Shown here in pieces: positions 1 to 60,000 of a stretch of DNA of 60,000 nucleotides (position 1 is the stretch's first letter; each line of letters starts with the position of its first letter). Position numbers and translations under genes: made by a program. The notes beneath the pieces are model-generated. The model saw nothing but the letters and a program-made list of their open reading frames with translations, did no database searches and was not told the DNA's origin. Location: positions 45,200,001 to 45,260,000 of the forward strand of contig NC_087251.1 in NCBI RefSeq assembly GCF_037042905.1, read 5' to 3'. Source of the DNA: Lytechinus pictus. Its lineage: Eukaryota.

Positions 1-189
1 TCCTGATTCACCGATGGTAAAGACAATCATCTATTCATACTTCCTAGACAATTATGAGTGATTTGGGAGCCAAATGAGCTGAAATGTGATATCTCTACTG
101 ATAGTGATTTATGTAACAATTGGCTATCCATACTTAAACCACAACTTTAAACCTGAGTTTAAGTTAAACCTGACTTCAGAATACGGGCC
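1..189. mobile_element. Right end of a Harbinger-like MITE (truncated by the window edge)
   Basis: Terminus ..agaatacgggcc, same type as the 43480-43712 element. Confidence 0.55.
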
Positions 190-642
190 ACTGAATTTAA
201 TTTTTTTAATGAAATTCAAATCATGTGTTCCACATGTTAATTTGAAACAAAAAAGATAAAGTAGATTTGAAATGCTTGTTTAATAATTCCTTGAACAGGT
301 TTCAACTATGTTTCAAGTAAACTAAAATTTACTCCCATTTTTAAAAAAGTAAAAAAAAGAGGAATATGTATACATATATTCAGTTACGATTTTTAAACAA
401 AAATTATTTTTCCTGGCAACCTATGTTTTACTAGCTATGCTTTATAACAGGTTCCTCATATTTCACATTATTGCATTTCTTTGTCAAACAGAAAATGATA
501 TTTTCGTCATTATGCTTTTTACATGTTCAATAATATGTTTATTTTGTGGAACATGAAACAATAAAAATCAAATCAAATCTGATTTCCATCTCATTATGTT
601 TGAGAGCACATATCATTAGACATAATCGAAATGATAACTTAC

Positions 643-3420
643 CTCAATAATAGGAGTCATATGTCCACCTTCAGAGTGCAAATAGTCCGGTGAGACAGTG
701 ATTGGTGTGCAGCCTTGTGTCTCGGCATCCCGTACCCTGCCATTCTTATCCATCCACAGCACGATGACATCCTTCCAGCTCCCGACCTGATCCTCCTCCA
801 GGTCTTCCGCCTCCAGGTTCTTCCCGCTCTTCAGTTCTTCCACCAGGGTGTTGGTCGCCTCCATCAGGCGGTCGGTGTTATCGGTGCCCTGGGAGTCCAG
901 CTCCCACTTGGATTCCAGTTCCTCGGTGGACAGTAGGAGATCGTTGACCTCCTTCTCCAGCCCCATGATCTCTTCCTTCAGAGCAGCTTCCTCGGGGCTG
1001 TCCTCCGCAGGAGGTGGCACCGACCACAGGTAACACTGCTTGTGCTTCTGGGTGCTCAGGTACTGGTCCAAGTTACCTTCAGAGCAGGCTTCTGCGATCT
1101 GAGAAACGTAACTCATATAGCCCGACTTGTTGAGGGAAGTGTCATTCTCATCCACGACGGTACAAGGGCTGTCAACTTCGGAGAGCTTCAGCGCGTCATG
1201 GGTCGACTTCTCGTCGTCGGTACTCAGCAGCGAGTTGAATCCTGTATCGCAACTACCTGTACAGCTGCCTTCTGTCTGTACCGACTGCGTGTCGGATACA
1301 GAAGATCCAGACTTTCTCTTGTTGCGTTTGTTCTTCTTTGACTTCTTTCCTTGCTCAGGACTCATGATTGCACTCTCTTCCTCGTTGTCTTCTCCCTTCA
1401 GTGCTTTCGATAAAGTATGCTTCACGGCAGCCTGAATACTAGCCAATTCAGTGCAGTCTCTATCACAGTGTGCTTCTCCCGCTGGCCACGTGAAATTGAA
1501 ACTACCAGTACAAGTTTGCATGTAATCCCGCCATAGAGAGTGGCTGAGAGGAAGTGAATCACTTAGCGTTGTATTGCTGGCTGCCTCAATAACTTCCTGT
1601 AAGCCCTCTGATTGGCTACAACTATCTACTTCCTCCATGGAATCTGTTTGTTCGCCTGCGGAGCTTCTCTCCTCCACTGAGTCCAAATCCTCATCATAAC
1701 TTGGCACCATTCTACGGACAATGTTGGACACGATATCAAAACTATCGGACAAGGAATGGGACGTTTTCACTTCTGCTCTACCCAAAGCATCTGAAAAGTC
1801 AGAAAATCTGGAATTTTGCTCAGGACTTCTGTCTTTTTCTTCAGGTGCTATCTGATGCACAAGTTCAGTCACAAAATCCAAAGACTCATACATGTGACTT
1901 AGACTAATACCCGTTATTTCTAAAAGATTATCCTTCTCTTCCTCCTTTTCAGTTGGACCATTTGACCACTGGGAATGTCTCCTCTGACCCAAACTGTGTC
2001 TTCGAAATGGAATGACAGGGGTAGTTTCCTCTTCTTCGCATCTTGGAGAGCTGCTGGCCTCATCATTTGATAACAGAGATGGGAAAAGCCTGGAGCCTTT
2101 GAAAAATGACTGAGCATCAGGCGAGGATGAGAGGCTCTTGAGAGAGGAAAACAAAGAATTGGTTGACGACTCATTTGAGATAGGTGGGAAAAAATGTGGG
2201 TTTTCCTGAGGCCACGTAGAGAGCAGTGTTGGGGATGAAGCAGATGCATCCTCTTCAGAAGAGAAGATGGAATCATCCGCACAGATTTCTGGAAGGTCAT
2301 CTTCCATTCCTTCATGTACCTCCTCCTCTTCTACCTCCTCCTCTTCCTCTTCTTTACTATTCTGTAAGTGAGAGGATTCCTTTCCTTCTGAGCTCCCGTC
2401 AGAAGTAAAGGATTCCATCTCCAAAGAGTCTGGGTATTCTGCCACATCTTCCATGGAACCAATCATCCACCCGGCAAAGTCATCATTGAATTCTTGCGTT
2501 TCTTCCGTGTACATGATATCTAATGGTTGGGTGGTGCTATGGACTGCATCCTCTGTAAAGAAACAATCATCGTCCAGATCTGCGTCATATTCATCTCCGA
2601 TATCTTCATCTGATGCCAAACACTCCAAGGCTTCCTCTGCTTCCTCCGACAGAAAGTCTGAACCAACCGAGTCTAAGCGACCATGGTCTCCTTCAAGATT
2701 TGCTACTGCTTCAGAGTAGGCATTGCACATATTCTCAAAAGACATCTCATCTTCTTTCTCCTCCTCTACCCCATCTCCCTCTTCTATCTTCTGCTCCTCA
2801 ATTTGTCCCTTCAGTGCGGCATGCATCTTTTGAAGATCTTCTGCCTTCAGCATGTGTTCCTCTCTTGGAGACATCGACCAGAACTCCAGGGCTGCTGCTG
2901 CCTTGGAAGTCTTCTCCTCCTCCTGCATCTCATCCTCTACCTCCTGGAGAAAATCCTCCTCAAGCTGAAGATAGGCATCCAGCATCTCGTCCGTGAGCTC
3001 CATGATGTCTGGTGTCTCACTGAGCGGGAGCACCAAGTCATCATCAAGCCCTAGATCACCCTCCTCGTCTTCCTCATCCTTCAACGGAAGATGATCATCA
3101 AAGGCAAAATCCTCAGCAGAGACCTCAGAGGCATCGCTGATGCTGAAGGCATCGTTCTCGGAGAACGCTTCCCTTGCCACCAAGATATCATCATACTCAA
3201 TTGTCCGTCCCTGGTTGTGCATCCTGTTGCCATAGCCATCGACCATGTCATCGTCTTTGGCCCCGGAAGGTTGGAACCTTGAATGGATAAGATGGATGGA
3301 GTTCTCTGACTGAGATAGTTGAGGTTTTGCCTCTTCATGGTCGCTCTCTTCCATGATGAAGGGAAGGTCTGGTGTTATTGACCTCTGCTCATCTCCAGAG
3401 GATGTACCAGAAGAATAGGC
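643..3420 (-). CDS. AKAP6: Giant acidic/Ser-rich exon (926 codons) with a basic NLS-like patch and a C-terminal coiled coil
   Basis: Long ORF 616-3549; acceptor tttcattacag| at 3421-3422; perfect GAG|GTAAGT donor at 642. Confidence 0.88.
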
Positions 3421-3774
3421 CTGTAATGAAAAAAAAACCATATATACCCTGACAAAACTAACCTGAGCAGTACTTAGTAAAGCTAATCTGAATTGAGTCA
3501 CAAATTCCCATATTTTCAACAATAAAAATGAGCAAATTATTATATTCATAAAGATGTAAGATTTCCAAGATTACTTAATGATTTCAACAACAATCATGGC
3601 AAATGAAACAAAGAAACCCTAAATCTCAAGAGATGCATGACTTAAATTGACATAAAATTTCATGCAACTGAAGACATCAGAATCATCATGAGCAATATGT
3701 GGAGAGGGGATGACACAAATGATCATCATCGTTGCATCAATATCACCACCTCCACCTCCACCACCACCACCACC

Positions 3775-3805
<31 letters not shown>

Positions 3806-6552
3806 CTACCTTCATGATTACATTCTTTATCACATGTATTTGGTAGTTACATTATGACTATATTATATTTTCATGGAATAAATGAGTGGTTGTATTTCTT
3901 TTTTTCATGTTCTCAAGTTCTCAACACAAAGCTTTTACTGCAAATTGAATTCAAGAAGTCAATATGTTTTGAACAAAATTCTCATTTTGAAGAGGGCAAT
4001 CAGAAATATCATGCAGGTAGCAAGTATTGATTTGGATCTAAGAAATACTGAATGTTTTGCCATTTGTATATTCTAAACAGTTACAGCAATCATAATCTCA
4101 CTATCTCACTACAAATAACACTACACATAGTTCAAATTCATCAGCTTAGGCAATGGGATATCTACATCTTATCTTTAATATGGAAAATAGATTTTTAAAT
4201 ATAATAGATTATTTTTTCAAAGTCAAAATGAGATTTTTCATTAAGAACTTTGCATTCTATTGCCATACAACATGAAACAAGGGGCCCCGTTGCATAAAAA
4301 TTTTGCCATAGTTTTTTATGTGTTATTTTCAATGGCATAAGTTTGTTTGCCAGAGTTTTTTAACGGCAACAATTTTATGCAACGAGCCCAAGCAGTTCCT
4401 TTTTTTAATCCCTGCCAAGAATTTCCAGTAAAGATAACATGTGAAGCCTTGAATAAAAAAACCCCAGATAATTAGCCTTGCTGTAGTTTGCTGATTATAA
4501 GTGGCCTATAAAATTCTCTGGCATAGTATCTCTAGACTTTGTGCATTTCAACAAAAAGCAGGAGTGCTGTTTTTAATCCCATAAATAATTTAGTGCTCCC
4601 TTCCCCCATAGATGGTTCAAACCAGGTTTAAATGGCATTCAAATTATTTTTTGATGGGGGTGTGCCTCACGAAACCCTGAAATGGAGGTCTAAGGAACTG
4701 ACCACAAGGGTAAAATACAGGGTCTTGGGAACTAAATATGTACTGGGCGGTGTGAAAAACAGGGTCTACAGAACGGGATCGCGGTACAGTGCACGCTAGC
4801 GCTGTGCATGTATGGGTGCTAGCGGTGCAAGGAGCTGCTGGAGGAGGGAGCTGAGTTTTTAAGCCGTGCATGCAGCTTTTGCACGCCTGCGGACTGCGGT
4901 GCTCGCGCTGGATAATTTTTGGCAAGGCAAGGGGACTGAGATGTTTCATAACGGGGTCTTGCGAGCGGGGCAGGCGGCTTCTGAATGGAACTTTTGTCAT
5001 TCGGAGTATCTAGAGAACTGAAAATTAGGTCTGAAAAAGGTGGTCATCAAAGCAGAATGTCCCCGTACCACCGATATATGTGAGTGCGCCCCCCCCCCCC
5101 CCCCCCCCCCCGCAGTAAACCTACTGATCCAGTTGTCCTCATGGGAAGCGAAGTGAAATCAGACGTCATCCAACCATTTAAACATTAAACATTGAAGAGA
5201 ACATAACCTTTCAAGCGTGAATCCTCTTCATGCATGATATACGCTCAAGAATATTGAATTATAAACCACATTGTAATTCTAACTACCACCCTTGGCAAGA
5301 AGAGCAAACATAAATTGAACTAATGGACTCAATACGTCCTTCATTAAGTAATAATACAAAAGCTAATACTTTAATAGTCGTAAATTGAGGAAAATTGGAA
5401 GTACATGAAATAGGTGTGCTGGTGGGAAAGTATGATCGATTTGCCTTACAAAGATGAAAGAAATTGTCCATTCATGTTTGAACAGTCAAGGTACGGTAAT
5501 ATACAAAAGAAAATGCTAAATATGGATACTAGATTACTGGTGTATTGGCTCACAACTAGGAGTTCAAGCTCTAGCCCATGATCCATTGGGCAAAAGTGTG
5601 TTTCGTCTCATATTTGGACGTACAATTTGTTTTAATATAAGGGGGAAGGGGGGGGGCATTTGTCAAAAAAAAATGCTGGTTCTTTTTAGAAGTTTGATCC
5701 TATGTAGCAACTGCTTGCTTGCTAGGTGCCTTGTTTATTCCAAATATTGGTCATAAAAGCTTTTCATCTCCATACATTATGTCAATTATTATCATGTTGT
5801 CATCTCATTGAATTTCATCCATGTAACTTCAGTATGTACAGCGTCTTCTACTGTTTCTATTTTTCCTTCAATTTTTCCTGTCAGTGTCCTGTTTTATGTG
5901 CCCTCTCTTCTTGTAATATTTTATTTCAGAGAAACTGAGTCGTCTTTTCCTAATACATGTAATGTTAAGGAGGGATCTAGCTAACTATTACCTGTAAGGC
6001 TGTAACAAACCTTATTTGATATTCTGTCAATCCCAGGAGTGGGGGTGGGGGGTTCGTATCACAAAGCTTAGTGATTGATCATAAGACTGATATCTATGAT
6101 TGATCATACACAATAATCAATGCAATCAATCCCAGAAACCAACCCTGCGATCAATTGCTAAGCTTTATGTCTCGGGGCCCTAGAGTATCTTAAGCATTAT
6201 TCCGGAGAACCACATTAATGTGTAACAATGATGGCCATGTATTCAAAATACCCTTGTGGTTATGTTAGTGGTTTACCATACTTAAAGAAATAATCAATAT
6301 ATAGTACATGCTCTTTCAAATTAGCTTATTGTTTTATGGTAGCTGTAAGGGTCGCACCTTCTTCTATTAACGACTACGATACTACAAAATCACCGCAGAA
6401 TAGAGAAAGAGCGTGGATGAGCTCAATGTATGTATTCTTACAATTATGAAATTTCACATCACTATCATCATTAAATTACAATTACTACACTCACAAAAGC
6501 GGATACCACTGCCAACACAGATATCAATATCAATATCAACATCACCATCATC

Positions 6553-6607
<55 letters not shown>

Positions 6608-9600
6608 CCATCACCATCACCATCACCTTCACCTTCATCATCATCACTTTGACTTATTTTTAATACTAAGCTTCTGAGTTTTTTAGCAATGGCCCTATGA
6701 AAGTAGAAACTTTGCACTTGGTACTAGTTGACAATGAAACTTGAAAGAAAACCAATGCCATAACATCAGCTATGCAACAATGTTTGTGACTTCCACTAAA
6801 TCCTAGACCTTCTAACACAAATGTTCGATATTGATTGCAAAGAGCCAAAAACAATTCTGGGCCCCGTCTTACATAGAGTTACGATTTTGAGATGCGCTAT
6901 GTCAAACAAAGGCAGTTCTCTCCTTTGATGGACTCAAGCGTTGCGTTGACATGATACAGATGGATTTCCATAGAGTTACTGCATTTTAAGGTTTACTTAT
7001 TTTCACCAAAGACTGATATGCACATTATGTGCACAATATGAATAAAAGAAATGGTGATGTCACATGCTAGTCTGCAAGCACAGGCTCATATTTGACACTT
7101 CAACCAACAACAGGTCTAGAATGAAGACTAGACTCCAAAGACTCTGTCAGCCAGGCCACAGTATATAGTGAATCTAGTCTCACCAATTCAGAGTCTGCAT
7201 TAAAGGGGAATCCAACCCAAATAAAAACTTGGTTTTATAAGGAAAAGAAAAATCAGACAAGTTGATAGGTGAAAGTTTGAACAATATTGGACAAACAACA
7301 AAAAAGTTATGAATTTTTAAAAGTTGAAAAATATTGGTAATCACTATACCCATGGAGACTTCAAATTGGCCGCATATGGGATGTCATAGTGATGTAAGGC
7401 AAGGACTACTCTTCCATGTACTCCAAAACATATTATGGCTAAAATGTCATTTTCCCCAAAAGTTTTATTTCAAATTATATTTTTCTTTCATTAGGACATA
7501 AAACAATATACTACCTGGGTTATATTTAGATTACTGCCCCAGGGGATTGGGTTCTTAGGAGAAAACCACAAATCCCTGATAATAAAGTACTTGGCCTATA
7601 GGAAAGTTGTCCTTGCCCCTTGTCATAATTTACTTACCCAGTTGCCAATTTGAAATCTACATAGTATTAGTGATCTCAATTTTAAAGCAGCCATAACTTT
7701 CTTATTGCTTGTCAGATTTCTTTCAAACTTTCACCATTCTGTTTAATTTATTTTTCTCTTTCCCAACACAACATTTTATGGCCAAGGCTGGATTCCCCTT
7801 TAAGCACTATGCGAATTGAGAAAACCAAGGGTCTGTGCCTGCAGACTAGTTGCACACTTCATTTATCTCCTGTAATAATAACTTTTTTTGTTAAAAGCAA
7901 AACTTAAAAATACCATGTAGCTTCTTTTTTTACATTCAATTCTTAATGAAATTTCAGTGCTATATTTGTCTTTTTTCGCTCTCTATTTGTTCAAATCAAT
8001 GAGTTATCGGGTGAACTTGTCCTTTATCCCGATTGAAAATAAATCCTTCCTCACCTTGGTGGTTTCCAGAGCTTGCCTGACATGGGATAACATCTCTTCG
8101 GAGTGCGTCCTGATATTCTGCCATCTTCTCTCCACATTGATAGCGCCCAGTTGAAGAGATTCTCTCTCTCGTTGATGGGTGCTGAGATACCAATCGTCGT
8201 CTTGGAGAAGACTGCACAGCTTAAGAACGACGTCGATGCTCTGATTGTTGTGATCTATCTCATCTTTGATATTCTGTTTGAAAAAAAAAAAAACAGTTCA
8301 ATAAGAAAAGTAATCATTTTCTAAATCATTCACTTTATAAGTATATCCATTACCTCAACAATGGTACTCTAGAAGCACATCTAACAATGATATTCAAATC
8401 AAAGTACATATTCTAATGTCCAATGAAAACAAATATTGCTGATACTACAGGGCTAGAGAATAAAATTTCATACAGCCTGATTCTATATAAAAAATTTCTT
8501 TGTGTCATACTTCCTTATAACTGATACTGAATTTATCACATACATGTACATCACATTATTGTGCATTATTAACTCTTAACTGTTCAGGGGTATATTGCTA
8601 ATTTGCATATGTAATTGTCTTACTCCTGTTTAAGTGGGTATAGGGTGCAAAATGTATGGAGGAGAGTATGTAAACCTATATGCCATATGAAAGCTTAGAA
8701 TGTGTAGAATTTAAAAATATGAATATTTTTGCATAATTACGTATGCAAATTAAGTTATGAATATTAATGAGCTAATTATAATACACAAAATATAAAGAAA
8801 TTTTCAGATTTTCCACTTTTGTTGACAACTATTTGCATTTTATTATTAGAAATTCTTCACACAAGCATTACAAGATTTTAGAGCAACTCTTCAGCAATAC
8901 ATGCATGTCATAATTATGTCATACTTTTGACTAAAAGTTGTATTTTTTGTGAATTTAATATTTCACCTTTTTGGGTAAAAATTGTCATAAACTGTGTTGT
9001 AACCAATGACGGAAATAAGGCCTGTCAGTTATAACAGTACAATTAAGTCTGAACTCTTAGGAATAAAATAATTATTCTTTTAAGTTAAATCTGCAAGATA
9101 AGGAGTTTATTTTGATGACAAATATTTGCATGTATATGCAAATTTATGCAAATTACGATACATAATGTACAATTGTACATGTATATGAATATTCATAAGC
9201 CGTCTCCATGTGCACAAACGTATGTCCTGTATACACTCGTGCACAGTATAATCCAAATTTGTGCAGTTTTTGTTTTCATCTTACTGTAATAATTCTATAT
9301 TTGTCTTAAAATATACATTTCAGCATGTTTGAAATATAAATTCTGTAAGCCACATTGTAAAGTGTACAAATCAGTGTATTAATATCACATTTTCCTGATA
9401 TTTGTTCATATATCGTATTAAAATGAATGACAATTTACCATTACAGAATGCGTATTTGTACAAACATTAGTTTGCTTTATGTAATAAACTTTTACTATCA
9501 TTCCTGAATTACAGTACCATTTTGTGTCATTACAGTATTGCTCGGAATAAAGTTGACACCCTTCCGAAGGGTCACGCATCTACCGCGAGACAGGCGTGAC

Positions 9601-12600
9601 CCAAAAAATTACCACCAGCCGATTTCGCGCGTGAAATTCACGCGTCAATTTCACGCATGCAGCTGGCAGAAGAGAGGCCCAATGCTCACGTAAAACACGA
9701 GATTTTTTCAGATTTGATCTCTATTTGTCCATGTAGTTTGCGCCTCAACTCTAGGCACTTTTTGGTCAAAACACGACGCAATCCCGATGCAATCCCGTCG
9801 GTTTACTGACGGATGGTCTAATATCACTTGGTCTAATCATCAGATGGGCTAACAACATTCGGGCTAAACCCACTTAGTCCAATTCTCTTTTAATTCACCA
9901 TCCCGTCATTTGCACTTCAAGATATTCAACCCGATAGACAGCGGGTTGAAAATCCTAAATTCCCAATAGCTAGACAGCGGGTTGAAAAACTGCCTCAAGC
10001 GCGCGCATCAGACGAGTCCCCGCTAGAAATCCATGTGCCCAGCTCCTGACCGAGTGACCCAGTTATAGTTACATATTTGGCTTAAAGGACGAGTAGATTA
10101 TCTTTCCACTGTTTATTTGTGGAGCTAGCTCCATGGTTTATTTTTCAGTGTTTATGTTATCAAAGACGTCTTCCGTTTAAAGGACAAGTCTTGCTTTTTA
10201 TGCAGGTTCCCTCATATTTCACTCTTTTAAATTCTCTTTAATTCCAAATCGCTATTTTCTTTAATTTGAATTAATTGTTATGCCTTGTCTGATTTGTATT
10301 CTCATAAGTTTTCTGATATTGTTTTATAATTTTGTTTGTACTTGTGAAATATGTAAAATAAAGTCAAATCAAATCAAGTAGATAATCTTTTTCTATCTTT
10401 TATTTTTTATCTTTTGTTCTTCAATTCTGTAATTTTAATCAGGTACGTATTTCATTCAAAAGAACAAGTATTTTCATCATTTTTCTATTCATCATTCAAA
10501 GAAGAAGATTCGCTTTCCATCATTTTCTGTTCATTGTTTTTTTTGTTTTTTTTAATCAGTAATACATCGTTCATTTAAAGGACGAGTTGATTTGCTAACC
10601 ATCATTTTCTGTTTATCAATTCTGTTTTTTTTTCAATTTCCTCACTTACGTCTTTTAATCAAAGATTCGCTTTCCATCATTTTTCTGTTCATAAATTCTG
10701 CATTTTTATTTTATCAGTTACGTCGTTCATTCAAAGGACGAGTAGATTTGCTTACCATCATTTTTCTGTTCATTGATTGACCCTTTTTTCATTTAATCAG
10801 TTACGACGTTAATTCAAAGGACGAGTATAATTCAGATTTGAGTTTTATTATGAAGTTATGAAACAGAGATCTAGAATCAAGTTAGAATTAATCATAGTTA
10901 TAGAACATTTAAATTAAAAAAAAACACAACCTGAACCAATGAGATGTGAAATCCATTAAGAATGGAACAGATATTACTAGATTTGCTAACCATCATTTTC
11001 TGTTCATCAATATTCTGTTTTTTTTTTTTCATCACTGACGACTTTTATTCAAAGATTCGCTGTCCATCATTTTCTGTTCATTAATTCTGTATTTTTATTT
11101 TATCAGTTACGTCGTTCATTCAAAGGAAAGTAGATTCGTTTTTCCTAATTTCTGTTCATTATTCAGTTTTTTTTTATAATTTCATCATTTACGTCTTTTA
11201 TTCAAAGAAGATTCGCTTTCAATCATTTTTCTGTTCTATTCTGTATATTTTATCAGTTACATCGTTCATGGCAAGAACGAGTTGATTCCCTTTCCATCAT
11301 TTTTTGAGTTCCATCAATTCTGTGTTTTGTTTTCATTGTTCATCAGTTACGTCTTTTATCTAAAGAAGAAACGCTGTCCATCATTTTTCTGTTCAACAAT
11401 TCTGTATTTTTATTTTATCAGTTACATCGTTCATTCCAAGAACGAGTAGATTCACTTTCCATCATTATGACGTTCAGAGCACGAGTAGATATGCTTTCCA
11501 TTTTCCTGTTCATCAATTCTGTGTTTTAATTTAATCAGTTTCGTCTGTTTATTCAAAGAACGAGTAGATTTGCTTTCCATCATTTTGTGTTTATCAATTC
11601 TGTGTGTTTATTTTATCGGTTACGTCTTTTATTCAAAGATGATTCGCTTCCCATCATTTTTCATTTTTTCGCTATCAATAACAGTTGATTTTATACCCAA
11701 AGATATTAATTTACAATATCATCATCATCATTTGTATATTTATTCTCCTCATTCAATTCTTCTTATGTCTTTCACTTCTTTTTGTTCCTGTTCTTCTTTC
11801 TTTACCTTTATCTTTACCATGTTCATTCGTTCATCCACCATATCATCTGTTGCTTCTCTCTTATCCTTATCTTCTTTATCCTTTATTTCTTTCTCTTAGC
11901 CGTCGTCTTCTTCCTCTTACTTTGCCCACTTTTCTCTTCGATCGGCTATCTTGAACCCCCCCCCCCCTTCCCGGAAAAAGAATACCCGCAAGTGGCCCTG
12001 CTTTAAATGCCTAGCATCAGCACTTTCTGAAAAATCTTATTCAGTCCCCGCCCCCCCTTGTATCTTCCTTAAATATTTTTTTTTGCATGTTGTGTTACTC
12101 TGTTCCCTTTCTCTCCGTCCATCATTCCAGCAACAGCCCCCCCCCCCTATAAGTAATATATCGTCTTTTTACGCCCGCCCGTATAAGACGAGACGTAACT
12201 TGGTATCACGCTCGGTATCCGTCTGTCCCTCCATTCGTTAACATTTCCTTATAAACATGATAACTCCAGTTTAACTTAACCCGAGGTTTATATTATTTGG
12301 TGTGTATATGATACAAGCGTCAAAAGGTCAAGTCACCACCTTCCACTTTTTTTGCTTGACCAATATACTCCATTTTCCGTGTAACCCGAGCGAACACAAA
12401 AACATTGACAAAATATCAAAAAAATGTTTGGTAAAACATGAAAATGTTTAAGGGAAATGTTAAAATCATATAACATGTATGGTTTTCTCAATGCTATAAT
12501 ACATTTTCCTAACGTTTAGCATTTAAAACGTATTTCCCTAATGTATTTTAGTAATATTAATAAAATGTTGCAATGATATATTTTTACGAATTGACTCGTT

Positions 12601-15600
12601 TTAATCCATGTGCATATATATTATCTCTTGCTAATTTGTTTATTTATATTCATTTTATGTTGCCCTGTGTACTGTTCGTCTATATATAGAACAGACAACC
12701 TGGACTTATTGTAATTGTTTCTCTTTTTATCAAGAACAGGTGATTTTATAAAAAAAAATATAATTCATTTTCAATATCAACATCTTCCTCCTTATCATTT
12801 TTCTCATGGCCATCGTCGTGTCTCTCATCACCACTCCGGGCCCCCAAATGCCGACTATATTGGACAATTTGGGGGTGGGCATTGATCATAGACTGGCTTA
12901 ATCACTGATCAGTGGGCCGGCTTAATACATGTTCTATTCAAACAGTTACACAAAAGATCATTGTGTAACTTACAGTCTTCTCATTGTTAGCTGTTCTATA
13001 ATCTTCACACCTCTATTCATTGTCCACAAAACGCGCCAGACGGTGTAATTAATTGACCCAAGTCAAGTCCACATATAGCTAGGGTTGTTCAATTCAACCA
13101 CGTTTCAAGAGTAATTAATATACGAGTAGACATTCCTGATCTTATCTAATATCTGTATAAAAATGTACACATTAGATAGGGAAGATTGATACTGAAGAAA
13201 TAAAACAATGTAAGAGTCTTGTACCGTCATATTATACATGTATGACTGATGGAACGATTGAAGTTAAAGAGAAATGCGAGAGAAGAAAGGAAAGAATGAT
13301 CTGAAGAAATAAAATAATTAAATGTATATAGACTTAAAAGAGATTGAACAAGAACGGTAGAAGAATAAAAGATAAGACAATAACAATTGATAGTGAATAA
13401 AATAAAGGGATAGACGTAGAAGATATTCAACAAAAAATTAAGAGCGATAGAAGAAAAGAGGACCGAAACTATTGATATTGAATAATAAAATAAAGGGATT
13501 GACTTAATAGAGATTAAGAGAAATTAAGATATATATATATAGCAGGCGTATGTGTACGTGTAGAACAAGAGAGGTTGATACTGACTAAATGAAAGCAAAT
13601 GATGGATAAATTGGAACGACTGATAAGAAAAGAAATACATGTAACCCATCCCCTCACCCATGCTGATGCCAGGCCGTCCTCGACTATACCCGATGTTCAA
13701 ACTATAACTATGTTGTGCATTAAATGAATAAGGTAAGTTTGTCTTTCCACATTTCTAGCTGATTGTTTTACTTTAATCATTTTTCATACACATTCATGAA
13801 AAACGTACTGCGCAATTTAATGTCATTTAATTGGATATATTTCTTTTTTTTTATTTAAGTATATTGCCACTTCCGGACATATTGTTTCCATTGTTTTATT
13901 GCTTGGTTTTCCCTCATTCGCTCCCTCAATAATTTTAATCACATCATATCACTACTGAAGTTTAGGGGTGGATCCAGCTTTTTCAACGGGGCCCGGGGGT
14001 TGTATGCTTATTCAGTAAAATCTTACAAGTTGATAAAAAATGAGTTTCACTCCCAAATAAAGGCAATATATTCCACGAAAAATCTGAACATAAAAGCAAA
14101 AAGAAACCTAAACGAAAAAAAGTCAGTTCATGGCCGTATGCAGCGGGGGGGGGGGGGGGGATATATTGAAAACTTAATATTTTATTTTTTTTACAAAATT
14201 AATTAAAGGCATGCACGAAATGCTTCAATTGCCCTTTACAGAATGGAAAGACGCAATGACAAGCACGGTCACTTTTCTCACTTCCTTTCAATTTTTTTTT
14301 TATTTTATGCATCTTGCCCACCCCCCCCCCCTACCCGCGAAAAATTTCTGCATACGGCCATGGGTCAGTTCACTTATGTATGTCCGATATTTACCACAAC
14401 AAATATTTTAATGACTCTCGATTGAAAGGGGGAGGGTGCTTATGCCCCCCCCCCCATCCTCTACGGCTCAAATTCACATTTTTTTTAATTTCAAAATTTT
14501 GCTTGTTTCGATTTCAAATGGGATTTTCAATTTCAGAAAAAAAATCCTTAGTACTTGTTCCCATTCTTTATAAAGTTCTCGCTATGCCTCTTAGAACTTG
14601 TTTTTTGTAGTATTTCTCGTTGATATTAGGCATAATCTATTCATTTTATTTTACTCCTAAATCATACTATAATTAAAAGAAAAAATCCATCTCGTGCGAG
14701 TACTCGTTTATGCTTTTGCAGATACCGTACCAGAAATGCACGAGCTCGAAAGAAAATCAGATTGCTCGAACTAAGTTACAACAAAATCACCAAATAGAAA
14801 GTATTTCGTGCTTTTTGTGCTATCCCAGTGATTGTTACTGAATCTAAACTCATTCTCTTCGGTAAAATGATACAGGTATTGTATTTTTTTAATGATGGAC
14901 GTCCATTTTAGAGACAAATCGGAAGTATATGCACTGTCACTGTCCTCTCTGCCTCTGCTCACATGTACCGCCTACTGGTACCGTAGTGTACCGTACGGTG
15001 ACTACCTAGCTTAGCTACCGTATACTATTCTCGTACTACTACTAGTGACAGTGTGATGATCATGGTAGCTAGCTAGCTAGTACTTAGTAGTACAATTCTT
15101 CAAGACTTAAGTTTAGCCCAGGCCTAGCGTTGATCGTATACCCATATATGCTTACTTTGTCTTTGTGGCAATGCAGATATCGACGAGTGAGATATATGTA
15201 ATAAGCACATTACAATTACAAGCCTTCACAAGCAATTTTAATAATGTTGATTCTACTCGATTGTCATAATGTAAATGTCCAGTCAGATCCTTTTTATGCC
15301 CAGTCGCCATATTATTACCAAGTTAGTAAAGATCTAGTACCACTAAAGATCTATTTGAGAATATCGACTAGGAGTAGGATTGTAGATCTAGTCTAACCCA
15401 TGCTCATGATTATGACAGTGCAGAGCTCCGATTTACCTCTATTCTGGATATGCTATCATAAAGAAATACGAAACCTGCATCATTGGACTGAAGAAGAGTA
15501 AGTCTACAACATGCACATACTAACGTTAGGTCTACATTTTTTAAAATACAGACAGCAAATTAACAATTACAATGTAAATGTTAATTTGCTGTCTGTATTT

Positions 15601-18600
15601 TAAAAAGATGTAGACCTGACGTTAGTACGTGCACATGGGCGAATTTGTAAGCAAACATAACCGAAGATATAATACTTACAGTTAATCAGGCCAATGTGAT
15701 CCATTGTCTGACTTCAGTGGTTTATCTTTGTGCCTTCAGGCTAATCCACCGTTGGGTCTTAGTTAAGACCAAATCTTTACTTATATTGACAAATATACAT
15801 CTATATATCAAATCAAATGCATGTTTCTAAGGAATGATAAGGGAAAAAATGAGTCGAGCAAGCATTAGCGTACCTACGGGGGGAGGGGGCAGAGGGTACA
15901 GACTGCCCCCCCCCCCCTGATGAGTCACGACCCATGCAAGAGACGTATCCCTGCCCCCCCCCCCTAACGAGCGAGCGAGATACAGATGGCCGCTCCTTTA
16001 AACTTGAAGACCTTTTTTTGGTCAATTTCTTTCTGATATGAAATCCGTAATTTGTGGTTGAAAGCCCTTTATTTTTATTTTTCTTGTCAAAATTTTTCCT
16101 GGTATAATATCTTTTATTTCTGGTCGAAGACCTTTTTTTTTTTCTTGTCAATTTTTTTGACGAATTTGCCCCCCCCCCCCCTTTGGAAAATCCTAGGTAC
16201 GCCACTGCGAGCAAGAGATGACAGCAGAGGTGACGTGATTCAGTGAGAGGAGAGAATATAAAAACAATTCTGAAAACTACCATTTGAACAATGAAGATTA
16301 ATAAAAATTGATAAAGATATATGGTTATGACAATCGGGTGACAATAAATTGACACTTAAATTTTTTTTTCTTTGTTAATTCATAAACACCAGATTGAGCG
16401 TCGCATAACAAAAAAAAAACACATACACACAACAAAAGGGATTCAAAAGGATTGAGAAGAGTGGAGTAGAAAAAAAGGGTAGGGATCGAGGGAGAAGTGA
16501 GCTGAGATAGCGATAGAGTAGAAATTCAAGAGTGAGACATGGGTCAAATGGAAATATATCAACATCAAAAACGATAAAAAATAAAATATGAGGAAACAAG
16601 GGAAAAGAACACTGATTGTAATTAAGCATGAGTCAGGGACAATCAAATTAAGCCCTGTACGTCCTGTGTTTGTGTGACTGGATCGAGTGGTGGGAGAAAA
16701 AAAGGAGTTTATCATTCCTTATATCATAATGGCGGAAGAATGTTTGGCAATAATGCACTGAAAATATGATGAAATTAAATCATTCTGGTTGCAAACAAAG
16801 TAAGAGAATGACGATAAAGGAATGTAAGGAAATAAACAATAGGTCTGTTTTTTCCAGCCTCGGCGTCTCTTGCTTAAAGGACTAGTCCACCCCAACAAAA
16901 ACTTGATTTGAATAAATAGAGAAAAATTCAACAAGCATAACACTGAAAATTTCATCAAAATCGGATGTAAAATAAGAAAGTTATGATAGTTTAAAGTTTC
17001 GCTTCATTTCACAAAACAGTTATATGCACATCTCGGTTGGTATGCAAATGAGGGAACTGATGACATCACTCACTCACTATTTCTTTTGTATTTTATTATA
17101 TGAAATATGAAATATTTTGATTTTCTCGTCATTGTCATGGGAAATGAAGTTTCATTCCTCCCTGAACACGTGGAATTCCATTATTTTAACATTTTGTGCT
17201 TCAGGCAAGGAGGTCCTAATCATCAAATTCGTAAAAATTGAAATACATGTAGAATTCAAACAATAAAAAACAAAAGAAATAGTGAGTGAATGACATCATT
17301 GACTCTCTCATTTGCTTGTAACTGGCTCGTTCACATAACTATTTTGTTAAAAATAAGCGAAACTTTGAAATGTCATAACTTTTTTATTTTACATCCGATT
17401 TTGATGAAATTTTCAGCATTGTGCTTGTCTGATTTTTCTCTATTGATTCAAATCAACATTTTTCTGAGGTGGACTTGACCTTTAATCTAGCCACCCCGCC
17501 CCCCTTTCTCTCCATTTTCTTTTGCTCTCTCTCTCTTGATCATTTCCCCCTCCATCTGTCTCTCGTATCTTTCGCTCTCTCCTTCTCTTGCTCGACTCTG
17601 TCCATTCTTATCTTGGATGCTCTATTTTCTTATAACTATTAACTACTTATCCCAGAAAGTACGTACGTGATCTCATCTCGACCCGACTTTCATTCAACGA
17701 AGTTCAGAAAGATGTAAATTTGAGGGCGATGACACGAGCGTGCATTAAAATTGTGCACTCGCGCCAAGCTCAACAGCTCTATGATCTTTTTTTGTTTGGG
17801 TTTCGAGGAGACGGCATCTTACGGCAATAAGTTGTTGCATGCTGTACATCGTAATTTCGAGAGAGACATCGCGGCAAGTCAGCAGGGCTAATTCGAGCCA
17901 TGTGAGTTGTCCAAATGGTGACATTTTATTAGTTATCAAATCAATATCTCTTCGACAGAAGATCGTCCCTCCTTCTGCGGTATTATCGCGGTAATACACG
18001 AGATTTTCATTTAAAAATCTCGTGGTACATTACCGTGGTAATTTCTCTCAGAGCGCGACTCCCGCCGATGGAAATTTGCTGGTGGTAATCGCGCGCGACC
18101 CGATTTCACATCGACTTACGCGGTACAGCGCGGTAAAGCGTCAACTTTATTCCGAGCAATACTGTATTTCTGTAACAATTCTTCAGAATAAATTAACCAG
18201 AAATCCCAATACATTTACAATCATTGATGATGTATAATGTGAGTTGTACCAATTCACACGAAGAATTTTAAGTCATTCACATACTGAACAGAACTTGACT
18301 ACCAATGATTTAAAATTCAAATTGAGAGGCTTTTTAACCTCCTCAAACATTAGTTTGCATTATGTAATAAACTTTTACTATCATTCCTGAATTACAGTAC
18401 AATATTGTGTCATTATATCTGTAACAATTCTTGAGAATAAATTAAATTAGTAATGTCACATTAACCAGAAATCCCAATACATTTACAATCATTGATGATG
18501 TATAATGTGAGTTGTACCAATTCACACGAAGAATTCTAATTCATTCACACGAAGAATTCTAATTCATTCATATACTGAACAGAACTTGACTACCAATGTT

Positions 18601-21600
18601 TTAAAATTTAAATTGAGAGGCTTTTTAACCTCCTCAAACATTAGTTTGCATTATGTAATAAACTTTTACTATCATTCCTGAATTACAGTACAATATTGTG
18701 TCATTATATCTGTAACATTTCTTGAGAATAAATTAAATTAGTAATGTCACATTAACCAGAAATCCCAATACATTTACAATCATTGATGATGTATAATGTG
18801 AGTTGTACCAATTCACACGAAGAATTCTAAAATCCATTCATTCACATACTGAAAAGAACTTGACTACCAATGTTTTATATCGAGAGGTTTTTTAACCTCC
18901 TCAATCTGGAATGAAATATAACTCAGTTTGATACCATAAATAATGCAAACATACATGTAACAAAACTCAAACTTCATGATGCTGAGCCTGGGATTTATGC
19001 CACTCTCTGAAGCAGTTTCTTTTGGCATTGAAACAGAGAAATACAGCACAAGTTTCACATTTTACACTTGATTTCACCTCAACCTTTAGTTTCCGAAAGC
19101 ACACCTGACAGTTTCTTCGCGTCATTGTCCAATCTGGCATATGCTTAGGCTCAGCATCATCCTTGTCCTGTTTATCATGTTTGGTTTGTGAAAACAAAGG
19201 GACTTCTGTTTCATCAGTAATGTCTCCTAACTGACAAGCAAGCTCTTCCCTAAATTCAAGCTGCAGATAGGTGGATCCACGTTGTAATTCAACATTATTT
19301 GGGTACTGCTGTTGAAATAGTTTGAATAGGATATATGAATTCACAACTGCTATGTCCACCATATGGTAAAACAAGGTTTTCCACCATTTTATTGTTTTTC
19401 TCAAAGTATCATATTTACCAATTAACTGGTCCGAGCGATCAACGCCATTCATGAAACGATTATAGTCTTGGAAAGCATTAGGTTGGCGTACAATATGGCG
19501 TGAAAATTTACCATTCACTTTTACCCTCCGGAGAGTATGACTGGCTGCATCAGCTTGGTGAATTGTAGACATTAAGGTCACCGTTTTATTGTCTTTCCAT
19601 TGCATAGTCAAAACAGGTCCATCCCTGTCCCATCGCATTTGTCCCTTCTTTGATTTTTTTGCCCATGATTTAAATGTTTTCTTGAAATGCGATGGAAAGT
19701 CTTTCCTGTTGGCGAGGGCCGTGCCACATGCTAATATACCACTAGCTTTCAAATCTCTGAAAAGTCTTGATGTAGTGTAAAAATTGTCACAGTACAGATG
19801 GTACCCCTGATTGATAAGCTTCTCACATAAACGAATGACGACATCATATGCCAGACCATGTTGCACCCCTTCAGCTTTGCGACCCGTGTAGACCTCAAAT
19901 TTGCATGTATAACCATTTGCCGAATCCGCGAGGACCCATAATTTAAATCCAAACTTTGTTGGTTTATCGCGGATATACATCCTGAACTTAAAACGTCCCT
20001 TTGAACGGACCATTCGTTCATCAATTGAGATGTTTTGAAACGGTTGATACAACTCCTGACACATGTTGTTAATGTGGTCAATAAGAAAGCGAACTTTTGC
20101 CAAGGGATCACCTTCCTCTTCATCCGTGGGATCAACCACATGAAGAAAGCTATTGATAGCTTTGTATCGATTCTTAGTCATAAAGGAACGCGCCCATATC
20201 CCATGATAGAGCGTTTTGGTTGACCAGTAACGATCTATATTCGGCAGCTGGACAAAGCCCATATATATCAGAAGACCAATGAAAGAATACAATTCATCCG
20301 GTGTAACATACGTGAAAGATCCATCACTATTTAGATAACTTTGCCCGTGATCTTTTCTTGCATTGATGAGAGCATAGGCATTTGTGAAATAGCAGATTTC
20401 TTCAATTATTGAGAGAGTAAAAAACAACTTGAAGAAGTCAACTGCCTTGGTGAACTGTGATGCTGATTTTCGGGTGCGAATTGAAGAAATTTGTACGCCT
20501 GCTTGACGATGGGGTAGGAAAAACCGAACCTCCTTTTTTGATGGTCCTGCATGATCCGTCTCATCGTAGCTTTTGTCCCCAATGTTGATTCTGATAATGA
20601 ATTAAAAAGAAAATAAGGTTGATAAAGTTTTAAAAAGTAAACAACTCAGTATTTCCATGATCTCATTTCCAATCACTCAAGTAAATTGAAATCAAATCGG
20701 ACATCGGCATGTGTTGAACATTATTTGTCACTTCTCCTCACTTTCGGCCGGCGTGGCTTACGGCCGCTGTCTGCGCAAAATGAAACTGTAATCAGCTATT
20801 TCATGGGAATATGCTGAGGTAGGCCTACATTGGCATTTAAATATGGAAAGCAAAGAAGTCAATGTAAGGATTAGTTAAGCAAGCCGTTATTTGAAAGACA
20901 CGATGCCTTATCATATTCCTGTAAAATTGATAGCCAATACATTTTGTGCGGATGGCCAAGAATGAAGAGCAACAACTACGGTACCGTAGTCTGAGACTCT
21001 GACATGTCTGAAACAACCTCAGATTTGATTCTTCCCAATGTCCGAGTTAAGTTCAATTTATGAAAGTGATTGGGAATGAGAAATTCAGGAATTTCTGTAA
21101 TTTGGGTGGAATTTCGTTTGGTGAAATTCAAAATACGATACTGCTTTAGCGCCGTGGTTACTCTGACCATAACTTACACAATATACTACATATGGGACCG
21201 TGATATGGCATTTACTGTGATACAGCAATCTGATCTATGCATCATGAACACAGTGAAGAAATGACATAATTTGCTGTCAGACATTTAAAAAAAATCTGGA
21301 ATAGTGGGTCTAATATGAAAATAAATGTTTACTTAGCGGAATCATGTCACTTATGACCTCGAAATAAGTTCCAAAATAAAGAAAAAACGGGTTTCAGATC
21401 ATTCTAGACGTACTGAATATTCCGATCGATCGTACACAAAAACAGCTGTTGGCTGATGCAAAAGCCCCACTTCCGGGTTGACACATTCGAATGTAAACAA
21501 ACAAAAACAACAATTTTCTACAATTTGGCCAGGAATATTGCCAAAAGATCATAAATCTAAGATTTAAAATACATTTCGAATAATTTGTATAGCTTTTTTC

Positions 21601-24600
21601 AATAAAATATAACGATTTACTTACGTGATTTTAGGCCGTTTTGAAGACAACACGTCTGTCCCGTCACGTGAAGCTGAACTTACTGAAGAGTTATCATCAT
21701 CGTCACTACTGCTAGTGAAACAATCACTCAAATCTTCGCTTGAATTTGACAAATCTGGGGCATTATTTCCATAGTCGATGTCATCCGATGGTAAATTGGT
21801 GTCATTACTTGACAATAATCCCAGTTTCATGGCCATATTTGATGATTTGAGCATAAATTTTTACGATAGATGATGCTTATGTCTCACCGAAACCCGTACA
21901 GTCGTCGCACATACAGGCGCGTAGTGTGTGAATTTACTACCGCTTGCCGAGAATGACCTTTTGGAGGGGTTCGGGGTTGAGGTATTTGCCGATCGTTTCC
22001 GAAGTATTCCGGCTATTTCCATATATGGTGTACCATCCGAAAGCTTGGAAATAGCCGAAGAGAATGATATGTCATTCGGCTATTTACGATAATACATGGC
22101 TATTCAACTCAAGATTTAGTTTCGTGTTACATTTGGATCGTTCATATATGAACGATTTTGGACACGCTGAACGGGTAAGAGTTAATAACCATTTTTATCA
22201 ATATAAAAGTTCTACATTACCCCAATCCTACCAGAGAATAAATAGCCATTTTCATGATAATTATAGAAATCGTCAACATGAAAACATTATATCCATTCAT
22301 AGAAATTAAATGCATCATTCATCATGAACTGAGGAATGACTAGTAACTAAAATCAAGCACAATAACTGCTGCATTCACAGATAGAGAACAAAAATTTGAT
22401 TCGATGAAATTAAAAAAAAGGAAGTTCAAGCATATAAGTGTAATAACAAATTGTTTGACAGCATCTTAATTTCAATTTCAGTTACACTGGGAAATTTATA
22501 CACATCCAAAGATATGCATCTTCAATACTACACATTTCCTCCACAACATGTTTTTGTTATAAACTAAGTATCGTTTCCTGATGTTTTGAAAATAAACTGA
22601 AAAACATATTCTAATTTCATCAGACAAATTTGTAGGTTGGATTGATAACTGCAATGATATAGTCTTAAGGTTGTGTATTCTGACCAAGCCTCCAAACATA
22701 ATGGCCCGAATTCACAAAGGTGGTGTTGAAAACCACCGGTTGAACCCATGGTTAATGCAGATTTTCTGTATCAATTACGCTTAATTTGCCGCGTATACTG
22801 AAAAGTGTCCAATGCTGATGCGTGCTTTGGTCACAGTGCGCAAAATTGATGCCTGTTGCCATGGTTAAGTATGCTATTTTATTTATGAGTCCACTGTTTT
22901 GAATTAATGAGCTTACTGTTAAAACAGTGGACATTTTTTAATATACGCGGTAAATAAGCGTAATTTATACAGGAAATCTGCATATACCATGGGTTTAACC
23001 GATGGTTTTAAAAACCACCTTTGTGAATTCGGGCCAATGGGAACAATCCCTCTGTTCCTGTACTAAAGTTTTCAAGGACCAGTAGATTATTTTACCCTCT
23101 TATCAACAGTATATGTTTAAATGATGTCACTTTCAAGGTCAATGATACTAACCCATTACACGTACATTAGGACCTTGTTCTCATCTTCTTTCTTAAACCA
23201 GTTCAGTAAAAAAAAAACCAGTTTAGTGGAAACCAGTTTAATGTGTATAGGAACGCTTGAAGCAGCCTTGGAAGTGATCTTACGTGGTCTTGCAAACCTT
23301 GTGACGTGGTTTTCAAGACCGCTTTGCCTCGTTAAACTGGTTTAAGCGTAGGTGAGGATATGACCAGCCTTTGAGAAGTGATCTTTACCCAGAAGTACAA
23401 TAGTTTGTGCACATTAGGAATGCTACTCAGAAGTTAAGTACATTAGCCTACATTGCAGTTTCAAATTTCATGTGAAACATTTGACCCCCCATGAGAGCAT
23501 TCCCATAGCAACAAGATTGCAGGACGTGAATTGGTTTTGGAAATCAGTTCAGGAGATTGTGATGAGAATAAAAAAATAAACCTTCAAAATATTTTGTTGA
23601 CAGTATGAATATATTTCTTCACTATATCACAGCTCACTTAATAATGAGAAAAAAAAAAAATACAATCATACTTTCAACATATTCCTTTACTGGCCTTATA
23701 TTCATTCATCTACATTCATATCACAATTTATTTCATAAGTGAATAGTTTGTATTGAAATGTTAATATGGATCTGTTATGTTATGTTTTCATGTTTTGTTT
23801 TGTTATGTCTTAGGGCTGTTTGGGAAACAAGAATATTGTTGAAAAAGCTACCCTGATTAGAAAAAACAAAACAAATAAATGAAATAAGATAAAAAATTAT
23901 TATCATATAAGACCACTAACCTGAAGAGATCTTAGTCTTGTTTCCAGCTGGCTGACGTCCGACATATCACCGTCCGTCTCAAACAATCTCCCTTCGATCT
24001 GCGTCAACCATGTCCTCAGCTGACCGATCACATCCTCGACCTCCAACGCCATGCTCATGGCCTGCTCCGCGCTGCCAAATACACATGCAGCTGGACTCCT
24101 GTCGAGGAAGAACGAAGGAATGTAAACAACGCTTTACAATGTAGCTTTACATAGGTTATTCCCACCCAGCCTCTTAAAAGATCAATCCTCACACAAGGAG
24201 CTTCTAATGTGAAACTTCATATACTGTACATGTACGTACTTACCGTTATAAAAGCTGGACGAATTAAAACAAGTGTTATTTCAATCAGAGTCTCGGTTGC
24301 ATTATATTGTATGCAATAACAATGACTTTCTATCGATACTGTCGACTAGCTCATTTCCTTATAAACCGTATTGTTTTGGTCTGTCTTTCTCACTTTCTCT
24401 CTCTGTGTTGTTGTTTTTATGCTTTAAGTGGAAGTTACCATTCAAGCTTAGTTTTAAATGAAGTATAATTCTTCTGAAGACTTTACAATGCACAGAGGTC
24501 AATCCCCCAAAGTCAGTATCATTCATAAATTAGAGCACAATGACCGTTCAACCTGCAAGGTCAAATACACATCCTATATCCACATTACCCATATACAACA

Positions 24601-27600
24601 CAGATGCACTTTAAAGCCAATAGAACAATCAGCCTTGTATTATAGCATCACCTCAAGTCCTTACTACTCAAATCTGGTCAGGCTTCTAACCCATAATGCA
24701 ACATTCTCAGCATTGTAGTCTTGTAATATAGACCCACTTAATCACAATATGCTATGTAACTACTCAATACATCTTTACTGCAGTGAATATGTTACCAAGT
24801 TGCAAAACAAGTCCTTTCCAAAAACATTTTTAATTCCTCTGTACAAATAAATTCATACGCTAATCTATTCTCTGTACTATTAATAGTTATCTCAAAAAGG
24901 TACATTTTTAAGACGGTCAATGAGAGACCGTACATGGTGTTGGTCAAGGGAGAGTTTCATGAAAGGACTTGTTGAACGTTTCGTCCGAAAAGTCCTATTT
25001 TATCTGACAGTTACCATAATAACAGTGATTGTTAGCCAATGAAAATCAAGGAAAGATGTCAGATCTGACAACTTTGTGGGCGTGTCATGGTCTAGTGGTT
25101 AAGACTCTCATCTTTCAATCTGAGGGACGTGGGTTCGATTCCAAGCCAAGGCGTGTTTTCCTTCAGCAAGAAATTCACCAACATTGTGCTGCACTCAACC
25201 CAGGGGAGGTAAATGGGTACCAGCAGGAAGTACTTCCTCAAAAAGCTGTGAGCACCGGAATCAGTAGACTAGCTTAGCCGGGATAATGAAGGAGCCCCTT
25301 GAGCACCTAACAAGGTGGATACGTGCGCCATATAAGTCCTCTATTATTATCATTTATCATTTACAACTTGTCAGATGAAAAATATTGATGAAATGATCTG
25401 CAGATCATGCCCCCTTTGAAGGATCTTCTAGAGAGGCATATTACCTTGAAGTGTTAGCCTTGCGTGCCAGGAGTGGGCTCGGTGCGATGTGCTGTTGCAG
25501 TGCGAGCCACTGCTGGTTGAGAGACTCTAGCTTGGTGCTGATATCATCGGCAATCCTGGGTTTGGAGGCCATGAGCTGGATCCCTTTCCTCTGTAGCTTG
25601 CTCCTGCTCACCTCCCTCAGCTGCAGCTCCTGCTCATAGCCCTACAAGGAGAACAAAAAAAAAAAGAAATAAAATCAAAATATCATTAATGATTGATTGA
25701 TATCTGACAATAATTATGATCGTTGAGGTATATGGACAGTGCATGTTATACTATATGCGGCAGAAACTATATTTTGCATGAATGTAATAAAAAATGCATC
25801 CTACTGGCAATATTGTGGTACGTGCTCAGACCATAGGGATGCGAAGAAAGTGCGCTTCAAGAATCATCAACAGAGGACCAAACACATTATACCTTGTTTG
25901 TACAACATTATGGCACACCTCTTTGGTGGATTAAAGATATTGTAATAAAACAGTGAGTACATGACACATGATCGTGTAAATTGTAATGAACCCTCACACT
26001 GGCTATATTCAACATCTGTGCAAACATAACAGCACAAAACTTCATGGAAGTTTCCCCCTGAAACATCATATATGGAAAGAATGATTAATTGACAACAGAA
26101 AGAAAAAGTATATCCATGTACAAGCAGTAGAACCACATTGTATAGTTTCTTTTATAGTATGTACTAATTATAATCCATGCTGAAACAATGCAAGCATCAA
26201 TCTCCATTGTCTTCTTACAACAATGTAAGTCATTTATTGGAAGATTATTCAATAAAGTAGACTAAAAAGTTCATATCAGGACAACACCCTACCATTTAGA
26301 GACGGTTCAGATTAATATCACCAATCACGGTTTTCGAGAAGTACTCGGTCTAGACAAACGGATATAATTCCCTAAACTATATCCTGTATATATCCCTCTA
26401 CTGCAGCAGAAAACACTGAATGAATCAAAGGGCCTTTAGGTACTATACATGTATACTATAAGCCTATATTGCAGAATGTATAATATACATGTTGTTACAG
26501 TTATTCTTAACCTACCATGCAATATAAAATTACATCTACCAGTAGAATCAAACCCCATTATTATTAACAGAATTTCACAGCACATAAAAAGGGGAAGCTG
26601 ATGTTGGTTTACAATATAAACCACATGCATTTTTTTATGGTAATAAAGTATAATGAAAATTTCAAAATGATCTTTCACTTTCTAAATATAATTTCAAGTT
26701 CTGTGAACTTAAGTATCAGCAGGGGATGGAAACTACATTGAAAAATATTAATTTTAACTGTACAGGTGTCTCATATAACTTATCAATTTTATATTTTTTA
26801 ATAGACATTCACTGACAGGACAAAAAATATTCCTTGAAAACTTTTCTAATGAGTTCACTAAATGTCACTAAAACCAAAATGAAATATAAAAATTATATCT
26901 CATATTTTTATTTTTTGGTAATGATATTCATGAAGTTCATATTTCTATGAACTTTAAAATTAATCTAATACACACAAATTTGACATTATATCCACATGCT
27001 TACCTCACGATGGGCCATCACATTTTGTTATCAAGTATTATCAAATATTAAATACATTGTCCTTTTTCGATAGGCATAATCCTCTTATTAATCCGAGCAA
27101 CGCACATCTTTCCTTAAAACTTGGAACATGCCTGATATATAATCCTTGCACTTGTCTACATACTGTCCCATCGGAGTATAAACACTCGAAAGACATGGCC
27201 TGTTCAAATATATACGTGGCATGATTTGTTTCTGCCAGCTACATGTACATAGATGAACATCCCATACCTTCAGGCGAAAAGGCAAATTAAAGGGCAGGGA
27301 GTGCTTAAACATGTGGAGGTTGCTGATAGAAAAGGTTAACTGCTTAACCACGCTTATATGATGGTACGTAAGGTAAATTAATGGGCTTGTTCATAAGGGA
27401 TGGTGGGGCTTCATAGGCCCCCTCTCCTAATACGTAGAGGCCTATGGGGGCATGCACCCTTGAAAGTTGAAATTCACTGTGAACCCTCTTTCAAATTGGT
27501 TATTATCTGTCATATGATGGATTTTATAAAATATTTGATATTCATAAGTACTTCACATATTCAATAGTCTATATGTATTAACATTATTACTCAACAATCC

Positions 27601-30600
27601 TTCAACCCTCACCCAACCAACTTTCTTCAGCGTTGACGTCAAAAGAGATAAGTAATAGTTAGATAATATAAAATGAGATAAATGGTATGCACAATTTGTA
27701 AAAGAAATCATGTTATGCATACATGTACATTTTTCGTCATGACTGCAAAGTGCAAAAGAAATGTCAACAGTGTATACGGATGAGAGAGGACAAAGTCTTG
27801 GTCCACATCATTTTTATAAAGGAGCTTAAAATAAATTTTTAAAAGACTGTTTATGAGTTTTATCAAGAACATTGTCTTGCTTAACCCCTCCCCCTCGTCA
27901 TGACATATTACATCTGAGTTTGACACTCTCCAGGCAGCATCCAAAATAATTTCATCACTCAAGTCAATATTTTTGAGGAAGGCTCCCCCAGTCCCCTCTC
28001 TAACAGCTAATAATGATTAATCCAACTGCGGGGGTATAAATACATTTGCGGCTTCATAACCATCCAGATGAGATTGCAAGCTACATACTTGGTATCTATT
28101 TCAATCAGCCTAATGAACGGCCCTGTAACATGAAAGGGAATTTCATTCTTGGTCTCATATTTCAGACTAGTTTGTACCCGGGTTTAAGACACCACGTTCA
28201 TCAGCATGGAGCATTGTAAAAATATGAAAAATATCAATGTTCCTAAATGTAGTCTTCAAAGAGTGATTTGAAATGATTTTAAATCTTCACATCAAAATCT
28301 ATTGTTATTCATTGGTGTGAAATTAAAAAGATTACAAAAAAAAAACCTCTGAAAATGTTCAAAGCATTTAGTCAATTAACATACACTTCAAAACTTCAGG
28401 AAAACACAATATGAAATTACTTGCAAAGACTAGACAATAATTTTGCTATTAAACCAAAATTGATAAACACTCTTGGTCATTAAGGAAAAAGCTCTAAATT
28501 CAGTCCTAAGTTTTTTTGCTCAGTGTTTAAAAAATGTGGAGCAAACTGCAACGTGATACCACCAAAATTATTCCCTGAAGACCTAGAAAAAGGAAATTTT
28601 AACAAAACTAGGTACTGTAGATGTACATATTATAAAGTCTGAAAAATAGACTAGATTTTTTATATGGTTTTCTATTTTCAAGTTCACTGGCAACATAGGA
28701 ATTTGAACTGAGGGAACTGAACTGAATTTGAACACGGTGACCTAACGCACACGGAATGCATATTGAGAACATGTAAGCCAAATATTGCATACAAGGAAGA
28801 GGGAAGCTGATACCGGTATGGAGATGAGATTTCCGCTTTATCTATCACCACCTTATCATCTGACCTGAAGTGCAATTACACCCTGTCCCTGTAATCATTA
28901 TAACAAATTCTTTCCCAGCAAATATATGGAAATCATATATACCATGCACAGACAGAACTCTGGATATATTGTTTTGCCTAATCATCTGCCCCCACCCCCC
29001 CCCCACAAAAATCCCCCCCCCCAAAAGGAATGTATGATTAAAACAAAGAATTTGTTTTTTATGAAACAAATCAACTAGAACTGAAAAACACCTTTTAATA
29101 ATGTCATATTTGATATGAAAGAAAAATGTGTTGTTTGTTGAACCAATGAAATGGAAAATCAAACTAACTTTTTTTTCCGCAGCATTCAGAGCGAACCAAA
29201 TAGTATCAAAATAATAATCATTTTTCCTCCTCGTAATGTACAAATGACATTCAAAATTCAATAGCACAACTTCCCTATTATAAGATAACACAAGTGTTAA
29301 TCAAAATAAATGTACATCAGTACATGTCATTCTGTTTTAAATTTGGTGACAGAAATAAGTAGCCTCTAGCAATTTCTCCATTTCGATATTTTATTTCAGT
29401 GCAAGAAAAGAGAAGAAATTTCATGTTTGAAAACTCCAAGCATTGCTTTTAAGATTTTATAATAATTTGTTTTAAAAATATGTGATCCTTTTATTAAAAT
29501 GATAATTAGGCATTGTTGAGTTCTTTTTTTAAACTATGCAAAAATTCTCCCATTCCCTGTAGTGCATAACACCTGCAGAAAAAGAAAGGCTTATTGTTCC
29601 CATGTAACAATAATTGCTATTTCTCGTAAATCTACCATCAATGCAAAACAGTGACACGACATATGTTCCTGCAACATTTGCTCCAATCTTGATATTTTCA
29701 GGGGGCATGGGGTTAGAGTTTGGATTTTAAAAGAGTTTGATTTATTCAGCTCAAGTACACCCAGCCTTTTTGTAGAGTGAACTTCTACATGTACAGTATG
29801 TTCCCATGAACCATCCGTATTTGGAATACTCTCCCAAACGCTGCTGTAACTTCGACCTCTATAGCTGGCTTCCGGGGAGCAACATTGCCTATCATTCAGC
29901 AAATGTTGCCTCCCCCTCCCCTTAAGATGCTGTAAGAGGGACACACACGCACCACCCGCACACTGCACCTAGCACACTGTATATAGTGCACCAAGAATAC
30001 CACCACAGGATCACCACATCACCTGAAGCACTGGCAGCACCTGACACAGCACAACCCTCTCCAGGACAGCGTGTACGCTTTTTGGGAGAGTACTTCTTCA
30101 AGGTTCAAAATAATGTAAAGATAAAGCATTTATCTAGTTTTGAAAGTTAGGTTTTATGTTTGGCTTATCATGCAGATTTTCCATTTGTTGCCAGAGCAAA
30201 TGTATCATGGAACCATTCAAAATGCCATGGCATTAATATATATGCAACTGCCAACCAAAACCAATAATGATAGCATTTTGATCCTGATAACAAAAAGCGC
30301 ATTAATTGTATATATTTATTGCAGCATGATGCACCAAGACTTGATTACAGATCCACTTTTAAGCTTAAAATGAGAAATGTTAGGTCAAACTCTGCAAATA
30401 GAACAGATATTTTTAGCATTCTGGAAATGGGTGGATGTAAATGGATGAGATTTAATACATGGATTCAAGTATCTTTACCTTGCACATGTGCTGCTTATGA
30501 TGTTCGGAGACTCGCATATCAGCGCTGTCTGACACGGCCAGGTGCATGTCATTCAACCAATCAGAGAGCTCGTTATAGAGTACTTCAAACTCGGGGCTTG

Positions 30601-33600
30601 AGCTCAGCGACGAGCTGTTGCTGGTACATGATGGTGAGAACCTGGGCAGAAAATGAAAGACATGGGAGGATGAAATCAGCGTTGCTGTCAAACATCTATG
30701 ACAGCCTTGAACAGGCTGGAAACACACCCAGTACTGCAAAAGGATTGGTATGAATATAAACAAATTAATATTTTTTACCTAATATTTTCAGTCATCTATA
30801 CATTTGCCTGTATACCATCTAAAAAGAGATAATTAAATTAAAGAAATCAATGACAATTCAAAAGATACCATTTTATACATTAATAGACTAACTGCTATAT
30901 AAATTATGTATTCATGAACACTTTGTCGGCTTCCCGCAAGAAGGGACTTTATTACTGTGCTTTTAGCAGCTAGTGTATTATCATTTTCTTTCCAAATTCT
31001 CAAACTTTCTGACAAAGAAAGATTTTTTCTTAATTGATATTTTGTGACTTTATTTAAAACAATCTAGATGCTTTCTAATGTTGAGAATGAATTCCGTACA
31101 CCCCTTTTCCGGGAAGGAAAATACTCAATCCACTGATCAAGTTCCCAGAAAAAAGTCGCTAATGCGAAATCCAGTTCCCAGAAAAAGGCCGCTAGCGCGA
31201 AAAGGTCTATGTGCGTGAGCTCATTGTACAAAGAACTGGTTTTTTTCTGGGAACGAAAGACGCAATCCAGTTTAATAAGAAAATGGGCGCATCTATGCGT
31301 AAACCACATTGGCATGTTTTTGCTTATTACGTCATAATGACGTCACATTTAGGTTAAAGAATGGTACACGAAGAAAGTTCCTGACATGCTTTTTCCATTT
31401 CAGCAATAAAAAAAATTCTTTAAAGAAAATGTTGATAAGTCCCTTCTTGCGGGAAGCTGACAGCTTTATAGGTTCCAGGGGCCTGTAACACAAAGGTTAG
31501 CAATTAATTGCATTCTTGATTTACTTGATTAATATTGTAGTCCCTGTATTAAATGCAATCAATCGTAAAAAAATTATATGTTGATTGCTATTGCTTTGTG
31601 CTACGTAACGTTGAGGCCCGGAAGGAAAACCCGGCTTGAACCCGGACCAGAAGGTTTAGCAAAACAAATTTCTAACTCGCCTTTTTCCCCCAATGTGAAC
31701 GGAAATTTTCAGCCCCGCGAGACGAGTCTGATTCGCCTTTTCTGTCCCAGCAAAAAGGTAGGATCAGACCAGCGAGCTGGGGGAGACAGGGCAATTTTCT
31801 TGCAGTGTGGACGGAAAGCCGAGTCTACCCCGGCAATTGATTGTGAACTGCCGCTTTATTAGAGTTTTGTTTTTCTACGCACGCATTCCGTCCAGAGTAC
31901 ACTCGATTTTATGCAGTTTTCAGTCGTTAATTTTCAAGGCAAGCGCATGCCAGAGTTTGTTTACATCATGGTTTACATATTTATCGCGGAGGATTGTGGA
32001 TAATTGGCGGAGCAGACCCGCGAGGCAAGTCTGTTCCGCTAGCTGGGGCTAAATGTGAACGCGAGAGAGAAGACCCCACGGCGAGCCGAGGCTGACTCGC
32101 GAGGCGAGTCTGATCCGCGAGCTGGGGCTAAGTGAGAACGCGGTATATGTCATATCATCCACATCATAACAGCTTTAGGATGTACATTTTCATCACTTGA
32201 ATTTTGACAGGCAATTTAGGGGGATTCAGCAAAATCTTAAAATGGGGACATTTGAACTACTCTTCTATTTCTCCCCAAAACCGGTTTCAACATGCTGTGC
32301 CAGTGTACACATTTTATTAGTCAACTTTGAAGTTTGTACTCATTTCAACAAACATTTCCTTTTCTAGGCAGATTGCTTTACTACCTATTCCCCCAATCAA
32401 ACTTCAAACAATGTTGTACAAACACAATGTCTATGAATAATGGTGCAATTATGCTTTCAGAAAGCAGGAAGTAGAATAAGTTACATATTTTTGTTTTCTT
32501 CCCAAGCTAAACTAAAAGTTAATTACAAATGCCATCAATCACTTGAATAATTAAAATGGCACAGGAAAATCAATGTAAGTTTAGAGTGTTTTGAAGTAGC
32601 AAATTTGTATAGGAATTCATATCTAAAGGTTAAGGAATCATGTTTTCATTTCATAGTTCATACCGCATCCTGGTACCGGAAATAACATCAGACATGTCTT
32701 TAAATTGAATTTGATATATTTAGCTTCAATACTCCAGGCTCTAATTTAGGTACTTTGGCTAAGAGCAAAGAAACCAAGCGAGCAGAATAATTCAATTAAG
32801 AATATTTTGTGTTTGACGAAGGCATACATTAGTGCTTGATCAAATTGGAGAAATATTCCATACAGTAGCTGTGTTAATGAAATTCCTTTTTTGGGGGGTT
32901 TAATTTAAGATACCATCTTGGGTAATCAATTTTGAGGTTATCCAGGTGATATATATTGAAGGTATACTGTACATTAGTGCTTGCCTAAATGGAGAAGTAT
33001 TCCATACAGTAGTTGTGTTAATAAAATTTCATTTCATTTTTTTTTGTTAAGTTTGAGATACCATCTTGGGTAATCAATTTTGAGGTTATACCTGTCAGGT
33101 GATATTGATCAAGATCTCGTTTGATTCGTAGGTCAATACTTTCAGGACGACACCCAGGCTCAAAGAGACTCTTTTTTTAATGCTTGATTGCAACGGTCAC
33201 TTATAATATGCTCCAGTCTCATCGGCGAGACCGACTCCTGGGTCCCGTAACACCAAGCTCTAATAGCGATTAATCGTACACTTGATTTCCACAATTGAAG
33301 GTCAAGTCCACCCCAGAAAAATGTTGATTTGAATAAATAAATCAAACTAGCTTAATGCTGAAAATTTCATCGAAATTGGATGTGAAATAAGAAAGTTATG
33401 ACATTCTAAAGTTTCGCTTATTTTCCACAAAACAGTGATAAGCACAATTCAGAGACATGCAAACGAGACAGTTATGATATCCCTCACTCACTATTTCTTT
33501 TGTTTTTTATAGTTTGAATTATACAATATTCCATTTTTTACAAATTTGACAATATAAGGACCACCTTGACTGAACCATATAGTATTAAACTATGCTAGTT

Positions 33601-36600
33601 CCACAATTTCAGGGAGGAATTAATCGTTGTTTCACTTGACAATGAGGAGAAAGTTAGAATATTTCATATTTCATATAATAAAATACAAAAGAAATAGTGA
33701 GTGGATGATGTCATCAGTCTCCTTATTTGGATACCGACCAGGATGTGCATACATTGTATAACTGTTTTTGTGAAATTAAGCAAAACTTTAGTTTAAATGT
33801 CATAACTTTCATATTTTACAACCGATTTTGATGAAATTTTCGCTGTTATGCATGTTGGATTTTTCTCTTTTTATATGAATCAACTTTTTGTTGGGGTGGA
33901 CTTGTCCTTCAATTGTACATTGCAGTCAATGAAATCAATTGTGAAGTGTTCTTCGATGATTGCTAAGCTTTACGTTACGGGACACAGACTGACATAAGCA
34001 ATAAGTTACATGATATTGGCTAGCTGAGCCTACCTCAGAATGGTATACCAGAGATTATATGAGAGATATTCCAAGAGTTAGGGGTAATATTGCACAAATC
34101 AAAGATGAGTGCTACATTGGCCGTATCAAGTGAAACTTTTCTGGTATATTCCATGAAAAAAAGCCTTCCAATGTCATGATTATCTATCACCCCTCCTCCA
34201 AAAAGGTGATTGAGCGAATCACTCTATCATAATAATTTCATATGGTCTCACTTCATATGCCATGGAAACACCTCTAATATCACTAAAAACATTCTTTCTC
34301 ACTCCACATTCTTTCTCTCTCTCTCTTCTAGGCTTATAATGTGTTCCCACAGTATCATCATCATTATAACATAAGCCATAAAGACAATACATAAACAAGG
34401 AAGAATCTTGTTTGTAGCTGTAAACGACTCCCAAGAGAAAACCTAGAAAGAAGAAATCTGTTCACGTAACAATAAATACTGCCCTAGTTCTACCAGGTCC
34501 CTCTCCCCTTCCGGGTATAACCATACTGCAGACAAGACATCAATCTACAATCCTCATCATATGTTATTCAACATCCAAGCTATTAACAACCACCCTGGTA
34601 TGACTACTTGGAAAAAAAATCTTGAGACACCAGAGGGAATCTGAGTTAAAATGATAATATTGTGGAAAATCTGTTTATACCAAAAGAATGACAAAATCCT
34701 TTGTCCAGTGAAATGAAATGCAATATCATATCAAGTGGTTTGAAGAAAAAGAGCTAGGTCTGGAAATTTATATAAAAGCGTGAAATAATCACATTTGAAA
34801 TGTCTAGAAATGGGGAAAGCCAAGTCTCCTATATTTTTACGAATGCAGTTTGAACTTAAAAATGCACTGATAACATCGATCCCCTTAAAATTATGTACCC
34901 TTTTCTTGAAATCCAGAATTCTTGAGAGGTGTGCTGGTCCTTTTGACAAGTTGTTACAAATGTTAAGTAATACTTGATAACCCTCATGTCAATTTGACCA
35001 TTTATGTATTGGAGTACATGAAAGAGTAGTCCTTGCCTTACATCACTGACATCACATGCGCGGCCAATTTGAAGTCTCCATGGGTATTACCAATTTTTAC
35101 AACTTTTTTTAAATTGATAACTTTCCTATTGTTTGTCCGATATTGTTCAAACTCTCACCTATCAACTTGTCTGATTTTTTTCCTCTAAAAACAAGTTTCT
35201 AATAGACCAGTTCGTAGTTACTTCATGGACAATTTTGGTCAAATTACCTTTCATTATGATAGGCAGATTTCAAAGCAAGATATTACGTAAGCTTGCCTTA
35301 CATAGCAGGATGAAGAAATTGAATAGACCAGGTGACTAGAACAGCACACCAATGAACACTTTATGAAGGTATTTGTTGCATTCCTACTTTGAATGCATAT
35401 CATAGCATGTTGCACACCGGGGGGGGGGGGGGGGGGGCACTCAGTATATAATGCATAGTGGGTATGTGCCGCGGAGGGGACCCCCATTTTTACACTCAAA
35501 TTTCCGTTCCGAGGCATAGCATTTTTGTCTTATTGAGAAAAAGAACAAAGAAAACCGCTCCAGAGCATAGCATTTTCTTATTCTCGAGAAAAAATAAGAA
35601 AAAAATCCGCTCCAGGGCTTCGCATATTTTCCGTTACGCCGTTCCGGTCGCAATTTTGGTGAAAAGCGGCCGCAGCTCGCTGTCCGACCATCGCCTCTGC
35701 GCTAGCGCGCCCGTCAGTCGTGCCGTCGGGCTAGCTGCATGTACGTTCCATAGGGATGCATACGCACTCGCACGCAGGCGACCCGTTCCAAGGACCCCCG
35801 TTTTCACAAACATTTGTAGTTCCGAAGCCCGTTCCGAGGACCCTCCTTTTTACAATGAGCCCGCTCCAAGGCCCCCAACCACTTTTTTGGTCGAGTGCCC
35901 CCCCGGGGTTGCACAATGTACTTGGCAAACTGTGAAATACCAGCTAGTCAGTTCGTGGACGCATTGTTGTTTTTTGTGGATGTAAATTAAAACTACTATT
36001 CAAAAGAATATATGAATAATCAAGACATCAAAGTTGGTGCTTATCTCATTAGATTTTAAACCACCATGTCACTTTAGTACAAATGACATTCCTCTGATCA
36101 TGCGTAGAATCTTTTGATCATGCGCAGAAAGGAACTACGAACTGGCTTATTGGGTAGGATTCCCCTTTAAGATATATTTACCTGCTGCTCTGTGTTGGTG
36201 ACTGCTTGGTTGTATCTGTGGGGTTTGTTTTTGTTTGTGAGAAGGAGACATTGACAGGTGAACTTCTTCCTTGATTGCGTCTGAGTTTAATCCTCATAAA
36301 ATCAATAGCATCCCTGGTTTCCTCCACAAGAAGATCATCACAACTCTGTCAAAAGAAAATACAACTATTATTATCATCATCATCATTTCTATTATTATAA
36401 TCATCAGCATTACTATTATCATCATCATCATCACAGGGAATAATTTTGCTTTACAAATTTGAATAGCACTTTTGGTCATAAGAGTAAAGCTTTCAACTAA
36501 GTTATGGACAGTCCTATGTAAAAATATGCTATACAAAAGACTTTATGCATAGCAGTCTTTCAAAAATGTGGAGCGATGTGATACCAGGAAAATTATTCCC

Positions 36601-36682
36601 TGCATCATCATTATTAGTAGTAGTATTATTATTATAATTATCATCATTGTTATTACATGTACTATTATTATAAGTAGTAGTA

Positions 36683-36718
<36 letters not shown>

Positions 36719-39700
36719 GGAGGAGGAGGAGGAGGAGGAGGAGGAGGAGGAGGAGGAGGAGGAGGAGGAGGAGGAGGAGGAGGAGGAGGAGGAGGAGGAG
36801 GAGGAGGTAGTAGTAGTAGTAGTAGTACATGTAGTAGTAGTAGTAGTAGTATAATGTGGTCTAGCAATCCGCAGACCAGGGTTAAAATCCTACATGTACT
36901 TGGTGCACTAGTGCCCTTTGGTATTAAAAGCATCTGTCCTCATTATGAGGTCCCTTGGAGAGGACCTTAAAATGTCAGTCCTGGTTCTTGCTTACAAATA
37001 TCAGGTAAAAAAATCAGCACCATTCATCACTGTGACACAGGATGCATTTCACATTATTGACTATTGTTCCTTCCATGGACTTTGTGGAGGCTTTAATTTG
37101 TAAAAAAAACACTTGAAAATTATAATTTTGAAAGAGATTTCATAATAGTTTATAAAACAACTTGTGCTATATTAGAAATCTGTTCAAATAAAAAAAAGTA
37201 ATCAAAGGAAAATGCACTCTCTAATTCACCCTTTAACAGATGCTTTGTTAAGAAAAAGCTGCTGGAAATCTGAAATTAATATTCTTTGAAATTATAAAAG
37301 TGGAATCACTTCCTCTTGAAAAATAATAAACTGTATTTACTTGTAACAATAAAAATGTGTAGGCCTACTTCCTAAAGCATATGATAAACATACAAATTGT
37401 ATAAAGATTTCAACCAATTATAAGGGGGGGGGGATATTCTATGACTGTACATAATATATTTCAAGAGGCTAAGAGCCTTTAATCTCTGGAAGACAATACT
37501 TGTAGCTGTAGCGGAAACATGTGATCACTACTGTGCTGGCGCTATTGCTTTGCCATAATTCCACTTCAAGGTTGAAGTGTGAAAGTGAAATAACAAATGA
37601 AACACAACCAATATAAAAACAAATAGGGCCTACATATATATCAGTTTATATACAAATCATGTTTTGGTGTTTTCTATTATTTGTTAGAAATGAATTGATC
37701 AGTATCAGTATAGGATGTGCTACGTTAAATTAAAAAATATAACTGTATATATATATGGATCTTTGTTACAAAGACCGGCATTGGTTGTAATTAATACCGG
37801 CTTTGCCATGCGCTAGATGGAGCAATGAAACGGCGGGAGAAACTAACAGTTATCAAGGTCAAGTAAATTGATCTGATTGGTCAAAGGCAATGCCGCTTCC
37901 TGGCTTTATTTAATTGCTGACCGTCATCATAATTCATCCAGATGCATGTTGTTGTGATATTAGAATCCTCCCACACACTAACCAGCGACTCCCTGCCCTA
38001 ACTATTCCATCTAACTGGGCATACAGGGTGGATGGAAAATAGGATTGATACGAAGCGATCAAATTTCACCACAATACTGTAAATGTCAAGAAAGGCGAAG
38101 GTGAAAATGGAGGCTTAAAATTTTCACCAAATGTCACATATAGAAAGGGATATTGATCTACATGGGCAAGTGCACATTGATCAATTGATGAACCTTTGGT
38201 GACCATATCAATATGCCCATTATATACAAGAGGTACGGTACCAGTCCCATAAAAGAAAACAATCTTTCGAAATGATTCTCATGTTTCAAATCAATGTCAT
38301 GAAAACGGCTTTGGCTTGAGCCTGAATAGAGAAAAGGGAATAAATCCTTTCCAAATGTCACTGGCGATCAGTGTTGCCAATTTGCAGACTAATGGTAATC
38401 CCAGCTGTATTTATTGGCTGGATGAGTGCTCGGACTTTCTACTATAGCAACAGTGAGATATATATATATCGCAGCTGGCATGAAATAATTATGAGATATG
38501 GCTTTTCTTATATAGTTTGAAAGTACTACATTATTTATGGAAATAAGACTTGCCAGACATCTTGCATGCTTTGAACTAGTACAATATGAGAAAGGCTTTT
38601 TTTAAATGAAAGGTAATGTGTAAGTAAATCTGGCAACCATTCCCCCCCAAAAAAAAAAGTCATTCACATTCCCTTTTTCCAATTTTTACTGTATTATCAC
38701 ATCCTCATTTTCTTGAGCCTACGTTTAAATAATTATAGCCTATGTTTAAATAAGATTTATATGCCCTATATATGTAGCAATCGGAAGCATTTAATACAAT
38801 GTAGCTGCTCTCCAGAACACATGAAATAACAAAGCTTTATAAAAAAGAGATTTTTTTTAAAATTGGTTCTAATACATTCATAAAAATTTGTGAGCACCGG
38901 AATGGGTAGACAAGCTTCGCTGGGGTAATATAGGAGCACCTAACAAGGTAGATACGTGTACTATACAGTGCATCCCAGAAAAAAACGAAACCGAGATTTA
39001 GCGATGATTTATCATAACTTAATCACAAATAAAATAGACAAATGACCTACCAATGTAAAGCTTAGAATCTTCAATAATTTCATAAAATAATTTCATAAAA
39101 TGAAGAGGTTTTACAGGCTAGCGTTCAAACTCACTCGACACTCCGTTTTGTTTACGATCAGCCATGCATTAAGTCTTTTGTTAACCATGCGATAGCTTCT
39201 GTGGGAAACTGGTGAAAACAGTTTATTTAATGAAATTATGGAAATTCAAGCCTTATTTCAAATAACCAGAACTTTGTTATTTCTTGACCATTTTCTGTAA
39301 TTGAGGTATCAAATTAAAGAGCAGATATTGAACTTTTAAGACACGTGATTTTCTTTTTGAAATTCAGATACCCCCCGCCAAATGAGTTTTTGGTATCCTT
39401 TCTTCAAATTGTTTTTGCTCACTCATGCGTGAATGAGGAATAATTTAAGTAATATCAGATGAAAGAGGAGATTCTAAGCTTTACATTGGTAGGTCATTTG
39501 TCTATTGTATTTGTGATTAAGTTATGATAAATCATCGCTAAATCTCGGTTTCGTTTTTCTGGGACGCACTGTATAAATCCTATATCATTATTATTTAAAT
39601 TAACCTGCTAACTACATCCATTCCTTTCTAATGCCATTTACCACCCCTTACTTCACACCATTCTCCCATACTTTACCCCTTTTTAATAATATTAATAATG

Positions 39701-42700
39701 TGACTTGTAAAGCGCCAAATCCACTCTGTAGAGTGCCGAAAGCGCATAAAGAGCTAAGAGTTAAATGAAAGAGTTTTCAGATTTTAAAAGTCTCGATAGA
39801 GGTGCACTTTTTCATGTCTTCAGGAAGGCTATTCCACAAAGTGGGGCACGCATAAGCAAATGATCTTTCCCCCAAGTTTTTGAAACTTTTGGAATAACTA
39901 GGTAGCCAGAAGTGGATGAGCGTAAAGACCTGCTTGGTCTGTAGTAATTAAAAAGGGAAAGACTGTATTGTGGTGCTGATCCAAGAATACTATGAAAAGC
40001 AAGCAACAAAATCTTACTACATCCATTCCTTACCCATCCCCCCATCCTTTCCCCCCCCCCTTCCCCATCCTTTACCCCTTTTTATACCCACGTACCCATT
40101 GCTCAAGATCGCATTCTCCTCCTTGAGCTTGAACATACATCCTATACGTAACTGTGCCAACATGATTATGGGATCTGATGAGGGGTGTGAAAGAGTTTCT
40201 CTACTTTATCTCTCCAGGCCACACAACTAACCTAGACTGAATACGGCTTAGAGGATCTGCGAAGGACGATATCCACAAGCCACAAGTGAGAAAAAGTACG
40301 GCCCTCATTGGCGACAGTATGGGGGGAGAAGATTATCTTTAATTTTCAACGGTTTCCAAACCTGAATAACCAAATACAGATTATCCTAATTCCTAAAGCT
40401 ACCCTGAAATAATTGATAGGTAGTGGAATTGTATTCAAAGTGAAAATACATGATCCTTGCTTGGGTTTTAAGCTAGAGGATTATTCCAAAGTCATATTAG
40501 AGGAATCAACTGTATTTCAGATAATAGCCTTTCCATGTTAATATTTAAGACAGAATGTATTACAGAACCATATGTAAAGAACAATATCTAGATTTAATGG
40601 GTTTTTAAGAACACTAAATAGAGTGCAGAAAAGGAAGCTTCAATTATCCCTTGCTTGATTCTGTCTTCAATTTTGCATTATGTTTATGAGAACTGAGAGT
40701 TGAAAAACCTTTGCTCTGTCCTTTTTGAGAAAGAAAAAAACCCTTGGCATTCGCCACAAAAATAAGTAGTAATGTATACTTTTTCTTTCTGATGGTGGTA
40801 TACCGCATCAAATGACATTACTCTATACAAAAATCCATATTTTCTACTCTGCACAGTTAAATAGATTAAAATCAATAAACCACGATATCAAGATGATATT
40901 TTTGGGATGACCAGACCTTGTTTCATGAATCAATATATTTCAAAAGAGTAGTTAGAGAAAGGACATCCAAGTTCCAGGTGAAAGCACAATCAGCACAGGA
41001 GATACATGAGGGTGATGGGACGATTGAACCCCCATCTCAGCCCAAACTGCCTGTAAAAACTGCACAAATAGATTGCTTTTGGGCAACCATATTTTCAAGT
41101 CACCCCAAGATTGACCATGAACTAACAAAATCTAAAACTATTTAGAAAAATAATTATGCTACATAGAGCAGAATATGTTGATTTACTGCATAGTTGCTCA
41201 TTGAAAAAAAAAGACCCCTCCATGTGAAAGAAAAGCCCCCCCCAAAAAAAAATAAAAAAAAATAAGATAATAATAATAAACATAAAAATAATAAATTATG
41301 AAAAATTAACAAGTGGAACGCCTCTGGCAGTCTCGCCTGCATTACGCAATTTAATATAGCAGCAGTGCTAACTTTGAAAACTACTATAAAATAATCATTC
41401 ATATAATGACATAATACCACGTTCATTGACCATAAATGACATTTGAACGGAGACTTAAGACTGTCAACTACACCCATGTCCACATTTCATTCACTCTATC
41501 CATAAACTTTCTAAGTTATGATGGCACTTCAACAATTATCCCAACATGGCCTAAGTTTATTGACCTTAACTGACCTTTGACTTGGTTTTGTGACCTGAAA
41601 CTCACAGGGGATGTTCAGTGATGCTTGATTACTCTTATATCCCAAGTTTTATGAACTAGATCCATAAACTTTCACAGTTAGGATGGTAATTCAACAAATA
41701 TCCCCAACATGGCCAAAGTTCATTGACCTTTAATGACCTTTGACCATGGTCATGTGATCTGAAACTCGTACAGGATGTTCAGTGATACTTGATTACTCTT
41801 ATGTCCAAGTTTCATGAACTAAATCCATAAATTTTCAAAGTTATGATGGTAATTCAACAAATACCCCCAACTTGGCCAAAGTTCATTGACCCTAAATGAC
41901 CTTTGACCTTGGTCATGTGACCCGAAACTCAGGCAGGATGTTCACTAATACTTGGTTAACCTTATGTCCAAGTTTCATGGACTAGATCCATAAATTTTCA
42001 AAGTTATGATAGTAATTCAACAAATACCCCCAACTTGACCAAAGATCATTGACCCTAAATGACCTTCGACCTTGGTCACGTGACCTGAAACTCGAGCAGG
42101 ATGTTCACTAATACTTGATTAACCTTATGCCCAAGTTTCATGAACTAGGTCCATATACTTTCTAAGTTATGATGTCATTTCAAAAACTTAACCTTCGGTT
42201 AAGATTTTGAAAATAATTTTCCCAACATGGTCTAAGTTCATTGACCCTAAATGACCTTTGACCTTGGTCATATGACCTGAAACTCAGGCAGGATGTTCAG
42301 TAATACTTGATTAACCTTATGTCCAAGTTTCATGAACTAGGTCCATATACTTTCTAAGTTATGATGTCATTTCAAAAACTTAACCTTAGGTTAAGATTTG
42401 ATGTTGACGCCACCGCCGCCGCCGTCGGAAAAGCGGCGCCTATAGTCTCGCTCTGCTATGCAGGCGAGACAAAAATTATAAAAAGAATAATATAAATGAA
42501 TAAATAAATAAATACATAGATAAATACATAAATAAATAATTGAATAAATAAATAGATACAAAATAACTATCACCTTAATATGAAAAAAAAAACATAAATT
42601 ATATCTTACACTGGTACATAAGTATATACATACCCCTTTGAATCCTGTATTGATGCTAGCCTCCACCACAGCCAGAGCTTCTTTAATTTGTTTGGCCTGG

Positions 42701-45700
42701 ATGTCTAGACTTCTTTCAAGGAGGTTCCATTCTCTGAGCATAGCCTCCAGTCTTGGACCAAGACTAGATGCTAGGCTCGGAGACTGTTCTATGATGTCCT
42801 GGCCCTGTAACACCACTCGTTCGGTCTGGTTCTGGTGGGTTTGTACCTCAAGGGAAAATGCCTGAAAAGAAAACCAGAAGAAGAGGGACTTATTAAAAAC
42901 AATGAAAAGTTTGCTTGCCGCCTTATTTCTCTCTCTCTCTCTCCCTCTCTTTCACTCTTTCTCTGTTCTGTCAAAAGCTGACATAAGTGACACAAACATA
43001 CATTCATTCAAAATTCACATTCAAGGTTTATACAATTCATTCAATACAACAAAGTTACAAATTAGATCTTTGACCTACAGCAGTTCAAGATTACCACAAT
43101 GACATTTGCAATGCCCTCTTAAAAACTGGCTTCATTGGAATACAATCAAGTTAGTTACCAATATGACCTTTGACATGTAGTTCTTCTGACTAGCAAGGCC
43201 TCTGTCAGTGCACTGTCAGTGCACAGTCTTTGTACATGGAGTGCAGTGGAATATGAATATGAGATTCTATCTCTCTCATGTGAACCATAAGATCATGACA
43301 TATACTGTACTATGTCATAGTAAAGCATGTCCCCTTTTCAATATGTTAATGTAAAAAACATTTTCATATCTTCTTTGGATCGACGTACAAAAACAACTTA
43401 CTTCAATGAAATACTACATGCACAGTTTTTTTTTTTCTGGGGGGGGGGGCAAAAATATCTTTTTTGTTGAAGACATAATGGCCCGTATTCTCAAAAGAGG
43501 TTTCAATTGTACCATGGTACAAAACCATGGACTATGCAGATTTATTGCATTAACGCGCTTCATTTTACATGAAAGCGCACTTTGCCGAAAGTGAGCATTT
43601 CATTTGATTTAACTTTGTGTACGCGATGAAATAAGCATATAACTATGATTTAAAATCTGCATAGTCCATGGTTTTGTACCATGGTACATTAGGTCTTTTG
43701 AGAATATGGGCCAATATGTTAATGTCAAAAATATTTTCATATCTTCTTTGGATCAGAGTACAAAAAACAACTTACATCAATAAAATGCTATGCACAATTC
43801 TTTTTTTTTGGGGGGAGGGGGGCAAAAATATATTTTTTGTTGAAGACATAATATGAAAGCAAGGAGCTAAAGTGAGTTAGTGAGAGACCTGATTATGAAG
43901 GATTTTTTTTAACATTCATTTTCATTTTTATATAAAAACTTACTTTGAGGGAACGGATGCATACTTCAGGTTTAACTGATTAATTCTACTGAAATTTTCA
44001 ATTAAAAACTTTTATTGGGGGGGGGGTGAGGGGAAAGTCCCCATGTTATATACTACCATGACTCATGAGTTAGTATATGAATTTGAAAAGGACAATTTGT
44101 CAGACATGTTCGAACTTTAGGAATTAGCCTAGAATCCAAAAGAAATCAACTAAATGAAGGCAACATTGTCACCATTTATAAACATGTGTTATAGATAAGG
44201 ACGGTCAATTCATTGCACTTGCTCCATTGCCTTTAAAGTTTGAGCTCAATATCCAATTCCTATATTTAATTACATATTGTCCTAATCTGGATGGCCAATG
44301 GCAATGAGTGTTGGTCACTTTAGGTGGTTTCAGACCGCCTCGAAGTTCGCCAGTTCCAGGTATTCTCTGATCGGGAAATTTACCCCGATCAGAAAATACC
44401 AGGTATTTTGGCGGTGTGAAAGCAAACTACGCGTAATATCCCCGAAAGAAAATACCCGATAAATAGTAGGTACTTGGCGAAATTACGAGAACTTTCGCGG
44501 GGATTTTTCCAAGGTCGTGGGTATTTTGGCGGTCTGAAAGCAAATTACGGGAACTTTTAGCCCAGCGTGTCGTTGGGTGCGGCGCCGTGCATGGGTTGCT
44601 GCTGGGCTAGTGATTTTGAATTTCGCGCCTTGCTGCTTATCAGACCATACTGCGCATGCTCGTAACTTCAGGAACTTATCCCGAAGGGTATGTTTCAGGG
44701 CGGTGTGAATGCAGGAATAATTAATGGGTATTTTTCAGCCTAAAAAAGTTCTCGTAATTTAACGGGGATTCTTGTCATCGAGGCGGTTTGAAACCACCTT
44801 ATAAGTAGGATTATGCAAGTATGTGCGTCAGGCCAAGAATCGCCCATGCTTCAAAACATTTCAAAGAGAGTGTATCCCTGAACTTATTCTGAATCATAAT
44901 GTCTAGTCACTATACTACACTGGATATGGTTAATTATTACAGTAAAACAGTTGCCATGGTGAAAGAGATAATTGGCCAGACAAGATGGAGATTAATTAAC
45001 ACCTGTTTCTGAACAAGGACTGAATACATTCATCGACCCATTCAACAATATGCTTCAACTGTTATGTACAAGTGCGCCCCTATACACATACAATACACAT
45101 GTACATGTATATTGCAATTTTGCAGGATATCATTATTACAGTATTTACATCAAGCATGTTGAAAGTTGATACTATAGATCAATTTGCATGTGAAATATGA
45201 AAACACATTTTACTTGTAAGCTTGATATAATTATAGAATAAACAAAGTCTGAAACAATTTTAAACCTGCATATATACGCCCTACTGTTCCTAATCACAGC
45301 TAATATAAATCACTACAAATACAAGAACTTTTCTATACTTCATACATGTAAGTGTCCTCCTAAGAAACAAATGTATAACAAACTGGGTGAAGTTGCCTAC
45401 AGTACATGTATGTGAATCCCAAGAAATGAAGAAATGCATGTGCCCGCAGGCATGAATAAAACAAGAGCAAATTATTTATATGAAAATTGCAATTACCAAT
45501 ACTTTTATGTGTGTTATTAATATACATTTTCTTTTGTTGAGGTACAGGTTACATATCTTAATGGCATTTTGCTCTCAAACTACACATAATGAGGCCTCCC
45601 GGGAATGGCACTGACGTACATGTAAAATTTACAATGATGAACTTTAAAAAAAAAGGAACAAGAGTTCTTTCCTTAGCAACAGGGAAGAGGTTGGTGTACT

Positions 45701-48700
45701 ACTTAATCGTTCTACCTCCCTTTTTCTAAATGAGATTTGCTCTTCACATCAATAGATCTGAGCAAATTGACTAAACCTCAGTCAATTTTGAGTGTTTATT
45801 AACCAAGCTTCAGGTGTGCTGAAATACCATGAACTCCCAGAAATTATAAATCTTGTGAGGAAGTTCGACACAACATCATACACTTGTACAAGTATTTCTG
45901 AATCACATTATTTCTGCTTCGCCCCCCACCCCCTCTGCCCTTCTTTATTAGTATTCCTTCCCTCTTTTCTTGGATATCGAAATCATTGATTTTCCTTCAA
46001 CTGCTTCTTGAAAGAGGAAGTTCACCCTGGCGATAGGTTGGTTTCCATGAAAGCAGAAAAAATAAAGAAAATATCTGTGAACACCCCCATGAACGCCCGT
46101 AACTCAGGGAGTTATGAATGTTTAAATTTTAATTTGTGACGTCACAGTCACAGACAAGCACCTCCTCCATCCATTGTTTGACATGAATTCCAAAATATGC
46201 AATTTTATCAGTTTAATTCTGAAAGTTATGCAAGTTTTTTTTTGTGTGTGAATAAAACTAGATATATCATCAGATACATCATTTCATACCACCTTCTACA
46301 ACAGAAATATTTGCAGTCATCATTATCGATAAAAAATGGAATTTATGGAATTTATATTACATTAAATATATGTGGGAGCTGCTTGCATATGACATCACAA
46401 ATTAAAATGTTGACGGTTCAGAACTTGCTTTAATTCTTTATCAAACCTTTAGCAATATTTTTCTCTAATATTTTCTACTTTTATCAGAACCAACTATTGT
46501 CAGGGCAAACTTCAACTTTAAGGATACTAGTAAGGAGTTCAGTAATGAAAAGAGAATACTGCCCCAGTAGTCCACATCATAACATCAGCCAAGGAAGTGA
46601 AATTCTTCTAAGGTGATGAAATCAGTTTCCTGACTATAAATGTGCTTGCAATGAGTCATAAAAAACAAAAAAAAATAATCGTTCATATTTGGGGGCTACT
46701 TTTCTGTCTTTTCACAACCTACATTTACTGCCTAAATCTGCGATATTGGATAAGCTGTAACATAGCAGTTGATGGCAGTTTTCCAGGGCTCTTTAAAAAA
46801 AAATTGGGGGGCTGTTTCAAGCATATGGGGGGGGGGGGAGAAATAACTCTGAGCCCTCTTGTAATTTTCTCACCGAGTCATGCTATAAACTGCATAAAAT
46901 CTACATGGGGTCTACTTATGGGCAATATCATCCATGAAATGCCCAAAAGAGCCCTGGAATTATTATTTTTTTAAGTTTCAGAAAATTCCCATTCACTTCA
47001 TTGTTAAAGGACAAGTCCATCCCAACATAAAGTTGATTTGAATAAAAAGAGAAAAATCCAACAAGCATAACACTGAAAATTTCATCAAAATCGGATGTAA
47101 AATAAGAAAGTTATGACATTTAAAAGTTTCCCTTAATTACACAAAACAGTTATATGCACATCCTGGTCTGTATGCAAATGAGGAGACTGATGACATCATC
47201 CACTCACTATTTCTTTAGTATTTTATTTTATTAAATATTCTAATTTTCTCCTCTTTGTCAAGTGAAACAACGATTGATTCCTCCATGAACATGTGAAATT
47301 AGCATTGTTTAATACTATATGGTTCAGTCAAGTTGGTCCTTATTGTCAAATCTGTAAAAAACAATAGAAATAGTGAGTGAGGGACATCATCGACCATCTC
47401 ATTTGCATGTCACTGAGATGTGCATATTACTGTTTTGTGAAAAATAAGCGAAACTTTAAAATGTCATAACTTCCTTATTTAACATCCGATTTTGATGAAA
47501 TTTTCAGTTTTATGCTAGTTTGATTTTTGTCAATTTATTCAAATCAACATTTTTCTAGGGTGGACAAGACCTTTAATGCTGAATACCAAATGTTGCAGAT
47601 TTAGGCAGTAACTTGAGAAAAGTAGCCTAAAAATAAATTATTTTAACTTTGATTTTTTTGCCTGGTACAAATGTTTATGACTGATTTCTATATGTATATG
47701 AATATACATGCACTGCACTCTGTAAATAAATTGGTCGATACAAATATGGATTGATCGACCGGTTCACCTTTTTTAATGAGTTTTTGTTTCAATAGGGAGC
47801 AATTAGCAATTTACTGACATCTTGAAATTATCACTCCTATTAGCGAGTCTATTCAGGTGGTGACTCAACGCAATAGCTTCATTCATCAGTCTGCAGTCAC
47901 TCATTATTCACTGTAATGGAATCGGAAGTGTGTGTAGTCTTGACTCAAAGACTCAATGCTATCACGAAACTGATCATTTAGATATTCTACTGACTAAGAT
48001 TCTAGGACAAGATACAAACTGAAACCAAACCTGTTTCTTTTAATGTTCAGGCCTACTTTAAAGGTCAAGTCCACCCCAGGAAAATGCTGACTTGAATAAA
48101 TAGAGAAAAATCAAACTAGCATAGTGCTGAAAATTTCATCAAAATCGGATGTAAAATAAGAAAGTTATGACATTATAAAGTTTTGCTTATTGTTCACAAA
48201 ACAGTGATATGCACAACTAGGTGAGTCAGTCGATGATGTCCATCACTCTCTATTTCTTTACTTTTTATTGTTTGAATTATACAATATTTCATTTTTTATA
48301 GATTTGACAATAAGGACCAACTTGACTGAAACATATAGTATTAAACAATGCTAATGCCACATGTTCAGGGAGGAATTAATCGTTGTATCACTTGACAATG
48401 AGAAGAAAATTAGAATATTTCATATTTCATGTAATGAAATAGTGAGTGGATGACATCATAGTCTCCTCATTTGCATACCAGCCAGGATGTGCATATAACT
48501 GTTTTGTGAAATTAAGCGAAACTTTAAAATGTCATAACTTTTTTATTTTACATCCGATTTTGATGAAATTTTCAGTGTTATGCTTGTTGGATTTGTCTCT
48601 TTTTATTCTAATCAACTTTTTGTTGGAGTGGACTTGTCCTTTAAGTTTAGGTAAATCCATCCCAAAGTAGGTGTCATTCCCACCCATTGCAGGGTTATGT

Positions 48701-51700
48701 ATGCCCTAAAAACAGGTATGATGTGGATGATTGTGGAAGATATAAAAATAAAAATGTTTTTCATTTGTGATCTTTTTTATTGGTTGCCTGATCAAAATAA
48801 AAATATGTATATGAATTTCTAGGGGGGGGGGTCATATAAATCTCATCCCAAGGATATAGTGGTCTGAAAAATTCAGGATATATAATCTTTGTCTGCAATT
48901 TTCTGATAACCAATGAATAATGTTCATATTTTACAGTGTTCAAAATTCAAATTGTAATTTTTTAAAGAAAAACAAAAAACATTTTGTTAAAAATCAACCC
49001 TTGAGGAACATTCTACAGCCCACTGCTTGTACACTTTTGTATCAAGCTTGGCATGTAACTTGATTTTTTTTTGGGGGGGGGGTGTAATTCACATTTTTTA
49101 CCCTAAAATACTGTACCAATGCTTTATGCTTTTACAAATCACAGTAGGCCTGACACTGAATGAATAACTTAAACTACTCAAGCTATTTACATTCCACTGA
49201 TCCTGTGTTCCATAAACAAAATCAAGCCTGGAATGGGACTTTTAGTAAATAAATCCCTGAAAATGGGATCTTGCTTTGTCTAAAACACACTATTCAAAAC
49301 AACTGCAGAGCAACTGAAGCATAGAGACTAATATGTGTAGTCATCAAGCCAATTGCCATTCGTTGAGCCTGTATTGCACGCATGACTATGCTCTCGCTAG
49401 CCGGCGATCATCAACGCTTAACGAGAGGGACAGTATAGGGGAAAAGCTACTAGATTAGAGATGCCGACAACACGTGTGAGGCTACGTCATACAGAAATGG
49501 CTAGCGTCATCAGAGTACAGCATTTAATAGTCAAGGATTTATGACCAATTTCAATGGAACACATGGCTCTGCATGTTATCAATATATAGACATGTAGAGT
49601 CAAAATTACAATACATGTAAATACTGTACAGTGCATATCATGATGGGACGAAAATAACTATCAGAATAATTTCATTTACCCTATTGATTCAACAAATGTA
49701 TTATGATAGACTTGGATAATATCATTTCTAAGTGTATAGTTTGCATCATAAGTTGTAATATTTATAAATTAATGTACATGTGGTCCAAGTTAACAATCAA
49801 ACACAGACAGTTCTACAACTGTATATGAAGCATCCGCCCTCCCCCCCCAAAAAAAAAAAAAAAAATCAATGATAATAATAAAAGTGATAAATAAATAAAA
49901 CTAACACAAATAGTTCAAAATAATAACTAACATGATGTGAAGCTTTTACCATGTAAACAGTTTGATATATATAATATATCAGACTGAAATATACAGCAAT
50001 CCATTAAGCTTTTTTCACAATAGGTTGGATCCAAGAGAAAATAGGAATTCAAATTAAAATGACCATTGGCTTTGAATAAGGAAACTATTCATATCAAACA
50101 ATGGGTAAAAGTGCTTTTCATCATTGATGTTTAAATGAATACAGTGGCTCGTTTATTTGAATGGAATCGAATCTCATTAAAAATTCATATGGATAACGTA
50201 CAAAATATAACTGTCAAAAGAATTTAATTGCAATGATAAATTACAACCTTTGTAGTATATCATAGACATTGAATGACTTTATATTTGTGAATATATATTT
50301 TTTTTTGCACTTTTGGTCTGAGGGATAGCTGAGTCGTTTAAAAATAAAAAGGAATGAAAATGCCCTTTTATCTCCATTGGACAGAATAATAGATTGATGA
50401 AAAGTGGCTATGAATGAAATAAGAATTCATGAATTTACAATGAAATATAAATCATGTATCGATTGCAATAAAGCAAGCCAGTGAACTAGCACTGACACTA
50501 TCATCATATCATTTACATGTAGGCCTATAGTGAAAAGGAAAAAAAAAGGTTTTAAAAACTACATAGCCAAATACAAAAACTTATTTTATTTCACATTAAT
50601 TTCCAAAATTTGTTTAAATTTATGGATAACTTTCATGCAATCTGATAAGAATCAATAATGATGAATTTTATTTTCAATTTTATTAATACATGGAAGGTGC
50701 GTTGGGAAGAGGGGAATCGCCATAAAGTAATTGAATTTGATGTATAAATCCGTCTGCAAATTGGTGTCAGTCTACAAATTGGTACTGATACAATCTCCAT
50801 GACATTAAATAGAGAAGAATAATCAAAATTTCTTCTTTTACTTTACCCTTCATTTCCGAGTTATATTATCACTCACCAAATGTCTCTCCAGTTGAACCCT
50901 GATGCTGGGGATACCGTGGGATGGTGCTTGCCAACATTCCGTAAACTCTACTGCCTCTTTCAGCCATGTTTTTACTTGATCAAGTTCATCATTGAATACC
51001 TGCATTGAAACAATTACAGAGAACATTGAGAACGTGAAAATAGAAAGGGGGCTAGAATGAAAGTGTACATATTGTAGTGAGATTGTATACAGTACATGTA
51101 TGTCCATAAAACACATCTATGTTAATCTATGTTATAGGCCAGGCAAGCAAAATACTTTACCACACACACTTTACAGGAATGGTATATTTGGTATACATGT
51201 AAGTATGGCATTCAAATTACATATTAATGCAAGATTATATTAAAGAGAAAAAGACACTTTCGATTCAAATAGGCCTAATTATAATTATTTGTTGATATCA
51301 ACTGAAAAGAGAGTCTTTTCATAAAAATTGAATAATAATTCTGAACAAATCATGGTAGTTTTAAAGCATGTGAAGACTGCTAATTTCTTGTTGAAGAAAA
51401 AATAGGACTTGAATTTCATAGTTTACATGAAGGGTCAAAGTTTTGTGTTTATAAAGTCACTGGAATTATCATTAAAATGATGAATATAGGTTTATTTTGA
51501 AGTATTGTAAATATAGAGTTTATTCACATGCATATTTCTGATTCTTATTTCTACTTTCCTGAACAATCATTGATGATATTCTTGCAAGTCTATAAAGATC
51601 AAAAGCATTTTGTCAACTGATCTAAAAAAAAAATCCACATTCTAATAAAAGTAAAACAAAATATTAATATAAATTGTTAACATATAAATATATTAAAAGC

Positions 51701-53881
51701 AACACTGCTTCAGTTGTGTACTGATCTGATTCGTCAGACAAATTCTTACAAGTTGCATGTACTTGTCATATGTTTTAAAAAACAATATGAAGAGGCACAT
51801 TGAGCAAACAAACACGACAGCTTTTGCTAGAATTGAAGAAACTTGTGCAATACACTAATCAGGCAACGCATCTCCTCTTTCCCAGATCTGGTAACAAAGT
51901 AATTGGCCCAAATTCACAAAGGTGGTTTTTAAAACCATCGGATGAGCCCATGGTTTATGCAGATTTCCTGTATAAATTACGCTTATTTACCGTGTATGTT
52001 CCATGTTGATGCACGCTTTTGTCACAGTGCGCCAAATTGACGCCTGTTGCCGTGGTTATCCATGCTATTTTATTCATGAGTCCGCTGTTTTGAATTAATG
52101 AGTCCACTCTTTAAACAGTGGACTCATTAATAAAATTGCGTATTTAACCATGGCAACAGGCGTCAATTTGGTGCACTGCGACAAAAATGCGCATCAGCAC
52201 TGGACAAGAGTAATACAGGAAATCTGAATAAACCACAGGCTAAACCAATGGTTTTAAAAACCACCTCTGTGAATTCGGGCCATAAAATCTTTTTACTTGC
52301 TACACTTTTTAATAGAAAACAAACAAGAAGTCATCCAAGGTGATTACTATACCTTCCAATATTTATCCAACACTGAACTCAAACATTCATTCATATCTTC
52401 TTCTGTGTGCCTATTCATGGCTTCTTAATCTTAAACTCCTTCCTTGGTTTTCAGCACAAAATATAGAATGTATAATCCTCATAACTCCTTGATAATGTTC
52501 GCCTTTGAACACAATAAATCCTAAAGATCTTCCAAGATTGAGCAGTCCCAACTGCACTGATAGCCAGAACTAACTTTTACAAAGTACTAAGACTGAGCAC
52601 AACTCTCAAAGAGTAACACAACTTGTCGTCTGGCCTGATAAGCTGTCGTAGTTTCACTTTGCGTACATGTACATGTCCACACAGATTTCATTGACTAGTG
52701 TGAGTAACTCTGCCCTATCCTATATCTCTATACACATGCCGTGGGATATCGTCTAGCCCTAGCACATGGATCACGACGAAATACATGCCTGCTTTAGCCA
52801 GTCAACGGGAAGCGGTGAGGTTCCCCTCATCCTTAGTCTCTCATACCCTAAATGAAGGGGGACATCAGGTTTTAAGCAATAATTGCTATATCCTCTAACT
52901 AAAATAAAAGTTTTTTAGGGGGCAGGAGACATCGGCTCTTCAGGAAGTGCCGCTGGATAGACATAGTTGTGTGTTATCTATCATTGGTATTAAGACACTT
53001 GACATATGGATGGGTCTTTGTAGATTGTTTGATTGGACAGAACGACATCTGTGTCTTCTCGGCAGGATATTAATGGTCCCAGCAAGGCGCACTGTTTGGA
53101 TCCGAGGTGAATGGATGTTATCATAAGATCTTCTGTTTCACGCTCGCCATGGTTCAAATATTAATAAGCATGCTCAGGCTATCAGCAGGAGACACGAAAC
53201 TACTTTCTTGGTCAGTCCTAGATACAGAAATGGCTGGGCAATCATGATCAATCTTTTAAAGAAAAGATCCCTCGTGTCTTAAATGAGAAAAGGGATCTTC
53301 CTGTCTTGTTGATACTAAAGGACTGGTTTTGTTTCTGTTGGAATAAAGATCTATCTTAAGATAATTGCTACTGTTCATAACTGAAATGCAGGCCTAAGAA
53401 AAAGGAGCATGGACACCAACCTTTGCACATTTCTATTTTCATTCCTAATTTGGGGAAGGAGTATTTTTTTATGAAAATGATATTCTAAACTCAAACTCTC
53501 TTTATTCCTACCATAGTTTCATATCAATTTGATATTAAAGACTCCTGGTATTAGTTATCAAATTATCATCAAGAAAATATGTGACCAACTCACCTTCCAC
53601 AGATTGCGGTCTACATTGTTTGGAATTCTTGGGTAACCTTGGCAACCGCTACTGCTCCCTGTCCCACTTAATTTGGAGGATGGGGAAGAACTTGACCTCT
53701 TGTGGTTGAACCAAGAATGACCTTTACCCTGTTTGGCCTGTTCCATTTCTCTGGAAGGGGTGTCTCCTTTCCTTTTCTTCTTTCTCGTCAGTCTGGGAGA
53801 TGAAGACTTTTGCTGCTTGGATCCGTTCTTTTGGGAATTAGGCGAGAGGAAGGTTTGCCAGAAATCCATTGAGGCAAACAT
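643..53881 (-). CDS. AKAP6: Multi-exon spectrin-repeat scaffold gene, AKAP6/mAKAP-like; join(53881-53594,50999-50877,42861-42634,36345-36182,30641-30479,25641-25445,24098-23921,8273-8055,3420-643), 3' end probably outside the window
   Basis: All introns are GT-AG, and donor/acceptor phases match (0,0,0,2,0,2,0,0), giving one open frame of about 1446 codons. Spectrin-type helices (..TWL..,..EW..,..DWL..,..QQW..,..RRW..) precede one huge acidic/Ser-rich exon, the AKAP6 layout as I recall it. Identity is from memory, not a database search. Confidence 0.7.
3720..3810. repeat. (CAC)n/(CAT)n microsatellite
   Basis: Visible directly. Confidence 0.9.
4281..4389. mobile_element. Small Harbinger-like MITE
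   Basis: gg..cgttgcataaaa / ttttatgcaacgagccc inverted termini. Confidence 0.65.
4655..5112. mobile_element. Partial GC-rich MITE with a poly-C terminus
   Basis: Ends gagtgc+poly-C+g, like the 35417-35907 element. Confidence 0.5.
6050..6180. mobile_element. Small Harbinger-like MITE
   Basis: aaagcttag..attgatc / gatcaattgctaagcttt inverted ends; related to the 31478-31620 and 33240-33985 elements. Confidence 0.55.
6520..6647. repeat. (CAT/CAC)n microsatellite
   Basis: Visible directly. Confidence 0.9.
7204..7799. mobile_element. Kolobok-like MITE, family B
   Basis: TTAA-AGGGGAATCCA...TGGATTCCCCT-TTAA; an inverted partial copy lies at about 35001-35200 plus 36151-36166. Confidence 0.85.
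8055..8273 (-). CDS. AKAP6: Spectrin-repeat exon (NIKDEIDHNNQSIDVVLKLCSLL...NVERRWQNI...)
   Basis: aaacag| acceptor, AAG|GTGAGG donor; the VLKLC..LL...N(V/L)ERRW motif is recalled from AKAP6 and nesprin spectrin repeats. Confidence 0.9.
10085..11650. repeat. Degenerate T-rich minisatellite (core aaaggacgagtagatt..ccatcattttctgttcat, about 60-bp spacing)
   Basis: The core motif recurs many times through the interval. Confidence 0.8.
12165..12400 (+). mobile_element. Degenerate Helentron-associated (HINE/DINE-like) fragment
   Basis: T-run start, short inverted repeat, (gtcc/gtct) microsatellite, aaaggtcaa motif. Confidence 0.45.
14129..14362. mobile_element. hAT-like MITE
   Basis: TIR CATGGCCGTATGCAG; 8-bp TSD agtcagtt/ggtcagtt. 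Confidence 0.8.
15512..15633. repeat. Near-perfect palindrome/hairpin of about 120 bp
   Basis: tgcac..actaacgttaggtctacat..tacagacagcaaattaaca pairs with tgttaatttgctgtctgta..atgtagacctgacgttagt..gtgca. Confidence 0.9.
15863..16207. mobile_element. hAT-like MITE
   Basis: TIR cattagcgtacct / aggtacgccactg; perfect 8-bp TSD CGAGCAAG at 15855-15862 and 16208-16215. Confidence 0.85.
16878..17481. mobile_element. Kolobok-like MITE, family A
   Basis: TTAA flanks; AGG..AGTCCAC termini; long internal inverted repeats; homologous copies at 33299, 47008 and 48062. Confidence 0.85.
18167..18904. repeat. piggyBac 3' tandem repeat (units of about 250-290 bp; start of the first unit displaced to 9461-9532)
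   Basis: Units restart at tctgtaac at 18169, 18418 and 18709. Confidence 0.9.
18967..20590 (-). CDS. piggyBac transposase, main exon (PGBD4-like DDD catalytic domain plus C-terminal Cys-rich domain)
   Basis: Motifs SIDERMV, KPTKFGFKLW, LYCDNFYT, MNGVDRSDQ and KWWKTLFY; C-terminal CxxC...CxxC...C...C..WH; frame is open upstream to the acceptor at 20591-20592. Confidence 0.95.
21625..21854 (-). CDS. piggyBac transposase exon 1 (acidic/Ser-rich N-terminus)
   Basis: SD-rich peptide typical of piggyBac N-termini; AC|GTAAGT donor (phase 2) joins the 20590 acceptor in frame, giving 617 aa. Confidence 0.75.
22703..23035. mobile_element. PIF/Harbinger-like MITE
   Basis: TIR GGCCCGAATTCACAAAGGTGGT; 3-bp TSD AAT. 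Confidence 0.85.
23921..24098 (-). CDS. AKAP6: Spectrin-repeat exon (SPAAC...QLRTWLTQIEGRL...LRSLQ)
   Basis: cgacag| acceptor (phase 2), CAG|GTTAGT donor. Confidence 0.88.
25075..25362 (+). mobile_element. tRNA-derived SINE inserted in a MITE (about 24947-25400)
   Basis: A box TGGTCTAGTGG at 25088, B box GGTTCGATTCC at 25132, (TAT)-rich tail, TSD ACAACTT at 25068 and 25363. Confidence 0.85.
25445..25641 (-). CDS. AKAP6: Spectrin-repeat exon (GYEQELQLRE...LNQQWLALQQHI...ANTS)
   Basis: cttgtag| acceptor, AG|GTAAT donor, 197 nt. Confidence 0.88.
30479..30641 (-). CDS. AKAP6: Spectrin-repeat exon (FSPSCTS...YNELSDWLNDM...HMCK)
   Basis: ctgcccag| acceptor (phase 2), AAG|GTAAAG donor. Confidence 0.85.
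30924..31462. mobile_element. Unclassified TIR MITE
   Basis: 26-bp inverted termini TGTC(G/A)GCTTCCCGCAAGAAGGGACTT. Confidence 0.75.
31660..32145. mobile_element. Truncated GC-rich MITE with internal gcgagctggggctaa / gtgaacg repeats
   Basis: Repeated GC-rich motifs in an AT-rich background; only one plausible terminus. Confidence 0.45.
33299..33908. mobile_element. Kolobok-like MITE, family A, nested in a small Harbinger-like MITE (about 33240-33985)
   Basis: Same termini and body as the 16878 copy; outer termini gggtcccgtaac / gttacgggacac. Confidence 0.8.
35201..36151. mobile_element. TIR element inserted in the family-B Kolobok copy
   Basis: Termini aatagaccagttcgtagtt / aactacgaactggcttatt. 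Confidence 0.7.
35417..35907. mobile_element. GC-rich MITE with poly-G/poly-C TIRs
   Basis: ccgggg..gcactc / gagtgccc..ccggg; TSD GTTGCACA at 35409 and 35908. Confidence 0.8.
36182..36345 (-). CDS. AKAP6: Linker exon (SCDDLLVEETRDAIDFMRIKLRR...SPTQSS)
   Basis: ttttgacag| acceptor, CAG|GTAAAT donor, 164 nt; bridges phase 0 to phase 2 as required. Confidence 0.8.
36604..36850. repeat. Compound (TAA)n(GAG)n(TAG)n microsatellite
   Basis: Visible directly. Confidence 0.95.
36853..37015 (+). mobile_element. Degenerate SINE fragment (same family as 59385-59640)
   Basis: Shares ctagtgccctttggta..cctcatta..ggtccc..gagaggaccttaa. Confidence 0.65.
38966..39571. mobile_element. Tc1/mariner-like MITE with TIRs of about 105 bp, inserted in a SINE 3' fragment (about 38889-39595)
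   Basis: TA-CAGTGC(A/G)TCCCAGAAAAA...-TA; flanks match the 3' part of the 25075 SINE. Confidence 0.85.
39685..40016 (-). mobile_element. 5'-truncated L2/CR1-type LINE 3' end (frameshifted ORF2 tail)
   Basis: Translates KILLL..SAPQY..YRPSRSLRSS..G/ERSFAYACPTLWNSLP, a typical L2/CR1 ORF2 C-terminus, followed by a TTA-rich tail. Confidence 0.8.
40096..40163 (-). CDS. Candidate internal alternative first exon (MLAQLRIGCMFKLKEENAILSNG)
   Basis: ATCATG start after an in-frame stop; GG|GTACGT donor, phase 2; in frame with the phase-2 acceptor at 30641 but not with the nearer 36345 acceptor. Confidence 0.3.
41308..42475 (-). mobile_element. Helentron-associated non-autonomous element (HINE/DINE-like) with an internal tandem array of about 163-bp units
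   Basis: Subterminal inverted repeat GTCTCGCCTGCAT at both ends, (GGC)n microsatellite, tgacctttgacc tandem units at about 41540, 41703, 41867, 42029 and 42221, T-rich insertion site. Confidence 0.75.
42634..42861 (-). CDS. AKAP6: Spectrin-repeat exon (AFSLEVQTHQ...GQDII...LREWNLLE...GFKG)
   Basis: ttttcag| acceptor, |GTATGT donor, 228 nt, spectrin helix B/C pattern. Confidence 0.88.
43480..43712. mobile_element. Harbinger-like MITE
   Basis: TIR GGCCC(G/A)TATTCTCAAAAGA; AAT flanks. Confidence 0.8.
44323..44798. mobile_element. PIF/Harbinger-like MITE
   Basis: TIR GGTGGTTTCA(G/A)ACCGCCTCGA; TSD TTA. Confidence 0.85.
46013..46517. mobile_element. Degenerate Kolobok-like MITE, family C
   Basis: Termini agaggaagttcaccctg / cagggcaaacttcaact-TTAA. 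Confidence 0.6.
47008..47572. mobile_element. Kolobok-like MITE, family A
   Basis: TTAA flanks, family termini. Confidence 0.85.
48062..48640. mobile_element. Kolobok-like MITE, family A (inverted relative to the 47008 copy)
   Basis: TTAA flanks, family termini. Confidence 0.85.
50877..50999 (-). CDS. AKAP6: Spectrin-repeat exon (VFNDELDQVKTWLKEA...QLERHL)
   Basis: atgcag| acceptor, |GTGAGT donor, 123 nt, helix-A Trp motif. Confidence 0.88.
51905..52281. mobile_element. PIF/Harbinger-like MITE (same family as 22703)
   Basis: Same TIRs; palindromic body. Confidence 0.85.
52353..52418 (-). CDS. Candidate alternative first coding exon (MNRHTEEDMNECLSSVLDKYWK)
   Basis: GCCATG start with an upstream in-frame stop; AAG|GTATAG donor, phase 0; ends in WK like the 53594 exon. 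Confidence 0.45.
53594..53881 (-). CDS. AKAP6: Putative first coding exon (MFASMDFWQ...RNLWK)
   Basis: ATG at 53881; AAG|GTGAGT donor at 53593; upstream acceptor tttgcag at 53989-53990, so 53988-53882 would be 5'UTR; phase 0 matches the next exon. Confidence 0.7.
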
Positions 53882-54123
53882 CTTTGCATTGTCTGGTGGT
53901 GCAGCTTCTTAAGATGATGAATCGCTGTGGTGATGGTGTAGTCTGGAAGATGTATGAAATACTCGTACAATAAAAATCAAATCAAGATCTGCAAAGAAGA
54001 GAGGAAATGCAGTAGAAATAAGTTAAATGCAAGAATGAAAAAAAAAATCAGTTTATAGACAAAACTAGGCCTAATTGAAAGTTTGGACTATATTGTATAT
54101 TACGCTTCCTTTAATTTTATATA

Positions 54124-54758
54124 AAGTTGAGGCCAGAAGTGTACATACACCCAGAAAATTAAAAGAAAAGTTGACACTTGCCAAACATCATAAAATTTAC
54201 GGTATCTCATAAAATATTTGTGCTATCATGACCAATTTGATATCAAACAAATGAGTACATGTATGTCATGCCCCTTCATCACATTGCTTTGTTATCAGGA
54301 GCTGAAAAATATTAAGGTGTCATTTTTCCCAAAAATCTTCATATTTGGGACAAATTAAAAACTTGACAAAAACATTTCATATTTGTGCTAGTAACTTTTC
54401 AACACAAACATTTCTGATAACACTTTTTTGTTCAGTTGTGACATATCATAATAGAAATGTAATATAAATCATAGATTTGACATTTATATATTTCTATGAA
54501 CCGATGTTTGAAAATATAATAACAAACAATAGAATACATTTGGCAGGAATATTACTTCTTTTCTTTAAAGAAAATTCCACCCAAAATATACTTTAATCCC
54601 AGCGGCATCCCAATCATATGTGAAAGAGCTTTATACGGTCTTTTATTTGATACCAAATTCGTCATGGTAGTATTTATATTTCTGAAGATATAGTAAATTT
54701 TACGATGTTTGGCAAGCGAACAAATTTCACTGTGTACGCAAACTTTTGGTCTCAACTG
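54124..54758. mobile_element. Degenerate Tc1-like MITE
   Basis: TA flanks; TIR CAGTTGAGACCAAAAGTTTGCGTACAC with a diverged left copy; inner inverted segment cttgccaaacatc.taaaatttac. Confidence 0.7.
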
Positions 54759-57700
54759 TACATTAAATCATGGAGGTAAAATTCTTGCTTTGATCTAGCC
54801 AGGGGAATGAGGGGATCAAAATAATGACTTCTCTTCGGTCACCTACATGTACTTTGACGTGGAAAATTCATGATGAAAAAAAAAGCATTGTAACCGACTC
54901 AATCTATAATATACCAAAACATTATACAGTGTTTAATCCACTTTTATTGATGGCAAAAGTATAGTGTACTACAATATATATTAAATGATAGCAGCAAATC
55001 ACAGTATTACACATGTTATATTCATACATGTATGTCCATCAAAATAGGTGCAACTGCACTTTGGCAGTACTGGCACCAAGCAATAAGTAATGTTCGTTTG
55101 CTTTCACAGGTAACATGCATGAAATCTGACAAGGGAGCTGGCTCAGGAGAGATTCACAATGACCAGTCAACCTGATGACAGTGAGAAGAAGTAGGAGATG
55201 GGTATATCGCCTCCAACATGGAGAGATCTCCGACTGAAGCATCGTCATTCAACAAGTAATACATTTATATTAAATGTATGTCTCTTCTTCTCTTTTACAA
55301 TGCATATTATTACTGAATGTATTCTAATAAATTTTTAACTATAAATGGGAGATAAACTGACTTGAAATAATAGTCAGAAATACATAATACACATTTATTT
55401 CAAGGATTACATATACGAACTTTGTTAAAAGGTAGGCTTAAATGGTAAAAACATTACTTTGTCAAATAGTAATGTATTATTTTGTCATGTTTTTTTTTTA
55501 TAGGTTTAGGACAATATATAATGCAATTTTGAGGATACATATATTCTACCTACATGTACACAGTAGCCTACTGTATTTCTGTAAAATAAAGACTCCAATA
55601 TCATAGTAAAACCATGGAGCTATGAACACATACCAGTACATATAGCTCCATGGTGAACTTTAGGCTATACATGTATAAATGTGAATGCGTATTCATCTTT
55701 ACATGATTCTATCCAGAGAAGAAAATATGACATGAACAAAATCAATAAACTACATACTGTACAGTCAGACCGCAAGTCCCTATGCTAATGAGCAAAAAGG
55801 CCAGATTCATCCAAATCATCTCGTGGCTAAATCCTCCTCCTTGCAAAATCTCGTGATTCGTGATATTTTTTTTCTCTAAGAATTTACATGTTTTTACCTC
55901 AAGTTAAATGAAATATTATTGCACCATCAGATAGAGTAAAAGTTACTCTTTCATATTGGTCATTTATTTTGTATACAATATTTTGTTGAATAAGTGAATT
56001 TCTGGCCTGAAAATGTGCCTCAAAACTGAATTTTCTTCCTCTGTTTTTTTTTGCAAATTGTGCAAAACTTTTTATTTTGAGCCTCAATGATATCTTTATC
56101 ACCATGAAGCTGAACTTCTGTACTTTCTCACAATGCCACTCTTGATATGCGGCACCTTTTAATGGGGGTAAAGATCACACTTTTCCCACCAAGGTACAAG
56201 ACGAGATTTCTGAAATTTTGTACTTGCATGAAATCCAGAGTTCTGATTGGCTGGATAAGGTTCACAGAACAACAGGCGCGGGGTATTTGAGGAGATTACC
56301 ACATGGGAAGTGTGACCTTTCCACGAACCCAGGCACTGGAACCATTGGAATTTGCCATTGTGTGGTCTTTTTGACCAATCAGAGTGCAGTATTCTTGTTT
56401 TCAAGCTGCTTTATGTACTTGGCAAATGAAAAGTGTGATCTTGACCCGATTAAACCAATTCTTATTTTGAAACCTATATCATTTCAAAGCATACATATTC
56501 AGCTTTATCATGATCTAAAAATCATTTGGGCTCAAACAAAAATAAAGTGTGAAAATAGCAGCTTTTGTCAGGTGAAAATATTTATTTTGTAGCATATCTT
56601 AGATCAAAATTTTAACCTATATTACAAAATCTTTGAATAAATCCAAACACATGACCTGAAAGAATGATTCTTCTTCTTTACAATGGTACCAAATTCATAA
56701 AATTCGATGCACAATTAGAGCAGCAATGACCGAATGAAAAGAGGTGTTTTGATCCGCATCAAGCTCATTAAATATGCAAAACATCTCAAGTCATGAATAT
56801 CACTTGGATGAAAGAAGCCACTTTCTTGGGACCTGCAGTACAAGTATCAAATACATATAGGAACCAAACAATCTGCATACATGTATGTATCAATGTACAA
56901 TATTGGATATACTACAAGGAACAATAGCTCACCAATTAACTAGGAAAATTTCATCATCAGTTGGTAAGAGCAAATACAACTAATCACCCGACACTCGATA
57001 GGGGTATGATGCACGGATGAACGCTTAAAATGTACAGCCTACTTTATACTGTACATGTGTACACCATCAATAATTAATTATAAAGGGATTCATTCCACAT
57101 GGACATCCATGTGCAGCTTACATGTACATGTATATGTCAGATGTTATTCGAAGGTCTACAAATTGGTTCCCTACAGAAGAACTCCACGTTTTTAATCTGC
57201 TGATCATTAAAGTCAGGAATCGATTTATGTCGATTGGCCATCATATGAGTCAGATTATATTGATTGATCCCCCTTTAGATCCACCGGTTCAATTGATGGG
57301 TTTATTTATATCCCACAAGAGATGCACCTGTCTCGCAAAAGAGTCAATGTGTGTTAATAAAAAGAAGTCAAAACCCGGTTTCTGTTTTGTTGGCAATGTC
57401 CCCGATCTCAATAGGCCTACATTACATGTACATTGCGTGAGAATGTAATATTATATATACATGTAGCTTTTATACTGTCTGAATGCACACTATTAACATA
57501 CTACTGTACATGTGCATACACATAACATGGAATATAAAGAATCCAATTTGCAATGTAAAATTGAGAAAAATCTTTATTTTACTACTCATCACGCTTTAAT
57601 ACAATAAAAAAAAATACAGATTTAACTAAAACAAAGGGTCAAGGACATATATAATAGGACAAATTGTAAAATGTATAGCTATTACAATAGACCAGAATTT

Positions 57701-59384
57701 AATGTAAAATTGATAAAAATGTTTATATTTTGTATTAGCTAAAATGAACATAACAGATTAACTATTAAAATCAGAGGGTCAAGAACATATATAGGCCTAC
57801 AGAACAATGGCATCTCGAACCTAACACCATTGCCTGAGTGTACAGCATCATCAGAAAGGCAATGTATCACTGTGTATTATCCACTTAAATATAATACCGG
57901 TGAAAGCATAACGACTATACTTCCCTCATCGTATACAGACAAGTGAACCCGAGAGATATCCCTTTAATAAAAGCACACTGCCCATCTTACAGAATACCAA
58001 TGAACCTTGCGTCTTCTGCGACCACTCTGTAAAGACACTGCCTCAGGGAACCATGACACACTTTATCAACATTAAATGGAAGAGCTATTGCCATCTCTGG
58101 TTGAAAGCACTGCAGACATGGAAATTATCAAGATTGGTGGAAGCTGGGACTTTTGAGGAGATCACACATCCTTCTCTTCCCCATCCTCATGAAAATAAAA
58201 TCGCTACATAAAACATGTGATCGTGGATCAAAATTTCATATGCATCTGGACACAAATATTACATCCGAGTAAAATATGTTTCCAGAAACAGGTCCTACAT
58301 ATACATGTAGGCCTATACACTACATGTATACTGTACAATTTAGAAAATGATCTATCATAGTATCATTTTGTTTTTATTTTAGGTACTGTACATGAATTAA
58401 GCAAAAATAGAATTACAGATTTTTTTAAGGAAAAAAAAAGCATTTCAAATGTTGTAGGTCTACATCTAGCATTGAAAAAAAGATAACAATTCTTTCCCCC
58501 CATTTCTGAGTTATTTTGAGCATTTATATGACACTAAACCGGATTACTCTGCTATAAAGTCTGCTTCATTAAAGCGGAACTAATGCGCAGCTTTTAAATA
58601 ATCTGTGTCTGTTGCAGTTAGAGAGGGAAAAAACAGACACGGTTCATAAAACTTTTTTCTGAGAAGTTCCACAAAAGGGAAAATGCAGAATTGTATACTG
58701 TACTGTTATCATGCATGCAAAAGGGAAAGACAAAATGAAATACCGGTACCTAATATGATACAGAGTGATAATGACAGGAAGGGGAATACAAAAAACTTAA
58801 TCATTTGACTATATGAAGGAGGGTAGAGTGTGGGGGGGGGGGGGGGGGAGGAGGAGGGTATTAGGGAGGTGGTTAGTGCTGCTCTGACAACCCAATTTCT
58901 TCTGACCACCAAGCCCCCTTGCCCTTCATTATCCTGTTTACAAGTGATTTCAAGAGTAAAATGTAATACGTATAAATCTACTGTATCCTATCATAATGTA
59001 GTATGATGTAGTAAATCATCGTAATCTGATACAAATCAAATTAATAATTGTTATCTATTTTTTTCGCAATTTAAATAGAGATTGCAGTAACAATAATGGT
59101 GTGCATTTATAGCGTCCACACGCCACCCCAAATTGAGCATCATAATGTACATACTTGTATAAGCTAACAATTTTGTTTTTATAAATCTACAAATTAATCT
59201 AAAATTATGTAACATATTCATACTATCATTATATTATCATATATAATTATTATATCATTTACAATATAATATTCCATTATTATTATTGTGTAATACACTT
59301 TCATGAATTCATGGGAGCAGAATAGGGAAGACTGTTTCTATACATTCATGATAGATCAAGGACTATAAAATACTCCAGACTATT

Positions 59385-59640
59385 TAAGTGATGCAATCAA
59401 GACTCGGTCGGCACAATAATAGTTGCACTCTTGTTATACCGAGGTTTTTACCTGACTGCTAAGAAAGCACGAATGCCTGTGAGCAAGCAACCAGAGGACC
59501 GACGGCTTAAGGTCCTCTCCGAGGGACCTGGTAATGAGGATAAATGCCTTACCAAAGGGCACTAGCGCACCACGTGGGAATCGAACCCGGGTCACCGGAA
59601 TCCGAAACCCCCGCTCTACCGACTGAGCTATCGCGCCTCC
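59385..59640 (-). mobile_element. tRNA-derived SINE
   Basis: A box TAGCTCAGTCGG and B box GGTTCGATTCC, followed by a non-tRNA body shared with the 36853 copy. Confidence 0.8.
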
Positions 59641-60000
59641 CATGTTCAAGATTCTCAAATAGTGCCAACTCTTTACGCCGTGGCACTGCACTGTGTGCAA
59701 ACGATTCAAATTTTGCCTGCTTTGTCAATACCAACAAACCCAGACTATTTCCTCACTGCACATGCGAGAAATAATGCTATTTGGAAATTAATGAACACAA
59801 TTTCTATTGCTGTATACTGTATTGCAAGTCAGGCTCTGACACTGCCAATCAGAAAATAAAAAGCTTATTGACAAAAACACAGAGTAACACAAATACTATC
59901 AACACGTTATTTACCATTGAAGTACCTCCACTTTATCGTTTGCAAGAAGAAAGAACTAAGTATCAGTCTGGCTCAATCTAACAAGGATAAGTAAATATTA

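Follow-up and report, generated by a model that had tools for sequence, protein, structure and literature searches.

The 3′ region of a piggyBac transposon is interrupted here by 8632 bp of DNA bounded by terminal inverted repeats (TIRs). The locus raises the question of whether this stretch is a single mobile element and, if so, whether its interior is captured host DNA or the body of a transposon family. A sequence-only reading of the window, i.e., the whole 60-kb stretch of DNA analyzed, had proposed a recently moved element with host DNA inside. Further copies were sought in contigs and reads of 4 of 24 listed public runs: X1 (run type unlabelled), X9 (DNA), X11 (organism C, a diverged relative), and X23 (RNA, about 6 in 100 reads sampled). 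X11 was the only one used of runs X10–X20, whose shares were small.

Ends, target site and host element

The element (9533–18164) begins and ends with 25-bp TIRs. The left one (9533–9557, + strand) starts with CAGTA and is the exact reverse complement of the right one (18140–18164, − strand), with 25 of 25 positions matching in a sequence comparison. Allowing up to three mismatches, the TIR pattern occurs only twice across the 60-kb window, and two matches were obtained in 0 of 100 shuffles. A TA dinucleotide is located on each side (9531–9532 and 18165–18166), and contigs from two runs stop exactly at the right TA. Two uninterrupted 291-bp sister units (18252–18830), also within the piggyBac 3′ region, provide an empty-site control: each contains a single TA at the matching site, and the element flanks, when joined with one TA, align end to end with both units. 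Apart from a 19-bp deletion and a few substitutions, the interrupted unit matches its sisters. The perfect TIRs, TA duplication, and empty site described earlier are therefore borne out by alignment to the sister units. The joint of the empty site itself (9532 to 18167) is absent among the 15 joints listed of 516. TA ends are also found in other copies, in contigs of X1, X11, and X9.

The host piggyBac (8573–22181, − strand) is flanked by TTAA on both sides. Its transposase frame of 544 residues (18967–20601, − strand) matches Pfam DDE_Tnp_1_7 with an E value of 2.4e-91 and contains the triad D194/D272/D388, as assigned by alignment to piggyBat, in agreement with the earlier statement that the host frame looks intact. 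A candidate first exon is open from the ATG at 21836 (21836–21625, − strand); Pfam matches of the host exons were below threshold only.

Adjacent to the TIRs, the hexamer TACC[AG]C points inward nine times and outward never across both subterminal regions, with two copies on the left (9558–9742, + strand) and seven on the right (17955–18139, − strand). Across 500 shuffles, no motif of this kind occurred more than six times. A 12-bp word is located 75 bases from each end (a same-offset 12-mer was found in 0 of 2000 shuffles), and an 11-bp word of the left region is also present at the right end. The hexamer does not occur within the 25-bp TIR, and the two ends have little in common past the TIR and these short motifs. 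The array was not mentioned in the sequence-only reading. Since inward-pointing motifs occupy both ends, the ends are parts of one element. The 8.6-kb stretch is a real, recent insertion of an unusually long TIR element without its own enzyme.

Coding content and nested repeats

A six-frame Pfam search of the element, read through stops, returned no family at E ≤ 10, which upholds the earlier claim that no transposase lies inside. No exon-like piece was found in the same search, which small exons of unprofiled genes could escape. Rfam gave no match in the 60-kb window. In organism C contigs, indels of 1–2 bases are spread over the element interior. The TIR pattern had no match in viral contigs, metagenome contigs, or prokaryote genomes, collections outside which the element’s own genome lies. 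Fanzor-carrying Mariner elements (PMC3627910) were considered in view of the size of the present element and dropped, as it contains no such frame. Splice-like sites occur in the sequence. Depth in X23 was approximately 0–7 outside known high-copy repeats, and no RNA data set was listed as containing the element; no conclusion on transcription or expression is drawn from either.

Nested repeats and tandem arrays account for 4276 of the 8632 bases, i.e., about half of the element; for half of the interior, no source was found. From left to right, the interior contains a decayed minisatellite of approximately 80-bp units (10380–11670), with a variable number of units in organism C, where joints skip 222 and 855 bases; a high-copy repeat remnant with a depth peak and loose contig ends at 12323 (12163–12340), presumably HINE/Helentron-like; and the remnant of another repeat, recognized from sequence (12381–12600), with what we take to be a CCCAG-type end. 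A 590-bp segment (12919–13508) occurs as tandem copies in a contig of organism C, where 13508 is joined to 12919 at a depth of 888, and overlaps a decayed 88-bp tandem array (13276–13529). Further right are a nested MITE (14129–14362) with a perfect 15-bp TIR and 8-bp flanks alike at 7 of 8 positions; an old nested element (14845–15506) with decayed inverted arms (14845–14939 and 15413–15506, 73% over 97 bp); a palindromic hairpin repeat (15509–15637); and a second MITE (15863–16207) with an identical 8-bp duplication, three mismatches in its 16-bp TIR, and a depth peak. Both MITEs are of hAT type by the length of the target-site duplication. The last component is a TTAA-flanked palindromic MITE (16878–17481) with four sister copies elsewhere in the window, presumably Kolobok-type by its end structure. 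Without it, the element measures 8024 bp. The two MITEs, the TTAA-flanked MITE, the hairpin, and the minisatellite had all been listed before and were confirmed in the sequence; the hAT, Kolobok, and HINE names are our assumption from end structure, not library matches. The inverted pair, which lies inside a segment earlier proposed as unique, and the 88-bp array had been missed.

Copies in public runs and the origin of the interior

X9 has depth in all 25 bins that include element sequence and in none of the 5 flank bins, at approximately 99% identity (25 substitutions in 3490 bases over eight listed pieces). One X9 contig continues 33 letters beyond the left TA into unlike sequence, and another departs from the window sequence at 13021. 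In X11, element contigs have depths of 363–933 versus 45.3 for a host exon contig, i.e., 8–21 times, where contig depth does not equal copy number and the baseline is one contig (an intron contig had 12.4). Depth in this run is alike at the ends (933 on the left, approximately 700 on the right) and in the middle (537, 589, and 567), and the element contigs are 6–11% diverged, comparable to a host intron contig (8.6%). Because no contig among those listed spans the whole element, full-length sister copies are deduced from this even depth. The element could not be classified as a MITE, i.e., short and of very high copy number, given its 8.6 kb and a depth approximately three orders of magnitude under that of the nested TTAA-flanked MITE.

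Copies that are 0.2–2.1% diverged contain the interior but have different flanks, so the element moved recently with most of its interior inside. The earlier inference of recent movement with the DNA already inside stands to that extent, except that the TTAA-flanked MITE at 16878–17481 entered afterwards. Indeed, a 1152-base X1 contig joins 16873 to 17482 without it, with seven substitutions (0.6% divergence), and stops at the right TA, where depth is 49 versus 1.6 in the flank bin. The absence of this MITE from a near-identical copy indicates that it was inserted later. Other copies lacking the interior, together with young nested MITEs specific to this locus, had been named as evidence against the earlier proposal; the interior was found in the X9 and X11 copies. 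Collectively, the locus holds one element: its ends are paired, a TA duplication flanks it, and its non-coding interior recurs in other copies, including those of a diverged relative.

Captured host DNA is a different matter. The proposal of captured host DNA is not supported. Nested repeats and tandem arrays make up half of the interior, and a copy diverged by 0.6% lacks at least one nested MITE, which must have been inserted afterwards. The segments 12750–13200 and 14700–15800, proposed as unique, are multi-copy in X11. Within the window, the only matches to the element are 14 rows of the TTAA-flanked MITE and a single row of 35 bp of low-complexity sequence, and no donor locus is present in the rest of the 60 kb; a single-copy parent would be hidden in runs where the interior is multi-copy. 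To present the element as the animal counterpart of plant Pack-TIRs is out of date, since animal Pack-TIRs are already published as a class, with 370 in 100 animal genomes, of which 115 are TcMariner (PMC8277862). Like these, among which TcMariner is a common carrier, the present element encloses DNA other than a transposase gene between a single pair of TIR-element ends. Yet, the definition given there requires an unambiguous parental locus of at least 90% identity and an interior of 100–5000 bp, whereas here no parent was found in the window and a diverged relative has many copies with this 8.5-kb interior. The Pack-TYPE elements of plants, Pack-Mariner among them (PMC8903248), are likewise non-autonomous, larger than MITEs, and moved in trans, but they contain fragments of coding genes, and none was detected here. 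The interior thus looks like a body that copies of the family have long had in common and in which smaller repeats have accumulated, not host DNA shown to be captured.

An old capture would explain part of the data: a short element, with approximately 2.6 kb on the left and 1.4 kb on the right, would have taken up about 4 kb from host introns or intergenic regions, MITEs included, before the organism C split, the enlarged form continuing to transpose. The decayed repeats mostly cluster mid-element, and the four multi-copy Pack-TIR cases in reference genomes reported in PMC8277862 offer a precedent. A short form is hinted at by X1, where depth is 41–49 at the ends and 3.6–8 in the middle (12.5–15.9 kb), and variants of the X1 contig recur in right-end reads of X23. 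This depth step fits shorter derivatives without approximately 12.1–16.2 kb, and equally expression or assay bias. In both DNA-labelled runs, however, depth differs little between middle and ends, and the lack of a donor in the window and of any exon-like piece also weighs against capture, as do nested repeats entering copies afterwards (the TTAA-flanked MITE and the X9 contig departing at 13021). We consider this history unlikely.

The element could instead derive by deletion from a large autonomous element, either rich in introns or with two genes, its body being leftover introns and untranslated regions and its subterminal motif being bound by a helper protein, as in En/Spm. The motif array separate from the TIR and the splice-like sites would suit such an origin, and intron-rich Tc1-like elements of 2.2–11.5 kb are described in molluscs, though mostly without TIRs (bioRxiv 656579). 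No Pfam trace in six frames, organism C indels scattered over the interior, and the lack of any GT..AG junction in the 15 joints listed of 516 make it quite improbable. That two independent short MITEs flank ordinary DNA in inverted orientation by chance was one of the refutations offered with the earlier single-element interpretation, and the slight resemblance of the ends past their TIRs is in its favor. The flanks, however, rejoin into one unbroken repeat unit with a single TA, single contigs run from the right TIR as far as 16410 and from the left TIR as far as 10061, and in neither DNA-labelled run does depth at the ends exceed that of the interior. On the empty-site alignment and these linked contigs, the single-element interpretation holds, and we give chance pairing almost no credence.

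Superfamily affinity and proposed history

The preferred reading, to which we assign a probability of about 70%, is that the locus contains one copy from a non-autonomous family of cut-and-paste DNA transposons, long-lived and approximately 8.0 kb in length without the latest MITE. By its ends, the element most likely belongs to the IS630/Tc1/mariner-pogo group, an assignment left unproven because no autonomous partner was found. A TA duplication and a TIR of no more than 40 bp starting with CAGT[AGC] are characteristic of pogo, and both are present here. In the pogoR rows of Table S1 of PMC7386202 (Gao 2020), TA duplications accompany TIRs of 21–34 bp, many starting with CAGTA (type 1 being 40 bp or less), and three rows are from echinoderms (3.9–4.7 kb). 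By eye, the housefly pogoR TIR in this table matches 11 of the first 13 letters of the present TIR; three inner-TIR words of the element were in no row of it. A DDE_1 transposase with a CENP-B/Tc5 HTH, in the element or in a partner with the same ends, is expected for pogoR; none lies in the element, and the viral, metagenome, and prokaryote collections yielded no such partner. At 8.0–8.6 kb, it also exceeds the 1.2–5.2 kb given for pogo, a descriptive range of autonomous members (PMC7386202), and the 1–5 kb given for Tc1/mariner (PMC2874221). In the pogoR rows covered, subterminal repeats copy the inner TIR, a common trait rather than a formal criterion, but TACC[AG]C does not. The Emigrant MITE and Lemi1 (PMC1636448) are comparable in being pogo-like and non-autonomous, with TIRs and asymmetric subterminal repeats, which in Emigrant are bound by the transposase; Emigrant is, however, a short MITE whose subterminal repeats correspond to the 3′ half of its TIR. 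No published description of this family was found in the literature searched; it may be catalogued in Repbase or Dfam, which were outside the search.

In the proposed history, a transposase encoded elsewhere would bind the 25-bp ends, probably assisted by the inward subterminal motifs, excise the whole 8 kb, and reinsert it at a TA. Because only the ends are needed, small repeats could insert into the interior one after another and tandem arrays could expand there, and surviving additions would pass to daughter copies. With each addition inherited, the body would come to resemble ordinary intergenic sequence that contains decayed MITEs, although the ends remain perfect. One such copy would have landed in the 3′ repeat of the piggyBac, and the TTAA-flanked MITE would then have entered this copy or its immediate parent. 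A bolder version appears doubtful to us: a TA-targeting, pogo-ended family that has moved an 8-kb non-coding load since before the two species split, beyond the size at which Tc1/mariner is reported to become less efficient, through extra DNA-binding activity at the subterminal motifs. In that version, the central 4 kb would derive from host DNA captured long ago, the family would be a long-lived animal Pack element present in multiple copies, and the helper would be a naturally high-capacity transposase.

The locus offers a clean case of a gene-less transposon coming to resemble captured genome through stepwise entry of repeats, with one entry caught as a presence/absence difference between near-identical copies. 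Growth by nested insertion therefore advises caution in calling Pack elements from a single locus. Tc1/mariner efficiency is reported to fall as cargo size rises (PMC2874221), whereas a helper of pogo type, if that is what it is, transports 8 kb naturally. Finding it would provide a candidate tool for large cargo and a test of the role of the subterminal motifs.

Ends and insertion site of the element

The 8632-bp element at 9533–18164 is genuine and was recently mobile; it is a non-autonomous terminal inverted repeat (TIR) element of unusual length. Its termini, 9533–9557 and 18140–18164, form a 25-bp inverted repeat without mismatches, and TA adjoins each of them; no further match to this TIR occurs in the window at ≤3 mismatches, and 0 of 100 shuffles yielded two. 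Since the flanks, rejoined via a single TA, align over their full length to both intact, uninterrupted 291-bp repeat units, 8632 bases and one TA were inserted. The perfect TIRs, TA duplication, and internal empty-site control described in the sequence-only reading are thus confirmed by the inverted-repeat match and the sister-unit alignment.

The two ends belong together as one element. One 12-bp word lies exactly 75 bases from either end (0 of 2000 shuffles), and nine copies of TACC[AG]C (two left, seven right) lie no more than 210 bases from the ends, all pointing inward and none outward. To allow for the post-hoc choice of motif, the most frequent degenerate 6-mer of this type was counted in each of 500 shuffles, and the maximum was 6 versus the 9 observed. 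By analogy with Lemi1 on Emigrant (excerpts of PMC1636448), a transposase may bind this array. However, the subterminal repeats of Emigrant, in the same excerpts, and of the pogoR rows among those listed copy the inner TIR, whereas the TACC[AG]C repeats do not. With the different letter that organism C contigs carry at 18036, one of the motif sites becomes perfectly palindromic; being a single site, this is only suggestive.

The TA duplication and the 25-bp TIR starting with CAGTA fit pogo, especially pogoR, so that the element is pogo-like at its ends and a candidate member of that group. In the excerpted pogoR rows of PMC7386202 Table S1 (16 of 214 places for one word, plus three echinoderm rows), TA duplications and TIRs of 21–34 bp are given; by eye, the first 13 TIR letters agree with the housefly pogoR row at 11 positions, and the inner TIR words are in none of the rows of this table as excerpted. 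Yet, 8632 bp falls outside both published length ranges, 1.2–5.2 kb for pogo (PMC7386202, in part) and 1–5 kb for Tc1/mariner, for which efficiency is reported to fall with cargo size (PMC2874221, in part).

Interior of the element

A six-frame search through stops at E ≤ 10 detected no Pfam family in the element, in agreement with the claimed absence of a transposase, and an Rfam search gave no match. Recognizable nested repeats and tandem arrays, presumably including the hAT, Kolobok, and HINE families assigned from end structure, make up 4276 of the 8632 bases. This count includes an old inverted pair (14845–15506), which lies within an interior stretch previously regarded as unique (14700–15800). 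When the rest of the window was searched for the interior, the TTAA MITE was the sole match. This palindromic family has five copies in the window, one of them partial (16874–17485, 33295–33912, 47004–47577, 48058–48645, and 7878–8026), which are 70–82% alike, and its depth far exceeds that of any other sequence in each of the four runs compared.

Copies in other sequencing runs

Copies near-identical to the element are present at other sites, and the same element body is present in a diverged relative. Of 24 public runs listed, under three coded organism labels, 20 contained some words of the element; four of the 24 were compared with 8000–18545 at 88% likeness, using the best-supported rows (e.g., the best 15 of 516 joints, 23 records). 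None of the contigs listed spans the whole element, and no empty site in other individuals was seen among the best 15 of 516 joints.

Run X9 (organism B, labelled DNA?) shows depth in 25 of 25 element-touching bins but in none of the 5 bins of the flanks, where the host exon lies, a pattern we read as thin coverage assembling only multi-copy DNA. Its eight listed pieces, from 9530 to 16877, show 25 substitutions relative to the window over 3490 bases; their depths are 2.9–8.7, with no excess at the ends. One contig extends 33 letters beyond the left TA that are unlike the window, and hence marks another insertion site; another departs from the window at 13021.

In X11 (organism C, labelled DNA?), the host exon has a depth of 45.3 at 3% divergence, and a piece of intron has 12.4 at 8.6%. 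Element contigs reach depths of 933 (9544–9702), 363, 537, 589, 567 (14503–14868), and about 700 (right end), i.e., 8–21 times that of the exon, with 6–11% divergence; the lowest bin within the element is 156. Since ends and middle are similar in depth, these values point to roughly 10–20 full-length copies in organism C, an order of magnitude only, as contig depth is not copy number. The element's divergence resembles that of the host intron, and inheritance from a common ancestor would therefore fit. Joints reveal a minisatellite (10380–11670) of varying length and 12919–13508 in tandem, and 1–2-base indels are scattered across the interior.

In X1 (organism A, run kind unlabelled), a 1152-base contig with seven substitutions joins 16873 to 17482 without the TTAA MITE and stops exactly at the right TA, with a depth of 49 versus 1.6 in the flank bin. 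The TTAA MITE therefore joined the lineage of this element copy when its body was already in place. A second contig (14445–15877, 2.1% diverged) enters the second 8-bp-flanked MITE (15863–16207) by 15 letters, too few for bridging. In RNA run X23, which is too thin for a conclusion, the few reads at the right end of the element (17504–18207, depth 1–2) are all on one strand, that of the host exon, and carry variants common to the X1 contig.

What is observed is one TA-flanked element with a non-coding interior, into which at least one nested repeat inserted late. We favor, at a probability of about 0.7, a trans-moved non-coding family that enlarges by nested repeats and tandem expansion: a transposase made elsewhere would recognize the termini, possibly together with the motif array, and move the entire 8 kb, while the unconstrained body would accumulate small repeats and tandem expansions inherited by daughter copies. 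Because of such inheritance, decayed inner repeats within perfect ends need no capture. X1 depth, 41–49 at the element ends and 3.6–8 in the middle, counts against this shared-body reading; shorter derivatives or expression or assay bias would each produce it. The proposal that the element moved with its interior already inside is supported, for most of that interior, in that copies with the same body exist elsewhere; Pack-type capture of host DNA does not follow, as no feature seen requires a parental locus, and it is unlikely that the central 4 kb were captured long ago. Slightly less probable is that the element arose by deletion from a large one that was intron-rich or had two genes; molluscan intron-rich Tc1-like elements reach 11.5 kb, mostly without TIRs (bioRxiv 656579, in part). 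Given the paired ends, two independent MITEs are highly improbable. The element is Pack-like in carrying non-essential DNA, and Pack membership is only a candidate reading: as excerpted, PMC8277862 requires of a Pack-TIR an unambiguous parental locus and less than 5 kb of interior sequence, and Pack-TYPE elements of plants contain pieces of coding sequence (PMC8903248, in part). Nor would an animal analogue of plant Pack-TIRs be new, as 370 are already published from 100 animal genomes, including 115 TcMariner and four multi-copy (PMC8277862, same excerpt).

Host piggyBac and surrounding repeats

The host piggyBac (8573–22181, minus strand) has TTAA on both sides, and a 291-bp tandem repeat sits in its 3′ region, where the 8632-bp element inserted. 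Its ORF was said to be intact; indeed, a 544-aa frame matches DDE_Tnp_1_7 (E = 2.4e-91) and retains the catalytic D194, D272, and D388. The transposase looks intact, with two exons: the first is open from a start at 21836, and donor 21625 and acceptor 20590 are in phase by our own arithmetic. The ends are 13/15 alike and start with CTCTT, unlike the usual CCC of piggyBac. Open exon-like minus-strand frames on either side, at about 8046–8276 and 23915–24094, suggest that the piggyBac is probably intronic. Together with 616–3570, 30452–30778, and 42391–42951, they are assigned to a large minus-strand host gene, which may be AKAP6/klarsicht-like; its 984-aa acidic frame is without a Pfam match, and its helical exons match Spectrin only below threshold (E = 0.013).

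Elsewhere in the window, a TGACCTT-rich array of 163-bp and 192-bp units (41476–42399), a putative Helentron-associated satellite, resembles the remnant at 12163–12340. A TTAA-flanked element with long inverted ends (7201–7802) has a sister near 35086–35182, and related palindromic repeats at 22706–23038 and 51902–52206, in inverted orientation, are 86–93% alike over about 95 bp. A young MITE at 38981–39558 has 90-bp inverted arms, 99% complementary, with 398 bases between them.
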